From: an uncultured virus (IMG/VR IMGVR_UViG_3300019458_000025)
Taxonomy: Duplodnaviria > Heunggongvirae > Uroviricota > Caudoviricetes
Length of the DNA stretch: 20,000 bases
Direction: 5' to 3' (one strand)
Virus record (IMG/VR): IMGVR_UViG_3300019458_000025
Part shown: positions 1 through 20,000 of the stretch, in pieces
How the letters are laid out: every line of letters begins with the position of its first letter
Position numbering within the stretch: the stretch's first letter is position 1
Notes under the pieces: generated by a model
Told to the model about the DNA's origin: nothing
Databases searched by the model: none
What the model saw: the letters and a program-made list of their open reading frames with translations, nothing else
Translations under genes and position numbers: made by a program

Positions 1-149
1 ACCGACAGGCGCCCGCAGAGGAGGCCCAAAAGAAAGGCGCTGACCCCTACGACGACCAGAATCCAAGCGGGGATCTCGATCGCCCTTGAATCAATGAAGA
101 TGCCGAGGGCTCCGATGTCCAAAACCAGTCCAGCGAGCACGATTCGCAT
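1..149 (-). CDS. Hypothetical membrane protein (partial, runs off window start)
   Basis: ATG at 149 with GGGGAG SD; own translation MRIVLAGLVLDIGALGIFIDSRAIEIPAWILVVVGVSAFLLGLLCGRLS has two hydrophobic segments. Confidence 0.65.
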   Translation of the reverse strand, partial: MRIVLAGLVLDIGALGIFIDSRAIEIPAWILVVVGVSAFLLGLLCGRLS

Positions 150-151
150 GG

Positions 152-544
152 CTATCTCCCCTTCTTCGAGAAATGCTTCCGGGCGCAGGGGAAGCAGAAG
201 ACCTTGATGCAGTAGAGGCAGCGAATCCCTAGCTTTTGCCCCCGCGACCGGGTGATCAGCCACACGCGGGTTCCGCATCCGGCACAGCTTGAGCACACCT
301 GGCCAAGGTCCGGAGCGCGAGACTCCCGCCTTGGCGACGACGCGCAGGGCGGGCGCTTGGACATCCGAACCGGTTTAATGACGGCCGCGTGCCCTTTCTT
401 GTCGATCAAGATGAGCGTCCCGCGCCGATCGTGGGTGATGAGACAGCCTTTTCCGAATTTCCGGCGCGCTCCGGCCGTGGCCACAGTCCGGCGCCTGCGT
501 CGGAGCACCGTTACGTCCAGCTTGGGATGAAGAGATTTCGTCAT
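152..544 (-). CDS. Hypothetical protein with C-terminal Cys-rich Zn finger
   Basis: 130 aa; ATG abuts upstream TAG; CxxC x3-4 (CAGC, CLYC, CFPC..H). Confidence 0.65.
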   Translation of the reverse strand: MTKSLHPKLDVTVLRRRRRTVATAGARRKFGKGCLITHDRRGTLILIDKKGHAAVIKPVRMSKRPPCASSPRRESRAPDLGQVCSSCAGCGTRVWLITRSRGQKLGIRCLYCIKVFCFPCARKHFSKKGR

Positions 545-814
545 CTACCACTTTCCGTTGAAGACGTGCCAGACCCAGGCGTTGCAGATGACGGTCCCGA
601 TGTGGAATGTTGCTGCTTGCCAGGAGATGGGGTCCCCTGTGCGTATCACGGTAAAGCTCCGCGGCTCCTTTGGCCTTTCAGGGTCCACGAAGGCCCAGAT
701 GAAGAGCCCTTCTTCCTGGATTCCGACATGAAGAAGGCGTGACCCCATCGGAAGATCCACCGTGACGTTCCGACCGAGAGGAAGCTCGAACTTTTGGACA
801 ACGAAGGACGCCAT
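545..814 (-). CDS. Conserved phage protein, DUF7352-like
   Basis: 89 aa; pattern KFxL..LP.G.RLLHV..Q....WAFVDP...F...TG...HIGT...VWHVF typical of this phage family (recalled, not searched); GGGAG SD. Confidence 0.75.
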   Translation of the reverse strand: MASFVVQKFELPLGRNVTVDLPMGSRLLHVGIQEEGLFIWAFVDPERPKEPRSFTVIRTGDPISWQAATFHIGTVICNAWVWHVFNGKW

Positions 815-829
815 CCGGATTCTCCCGCC

Positions 830-1072
830 TTATGCATCCAGGACCGCGATACCGTATGCTTTATGCTTGGGAAATCTCCATGACTTGTATCCGCGGACCC
901 GCTCCTTGATTCCGTCCCTGTCGATTGTCAGTTCGAAACGTTGGCCGCAAAAACGGCATCTCGCGTGGCGTTTCCGGATCGGCGCTTCAAGAGAGACGTG
1001 CTCGACGCTCTGAGCGCCCCCAGGACACCAGCGTCTCGTACGATCTCTTTTCGGTTTTTTCGCTTCGCGCAT
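830..1072 (-). CDS. Hypothetical protein (CPGG...CRFCG...H Zn finger)
   Basis: ATG at 1072 overlaps upstream TAA (TAATG); 80 aa MREAKKPKR... Confidence 0.65.
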   Translation of the reverse strand: MREAKKPKRDRTRRWCPGGAQSVEHVSLEAPIRKRHARCRFCGQRFELTIDRDGIKERVRGYKSWRFPKHKAYGIAVLDA

Positions 1073-1269
1073 TAGTAAGTCCTGTGACCTGAATGGGCGT
1101 CCCGGTCGCCTCTCGGAGGCGCGTGCGGGCAGTCCGGCGCGTGCCCGGTGAAGTAGAACTCGTCGCACGAACGGCAATAGCCGCGCGAAAGATGCCTCCC
1201 GCAGCCTCCGCAGGGAGGCCCGGCCTCGACCAGCAGCCTGCGCTGCTCCTCCGGCGTCAAACTCGGCAT
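1072..1269 (-). CDS. Small Zn-finger hypothetical protein
   Basis: 65 aa; CGGC, CRSC, H..xC..H; GAGG SD. Confidence 0.65.
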   Translation of the reverse strand: MPSLTPEEQRRLLVEAGPPCGGCGRHLSRGYCRSCDEFYFTGHAPDCPHAPPRGDRDAHSGHRTY

Positions 1270-1276
1270 TCGATCC

Positions 1277-1546
1277 TCAGGCCATGAACGGCTTCCCGGT
1301 CATCCCTTCGGTGGCCAGGCGGTCGATGATCGGGAGCCAATCGACGTCCGGGCTTCCTTCCCGGCACCGGATCTGGATCGACTCGAAGAGCTTCGCCGTG
1401 CGCTCGCGTTCCCGGACGATGATCGCTCGGAAGACCAAGTCGAAGCACCGGTCGCAGTCGTCCATGAGCGAGACCGCGCAGCCGGACCGATGGGCGCCGC
1501 AGGACGGGATCACGCGGACATCGGAGCGGATCACGGACATGATCAT
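1277..1546 (-). CDS. Hypothetical protein
   Basis: ATG at 1546 with GAGGAGG SD, just downstream of promoter P1; CxxH/CxxC motifs. Confidence 0.65.
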   Translation of the reverse strand: MIMSVIRSDVRVIPSCGAHRSGCAVSLMDDCDRCFDLVFRAIIVRERERTAKLFESIQIRCREGSPDVDWLPIIDRLATEGMTGKPFMA

Positions 1547-1572
1547 GGCGGACCCTCCTCTTCCTGGCACAG

Positions 1573-1602
1573 ATGTTAACAGTCGTGGGCCGTTCGCGTC
1601 AA
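1573..1602 (-). promoter_or_regulatory. Sigma70-type promoter P1
   Basis: TTGACG-18nt-TAACAT with TG extension; shares GTTAACATCTGTG with the copy at 8377-8389. Confidence 0.7.
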
Positions 1603-1925
1603 GGAGAAACGGCGCGCTCCGGAGGTTCCGGACGGTCGTCCAGGATCACGATCTCGATCCGCATCCTCGGCCCCCCGAACGCCTTGATGACCGAGGGAAT
1701 GTCGGCAAGCGCGGCCTTGAGCCACTGGTTCGCGGTCTGCATGGACCAGAGCGAAGCGGTGATCCGGTGGGTGCTCGACAGGAGCTTCTGGACGATGAGC
1801 CCGTAGAGAGGAGGGATCTCCTTCTCGGGGATCTTGAGCCCCTTCGTGTACTCGATCAGATTCTCGAAAAGCTCCTGAGCGTGCCTGTCCAGGCGCGCGC
1901 GCATTTCGTCCCGTTCATCCGGCAT
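1599..1925 (-). CDS. Hypothetical protein
   Basis: 108 aa, ATG with GGAGG SD. Confidence 0.75.
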   Translation of the reverse strand: MPDERDEMRARLDRHAQELFENLIEYTKGLKIPEKEIPPLYGLIVQKLLSSTHRITASLWSMQTANQWLKAALADIPSVIKAFGGPRMRIEIVILDDRPEPPERAVSP

Positions 1926-1937
1926 CCATCCTCCGAT

Positions 1938-2798
1938 CTACAGGGCCGGTCCGAGCAGCGCCGCCCTTCGTTCGTCTTCGAATCGCCCGGTCGTCAACGG
2001 TTCGGAGCATGCCAGGCAGGAGACTTCGTACTCCACACGGATTCCGTAGAATACGGCCTCGCCGAACGAGGTCTTCTCCTTACGGACCGTCCGGCCTACG
2101 TTCGTGTCCTCCGCGGTCATCGACCGCGCGTCGATCTTTTCCCGTTCGGCCTTTTCGAACTCGTTCTCGTAGCGCTTCCGGCCCCGTTTGATGCATTTCA
2201 GACATCCGCCGGAGACGACTTCGGTACGGGCGATGGCTCTCCGGTGACGCGCGCAGAAGGCGACGGCGTCGCCCTTTCGGCTCCCGGCTTGAGCGCCGGT
2301 CCTGCGAGGCTTCCTGGGAACGAGATGCGTTACCCCGTCCGGCCAAACGATACCTCCCGAGATCGCATCGCGGAAACACCTCGGGCACCCTCCGTCCTCG
2401 ATATCCCTCTCGGTGAAGACCTCGAACGTGTGGTTCGAGCAGGTCGCGACGAACTCCCCGTATTCGCCGTCCGAGATCTTCATCTGGCGCGGTTTTTTGA
2501 AGCGCCGTATATGGGAAATACCGGCCTGGCCGTTCGGGATCGTCAAGCGTCCGGGCTCTCGGGGAGGAGTGGGGTAGACGTTGGCTTTGGAGCAGTCGTG
2601 GGAACAGATCTCCTTGCCGTGATCGCGCGAGAATCTGCTCCGTGCCAGGACAAAAACGGCTGCACAACGCCCGTAGGTGCAGATGCATTCGACTTCGACG
2701 ACCGCGTGGACGACGCCTTTCTTATCGACCGAGATGTCCGTGACGAGAGGAAATCCGTCTTCGAGGGCGAGGCAGTTGGCGCACTGGGGGCATCGCAT
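1938..2798 (-). CDS. Multi-Zn-finger phage protein
   Basis: 286 aa; MRCPQC start, several CxxC/CxxH pairs, C-terminal FYG..V..EVSCLAC; abuts upstream TAG. Confidence 0.8.
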   Translation of the reverse strand: MRCPQCANCLALEDGFPLVTDISVDKKGVVHAVVEVECICTYGRCAAVFVLARSRFSRDHGKEICSHDCSKANVYPTPPREPGRLTIPNGQAGISHIRRFKKPRQMKISDGEYGEFVATCSNHTFEVFTERDIEDGGCPRCFRDAISGGIVWPDGVTHLVPRKPRRTGAQAGSRKGDAVAFCARHRRAIARTEVVSGGCLKCIKRGRKRYENEFEKAEREKIDARSMTAEDTNVGRTVRKEKTSFGEAVFYGIRVEYEVSCLACSEPLTTGRFEDERRAALLGPAL

Positions 2799-3218
2799 CT
2801 AGACCTTCCCCGCCAGGAACGCTTCGATCCGGCCGATCGCAGCCCGGCATTCCTCGGCGTAGCCGGGCGTCATTTCGATCAAGCCATCCCTCAAATGGAG
2901 CGCGAACGGGCAGTGGGTCGCGGCGATTACCTGGAACCGCGCGGCCAGCCCGGGAAGGACTTCGGTCCAGAGCGAGACTTGGCGCGCGAACCGCTTGGGG
3001 AAACCCGAACGGCCGTCGTCCCCGATCGAGGGGTCCAGGAACCGCGACCATCCGGCCTCCGTTCCGGAATAGGCGCCCAGGATCTTGAGGAGCGTGGTCT
3101 TTCCGCACCCGTTCGGGCCGAAGAGGATGTTGAGGCCGGGCTTGAACGTGTACGCCCGGCCCTTGAGCGCGTCGAGCTTGATGGAGAATCCGGACGTCGC
3201 CTTGGCCTTCGTGATCAT
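2799..3218 (-). pseudogene. ABC/AAA-type ATPase with in-frame internal deletion
   Basis: 139 aa; Walker A LNILFGPNGCGKTT and H-loop QVIAATHCP present; no ABC signature or Walker B (hhhhDE) between them; ATGA overlap with upstream gene. Confidence 0.65.
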
Positions 3219-3589
3219 CCGCTTTCCATTTCGCCGACGAGGCGCCGCCAGCGCTTGACGGCCGCTCTCGCGGACCGGGCGCGGTCTTCGAACTCCTCGA
3301 TCTTCTTCTGGAGCCATGTAACGGGCGGCGCCTTGACGCGATCCCATCCGTAGCTGCACTCGCTCTGGGTCCAGGCCGCGAACTTCTGGCACCAGGATTC
3401 GACCAGATCCTTCATCACGCCCTTGTCGTCGAGATCCTCTTGCCCGACCTCGAAGAAATCGTGGGCGTCGGTCCCGCGGTTGGACCTGAGCCAGACGCGG
3501 ACCCACCTAGGCTCGTGGGCACCCGAGCGGGCGCTTGACGCTGCGGACCCGGTACCGGTGGCCCTCGAACGCGCCTTGGCGGACGTCAT
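3215..3589 (-). CDS. Hypothetical protein with C-terminal coiled coil (start uncertain)
   Basis: Protein-like sequence from ~3505 (WVRVWLRSNRGTD...); stop overlaps the ATPase ATG; nearest in-frame ATG upstream (3589) overlaps the previous gene. Confidence 0.6.
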   Translation of the reverse strand: MTSAKARSRATGTGSAASSARSGAHEPRWVRVWLRSNRGTDAHDFFEVGQEDLDDKGVMKDLVESWCQKFAAWTQSECSYGWDRVKAPPVTWLQKKIEEFEDRARSARAAVKRWRRLVGEMESG

Positions 3590-3734
3590 GCGGCGTCTCC
3601 CGATTGAGTTTCTGGGCGATCTCCACGACCTCGGACTTGTGCAAGCGTCGGGTCCCGGCCATCTCGTTCCAGGCGCCGAAGTCCCAGAACTCGACGCACC
3701 AACGTCCCTGGTTGAACATGGGCCTTCCCGTCAT
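3507..3734 (-). CDS. Hypothetical protein
   Basis: 75 aa ORF collinear with neighbours. Confidence 0.6.
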   Translation of the reverse strand: MTGRPMFNQGRWCVEFWDFGAWNEMAGTRRLHKSEVVEIAQKLNRETPHDVRQGAFEGHRYRVRSVKRPLGCPRA

Positions 3735-3806
3735 TTCCCGAAACCAAGCGCCTGCGCCGCCAACTGGCGAGCCTTGCTGTTCTTCCGCGACCAGGCCAAG
3801 AAAGGA

Positions 3807-4112
3807 CTACGCCTTGTTGTAGCCCTCGACTCCACGGGCCTCCCGGTCGGCCTTGCGATGGCTCAGCCAATGAAGGGCCTCTTCCAGCATCGTGATCGCC
3901 AGAGAATTCTCCCGACACCGGAAGGGAGCGCCCTCGCGGTTGAAGCCGTTCAGCCGGTCGATCAGGATGCGAACCACATCGGTAATCTGGCATCCGTTCA
4001 CGCCAAACTCCTTCACCGGCCCGAGTTGGAACTTGATCTTGATGTGCTCGCGCTCGATCAGAGCGGGGCTTCCGTCCATCTGCTCCTGCGCCTTCTCGCG
4101 GTCGTCCATCAT
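3807..4112 (-). CDS. tad1: Tad1/Acb2-like anti-defence nucleotide-sponge protein
   Basis: IKFQLG...G....VVRILIDRLNGF...PFRCRENSLAITMLEEALHWL..R..DR..RGVEG.NK follows the Tad1 pattern (IKFQxG..DRL..F..PF..REN..A...EEAL.W..R..DR..R.V.G) as recalled; GGAG SD before ATGATG. Confidence 0.8.
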   Translation of the reverse strand: MMDDREKAQEQMDGSPALIEREHIKIKFQLGPVKEFGVNGCQITDVVRILIDRLNGFNREGAPFRCRENSLAITMLEEALHWLSHRKADREARGVEGYNKA

Positions 4113-4122
4113 CTGCTCCGAA

Positions 4123-4311
4123 TCATTGTTCAGTGCCCTTGCGCAACCTCTTTTGTGCGGGACGATTTTTCCGCTCTTCTGCGAGCTTGTAAAATTCATC
4201 GCACATTCTCGGAAATGCGCCAAAGACGACCCGCGTTCGGCACCAATCACAGCTATCGACGTGCGCCTGTTGCTTACGAGTCGGCTTAGGGCCAGAATAA
4301 AAGCCAGCCAT
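4123..4311 (-). CDS. Small hypothetical protein (H..CDWC...C)
   Basis: 62 aa; GGAGG SD. Confidence 0.65.
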   Translation of the reverse strand: MAGFYSGPKPTRKQQAHVDSCDWCRTRVVFGAFPRMCDEFYKLAEERKNRPAQKRLRKGTEQ

Positions 4312-4325
4312 TCAACCCTCCGTGC

Positions 4326-4607
4326 CTATTGCGCCTCTACGCGCATTTCTTCCGGAACGCTCCGAGTGTTCCACCAGTTGACTGCCGCCGTCTCGTCACG
4401 GGCACTTGGGCCACTCGCCCCACACACCCTGCATATCACCCAGCAAAGGCCACCCGCCGCTGTTCCAGAATCACACACGTACCCGTTTCGCTGTTTGCAG
4501 AACGCGCACGCTTCCAATCGCAGATCACGCTTGGGCCCGATCTCGCGCGAACGTGACATCCTGCTCCTCTTCATCGAGCGCCGACGCTGGCCGTTGACAA
4601 TAGACAT
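4326..4607 (-). CDS. Lar-family restriction alleviation-like Zn-ribbon protein
   Basis: LEACAFC...VICRVCGASGP...AAVNWWNTR matches the Lar_restr_allev pattern (CPFC..CxxCGAxGP..A...WNxR); alternative start at 4559. Confidence 0.75.
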   Translation of the reverse strand: MSIVNGQRRRSMKRSRMSRSREIGPKRDLRLEACAFCKQRNGYVCDSGTAAGGLCWVICRVCGASGPSARDETAAVNWWNTRSVPEEMRVEAQ

Positions 4608-4618
4608 AAATCATTCCT

Positions 4619-4720
4619 CTATGTCCTGTATTCCACCAGTCCGCACACACGGCAGACCCACGCTGTTTCGCCGCAGCAGTAATCTTCGTGACTGATAATC
4701 CATTCGTGCTCGTGATTCAC
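4619..4720 (-). CDS. 33-aa microprotein (HEHEW...CRVCG)
   Basis: GTG overlaps upstream TGA (GTGA); MNHEHEWIISHEDYCCGETAWVCRVCGLVEYRT; not in ORF track. Confidence 0.6.
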   Translation of the reverse strand: MNHEHEWIISHEDYCCGETAWVCRVCGLVEYRT

Positions 4721-4929
4721 GGCCTTCTCCGAATGTATTCTTCCATCGCTTCCAGGCGCTCCTTTGCCTCAAGGTTCCGCATGATCTTGATGGTACGGCA
4801 ACGGCACTCAAGCTCCGGATCGGCCCGGCATGCCACACAGTTATCCGCGTAAGGGCACCCACGGAAGTGTGAGGCTTCGGCTACGAACTCCTGGCGACAC
4901 CAACCACATTTCCTCACGTTTCCGGTCAT
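4717..4929 (-). CDS. Cys-rich hypothetical protein
   Basis: 70 aa; CGWC, CVAC, CRC; GGAG SD. Confidence 0.65.
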   Translation of the reverse strand: MTGNVRKCGWCRQEFVAEASHFRGCPYADNCVACRADPELECRCRTIKIMRNLEAKERLEAMEEYIRRRP

Positions 4930-4942
4930 AGCTTACTCCGAA

Positions 4943-5131
4943 TTATTCTAAGGTCGAATTCGCCCGCCCTCGATGGGGACGCACCGCTTTGTCTTTTGGG
5001 GAACGACAGGGATCTCCCCGCCACGCGCCGCACTTGGGGCACTGCGGAAGATCACGTCTCCAAGCCTCCTCGATTGGCGAATACTTGGCGTTCGCTCGTG
5101 TGATGTTCCGTCTGGACCCCTCATTAGGCAT
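4943..5131 (-). CDS. Phage zinc-finger (CPxCxAxxGxPC...H..R) DNA-binding-like protein
   Basis: 62 aa; CPKCGAWRGDPC...PHRGR motif; GAGGG SD. Confidence 0.7.
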   Translation of the reverse strand: MPNEGSRRNITRANAKYSPIEEAWRRDLPQCPKCGAWRGDPCRSPKDKAVRPHRGRANSTLE

Positions 5132-5160
5132 TGCTCACCCTCTTGCGCTGACTATTCAGG

Positions 5161-5303
5161 CGGTGCCTTCTGGGGAGCCGGGGAACTTCCCCCCGAATCC
5201 CCCACCACAGGGGCATTTGTCCTCGGACCCCTCCGGGGCGGTCAACCCCCGTACTCGTCCGATAAGCCGCTACACTAATCACGGCACTCCCCAAAAGGCA
5301 CCG
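5161..5303 (-). ncRNA. Putative structured non-coding RNA / cis-regulatory element of unknown family
   Basis: 17-bp terminal inverted repeat (5161-5177/5287-5303; its single mismatch is G-U on minus) enclosing helices TCGGAC/GTCCGA (5223-5228/5257-5262), GGGG/CCCC and GCCG/CGGC; no convincing ORF. Confidence 0.5.
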
Positions 5304-5320
5304 ACTGGTCATTCGGTGCC
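5293..5320 (-). terminator. Possible intrinsic terminator, mutually exclusive with the 17-bp stem
   Basis: GGCACCGA-8nt-TCGGTGCC followed by TTTT on minus, immediately after a TAA. Confidence 0.45.
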
Positions 5321-5321
5321 A

Positions 5322-5405
5322 TTATGGAGCAATCTTGTCCTGTTCCCTGAGCCACTTCTTGGCTAAGATCTTCTCAGTTTCCAAGCCATAGGCCACTTTC
5401 TTCAC
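5322..5405 (-). CDS. 27-aa micro-ORF / possible leader peptide
   Basis: GGAGAGG SD, GTG; MKKVAYGLETEKILAKKWLREQDKIAP. Confidence 0.45.
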   Translation of the reverse strand: MKKVAYGLETEKILAKKWLREQDKIAP

Positions 5406-5417
5406 ATCCCTCTCCGT

Positions 5418-5819
5418 TTAGAGCGCCTTCCGAAGGGCGACGCCCTTGGTCTTGAGCGCGGCCTTGCAGATGATCCCGGGGGTCATCCACCGGACCGCCT
5501 TCGAGAGAACGACGGTCCGGGAGACCACGCAGAGCTTGGTGAGGAATCGCATGAAGACGGCCTCCGATTCTCGGGCGAGCCGTTCCCAGACGGTCCAGGC
5601 CGCCGAGATCTCGCTGCTGAACCGAGGGCATTGCGCCCAGGCTTCCTCGGAAGAGGCGTGCCATCCCCATCCGAAAAAGCCGGTTGCGCGCCCGATCGGG
5701 CGCCCATGAGGGCCGACCAATTGGTACTTCCGCGGATACTTCGGGTTGGCCGAGGCTTTCCGGACGACCTTGATGCCCATGATCTTCTCCGCGACCAGAC
5801 GGTCAAGCGTCTTCTTCAT
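5418..5819 (-). CDS. Phage ABA-sandwich domain (BC1872-like) protein
   Basis: LDRLVAEKIMG...PRFSSEISAAWTVWERL...TPGIICKAAL is the characteristic family pattern; ATGA overlap. Confidence 0.8.
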   Translation of the reverse strand: MKKTLDRLVAEKIMGIKVVRKASANPKYPRKYQLVGPHGRPIGRATGFFGWGWHASSEEAWAQCPRFSSEISAAWTVWERLARESEAVFMRFLTKLCVVSRTVVLSKAVRWMTPGIICKAALKTKGVALRKAL

Positions 5820-6442
5820 GCGTTCTTCTCCGCTTTCTCCGGCTTGTCGCTCTTGAAAAGGAGCGCGGGCGTCGTCGCCATCTTCACGAGGTCGCGGTCC
5901 AGGTTCGCGGTGGAAAGGATCTCCGTGAGCCGCTCCTTGATTTTGACCAGCGTCTCCTTCAGGCTCTGATCGAGCGCCCGAAGGGCGCGCCAGCGCTCCG
6001 CCGTATACGGGATCGTCCGGTGCGTGATCTTTGGAGAGTCGTACGCGCTCCGAAGCTCCCCAGGATTCCCCTCCATGATGTCGGCGGTCTCCTTGAAATC
6101 GTGGGACCTGCTGCCGCGCTCGGAAACCCCGCGAACGTCCCAGTACCGCCAAAAGACCCTCCGGTTGACGACCGCATGGAAGGCCCGGTAGTAGTCCAAC
6201 TCGAAGTTGTAGGGCTCCGTCTCGATCACGATCATGGGCTGCCACTCGACCTTGAGTTGGCCCCGCACGAACATGTCGGCCTGGTTCATGAGTTCGCGCG
6301 CCGTGTCCCCCTCGAAGACGGTCCCGTCCACTTCCACGCGGAAGATGTAGGTCCGCGTGTCCATCTTGAGGACGGCGGGACGGCCGTCGATCGACCATTC
6401 GGCGATGGTCTTTCCGCGCCCGCTACGTCTGAATTTACCCAT
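5816..6442 (-). CDS. Hypothetical protein
   Basis: 208 aa, GC3-rich coding pattern, C-terminal coiled coil. Confidence 0.8.
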   Translation of the reverse strand: MGKFRRSGRGKTIAEWSIDGRPAVLKMDTRTYIFRVEVDGTVFEGDTARELMNQADMFVRGQLKVEWQPMIVIETEPYNFELDYYRAFHAVVNRRVFWRYWDVRGVSERGSRSHDFKETADIMEGNPGELRSAYDSPKITHRTIPYTAERWRALRALDQSLKETLVKIKERLTEILSTANLDRDLVKMATTPALLFKSDKPEKAEKNA

Positions 6443-6620
6443 GGGATTCCGGCTTCTTTCCTTGCCTGGAGAGGAGCCTCATGTAGTCGTCCGGCGAGAG
6501 CCCGTGGCTGAGCGGCACGCCGTTCACGGGCGTCTGCTCGGGGCAAAGTTCACGGTGGACGTTCGAGTCGGGGATCTCCTTCCCGCAGTGCCTGCACCGG
6601 ATCGGCTCCTCCGCGTTCAC
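6435..6620 (-). CDS. Small C2HC Zn-finger protein
   Basis: GTGA overlap; CRHCG...H...C. Confidence 0.65.
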   Translation of the reverse strand: MNAEEPIRCRHCGKEIPDSNVHRELCPEQTPVNGVPLSHGLSPDDYMRLLSRQGKKPESHG

Positions 6621-6874
6621 GGGTTCTCGTCCTCGAACTCGGGACCGTAGAAGTCGAGCGCATCCTCGCCCTTCTCCGTGAGGCGAAGCACCGGGCGATC
6701 GGGATCGGCCTCGACGCATTCGCGGGCGATGAGATACGCAACCTCGAACCGGTCCCGGTCGAAGCGCTGGAAGCCCTTGGCGACCCGGCGAAGGACCATG
6801 CGCGCCGGAGCATCCAGCGGATCGGCCAGCCAGTGGCCGATGTTGCCGCCGCTATAGACGTGCTTACGGGGCAC
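6617..6874 (-). CDS. Small winged-helix-like protein
   Basis: 85 aa, AAGGAGG SD, C-terminal LRLTEKG wing motif. Confidence 0.7.
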   Translation of the reverse strand: MPRKHVYSGGNIGHWLADPLDAPARMVLRRVAKGFQRFDRDRFEVAYLIARECVEADPDRPVLRLTEKGEDALDFYGPEFEDENP

Positions 6875-7196
6875 TTTTAGCCTCCTTGAGGTCGGCCGCG
6901 AGCGTCCGGATGCGCTCGATGTCCTTCGTATCGACGCTGACGAAATCGCGCGCTTCCTTCTCGACGAGGACGTAGAAGCAGGTCGTCCGCTTGCCCACGG
7001 TCACGCGGCGCCGGTCGCCCCTGGAGAGGCGCGTCCGGCCGCCGAACGTCCGGATCTCCCCGCCGATCCCGCCGAAGAGGGGCGACCGGCTCGTCGGAAT
7101 CCGGACGGTCTCCGTCCGGGTCTGACCGTCCATCTGCCAGCCCATGGAAAGCAGAAGTTCGATCGCGGCCTTCACCGCGGCCTCCGTCTTGGTCAT
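6864..7196 (-). CDS. Hypothetical protein
   Basis: 110 aa from MTKTEAA; ATGA overlap with upstream gene. Confidence 0.75.
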   Translation of the reverse strand: MTKTEAAVKAAIELLLSMGWQMDGQTRTETVRIPTSRSPLFGGIGGEIRTFGGRTRLSRGDRRRVTVGKRTTCFYVLVEKEARDFVSVDTKDIERIRTLAADLKEAKSAP

Positions 7197-8218
7197 GCCT
7201 CGCGCTCCACGAGAACGCGATCGACGACGTCGGGCCCCGCCCAATGGCCTTCCCACCAGAAGACCTTCGTGAGCGCGGTGTCGGGTTCGAGGACGGTCCC
7301 GCAACGGCAGGTCTCGCGCTGGAGGAACCTCCGGATGCCCCGCCGCACGCCGCAGATCGTGCAGTAGGAGAGGATCTTGAAGTGGCCCCGGACGAAGTAC
7401 GGGTTCTGCCGCTGGACGCCGGACTCGTTCCGGCGGAGCGCAAGCGCGATCCTTTTCGAGACGTCCTTGATGACGAGCGCCTCGAACTCGCGCCCGTACT
7501 CGGGGCGCCACCAGTACCGATCCTTCGGCCGCTCCATCCGCGGAGCCGGACGGCGCTCGTAGGAGACGTTCGAGCTATTGAGGAACATGAGAAAGGAAAG
7601 CGCCTCCAGGCGCCACCGGAGCCCCGCGCTCCGGCCGCCGCGGTTGATCGGACCCTGCTCGGAAAGGACGGCGTCCTCGGTCAAGGACGCCAGCTTGAAG
7701 GACGGCCCTTCGACCGCCATCGAGTCGAGGAGCATGTGCCACTTCCCGTTGTCGGGAAGCGTCCGGTAGTACCAGACCATCGTGAGCGTCCGCGTGGGCT
7801 CCCCGGCCCGTCCGCTCTTCATGGCCTCGATCGAATGCCAGAACGGCATCGTGCTTTCCATGAGATGGAGGCCGTACCGCTTCTCGGTGTCCTTGATCTC
7901 GTCGAAGGTGATGGCCGCGCCCATCTCGATGAAGAGGTTCGCGATCGGCATCCGGATCATCTGGCCCGTGACAAAGGTCGGCCGCGCCTGGTGGATGCGC
8001 GTCCCAAGATCGCCGGGCGCGTAGAGGACGCGCGCGTCCGCGAGGTTCCCGAGCGCGATCCGCATCTTGCTCTCGTTGGCCTCCTGGTGCTTGGCCTTGC
8101 GGAGCGCGTTCTCCTCGTCCGTGTAGCCCGCGGTCGCGAGCCCTGGGATGACGCCGACCAGCTTGCCATCGGCCGCGTGCCGCAGGATGTCGTAGTACCG
8201 GGTCGGAAACGGGTGCAT
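7193..8218 (-). CDS. Conserved phage protein (VRGHF...WWxGHWxG family) with Zn-ribbon insert
   Basis: 341 aa from MHPFPTRYY (TGATG overlap); C-terminal PYFVRGHFK..CTICG..CRCG..KVFWWEGHWAG. Confidence 0.8.
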   Translation of the reverse strand: MHPFPTRYYDILRHAADGKLVGVIPGLATAGYTDEENALRKAKHQEANESKMRIALGNLADARVLYAPGDLGTRIHQARPTFVTGQMIRMPIANLFIEMGAAITFDEIKDTEKRYGLHLMESTMPFWHSIEAMKSGRAGEPTRTLTMVWYYRTLPDNGKWHMLLDSMAVEGPSFKLASLTEDAVLSEQGPINRGGRSAGLRWRLEALSFLMFLNSSNVSYERRPAPRMERPKDRYWWRPEYGREFEALVIKDVSKRIALALRRNESGVQRQNPYFVRGHFKILSYCTICGVRRGIRRFLQRETCRCGTVLEPDTALTKVFWWEGHWAGPDVVDRVLVEREA

Positions 8219-8373
8219 CAACTCACCGCCTTTTCGTCGCCGTCCCTGGGGCGGCGCTTTCCGCAGGCGCATTCGCGGGTCTTGACGCCGTCGATGGTCC
8301 GGCGGATCATCATCCCGCAGCGCGGGCAGTAGAGGATCTCCTGGGACTTCCGGCGGCTGTCGGGCTTCCTCAT
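8218..8373 (-). CDS. 51-aa Zn-ribbon protein, probably near-leaderless
   Basis: MRKPDSRRKSQEILYCPRCGMMIRRTIDGVKTRECACGKRRPRDGDEKAVS; ATG 8 nt after the -10 box of P2; stop overlaps next ATG; not in ORF track. Confidence 0.7.
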   Translation of the reverse strand: MRKPDSRRKSQEILYCPRCGMMIRRTIDGVKTRECACGKRRPRDGDEKAVS

Positions 8374-8381
8374 CTTCACAG

Positions 8382-8410
8382 ATGTTAACGGATGTGGACG
8401 CCCGTGTCAA
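8382..8410 (-). promoter_or_regulatory. Sigma70-type promoter P2
   Basis: TTGACA-17nt-TAACAT, intergenic. Confidence 0.8.
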
Positions 8411-8413
8411 GCG

Positions 8414-8435
8414 AAAAACGCGGTGTCGTTCCGCA
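8414..8435 (-). terminator. Weak putative intrinsic terminator upstream of P2
   Basis: (T)GCGG-7nt-CCGC(G) followed by TTTTT on minus. Confidence 0.35.
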
Positions 8436-8463
8436 GCTTTCCGGTGGGACCGTTATGGAGCGC

Positions 8464-8769
8464 CTACCCGAGATCCGTATTGACCGGGATGACGCGGACG
8501 ACCTCAGCCATGCGGCCGTGTTCCTTCTTCCAGGCTGAAAGGCATGGGCGACCGCAGGAAAACCAGGTCGCCCTGCCGTCCGCCCAGAGGACGCCGAGGC
8601 GTGCCAGGCGCCTCGGATGGCGCGGGCACCGCCTTCCGTGGCCGCGCTCCGCGAGCATCTGATCGACGCGCGCGATGACTGCGGGGCTGGGCCCGCGCTT
8701 CCGTCGAACCATGGTCTTAGCCCCCTCGTTGACGACGCGGACGACCGCGGCGCACTTTTCGCAGGTCAC
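8464..8769 (-). CDS. Hypothetical Cys-containing protein
   Basis: GTGA overlap; MTCEKC...CPRH...CGRPC. Confidence 0.65.
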   Translation of the reverse strand: MTCEKCAAVVRVVNEGAKTMVRRKRGPSPAVIARVDQMLAERGHGRRCPRHPRRLARLGVLWADGRATWFSCGRPCLSAWKKEHGRMAEVVRVIPVNTDLG

Positions 8770-9125
8770 GGGAAGCCCTTCTTTTCGATGACGGTGAGGC
8801 CCTCGGCTTCGAACTTCTGGACGAACTTCTCGAAGGTGTCGCACTCGCTGAAGTCCCTGAGCGTGAAGACCATCCCGGGTATCGGGACGGTCTTCATCAT
8901 CTGTTCGGCCTCGGCCACGACCTCAGCGTCGCTCTTCGCCTCCTTCTTGAACGATTGCTTCCCACGATCGTTGATGTCGTACACGAGTGCCATCGTGAAC
9001 GTGCCATCCTCGTTCCGCCTCGACATAAGCCGGACGTTGATGCCGCGGACGGTCTTCGAGGTCCAGAACTTCCAATAGCGCTGCTTCGGATATTCCGCGG
9101 ACAGAACGCAGTCGGTCGGCTCCAT
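8766..9125 (-). CDS. Hypothetical protein
   Basis: 119 aa, strong GC3 coding pattern. Confidence 0.75.
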   Translation of the reverse strand: MEPTDCVLSAEYPKQRYWKFWTSKTVRGINVRLMSRRNEDGTFTMALVYDINDRGKQSFKKEAKSDAEVVAEAEQMMKTVPIPGMVFTLRDFSECDTFEKFVQKFEAEGLTVIEKKGFP

Positions 9126-9128
9126 CGG

Positions 9129-9638
9129 CTATGAGGTCCCCTGGGCTGCGGCAGGCGTCCCCGCAGCCTCCTTCTTCTTCAAGTCCAGGCAGCACTTGAG
9201 GAGGATCTTGTAGCCCGGAAACTCGCCCCGGACCACGAGATGGCGGCGCCCGCACTTCCGGCAGATCCGGTGGTTCTCTCCGCAGACCTCGCAGGGGTAG
9301 CCGCGGGCGCTCTTCCGGCTTTTCTGGCTCAGGCAGTAATGGCATCCCCGCGGTCCGAGGTTCGGGCGATTTCCCCCGTAGACCATCCCCGGCGCAGGCT
9401 TCCATCGGGAGCGCCCGATGTAATCGTGCGCCTCCTTGGTGAGCGCGTAGTCGAAGACGTAGTCGTCCTCATGGCCCTGAGCGCTGATCAAGTCGAGGTT
9501 GATCAGCCAGTCGATCGTCCTCTTGTTGATCGTGATGTGCTCCCGGTCGGTGAAGAAGCAAGAGCCGTTTCTACGGCGAAGCGTCTTCCCGTCCTTCATG
9601 AGCCAGACGACGAGCCGCTGGGACTTCGTGATGTTCAT
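9129..9638 (-). CDS. wHTH-like plus C-terminal Zn-finger protein
   Basis: 169 aa from MNITKSQ; TIDWLINLDLI...YALT then CHYC, CEVC, CRKC. Confidence 0.75.
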   Translation of the reverse strand: MNITKSQRLVVWLMKDGKTLRRRNGSCFFTDREHITINKRTIDWLINLDLISAQGHEDDYVFDYALTKEAHDYIGRSRWKPAPGMVYGGNRPNLGPRGCHYCLSQKSRKSARGYPCEVCGENHRICRKCGRRHLVVRGEFPGYKILLKCCLDLKKKEAAGTPAAAQGTS

Positions 9639-9640
9639 TG

Positions 9641-9730
9641 TCAATGCCTCAATTCGCAACACTTCTCGCAAAGGCCGCAGGAGTTGAGTGGTGCCGATTG
9701 ACCACACATCGGGCAATTCTCAATTTTCAC
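9641..9730 (-). CDS. 29-aa Cys-rich microprotein
   Basis: GTGA overlap; MKIENCPMCGQSAPLNSCGLCEKCCELRH; not in ORF track. Confidence 0.6.
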   Translation of the reverse strand: MKIENCPMCGQSAPLNSCGLCEKCCELRH

Positions 9731-9885
9731 GATTTGCGCCCCCTCTTCTGCTTGCCGCTCGCCTTTTCTGCCGCTTCAAAGCCAGCTTCAAAAGCAGCCC
9801 AAATCTCGGTGAGGCATCGCCCGGAAAGCCGCACGCTCTCCACGTACATCGTCGCCAAGTAGCGGCGCCTGGTCGTCGTCTTCAC
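9727..9885 (-). CDS. Small hypothetical protein
   Basis: GTGA overlap at 9882-9885; WAAFEAGFEAA motif common in small phage proteins. Confidence 0.55.
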   Translation of the reverse strand: MKTTTRRRYLATMYVESVRLSGRCLTEIWAAFEAGFEAAEKASGKQKRGRKS

Positions 9886-10613
9886 GATTGATGATCCGGA
9901 GATGTCTCTACGATGCGCTTCTTCCACAACGCGCCTTCCACTTCATAGAGGGGGCGTTGTTCAAATGGATTCCCATCCCCAACAACGTCCCACATTCGCG
10001 ACCATTTAAGGCCGATCATGACTGATTCGTACGCCATCTGCTCGCGGCTCTTGGGAGGGGACTTGACGAGCTTTACCGCAACTGCGGCCGATTCCGGATC
10101 GGCCTGGCCCCGAATCCAAAAGTGCTCATGGCCAGCCATAATTTCATCCCATAGAGGGCCGTTTATCCATTCCATCTTCAACCTCACCTTACCAGCACCG
10201 GCTTCCAGTTGTTTAGCATGGAATCGTGGGACACCATCGGCGTCGCTCCGATCGCGATCTGTCGCAAGGAGAACAACCTCCGCGTATCGAAGGGGTGGTG
10301 CCTCGGCTCGGAGTTTTTGGGCAACGTAGCTGCGGTAGGCGGCGATCGAGTCGAGGACGATCTTTTCCGCCTCCGTGGAAAGCCGCGCACGGTCACCAGG
10401 TCGTAACGGCGGGGGAACCGGGGATGACACTCGTTGGAATATCGAATTTGGAGGGCTCTGAAGGAGATCTATGAGTCCCGGGCCGACCGTGAATACCCAG
10501 GATTCCTTCCACCAGACGAAGCGCCATGCCGCTTCATCCACCAGCCCACGCATCTCGATCGGCGGATCATCCTCAAAGTAGAAGATCTCGACACCCTCAG
10601 CGACCTTGGTCAT
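9882..10613 (-). CDS. Hypothetical protein
   Basis: 243 aa, GGAGG SD. Confidence 0.75.
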   Translation of the reverse strand: MTKVAEGVEIFYFEDDPPIEMRGLVDEAAWRFVWWKESWVFTVGPGLIDLLQSPPNSIFQRVSSPVPPPLRPGDRARLSTEAEKIVLDSIAAYRSYVAQKLRAEAPPLRYAEVVLLATDRDRSDADGVPRFHAKQLEAGAGKVRLKMEWINGPLWDEIMAGHEHFWIRGQADPESAAVAVKLVKSPPKSREQMAYESVMIGLKWSRMWDVVGDGNPFEQRPLYEVEGALWKKRIVETSPDHQS

Positions 10614-10640
10614 CGCCAGTTCCTCCCGCCGAAACCGGAT

Positions 10641-10967
10641 CTAGCGGTGCTGCCCGAAGCAGTCCGAGCAGTAGACCGGGCGGTCTCCCCGGGGCTTGAA
10701 CGGAACGCGCGCTTCCTTCCCGCAGTCGGCGCAGACCGCGGTGTGGTATTCGCGCGGACCGGTCCGGTCGCGCGCCGGACCCCGATCGCCGCCGCCCTGC
10801 CGATCGCCGCCTCCGCGCTGCTTCTTCGCCTCGCGGCAGGGCTTGCAGCGCTTGGGTTCGTTGCTGAAGCCGAGCTTCGCGAAATGCTCCTGTTCCCCGG
10901 CCGTGAACGTGAACGCCGCCTGGCAATCGACGCACTGCAACTCCTTGTCCGTGTACGCTTCGGGCAT
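10641..10967 (-). CDS. Zinc-ribbon (zf-trcl-like) plus CxxC-x17-CxxC domain protein
   Basis: DKELQCVDC..FTFTAGEQ..F...GF.NEPKRC..CR and AVCADCG....VPFKP...RPVYCSDCF; GGAGG SD. Confidence 0.9.
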   Translation of the reverse strand: MPEAYTDKELQCVDCQAAFTFTAGEQEHFAKLGFSNEPKRCKPCREAKKQRGGGDRQGGGDRGPARDRTGPREYHTAVCADCGKEARVPFKPRGDRPVYCSDCFGQHR

Positions 10968-11043
10968 GGCCCTTCCTCCGTTAGATGCCGCTGGGAACTC
11001 CGGAAACGTCCGAGGCCCCTTGAGGCATGATTAAACTATTTCG

Positions 11044-11304
11044 TCACCGCCAATGCCACGCGATATTGCCCATCCGGTTGAGCTTCTCGCGCATCCACTT
11101 CTCGATCAGCTTCCAGAACGGACCCCGACGCCACCACGGCGCTTGTAGATGCCGGACGTATTCCCGGATGAAGTCTCCAGCGGGTGCCTCATGTCGCTCC
11201 ATCTTGATCGTGATCCTGGGCTTTCCTTCGACGTTCACGAGCACCGCGGGGACGTCCTCGATCGCCCCGGTCGCCCAACGAGTCTCCCATTCGGTGATGG
11301 TCAT
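11044..11304 (-). CDS. Hypothetical protein
   Basis: 86 aa, GGAGG SD, TGATG overlap. Confidence 0.65.
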   Translation of the reverse strand: MTITEWETRWATGAIEDVPAVLVNVEGKPRITIKMERHEAPAGDFIREYVRHLQAPWWRRGPFWKLIEKWMREKLNRMGNIAWHWR

Positions 11305-12035
11305 CACGCCTCCTCGGCTTTCGGTGCATGGAGCGTACCGACGTAGACTGCGATGACACCGAAACCGCCGAATGGCTCCGGATCGCCCGGCGCCCCGACT
11401 TCGAGGAAGAAGCATTCGGTCGCCCGGATCTTCCTGGGCGCGGTCCAGGACACGCACGGAAGCTTCCGTCCGTTGACGAGCGCGAGAAGATCCTTCGCGC
11501 GGTCCCGGTCATAGGGGTGCGCCGGTTCAGGAAGCGGGATGTGCCGGACGTCCTCCGGGGCGGCGAGCTTCGTGTGGACGCTCTGGCCGAAGTGGTCCAC
11601 GACGCCGCCGAGCGGATACCAGCCATCCCGTTCGAGAGGCGTCGCGATGCGCCTGAGCCTTTCGTCGTCCTCCGGATGCTCGCAGTAGATCCGGATCTCC
11701 TCCCGCTCGAAGTGAAGGGGATAGGTCAACTGGGAGTCCATGGTCATGTTCGTCCAGGTCCAGTCCCGGTCGTGGTTAGGTCCCTTCCGGGGCGCCTTCC
11801 CCTGGCGTTCGAGGTTCCAGATCGAGGCCGTGAAGAACTCGGTGAGGCACGATTCGACCTTGGCGCGAGACCAGAGGAGCCCAGGGGTGTAGGCTTCGAG
11901 ATCCGGCTCCCTGTAGCGATAGGTCAGTTCGTTGACGACCTCAAGAATTCTCATCCGTTCGAGCGCGTCCATGTCCATGAGCCGGAGCGCCATGTTCCGC
12001 GCATCCCCCTGGAGGTCTTCCATTTTCATGGGCAT
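11304..12035 (-). CDS. Hypothetical protein
   Basis: 243 aa from MPMKMEDL with GAGGAGG SD. Confidence 0.8.
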   Translation of the reverse strand: MPMKMEDLQGDARNMALRLMDMDALERMRILEVVNELTYRYREPDLEAYTPGLLWSRAKVESCLTEFFTASIWNLERQGKAPRKGPNHDRDWTWTNMTMDSQLTYPLHFEREEIRIYCEHPEDDERLRRIATPLERDGWYPLGGVVDHFGQSVHTKLAAPEDVRHIPLPEPAHPYDRDRAKDLLALVNGRKLPCVSWTAPRKIRATECFFLEVGAPGDPEPFGGFGVIAVYVGTLHAPKAEEA

Positions 12036-12049
12036 TGGACCCTCCTCTC

Positions 12050-12394
12050 TTAGCTCGTGACCTGGATCGCCGACGTGACGAGCATTTCGTGGACCGCGGC
12101 GGCGTGGCAGTCGTGCAGATAGGCGCCGACGTGCGCGCGGTGGCAGTAGCGACCGGTCGCGTCCCGGACCAGTTCCTGGCCCATCTCGCAGCGCTTGCAG
12201 ATCCTCGGGATGAGGTAGTGACGCTCGTGGTCGCGCACGTTCTGGTTGAGATGGAGGAGCGCCTGTCCGACGCGGCATCGGAGGCTTGCCGTGGGTTCGC
12301 CGCGTTCGCAGGGACCCCCGTTGACCCCGGCCGTGCAGAGGTCGTCGTGGAATCTGCGGATGATCTCGAACCAGTCAGTTCCTTGTTCGGGCAC
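12050..12394 (-). CDS. His/Cys-rich hypothetical protein
   Basis: 114 aa, GTG start with GAGGGG SD. Confidence 0.7.
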   Translation of the reverse strand: MPEQGTDWFEIIRRFHDDLCTAGVNGGPCERGEPTASLRCRVGQALLHLNQNVRDHERHYLIPRICKRCEMGQELVRDATGRYCHRAHVGAYLHDCHAAAVHEMLVTSAIQVTS

Positions 12395-12418
12395 CGAATC
12401 CCCCTCGTCAGGCTCTCC

Positions 12419-12637
12419 TCAACGGCGGCTGTACATCAACGCGACAAGAACGGACGGCACCGTCATGATGAAGCCCATTGCGGCCCACTTGATCCGGACC
12501 GGGCTCTCGGCGAACCAGGACAAGAACCTGAAGAGCACGAGGAGGAGTACCAGGAGGATCGGGACTCCGATCGAGCACCACACCCCGATCGTGCCGCTCC
12601 GGAGTTCCCGGTCGTTCACGCCTGCCCGGCCATTCAT
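12419..12637 (-). CDS. Small membrane protein (2 TM)
   Basis: ATGA overlap; two hydrophobic segments and a basic C-terminus. Confidence 0.7.
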   Translation of the reverse strand: MNGRAGVNDRELRSGTIGVWCSIGVPILLVLLLVLFRFLSWFAESPVRIKWAAMGFIMTVPSVLVALMYSRR

Positions 12638-13377
12638 GCCGCGCTCCCGCGAAGCCCTCGGACCTGAAGCACCCAGTCGTTCAGGAACCCGCGATCCCCC
12701 TCCGCCGGGATCGGCCAGGGTTTCATGCCGTCGATCTCGTTGATGAGCGAGAGCGTCGTCTCGACGATCCGCTCCTTGGACCACTCGCTCCGCCGGATCT
12801 GCATGAGGATGTCGCGCTCGCCGCCTTCCTTCCAGACGAGAGGCGGTTGGCCCTTGGCGATCCGGCGCGCGTCCCAGCCCAGCCGGATCATGTGGTAGGC
12901 CCACTTCTCGTTGTATTCGCCGCCCTTCGTGTGGAGACCTCCCTTTCCCCCGTGGGCCGAGAACTTCTTCAGTTGGCCCTGCATGTACCCGAGGTACTGC
13001 TTGACCGATTCGGCTGTCAGGAAGCGCTGGCGCTCCTTCCGGAGGGGCTCCCATTTCGGGTCCGCCCAATAGAGCCGGTCGGTGAAGAGCATCTCGATGA
13101 TGCCCGGATTGCCCTTGAGGAGGAGGTTCGCGAACTTCCCGACCTCGTGGACCTGGTAGTCCGGCTTCTGGGCTTCCGGGTTGTCGATCGTGTCCGGGGG
13201 CGGCGAGAGCCCGAGGAGGTCGTGGTTGAAGGCCACGTAGACGGCCACGTAGTCGATGTCGCTCGTCTCGATCTGGGTGTTGTGGCTCCAGGAGCCCCAG
13301 ATCTTGGAGAAGATCGTCCAACCGCGGAGCATCGGGGCCTTTTCGAGCCAGCCGGTGGGGTTCAGATCCTTAGACAT
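12634..13377 (-). CDS. Pol-beta-superfamily nucleotidyltransferase, RlaP/YcgL/NrdC.11-like
   Basis: WGSWSHNT...SDIDY motif, HEVGKF..LLLKGNP.IIEMLF, YLGY, K.AYH.IRL, IRR.E signature pattern. Confidence 0.9.
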   Translation of the reverse strand: MSKDLNPTGWLEKAPMLRGWTIFSKIWGSWSHNTQIETSDIDYVAVYVAFNHDLLGLSPPPDTIDNPEAQKPDYQVHEVGKFANLLLKGNPGIIEMLFTDRLYWADPKWEPLRKERQRFLTAESVKQYLGYMQGQLKKFSAHGGKGGLHTKGGEYNEKWAYHMIRLGWDARRIAKGQPPLVWKEGGERDILMQIRRSEWSKERIVETTLSLINEIDGMKPWPIPAEGDRGFLNDWVLQVRGLRGSAA

Positions 13378-13918
13378 TCGCCTTCCAGAATCCATCCAGT
13401 TCGAGTTGCCCGGATTCCACGAGGTCGAACTCCATGAGTTCCCTATAGTTGAATTTGTTGCGATACTCCAAGCATTCCTTGAGCGTTACCATGGGGCCGC
13501 CGAATCCGAGGAGTTCGCTTCCCCACTTGAGCAGAACGTATTTTGGGACACGCTCCTGTAGTTTTACGAAGCGAGCGCCAAGATCGGTCATTCTCCAGAA
13601 GCCGCTAGTTTTCTTCTCCGGCATCACGTTGATTCTTTCTCTCACGATGCCCCAGTACCTCAACTGAGCGAAGTCCCCTCCGGTTGTCGGAGCGCCAAGA
13701 TCGCGGACATGGAAGAATCCAATGCTTGGTTTCTGCCTGTGACACCTATAGAGGTTGATGAGGTAACGCGCCATAGCGCAAGACAGTTTGCGCTTATAGA
13801 TCTTGAGAAGCCTCCCGCAGGATTCGCATCGGCTCGCGTCGAACTTACCTGGCTCTTTGTACCACGGTCTGCTGTTGAACTGCCCGTCCGGAGGGATGAT
13901 TATTTCAGATTGGAGCAC
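13370..13918 (-). CDS. Conserved phage protein (CxxCG..K.YKRKL...GDFA.LRYWG...SG.WR.T..G), wHTH-like
   Basis: 182 aa; first gene after P3; visibly more AT-rich codons. Confidence 0.8.
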   Translation of the reverse strand: MLQSEIIIPPDGQFNSRPWYKEPGKFDASRCESCGRLLKIYKRKLSCAMARYLINLYRCHRQKPSIGFFHVRDLGAPTTGGDFAQLRYWGIVRERINVMPEKKTSGFWRMTDLGARFVKLQERVPKYVLLKWGSELLGFGGPMVTLKECLEYRNKFNYRELMEFDLVESGQLELDGFWKANV

Positions 13919-13964
13919 ATGTGTCCCTTGTAAAGGCGCCTCTGCTTAGTCCCTCAGTAAACAC

Positions 13965-13993
13965 ATGTTAACAGGTGTAAGTAGAAAAAGCAA
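13965..13993 (-). promoter_or_regulatory. Sigma70-type promoter P3
   Basis: TTGCTT-17nt-TAACAT with TG extension, same GTTAACAT core, AT-rich intergenic region. Confidence 0.7.
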
Positions 13994-14000
13994 GCGCGCT

Positions 14001-14249
14001 CTATTCCTCGGACGTCCGTAGCTCCGCGATGTCCTCATAGATGAACACCTGGCCGCAGACCACGCACATGTCCATTTCCTCAAGTTCGTAGGTTTCCGGG
14101 TTCCTCGCGACGCGCAAGAGTCCTTCCGGACAGGCCGGGCATACGGACTTGTACATCGAGTCGGACCAGCGTTTGAGATCTGCGTGTCGGACGCGGATGG
14201 GAGGCTTGCCAAGGTTCTCCGGCACCGGCCCGTTCACGGGCATGGTCAT
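14001..14249 (-). CDS. Zn-ribbon hypothetical protein
   Basis: 82 aa; CPAC...CVVCG. Confidence 0.75.
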   Translation of the reverse strand: MTMPVNGPVPENLGKPPIRVRHADLKRWSDSMYKSVCPACPEGLLRVARNPETYELEEMDMCVVCGQVFIYEDIAELRTSEE

Positions 14250-14261
14250 GGACGTTTTCCT

Positions 14262-14606
14262 TTAGCCTAACCTGATCTCGAACCCGGCGTTCCTCAGCCG
14301 TTCCACCTGGGCCGGGATGTCGGCCGCGCCCGAGAAGTCCACGGCTTCCCATTCCATCGGGACCGGAAGCGCCGCCGAGCTTCTCCTCATGTCGTCGATC
14401 AGGGCTTCGATTTCATCCTCCCGCATGCCGCGCCTGCGCCGGAGCCCCTGCATGCTCACGAAGGTGTCCCTGACGCCGTTATCGCGGAGGACGACGAAAA
14501 TCGCCGCCACCGCATTCGGATCGCCCGCCTTCCGCTTGAGGACCCACGCGGAGACGATGGCGTCCCCCTCGACGAAGTCCATGGCGGCGTATTCGTCCGG
14601 GTTCAC
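14262..14606 (-). CDS. Hypothetical protein
   Basis: 114 aa, GTG abutting upstream TAG. Confidence 0.7.
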   Translation of the reverse strand: MNPDEYAAMDFVEGDAIVSAWVLKRKAGDPNAVAAIFVVLRDNGVRDTFVSMQGLRRRRGMREDEIEALIDDMRRSSAALPVPMEWEAVDFSGAADIPAQVERLRNAGFEIRLG

Positions 14607-15458
14607 CTAGTTCTTCCCGAGGTTCCCCCGGGTCCTCTCTCGATCCTTCATGAGCTTCCGCGCTTTCGAATCGACCCCGGCGCAGACCCGGAAGAGTTCC
14701 GTGACCTTGAGGCGGACGACGGCGTGCTGAAACCAATCCCGAAGGCGTCGGGCGGTCCCGACCAGGTCCGGATTGCTTTCGGCCTGTGACCGGAGCCGCT
14801 CGACCGGTGCCCGGCAATCCGTCCCGTAGGGCGCCACGAGTGCGGTGATCGTCTCGGCGTCCCGTTTCGCGCGGCGCCAGAGTTCGGTCTCGTCGCATTC
14901 CCTGAAGAAGTCCATCGCTTCGGCACCCCAGGCGCAATCGTGCGCCCACACCTGGTCGGCGCCAATTTCGTCGAGCCTGACGATCTTGGAAGGGGAATGC
15001 CCGTTCACGAAGCGGCTCGTGTCCACGTCGTTCCCGAAGCAGACATTTCCGAAGAAGCAATCCGTCAGGCCGTATCCGGGCAGCGTGATCTCGATCCTGA
15101 GGCTGTTCTTTCCCCCGTTCACGGCGAACGTGAAATAGGCGTGGCTTTCCTCCGGCCTGTGATGGTGCCTGAGGACCAGCTTCGGCCCCCACCCCAAGCG
15201 GCAACTGACCGAGGAAAGGCTTGGATTCCCAGGGCTGAAATCAGAAAGCGTGATCTCGCTCCGATAGCCGTTCACTGCCTCTTCGAGGATGACGGCCTGC
15301 TGGACCTCGTCCGGCTCTCCTGACGGACGCTCGTTGACCTGCCGGGTGCAGTTGCAGAGGTGGCCTTCCTTCTCGACATGATGCGGGCTGTGTTCCGTGA
15401 AACGGAGCGTGCCTTCTCGCGTACGGAAGAAGCTGTACCGGACGACGTGAATGGTCAC
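14607..15458 (-). CDS. Hypothetical protein
   Basis: 283 aa, GGAGG SD, GTGA overlap. Confidence 0.75.
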   Translation of the reverse strand: MTIHVVRYSFFRTREGTLRFTEHSPHHVEKEGHLCNCTRQVNERPSGEPDEVQQAVILEEAVNGYRSEITLSDFSPGNPSLSSVSCRLGWGPKLVLRHHHRPEESHAYFTFAVNGGKNSLRIEITLPGYGLTDCFFGNVCFGNDVDTSRFVNGHSPSKIVRLDEIGADQVWAHDCAWGAEAMDFFRECDETELWRRAKRDAETITALVAPYGTDCRAPVERLRSQAESNPDLVGTARRLRDWFQHAVVRLKVTELFRVCAGVDSKARKLMKDRERTRGNLGKN

Positions 15459-15782
15459 GGCGAGATCCTCCCAAGTTCTATCAGTCGTTTCTTGGCGGCC
15501 ATGCAGCGCTTACGGTCGATTTCGATTCCGATTGCCGGTTTTGTTGGGGAATTCGCATTCGCGGAACCAGCTTTCAGCCAGCGTGTCCAGATCTCCGAAG
15601 AGGTAGACCGATCCTTTCGGCCCCATGCTCGCGCTAATGCGCCGGAATGCCGACTTGATTCGGTCGCTTTCCAAGTCGTAGGGCGGATCGGTAAGAACCA
15701 AATCGAAGCGGGATCGGATTGGCCACTTGAGAAAGTCGCCTTGATATAACCTGACGCTGCCGCACCTGATAACCAGTTCCAT
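15455..15782 (-). pseudogene. N6/N4 DNA methyltransferase remnant (internal deletion plus frameshift)
   Basis: N-terminus LYQGD..FDLVLTDPPY; C-terminus KPAIGIEIDRKRCMAAKKRL...SP* lies in another frame from ~15540; the central part with the FxGxG SAM motif is absent. Confidence 0.8.
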
Positions 15783-15788
15783 TCTCGA

Positions 15789-16100
15789 TTATGCCGCGGC
15801 CTCGCAGCCGCAGTTACACATGTGGTTCCCGTCCGAATCCTTCCATTCGCCGTGACAGACCCAGTGAAGCTTCGCGTGGCAAGGCCCGCAGGTCGTGGCC
15901 ATGGGTTCCTGGTCGAACCAAGTCACGACCGCCCTTCCTTTTAAGCCCTTGAGCGCGCCTTCCGGGCGAGTCGCCGAGCTATCGCGGACGCCGTTCACCA
16001 GGGTCTTGTGAGGCCCCTCGTGCCTGTCCAGGAGGATGCATCCGGACCGCTCCTGGGACCCGGAGATCTCGATCGAGGCTCCGCAGAAAAGCAGGCTCAT
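15789..16100 (-). CDS. Cys/His-rich hypothetical protein
   Basis: 103 aa; C...C.L...H.G.H and CGPC..C..CNC. Confidence 0.7.
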   Translation of the reverse strand: MSLLFCGASIEISGSQERSGCILLDRHEGPHKTLVNGVRDSSATRPEGALKGLKGRAVVTWFDQEPMATTCGPCHAKLHWVCHGEWKDSDGNHMCNCGCEAAA

Positions 16101-16103
16101 GTC

Positions 16104-16331
16104 CTAGATCCTCCTTTCAACTTCCGGAGGTGGTGCGGCTCTCCGGACGTGAAGGACGTCCTTCTCGTCATAGCTCGCCTCGATCAGGGTCCCGCAGCCC
16201 CGGCTGCACGCGGCACGGGTTACGATCCCGTGCATGACGCTCACCTCGATCAGTTTCACGCGGCCGGGTTCGCGCTCGCAGCCCGGACACCGGACGACGA
16301 CGGATCGGATCGGAAGATCGTTCTCGGCCAC
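16104..16331 (-). CDS. Zn-ribbon hypothetical protein
   Basis: GTG at 16331; CPGC...CSRGC. Confidence 0.6.
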   Translation of the reverse strand: MAENDLPIRSVVVRCPGCEREPGRVKLIEVSVMHGIVTRAACSRGCGTLIEASYDEKDVLHVRRAAPPPEVERRI

Positions 16332-16359
16332 GGCCCCTTCGAGCCCTCTTCGTGCAAAC

Positions 16360-17232
16360 CTACTTCTTTCCGCATTCCGGGCAGCGCTTTGCATCCTCCA
16401 GGAATTCCATCGACTCGTAGGATTCGCGTCGTTTGCAGGACGGACATACACGGCCCGCTTCAACCTCCAAGACCTGCGACTTCGGTTGCTCTTGCAGGCA
16501 AGCCGGAGACGCCACGTACCGGAGGCCGAGGAGCGCGACCTTGATCGAGACCGGTCCGGAAAGCTCGACCGCCTCCTTCCGGACGTCAACGCCGAAGATG
16601 TCCGCGTAGCCCAACCGCACCGCGCTCTTGTGAAGAAGGCCGACCGAGTAGAGCATCCAGGACCCGGACGATGCGAACGCCTGGAGGGATTTGAAGACGT
16701 CGCTCACGAGCCCTTCCCAGTTCTCGCTCTTCCGTGCGAGGGCCTTCATGGGACCGCCATCGGGCTCGTCGATCGCGATCGGGAGGAGGCCGTCCGTCAG
16801 GAGAAGGGTCGGCACCATGACGGAAGCCGGGAATTCCTTGGTAAATGCCGGGTGATCCGGGTCTCCGAGAGAGAACTTGAAGTGGAGCGCCTCCCTGAGC
16901 GCCCGAACGTCCGATCCGGGCACGTCGCCCTCGAATGCGAGCAAGATCCTGACCACGTCGAAGCGGTCGGCTACCTCAAGGGTTCGGACGTTCCTGTTGT
17001 TCGTGTGGATTCCGTAGATCTTCTTCGTGCCGTCCGGGAACTTCGACGGGCTGTCGAAGGCGATCGTCTCCATTGTACCGGATGCCGGAATCTTCACGGT
17101 GTCGTAGATCTGATCGACGAGCGGAATGAGGCAGCGCGGGAGGTGAAGCTCGTGCTCGTTGCAGACGAGCGCATCCGGGAAAATGGTGTTCGGGTCGAGC
17201 TTGGGCAGGCGCGACGGGTCGATTCTAGGCAT
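16360..17232 (-). CDS. Hypothetical beta-rich protein with C-terminal Zn ribbon (possible jelly-roll fold)
   Basis: 290 aa, GAGGAG SD; IYDT..F..P..K...TN..L...F.V..I pattern; CPSC...CPECG tail. Confidence 0.8.
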   Translation of the reverse strand: MPRIDPSRLPKLDPNTIFPDALVCNEHELHLPRCLIPLVDQIYDTVKIPASGTMETIAFDSPSKFPDGTKKIYGIHTNNRNVRTLEVADRFDVVRILLAFEGDVPGSDVRALREALHFKFSLGDPDHPAFTKEFPASVMVPTLLLTDGLLPIAIDEPDGGPMKALARKSENWEGLVSDVFKSLQAFASSGSWMLYSVGLLHKSAVRLGYADIFGVDVRKEAVELSGPVSIKVALLGLRYVASPACLQEQPKSQVLEVEAGRVCPSCKRRESYESMEFLEDAKRCPECGKK

Positions 17233-17247
17233 TGGTTCTCCTCCTCT

Positions 17248-17409
17248 CTAGATCTTCTTGAACCGGAAACCCACGAACCCGTCGCATCGCCAGAGCGCGA
17301 AGGGCAAGAACGGCCATCGGATAAGGTACGGAAAGAACTTCCTGTTCATGTAATAGGACAGCGCTCGCTTCGCCGACGCGATGGAAGCGCGCTTCTTCAT
17401 GTCCATCAT
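17248..17409 (-). CDS. Small basic/hydrophobic protein
   Basis: 53 aa, ATGA overlap. Confidence 0.5.
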   Translation of the reverse strand: MMDMKKRASIASAKRALSYYMNRKFFPYLIRWPFLPFALWRCDGFVGFRFKKI

Positions 17410-17516
17410 CGCCGAATCCACAGGAGAACCCGGCACAGGGCGCAACGCCACCAATTGCCCTGCTTCCGGGCCTCGATAAGCTCCTTCCGATCGTGACGGC
17501 AGCGCGTCCAGTCCAT
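17406..17516 (-). CDS. 36-aa microprotein (CxH...CxxC)
   Basis: MDWTRCRHDRKELIEARKQGNWWRCALCRVLLWIRR. Confidence 0.5.
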   Translation of the reverse strand: MDWTRCRHDRKELIEARKQGNWWRCALCRVLLWIRR

Positions 17517-17526
17517 CCTTGGTCCC

Positions 17527-17688
17527 TTATGCAGGCTCGACTTCCTGGACGGTTGCTTTCGTCCAGAACTCGAACTTCCCGTATCCGAGCGGCCGGATGA
17601 GCGAGTAGGTGCCGTCCGCGTTCGCACACCAGACGGTCCAGAGGACGCCGCGCACCTTCACTTCGTCTCCCCGGTTGAATAGGTTCAT
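17527..17688 (-). CDS. 53-aa SH3-like small protein
   Basis: GGAGG SD; MNLFNRGDEVKVRGVLWTVWCANADGTYSLIRPLGYGKFEFWTKATVQEVEPA; not in ORF track. Confidence 0.7.
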   Translation of the reverse strand: MNLFNRGDEVKVRGVLWTVWCANADGTYSLIRPLGYGKFEFWTKATVQEVEPA

Positions 17689-17725
17689 GGAAGTCCTCCG
17701 ATAATCTGCCTCTTCCTGCCCATTG

Positions 17726-18202
17726 CTAGTCTACCGAAGCCTTGGAGTTCGGCCATCGGTTCGCGACATAGCGAGCCGCATCCTCTTTGTGCGTCCGATC
17801 TCCGCGAAGCTTGATGCCGTCTCCCGTTGGCCGAGCCACGTCAATCCAGGTCCAGTGCCGAAAATCAGGATTCCAGGTTTGGATGAAGTCGGCCGGTATC
17901 GTCCGCTCCACGAAGTACTCCTTGAATCCTTTCCGGCTCGTTCGCGCGTCCGGCACTACCTTTCGAGCGATACGAAGGAGGAGCGGCGCCCCCGATTCGC
18001 CGAACTCGTGGAGGTTCTGTTCGATGAGTGCCATCCCGTAGGCTCTCGCTTGAGCGAGCGAAGAAGCCAGGAAGACCTTGCCCACGCTCCGCTCGCGGTG
18101 CTCCGGCCAGTGCGCCTCTTGAAGATCTTGAAGCGGTACCAGACCGTGCTCCTGGATGGCATCCAGGAGGTTCTCGTACGTCGCGTGGTAGAAGTAGCTC
18201 AC
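17726..18202 (-). CDS. ADP-ribosyltransferase-fold protein (H-Y-E-like; Tpt1/KptA C-domain-like)
   Basis: YFYHAT...I.EHGL.P, KVFLA....A..Y, LLLRI, EY....IP..FI; GTG start at 18202 (alternative 18256). Confidence 0.7.
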   Translation of the reverse strand: MSYFYHATYENLLDAIQEHGLVPLQDLQEAHWPEHRERSVGKVFLASSLAQARAYGMALIEQNLHEFGESGAPLLLRIARKVVPDARTSRKGFKEYFVERTIPADFIQTWNPDFRHWTWIDVARPTGDGIKLRGDRTHKEDAARYVANRWPNSKASVD

Positions 18203-18290
18203 GATTGCCAGCCCCCGCTTGTCGATGGGCGGCTTCGGGAGACATTCACAGGGCACTTCGGGGCTCTCACCATGCCCTTTTTTCGCTGAT

Positions 18291-18542
18291 TCATCGGGAG
18301 GCTCCCGCGCTGTCGAGCCTGGTTTCGGCGCCCTTCACCGCTACGGCTATCTTCCGGTTGGCGGCGCGCAGTTCGTAACCTGTCCTCCTGAACGGGCTCT
18401 CGATCACGTCGCAGTGAGCGACCCGGTGCCCGAGGCCCCATCCGTGGAGATGCCACTTTCTACAGAAGGGACACCATGCTTTAAGGCCATGGCCGTCCTT
18501 TCGGAGATAGGCCAATAGCACCGGGAATCGCTGTTTCGGCAT
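18291..18542 (-). CDS. Conserved phage Zn-binding protein
   Basis: WCPFCRKWHLHG..GHRVAHC...SPF...GY; GGAG SD. Confidence 0.75.
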   Translation of the reverse strand: MPKQRFPVLLAYLRKDGHGLKAWCPFCRKWHLHGWGLGHRVAHCDVIESPFRRTGYELRAANRKIAVAVKGAETRLDSAGASR

Positions 18543-18558
18543 AGCCGCTCCGTTTCCG

Positions 18559-19326
18559 TTACTTCCTCTTCACCCCGAGAGTCCTCTCGTAGTCCTCGAA
18601 CCTCATCTTCGCGATCGCCTTCCGGTCGGCGGTGCGGACGACGACGCCTTCAGCGCGACCTTGTCCTTCGTCCAAATGGACCCTGGAAATAGAGAACTGG
18701 GTCAGCCACTGCAAGGTGTCCTTGAGGGAAACGGGCGGCGGCTCGAATCCGGCAATCGGCTTCGTGAACCACGCGGGAACGCGCTTGACCGCCTGAAGCG
18801 GCAGTATAAGTTCCTGGACTCCAGACATGGGTGGTAGAAAGTCCTGACCGCCATGGTCACGCCAACTGGCGATTTGCTCGATCGGCTGCTCCAGGATGGA
18901 GAGGGGAACGCGGGCGATATCGAAGAGGCGCGCTCCCTTCACGCCCTTCTCCGTGTACTGCTTGGCGCCCGGGAGTCCAGTGCCGTAGACCTCGAAGAAC
19001 CAAACGAGCGCGGCATCGCCGGGCGCCTCCGGCAGCGTCTCCGCGATCGGCTCAAGGACGGTCTTGATGTCATAAGTGGTGTTCCAGACGAGGTCGCCTT
19101 GAGCAAACAGGAACTCCTCGCGGCTCCCGATCAGGTACCTTCGAGGGCCGTTCGGAAGAACGACGATCCGGCCGTTCGTGCCGTCCACTTTTTCGGTGAT
19201 CTGAAGCGCTTCACCGGCCGGGAACGGCACGCGGACGATGTCGTTTAGTCGTCCGCGGTCCCCCATCTCGTGGTAGGTCTCGATGCCCGGGTACTTGGTC
19301 GCGCTATTTAGCTTCGCCAGGTCCAT
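18559..19326 (-). CDS. RNA ligase (Rnl2-like nucleotidyltransferase domain)
   Basis: 255 aa from MDLAKLNSATKYP; motif I TEKVDGTN, Ia GSR, III FEVYG, IIIa FDI, IV EGVVVR, V AKMR; GAGGAG SD. Confidence 0.88.
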   Translation of the reverse strand: MDLAKLNSATKYPGIETYHEMGDRGRLNDIVRVPFPAGEALQITEKVDGTNGRIVVLPNGPRRYLIGSREEFLFAQGDLVWNTTYDIKTVLEPIAETLPEAPGDAALVWFFEVYGTGLPGAKQYTEKGVKGARLFDIARVPLSILEQPIEQIASWRDHGGQDFLPPMSGVQELILPLQAVKRVPAWFTKPIAGFEPPPVSLKDTLQWLTQFSISRVHLDEGQGRAEGVVVRTADRKAIAKMRFEDYERTLGVKRK

Positions 19327-19348
19327 AGTTCTCCTCGTAGTTCTCCTC
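19326..19348 (-). repeat. Tandem duplication of the ligase ribosome-binding site
   Basis: GAGGAGAACTA occurs twice on minus (19338-19348, 19326-19336), period 12. Confidence 0.85.
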
Positions 19349-19382
19349 TGCCAACCGCGTCGTTGTGCTCCTCGATCTTCGT

Positions 19383-19972
19383 GTCGCAGGATCAAGGCCC
19401 CTGCGATGGCATCGCCGAAAGACGATCCGCCAAGCTGACATGGTGCCATCGTCGCTGGAACTAGGCCCCAGCGCTGGCTTTGCTCCTTTCGACGTCGAAC
19501 TTCCTCCTCGCTCTGATGATGTCGCGAGCACGGTACCCCCGCGCTGGCATTGCTCCGACCTAGAAGCAGCTTAAACCCCTGAGTAAGATGATGTCGCAGG
19601 CTTAAAACCCCTGCGCCGGTATTGCTACAAGAGGACTTGGCCGCATTCACGGACTTGGAGCTTCGTCGCGGGCTCTAAGCCCCCGCGCTGGCATTGCTCC
19701 GGCTGATGTTGTACCGAGCCGCGTAGAACGACGTGGTCGCAGGCTCTAAACCCCCGCGCCGGTATTGCCACCAAGCTGACCAAGGCGAGCATTGTCGCGA
19801 GCACGAAGCCCCCGCGCTGGCATTGCTCGTGACCCAGGACTTCTTCTTGTCGTTCCTCCAGTGGAGATCACGGTGGAGTCGCGAGCACGAAGCCCCCGCG
19901 CTGGCATTGCTCCGGCTCGAAAGGAGGTCACTTGACGTCGCAGGCTCTCAACCCCTGCGCCGGTATTGACAC
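19383..19972 (-). CRISPR. CRISPR-like array with heterogeneous 36-bp repeats (type V-like hairpin/pseudoknot), possibly truncated by the window end
   Basis: Nine repeats starting on + at 19383, 19451, 19521, 19593, 19665, 19736, 19794, 19878 and 19937; consensus GTCGC(A/G/T)RG-N6-RCCCC(T/C/A)GCGCYGGYATTGCTMC; unique spacers of 32, 34, 36, 36, 35, 22, 48 and 23 nt. Confidence 0.88.
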
Positions 19973-20000
19973 CACAGGGACAATTTCCTCGTGCGGACGG

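Follow-up and report, generated by a model that had tools for sequence, protein, structure and literature searches.

The stretch of DNA analysed here (the window; 20,000 nucleotides of the IMG/VR record IMGVR_UViG_3300019458_000025) ends in a series of 36-nt direct repeats, which a repeat search of the window recovered at 19383-19972 as a single family of nine copies. Every plausible gene of the window is encoded on the minus strand. The features discussed below are as follows, with differences counted against the uniform repeat of the array found beyond base 20000:

12634-13395, minus strand: RlaP-type nucleotidyltransferase (Pfam 2.5e-19; PHROG 388, 7.7e-34)
18559..19326, minus strand: RNA ligase of 255 aa (Pfam RNA_ligase 1.5e-08, 35.4 bits against a cut-off of 27; PHROG 548)
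19383..19972, minus strand: nine 36-nt repeats and eight spacers, very probably the divergent trailer (leader-distal end) of a type V-M array; transcription order R9 to R1
19383..19418, minus strand: R1, the last repeat and among the most divergent; 12 differences, stem and 3' GCGAC intact
19451..19486, minus strand: R2; 7 differences, stem U-A pair with both sides changed
19521..19556, minus strand: R3, uniform type; loop changed
19593..19628, minus strand: R4, 'A' type; stem A-U pair replacing G-C
19665..19700, minus strand: R5, a mosaic; 5' part like the uniform repeat, loop like the 'A' type
19736..19771, minus strand: R6, 'A' type; stem G·U pair, on the minus strand only
19794..19829, minus strand: R7; 1 difference, with a 48-nt spacer before it and a 22-nt spacer after it
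19878..19913, minus strand: R8; identical to the uniform repeat beyond the window (0 differences)
19937..19972, minus strand: R9, the first divergent repeat, a variant of 'A' type; 12 differences
19973..20000, minus strand: the final 28 nt of a spacer, 36 nt long, that runs across the window edge; the overlapping contigs L023 and L014 show it in full and carry on with the uniform array

The repeats start at 19383, 19451, 19521, 19593, 19665, 19736, 19794, 19878 and 19937, with start-to-start spacings of 68, 70, 72, 72, 71, 58, 84 and 59. The eight spacers are accordingly 32, 34, 36, 36, 35, 22, 48 and 23 nt long, five of them within the regular range of 32-36 nt, and 28 nt are left to the window end. 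All nine repeats are mutually different, R7 and R8 differing solely at the last plus-strand base. A unit-by-unit listing thus confirmed what had been described from the letters of this stretch, namely nine unlike 36-bp repeats separated by spacers of 22-48 nt. Near-identical repeats with spacers of similar length, by which a CRISPR is recognized, are not found in the nine window units alone but are found in their continuation in L023. Under the covariance model (R1) of the repeat family, all nine window repeats score 40.8-52 bits, eight of the nine being in the training set of the model. The repeat is not a chance pattern, as the same repeat family builds arrays in other metagenome and viral contigs.

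Two other kinds of element were considered for these units. tRNA-like units, suggested by a period of ~70 nt beside RNA-repair genes, were ruled out, as ARAGORN found 0 genes. A repeat peptide, suggested by the GGAG..ATG of the minus-strand repeat, was rejected because the spacings are not multiples of three and stops occur in all three frames. Rfam gave no known RNA family in the array, the sole match being a chance one to mir-42 (E 0.22) outside it. Consensus scans for promoters and terminators in the array, the leader and the gap between R1 and the ligase gene gave nothing above shuffles, and the covariance model, run with filters off, found no solitary repeat copies outside the array in the window or L023. 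The expectation that standard finders may miss such an array was partly right: Tandem Repeats Finder reports nothing here, but a comparable array in KX853510 has been annotated as CRISPR over its whole length.

Read on the minus strand, the repeat is GGAGCAATGCCAGCGCGGGGGCTTCGTGCTCGCGAC, with a hairpin at its 3' end, immediately preceding the spacer. Over the nine repeats, the 6-bp stem (repeat positions 14-19/29-34) forms pairs in all 54 cells when read on the minus strand, against 50 of 54 when read on the plus strand, where four G·U cells turn into A·C mismatches. Because the G·U pairs make all stem cells pair on the minus strand and not on the plus strand, the array RNA is assigned to the minus strand; the strand on which the sequence-only reading had written the repeats was the wrong one. 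At stem pair 17-31, the nine window repeats have GC four times, AU three times, GU once and UA once, and at stem pair 18-30 they have GC six times and GU three times. The observed values of the window stem statistic were reached by 1 of 500 shuffles. An alignment of the repeat family (35 distinct repeats) showed changes on both sides in five of seven tested stem pairs, with a score that 0 of 500 shuffles reached. Every trailer repeat in the window keeps the 6-bp stem, the invariant 3' GCGAC and a spacer of at least 22 nt. Variable columns make up 3 of 14 in the stem and 3' tail versus 16 of 22 elsewhere (Fisher p 0.005), and positions 1-4 are the most variable; in the structure of Cas12m2, crRNA nucleotides -36 to -30 were not modelled (PMC10442227). 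The earlier suggestion that the repeats are selected for structure is upheld by these data, since the changes between repeats preserve the RNA stem.

Scanning of metagenome contigs with the repeat pattern gave 17 loci, several of them with regular arrays, and it is such an array that continues the window. The last 81 nt of the window are 100% identical to positions 1-81 of L023, the first 10.6 kb of a 175,429-bp metagenome contig, and to both ends of another locus, L014. This overlap is made up of 28 nt of spacer, R9 and 17 nt of the next spacer, and therefore holds 45 nt of unique spacer sequence; R9 recurs unchanged as the last repeat of L023 and as the repeat at each end of L014. In minus-strand order, L023 contains a 579-aa ORF and a leader of 177 nt, then seven repeats that are identical and one that is nearly so, and finally the spacer that the window edge cuts, followed by R9; the spacers of its regular array measure 35-37 nt. 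The order of the locus is then cas12m, leader, uniform array, nine divergent repeats and RNA ligase gene. It had been stated that no two repeats were identical, which is true inside the window only. The proposal to inspect the flank beyond 20000 for more repeats and for a RuvC-type effector gene was fruitful, as both are present in the overlapping contig.

An independent assembly (run X1) gave a 33.7-kb contig over window positions 18500-19823 at a depth of 27.7 and a 7,965-nt contig, ending in repeat and leader, at a depth of 28.2. The 36-nt unitig of the uniform repeat had a depth of 378, which suggests about 13-14 copies per genome. The link between the window and cas12m is made by the 81-nt exact overlap and the matching depth, and not by one contiguous record. 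L014 (1-1080), which comes from the same metagenome as L023, has the trailer junction at both ends and 13 other spacers, versus seven in L023 (1-628). Two neighbouring spacers of L014 are near-identical. Either the array is variable in the population or it is longer than L023 shows, and the difference between the two loci is due either to spacer turnover without Cas1-Cas2 in sight or to internal duplication. No match to the window DNA was returned by INPHARED or IMG/VR, and the 18-nt repeat pattern gave nine single chance matches in IMG/VR, none with a full repeat.

The ORF upstream of the leader (L023:806-2545, minus strand, 579 aa), 177 nt from the first repeat, encodes a Cas12m-like protein. 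It matches the PADLOC Cas12u1 model at 4e-100, PDB 23vw_A ('Cas12m') at 1.2e-67 over residues 25-577 of 579 and the zinc-ribbon domain of Pfam's Cas12f1-like TNB at 4e-10; NCBIfam yields TnpB matches only, all sub-threshold. The true start of the protein is probably M14, which would give 566 aa, because its homologues begin with MPTLVY... Alignment gives the protein a canonical D-E-D triad in RuvC (D322, E485, D570), and the zinc ribbon consists of two CxxC pairs. The compact TnpB/Cas12-like RuvC effector that had been anticipated beyond base 20000 is therefore in place. Likewise, the claim that the window holds no cas gene was correct: none of its 43 ORFs matches a Cas model in PADLOC, and none of 40 ORFs does so in Pfam or PHROGs. 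Cas1, Cas2 and Cas4 are found neither among the 43 window ORFs nor among the 22 ORFs of L023 (about 30 kb covered). Such an absence is not anomalous, V-U loci being typically without adaptation genes (PMC11013384).

The preferred reading, to which a probability of about 0.87 is given, is that the nine repeats form the trailer of an array of type V-M (formerly V-U1), the cas12m-like gene, leader and uniform repeats of which lie just past the window. Directly observed are the anatomy of the array, its strand, the linkage to a Cas12m-like gene and the conservation of this architecture at other loci. As regards the last of these, a tblastn search of the window and loci L001-L029 with the L023 effector found homologues of 26-42% identity in L019, L021, L016, L015 and L013, and a weak one in L012. 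The first five of these loci each have the gene ahead of a same-strand array of this repeat family, with a gap of about 170-200 nt. A Cas12m gene is present in six of the seven array-bearing metagenome loci with upstream room, L023 included; the array of L017/L029 has no Cas12m gene within 3.3 kb upstream. Around that array (L017 355-3609) are genes for a BsaWI-like restriction enzyme, an N6/N4 DNA methylase and a NikA-like mobilisation protein, a plasmid-like context.

In viral and plasmid collections, one effector homologue was found in INPHARED (50,697 records), in Virus Rctr197k (197 kb, Caudoviricetes), and 22 records of PLSDB had effector matches. A five-protein profile found effector relatives at 18 IMG/VR loci, the contigs reaching 210 kb in length. 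Downstream arrays were detected at 11 of these 18 loci by a k-mer script, and the covariance model added L031; of the six loci where no array was found, L041 and L046 end too soon to tell. A covariance-model search for gene association had been recommended; taken together, the searches tie the repeat family to Cas12m homologues in both metagenome and IMG/VR loci. The other loci share no genes with the window or L023.

Several of these loci have features of their own. In L013, a Cas12m homologue (10737-12359, minus strand) lies beside a three-repeat divergent array, and its C-terminal zinc ribbon and RuvC-III region are missing in the alignment; the locus is probably decaying. A solitary repeat-like unit is located just upstream of the cas12m start in L021 (7262-7297, minus strand, E 2.7e-4), and a weak one is seen in L041 (3848-3884, plus strand, E 0.077). 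L018 contains two full repeat units 768 nt apart (1468-1503 and 2272-2307, plus strand) and no array. Such solitary units recall the repeat-like regulatory units near cas genes (crRNA-like RNAs), which are likewise worn repeats with a preserved effector-binding fold, but which are situated upstream of cas genes or dispersed over the genome. In the IMG/VR locus L036, ten tandem 30-nt units (2149-2437, plus strand) precede the cas12m homologue by about 1.5 kb.

Divergent trailers recur among the related arrays. The array of Rctr197k has eight identical repeats followed by divergent ones, with spacings that include 47, 48, 62 and 232. L034 (IMG/VR) has five identical repeats and then nine different ones, with spacers of 24-40 nt; 9 of the 19 repeats of L048 depart from its first repeat, and irregular arrays are seen in L040, L043 and L044 as well. 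Over the stretch examined, the arrays of L032, L033, L042 and L047 are fully or almost uniform, 0-3 repeats in each being slightly altered. Of the stem cells in which a repeat has changed relative to the leader-proximal one, 11 of 11 in the window, 9 of 9 in L034 and 1 of 1 in Rctr197k still form a pair, as does 1 of 2 in L048, which has a shorter stem. The hairpin is thus never lost by the divergent trailer repeats in three of the four arrays measured, L048 being the exception.

In ordinary CRISPR arrays, it is usually the last one or two repeats that are degenerate. The present trailer resembles these in that the divergence is at the leader-distal end, but it differs in that nine or more repeats have changed and that the stem changes are all compensated or wobble. 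The 'A' and 'B' repeat types alternate in the window trailer, which simple ageing does not predict. This alternation, together with the mosaic R5, argues for exchange between repeats rather than simple ageing. Keyword searches of open-access main text found no description of hairpin-preserving long trailers in V-M arrays, and the retention of the hairpin by divergent trailer repeats is regarded as a mildly new point.

The sequence-only reading had offered a different account, in which the units are independently evolving guide-RNA genes that were not made by adaptation, are selected for structure and serve a phage effector. The continued pairing of all changed stem cells in the window, L034 and Rctr197k, the avoidance of the stem and 3' tail by variable columns and the lack of adaptation genes among the ORFs of the window and L023 would all fit such genes. 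However, the units continue the uniform array without a change of register or strand, and one of them, R8, is its very repeat. Five of the eight spacers have the regular length, and divergence rises with distance from the leader, as in ordinary arrays. The account is therefore improbable, and the units are instead taken to be the divergent leader-distal end of a normal array that continues in L023.

Less probable still is that the window repeats are an orphan decaying array unrelated to L023, joined to cas12m by an assembly artefact. The junction does lie within repeated sequence, and L014 shows branching of the assembly graph there; yet the overlap includes the 45 nt of unique spacer and the repeat variant R9, found nowhere else, the two depths agree in another assembly, and Cas12m homologues accompany the repeat family at other loci. 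An equally slight chance is given to RNA decoys, resembling the solitary repeats of anti-CRISPRs, that soak up host Cas12m by means of the retained protein-binding hairpin, as the cognate cas12m and a spacer-bearing uniform array are on the same element, and the species-representative genomes scanned with the repeat pattern gave three single matches and no array.

With the nine repeats as the trailer of a type V-M array, we infer transcription, processing, DNA binding without cleavage and a function of the trailer units along the following lines. Transcription would start from the leader and pass through the uniform array and the trailer toward the RNA ligase gene. By analogy with characterised Cas12m, the effector would grip the 3' hairpin of each repeat, and the transcript would be cut into crRNAs, each made up of a repeat-derived scaffold and about 20 nt of spacer. 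The crRNA of Cas12m has a 36-nt repeat-derived scaffold and a 20-nt guide and forms a 17-bp heteroduplex (PMC10442227), and the 36-nt repeat, the hairpin position and the strand found here fit that scaffold. The complex would then bind matching DNA flanked by a PAM and, without cutting it, block transcription or replication. Point changes, slight shifts in length and exchange between repeats would account for the divergence of the oldest units. Most trailer units could still give usable guides; even the spacers of 22 and 23 nt would suffice, because about 17-20 nt of guide are used. As for targets, three array stretches gave no match in INPHARED and, in PLSDB, one marginal plasmid match (E 0.02) and otherwise none. 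No self-targets were found in the window or in any analysed locus.

Among known systems, the closest is type V-M itself (Cas12m; MmCas12m and GoCas12m; PDB 23vw and 8pm4). The likeness extends to the effector of ~580 aa, which matches over its full length, the 36-nt repeat with a spacer-adjacent hairpin, the array downstream of the gene and the absence of adaptation genes nearby. The L023 effector differs in having the canonical D-E-D triad, a minority arrangement that is also non-cutting: Cas12m proteins with D-E-D, H-D-D and N-D-D triads all bind DNA and none cuts it, according to PMC11013384. By this analogy, the L023 effector is probably non-cutting. It may still cleave DNA, because its triad is canonical whereas those of the founding Cas12m proteins are altered. 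The locus differs further in its apparently phage-like rather than plasmid-like carrier and in its long divergent trailer. V-M systems on both plasmids and prophages have been described in print, more often on plasmids, and viral proteins that cluster with Cas12m/V-U1 have also been published (PMC12607003).

Virus Rctr197k (KX853510) offers the nearest parallel on a viral record. Its Cas12m-like gene, annotated as 'similar to transposase', is 31.6% identical to the L023 effector at 96% coverage and is directly followed by a 1.5-kb array, the divergent repeats of which keep the hairpin. Its repeat ends in GAGAC and not GCGAC, and it has no other genes in common with the window in the 13.7-kb stretch compared. 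Rctr197k has a second CRISPR (L030 1-888; KX853510 119281-121176) with four repeats of ~36 nt immediately after a 'transposase-like protein', which is possibly a second TnpB/Cas12-type system. The V-U variants and Cas12j/CasPhi of huge phages also combine a compact Cas12 with arrays lacking Cas1, Cas2 and Cas4 on genomes of ~200 kb (PMC7162821). Cas12j/CasPhi is another subtype, and the L023 protein is Cas12m-like by sequence. The locus is thus a further example of type V-M, and its effector class, the V-U arrays of phages and the mechanism of Cas12m are already known.

The carrier may plausibly be a phage. Taking the 33.7-kb and 175-kb contigs together, the element is at least about 209 kb, and relatives of its effector lie on 18 IMG/VR contigs and one Caudoviricetes record. 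Eight of 40 window ORFs have PHROGs matches, with no hallmark gene among them, and neither the 20-kb window nor the 10.6 kb of L023 yielded capsid, terminase, portal or tail genes. A tyrosine integrase is encoded in L023. A 405-aa ORF had no match in INPHARED. The matches above curated Pfam cut-offs in the window are DUF7352, AAA_23 (27.5 bits, cut-off 27), two treble-clef fingers, RlaP and RNA ligase. The two fingers are in a 108-aa protein (10641-10967, minus strand; zf_Tbcl 4.3e-20, zf_Tbcl_2 4.7e-20).

The RNA ligase gene, the downstream neighbour of the trailer, has its ATG 56 nt after R1, preceded by GAGGAG. The protein is closest to ligases of large phages, being 38-44% identical to those of Streptomyces and Nodularia phages of 146-185 kb, and no close relatives were found in IMG/VR. 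The gene for the RlaP-type nucleotidyltransferase lies 5 kb from it, and both are on the strand of the array. Together, the two look like an RNA-repair set, possibly directed against host defences that cut tRNA. The gene at 3807-4250 (minus strand) matches PHROG 2428 at 6.6e-25; its match to the Acb2/Tad1 hairpin is weak and falls short of the Pfam cut-off. The gene at 4326-4607 (minus strand) has a match to Lar-like restriction alleviation, also below the Pfam cut-off. Both are possible counter-defence genes.

What appeared to be a cas-less array of unlike guide genes is, on the preferred reading, the old end of a V-M locus that the window edge has truncated. It provides one more case of a compact Cas12m, probably unable to cut, that is carried by a large phage-like element and lies beside RNA-repair and likely counter-defence genes. 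A more tentative idea, which is considered unlikely though clearly less so than any of the alternatives above, is that the long trailers of adaptation-less Cas12m arrays on phage-like elements are a selected standing set of fixed guides and not the debris of decay, each old unit keeping a usable scaffold by way of the compensated stem changes and the invariant 3' end. If so, the trailer guides would give lasting, non-destructive silencing of host or rival genes, and only the leader end would turn over. The retention of the hairpin suggests that old guides may stay in use where new ones are not easily acquired.

Follow-up and report, generated by a model that had tools for sequence, protein, structure and literature searches.

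The window, meaning the whole 20,000-nt stretch of the uncultured virus record IMGVR_UViG_3300019458_000025 that was analyzed, has a G+C content of 62%, and almost every credible gene in it is encoded on the minus strand. Close to its end, positions 19383-19972 contain nine direct repeats, each 36 nt long. The repeats, numbered R1 to R9 in plus order, their spacers, and the neighboring genes discussed below are as follows, each repeat being given with its score against the covariance model of type V-M repeats described further on.

3807-4250, minus: candidate Acb2/Tad1 hairpin-domain protein (sub-threshold, 24.1 bits versus a cut-off of 27; phrog_2428, E 6.6e-25)
4326-4607, minus: candidate Lar-like restriction-alleviation protein (sub-threshold in Pfam; phrog_599, E 2.3e-08)
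10641-10967, minus: 108-aa protein with two treble-clef zinc-finger domains (PF13451 and PF23477, both E ~4e-20)
12634-13395, minus: RlaP-family nucleotidyltransferase (Pfam, E 2.5e-19; phrog_388, E 7.7e-34)
18559-19329, minus: RNA ligase family gene (Pfam PF09414, E 1.6e-08; phrog_548), the downstream neighbor, outside the CRISPR unit
19330-19382, minus: trailer, 53 nt between R1 and the RNA ligase start codon
19383-19418, minus: R1, last in the RNA sense (32.4 bits)
19451-19486, minus: R2, diverged, with a U-A stem pair (42.1 bits)
19521-19556, minus: R3, class B, with G-U in the stem and in a pseudoknot pair (35.7 bits)
19593-19628, minus: R4, class A (30.8 bits)
19665-19700, minus: R5, class B 5′ half with a class A-like loop (46.7 bits)
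19736-19771, minus: R6, class A, with a stem G-U (30.9 bits)
19794-19829, minus: R7, class B, 35/36 identical to R8 (45.8 bits)
19878-19913, minus: R8, class B (48.1 bits)
19937-19972, minus: R9, class A, with a GUGUCA 5′ end and an A-U pseudoknot pair (30.3 bits)
19419-19450, 19487-19520, 19557-19592, 19629-19664, 19701-19735, 19772-19793, 19830-19877, and 19914-19936, minus: eight spacers
19973-20000, minus: partial spacer upstream of R9, 28 nt without a new repeat, then the window end

The repeats start 68, 70, 72, 72, 71, 58, 84, and 59 nt apart, and the spacers measure, in plus order, 32, 34, 36, 36, 35, 22, 48, and 23 nt, so that five of the eight are ordinary in length and three (22, 48, and 23 nt) are atypical. 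Pairwise identity among the repeats ranges from 22 to 35 of 36 positions. Two repeat classes are interleaved, class A comprising R9, R6, and R4 and class B comprising R8, R7, R5, and R3; two of these seven, R5 and R6, are mosaics. Divergence is greatest in R2 and R1, above all in R1, which is identical to the others at 22-26 of 36 positions and whose fold is intact. Read on the minus strand, all nine repeats end in GCGAC, columns 1-8 at the 5′ end are the most variable, and the invariant columns are those that form the scaffold. R9 is the copy closest to the window end and the most upstream one in the RNA sense, and at the usual spacing of 68-72 nt the next repeat would be expected to start at about 20005-20009. 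The window end cuts the array, and the visible part is its distal, trailer-side portion. Two of the spacers (19487-19520 and 19557-19592) open with ATCATC right after the repeat in the RNA sense, and the 9-mer GTCAGCTTG is common to spacers 19419-19450 and 19772-19793; such sharing may be due to chance or may have been left by duplication of units. Searches of the phage collection, the plasmid collection, and the fetched Cas12m loci found no target for any spacer (best E 0.2).

The window resembles the accessory part of a phage-like element. Several further genes match phage orthologous groups, and few have known families. The RlaP-family nucleotidyltransferase and the RNA ligase, which share a strand and are separated by 5 kb, may constitute a phage RNA-repair pair directed against host tRNA or RNA cleavage. 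The two candidate counter-defense genes at 3807-4250 and 4326-4607 adjoin each other. Between the array and the ligase, just upstream of the ligase start, lies a tandem duplication of the decamer AGTTCTCCTC with 2 nt between the copies (19330-19351), and on the minus strand this pair presents two Shine-Dalgarno-like GAGGAG blocks. Promoter and terminator scans returned 0 sites each, and the trailer contains no terminator-like site. A 363-aa ORF with a GTG start (18559-19650, minus), which runs through R1-R4, and an open frame inside the array (19746-20000, minus) were rejected as repeat artifacts; the most likely start codon of the RNA ligase is the ATG at 19329. No close relative of the RNA ligase was found in viral contigs, no near match of the window region in the phage or plasmid collections, and no homologue of the window proteins in the flanks of any fetched Cas12m locus. 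Because there are no flank homologues, this phage has no visible relatives, and synteny is silent on the far side of the array.

The initial annotation had read each repeat as a hairpin (positions 3-8 paired with 18-23, numbered on the plus strand) plus a pseudoknot between loop positions 15-17 and positions 26-28, both kept by covariation, and had proposed transcription from the minus strand and a Cas12m-like architecture. The nine copies were aligned on each strand, and the 6-bp hairpin and the 3-bp loop-to-5′ pseudoknot were counted as 81 pair cells. On the minus strand all 81 cells are standard (54/54 in the stem and 27/27 in the pseudoknot), versus 76 of 81 on the plus strand, where all five failures are A-C. 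In the covariation test on this alignment, none of 500 column shuffles matched the observed percentage paired or the covariation score in either orientation, and pairing was only 31-57% once the partners were slid by 1-3 columns. The individual substitutions are also borne out: stem pair 6:20 occurs as A-T, T-A, and G-C, as had been listed; pseudoknot pair 15:28 is A-T in R4, R6, and R9 and G-C in R1, R2, R5, R7, and R8; and the imperfect pairs (7:19 in R3, R7, and R8; 6:20 in R6; 15:28 in R3) are without exception A-C on the plus strand and G-U on the minus strand. Since R3, R7, and R8 are nearly copies of one another, the five wobble cells count as about three independent events.

On the minus strand, one stem pair takes four forms (G-C, A-U, U-A, and G-U). 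Within the window only one pseudoknot pair varies (G-C, A-U, and G-U), and it is linked to the class-specific position 25 (column 12), so that the pseudoknot covariation of the window, taken alone, could instead reflect two repeat lineages. An optional fourth pseudoknot pair (columns 8:23) is found, among the window repeats, in R3 only. The folding energies of single repeats on the minus strand were no better than those of shuffles (z −1.95 to +0.11), and the consensus hairpin is present in only six of the nine minus-strand minimum-energy folds; the minus-strand fold is the more stable one in eight of the nine repeats. The strong support for the predicted fold comes from related arrays.

Related arrays were sought with a motif scan of genome contigs for two neighboring repeats with the shared ends, which returned 17 loci. 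Three of them carry window-type repeats, in each case directly downstream of a cas12m gene and on the same strand. They belong to Gordonia otitidis (L016), whose Cas12m protein is that of PDB 8pm4 (GoCas12m); to a Brocadiaceae metagenome-assembled genome (MAG) (L012), whose Cas12m protein matches PDB 23vw (E 2e-71); and to a Gemmatimonadota MAG (L002). The remaining 14 loci were dropped as unrelated or coding repeats without a Cas12m homologue. An alignment of the three Cas12m proteins was then used to search viral contigs, and this protein-first search revealed 12 contigs that encode Cas12m relatives. In 11 of these, an array lies within about 30-240 nt downstream of cas12m on the same strand, and the twelfth contig ends 112 nt after the gene. 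Searches of viral contigs with the exact repeat and with a degenerate repeat pattern gave no match, and the sole match to the repeat in metagenome contigs (L001) was rejected as a chance match inside a coding region.

A family alignment was built from 32 distinct repeats of 10 cas12m-adjacent arrays, including that of GoCas12m, with two 37-nt variants, the repeat of L028 and the 11th repeat of L012, left out. All of its pair cells (288/288) are standard, compensatory changes occur in eight of the nine pairs, the three of the pseudoknot among them, and each of the 11 non-Watson-Crick cells is a G-U when read in the cas12m sense. The fourth pseudoknot pair forms in 22 of the 32 family repeats versus one repeat of the window. 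A covariance model of this alignment, which represents the hairpin only, was run unfiltered over the whole window. It matched all nine window repeats at full length on the minus strand, with scores of 30.3-48.1 bits and E values of 5e-5 to 9e-9, which are rough owing to a shortened calibration. The next best match in the window scored 11.8 bits, no plus-strand match within the array exceeded 6.4 bits, and the model detected no solitary repeat copies elsewhere in the window. On these matches, the window repeats are assigned to the type V-M family, with the minus strand as their sense strand so far as can be told from sequence. The proposed Cas12m-like architecture and minus-strand reading are thus upheld by a model made from cas12m-adjacent arrays elsewhere, and the TtCas12m2 scaffold follows the same plan.

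The 11-repeat array of the Brocadiaceae MAG (L012, 2843-3586) changes stepwise with distance from cas12m. Its pseudoknot helix is swapped between GCC/GGC, CCC/GGG, GCG/CGC, and GGG/CCC, and compensatory swaps occur in its stem as well; it is a clearer natural covariation series than that of the window itself. A 122-kb viral contig (L056) carries a divergent Cas12/TnpB-like frame (643-1893; 531 aa open) that was missed by tblastn and matches the Cas12u1 profile with an E value of 4.5e-8. About 19 near-identical repeats follow this frame (2056-3392), and the closing pair of their stem is an A-A mismatch.

The effector gene was sought in the window and in related contigs. A tblastn search of the 20-kb window with two Cas12m proteins was negative, and PADLOC detected no cas genes among 40 window ORFs, its two positive controls hitting Cas12u1 (E 4.6e-216 and 1.8e-90). 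Positions 1-19329, which cover the downstream side only, were compared with every repeat in both orientations, and no anti-repeat was seen, the matches being at most 12 nt long. Every examined locus has cas12m first and the array after it on one strand, an order that in this case would put the gene beyond base 20000. Viral contigs were also scanned repeat first, without bias as to the protein, and 24 stretches in 16 contigs resulted; a cas12m-like gene is present in 14 of the 16, and in the other two the array stands at the first bases of the contig. Public viral collections hold at least two dozen contigs of this kind. One viral contig of 153 kb (CheckV 100% complete; L019/L035/L039/L041/L045/L046/L052/L053/L055/L057) encodes two cas12m genes. 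Arrays also occur on it, in either orientation, in at least four other regions far from both cas12m genes, and about 67 model matches were counted in the four stretches of it that were scanned. Roughly 170 further copies of family repeats came to light beyond those aligned. Because of these distant arrays, adjacency of cas12m and array is likely and not guaranteed. By analogy with the related loci, the cognate cas12m is likely to be encoded somewhere in this genome, and its placement on the minus strand directly beyond base 20000 is probable, if with somewhat less confidence.

Two DNA runs labelled cave metagenome, and no listed RNA run, contain the stretch, and the continuation of the array was examined in their contigs. 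In run X1, the flanking contig of 33,740 nt (depth, 27.7) breaks off within R7, a separate unitig with a depth of 378 consists of the 36-nt R8 unit, and a contig of 7,965 nt (depth, 28.2) ends in an R8-type repeat on the upstream side. As the depth of the R8 unitig is about 14 times that of the flanking contig, it suggests that the array holds about a dozen more identical repeat copies; other genomes in the sample may add to this depth. Judged by contig depth, R8 is probably the canonical unit of the array, and these data fit a window that shows only the worn far end of it.

The locus is, with high confidence, explained as the distal part of a type V-M CRISPR array on a phage-like mobile element. 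The array would be transcribed on the minus strand, the direction of all neighboring genes, and each repeat would provide a Cas12m guide scaffold, with a 6-bp hairpin that ends 2 nt before the spacer and a pseudoknot formed by −28 to −26 with the first loop nucleotides, −17 to −15. By analogy with characterized Cas12m proteins, Cas12m would grip this fold and cleave the precursor within the variable 5′ portion of each repeat, and the 3′ spacer would lead it to bind PAM-flanked DNA and to block transcription or replication. The repeats are probably not renewed by copying and would drift under selection for the fold alone: since V-M loci lack an adaptation module, old units would stay unreplaced and only the scaffold would be selected, which would explain the compensatory changes and the tolerated G-U pairs inside one array. 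Repeats that are uniform beside cas12m and diverged at the far end occur in L012, L019, L020, L021, and L028, in agreement with the initial remark that the most degenerate copies, R1 and R2, stand at the trailer end. Odd spacings (49-65 nt from start to start) and mixed repeats are also found beside cas12m, in L019, L020, L024, and L026.

Other explanations were weighed against a type V-M array with its own effector. The phage may carry V-M repeats without a Cas12m of its own, as an orphan array whose transcripts borrow the Cas12m of a host or plasmid or titrate it as an RNA decoy, much as RNA anti-CRISPRs do. Such an array would agree with the lack of cas12m in the 19 kb downstream, with a neighborhood of candidate anti-defense and RNA-repair genes (Lar-like, weak Acb2/Tad1, RNA ligase, and RlaP), and with heterogeneous repeats, three odd-length spacers, and no spacer target found. 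It is nevertheless considered unlikely, since the window edge falls on the side where cas12m is seen in every other examined locus and since 14 of the 16 viral contigs with such arrays encode a cas12m-like gene, the other two being cut at the array; similar heterogeneity and odd spacing are found right beside cas12m genes, and five of the eight spacers here are ordinary. The same irregularities, namely, identity down to 22/36, spacers of 22, 48, and 23 nt, and the lack of targets found, could instead mark an eroded relic, a V-M array by descent whose visible part is decaying and yields no working guides. Decay is at odds with the state of the fold: with up to 14 differences per repeat pair, 0 of 81 pair cells are broken, a result that no shuffle reached, and the invariant columns are the scaffold columns. 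Intact pairs and invariant scaffold columns indicate continued selection on the RNA fold, and a relic is held to be improbable.

On the opposite strand, the repeats could be taken for a class 1 array of type I or III, processed by Cas6 or Cas5d and leaving a 3′ handle. Read on the plus strand, each repeat starts with GTCGC and ends with ATTG plus four bases, an arrangement reminiscent of type I-C and related repeats. This reading requires five A-C mismatches, and the minus-strand fold is the stabler one in eight of the nine repeats. Moreover, no Rfam CRISPR repeat family was matched at E values of up to 10, the handle positions 33-36 vary among the copies, the V-M model matches the minus strand only, and the window contains no class 1 cas gene. 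The class 1 reading, and with it the plus-strand Cas6-type processing that the initial annotation had named as its counter-hypothesis, is refuted as far as sequence can tell and is given hardly any probability. A lack of structural likeness to type V repeats, the other outcome that would have spoken against that annotation, is likewise contradicted by the V-M matches.

There is a small chance that the V-M array has a role beyond immune memory, for which three forms can be considered. The repeats, which keep the fold yet are non-identical, precede an RNA-repair gene by 53 nt without an intervening terminator, and they could be processed by Cas12m to punctuate or tune the phage’s own long transcript. 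An array without a phage effector could act on the Cas12m of a host or plasmid, either as its decoy or as its parasite. Finally, the two interleaved repeat classes could serve two Cas12m paralogues, which is suggested by the 153-kb viral contig with its two cas12m genes.

Phage-borne V-M loci are already in print, as in the description of myxophage MV-1 (bioRxiv 10.64898/2026.09.14.751636). The present locus adds a well-documented phage-borne example for a CRISPR subtype that is best known from plasmids. The picture of the Cas12m mechanism is unchanged; the fold has already been solved by cryo-electron microscopy. Fold-preserving variation within one natural array suffices to read out the guide-RNA scaffold, and positions that Cas12m needs can be told apart in it from those where change or a G-U pair is tolerated, which is useful for guide engineering of these compact DNA binders.

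The window repeats share the plan of the characterized Cas12m guides. The TtCas12m2 crRNA is described as a 36-nt repeat-derived scaffold with a disordered 5′ end, in which C(−22) to C(−17) pair with G(−8) to G(−3) and the pseudoknot is stacked on the stem (PMC10442227). The scaffold oligonucleotide listed in Supplementary Table 1 of that paper starts with GUGUCA and ends with GAC, and its nucleotides −28 to −25 can pair with −16 to −13. In its minus-strand reading, R9 agrees with this scaffold in its length of 36 nt, in both ends, and in the AC after the stem; its 6-bp stem joins −23 to −18 with −8 to −3, and its second helix joins −28 to −26 with −17 to −15. The loop is 9 nt long in the window and 8 nt long in TtCas12m2, and the pseudoknot helix has 3 bp in the window and 4 bp in TtCas12m2 and in 22 of the 32 family members. 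Because the TtCas12m2 heteroduplex is reported to span only 17 bp (PMC10442227), the spacers of 22 and 23 nt could still act as guides.

V-M repeats are described as conserved, with two predicted stems and no need for a tracrRNA, and Cas12m itself is reported to cut within the repeat (PMC11013384). In the same account, the GoCas12m scaffold is a triplex plus pseudoknot, and the repeat-derived part of the mature guide is about 30 nt long. As in the Tt and Go systems (PDB 8hhl/8hio and 8pm4), the 5′ end is variable in the window repeats; columns 1-8, the variable ones, correspond to the disordered 5′ end in TtCas12m2 and lie outside the mature guide in GoCas12m. The Gordonia otitidis repeat is identical to R8 at 25 of 36 positions, and the repeat of the Gemmatimonadota MAG at 30 of 36. 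V-M loci are described as lacking adaptation genes (bioRxiv 10.64898/2026.09.14.751636; review PMC11656645), and neither an anti-repeat nor adaptation genes were found in the window, which covers the downstream side of its array. Unlike the characterized Cas12m arrays, that of the window has mixed repeats, with two interleaved classes and mosaics.

Among viral loci, the Cas12m locus of myxophage MV-1 is reported as the first in a phage (bioRxiv 10.64898/2026.09.14.751636), and a review notes that V-M systems are “also encoded by some prophages” (PMC11656645). The MV-1 locus, as described in its report, and that of the window are both viral Cas12m-type arrays for which no spacer targets were identified. 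MV-1 has no cas1, cas2, or cas4 nearby, and none was found in the window either, on the downstream side of the array that it covers. By the same description, MV-1 has one consensus repeat and eight spacers beside cas12m, whereas the window has nine non-identical repeats. Unlike in the characterized Cas12m systems, no effector is visible in the window, and the carrier looks like a phage and not a plasmid. Viral solitary repeat units, or RNA anti-CRISPRs (Racr), are CRISPR repeats that phages carry among counter-defense genes. In contrast to Racr, going by their description, the window holds a multi-unit array with mostly normal spacers, and the viral relatives of its repeat family come with their own effector.
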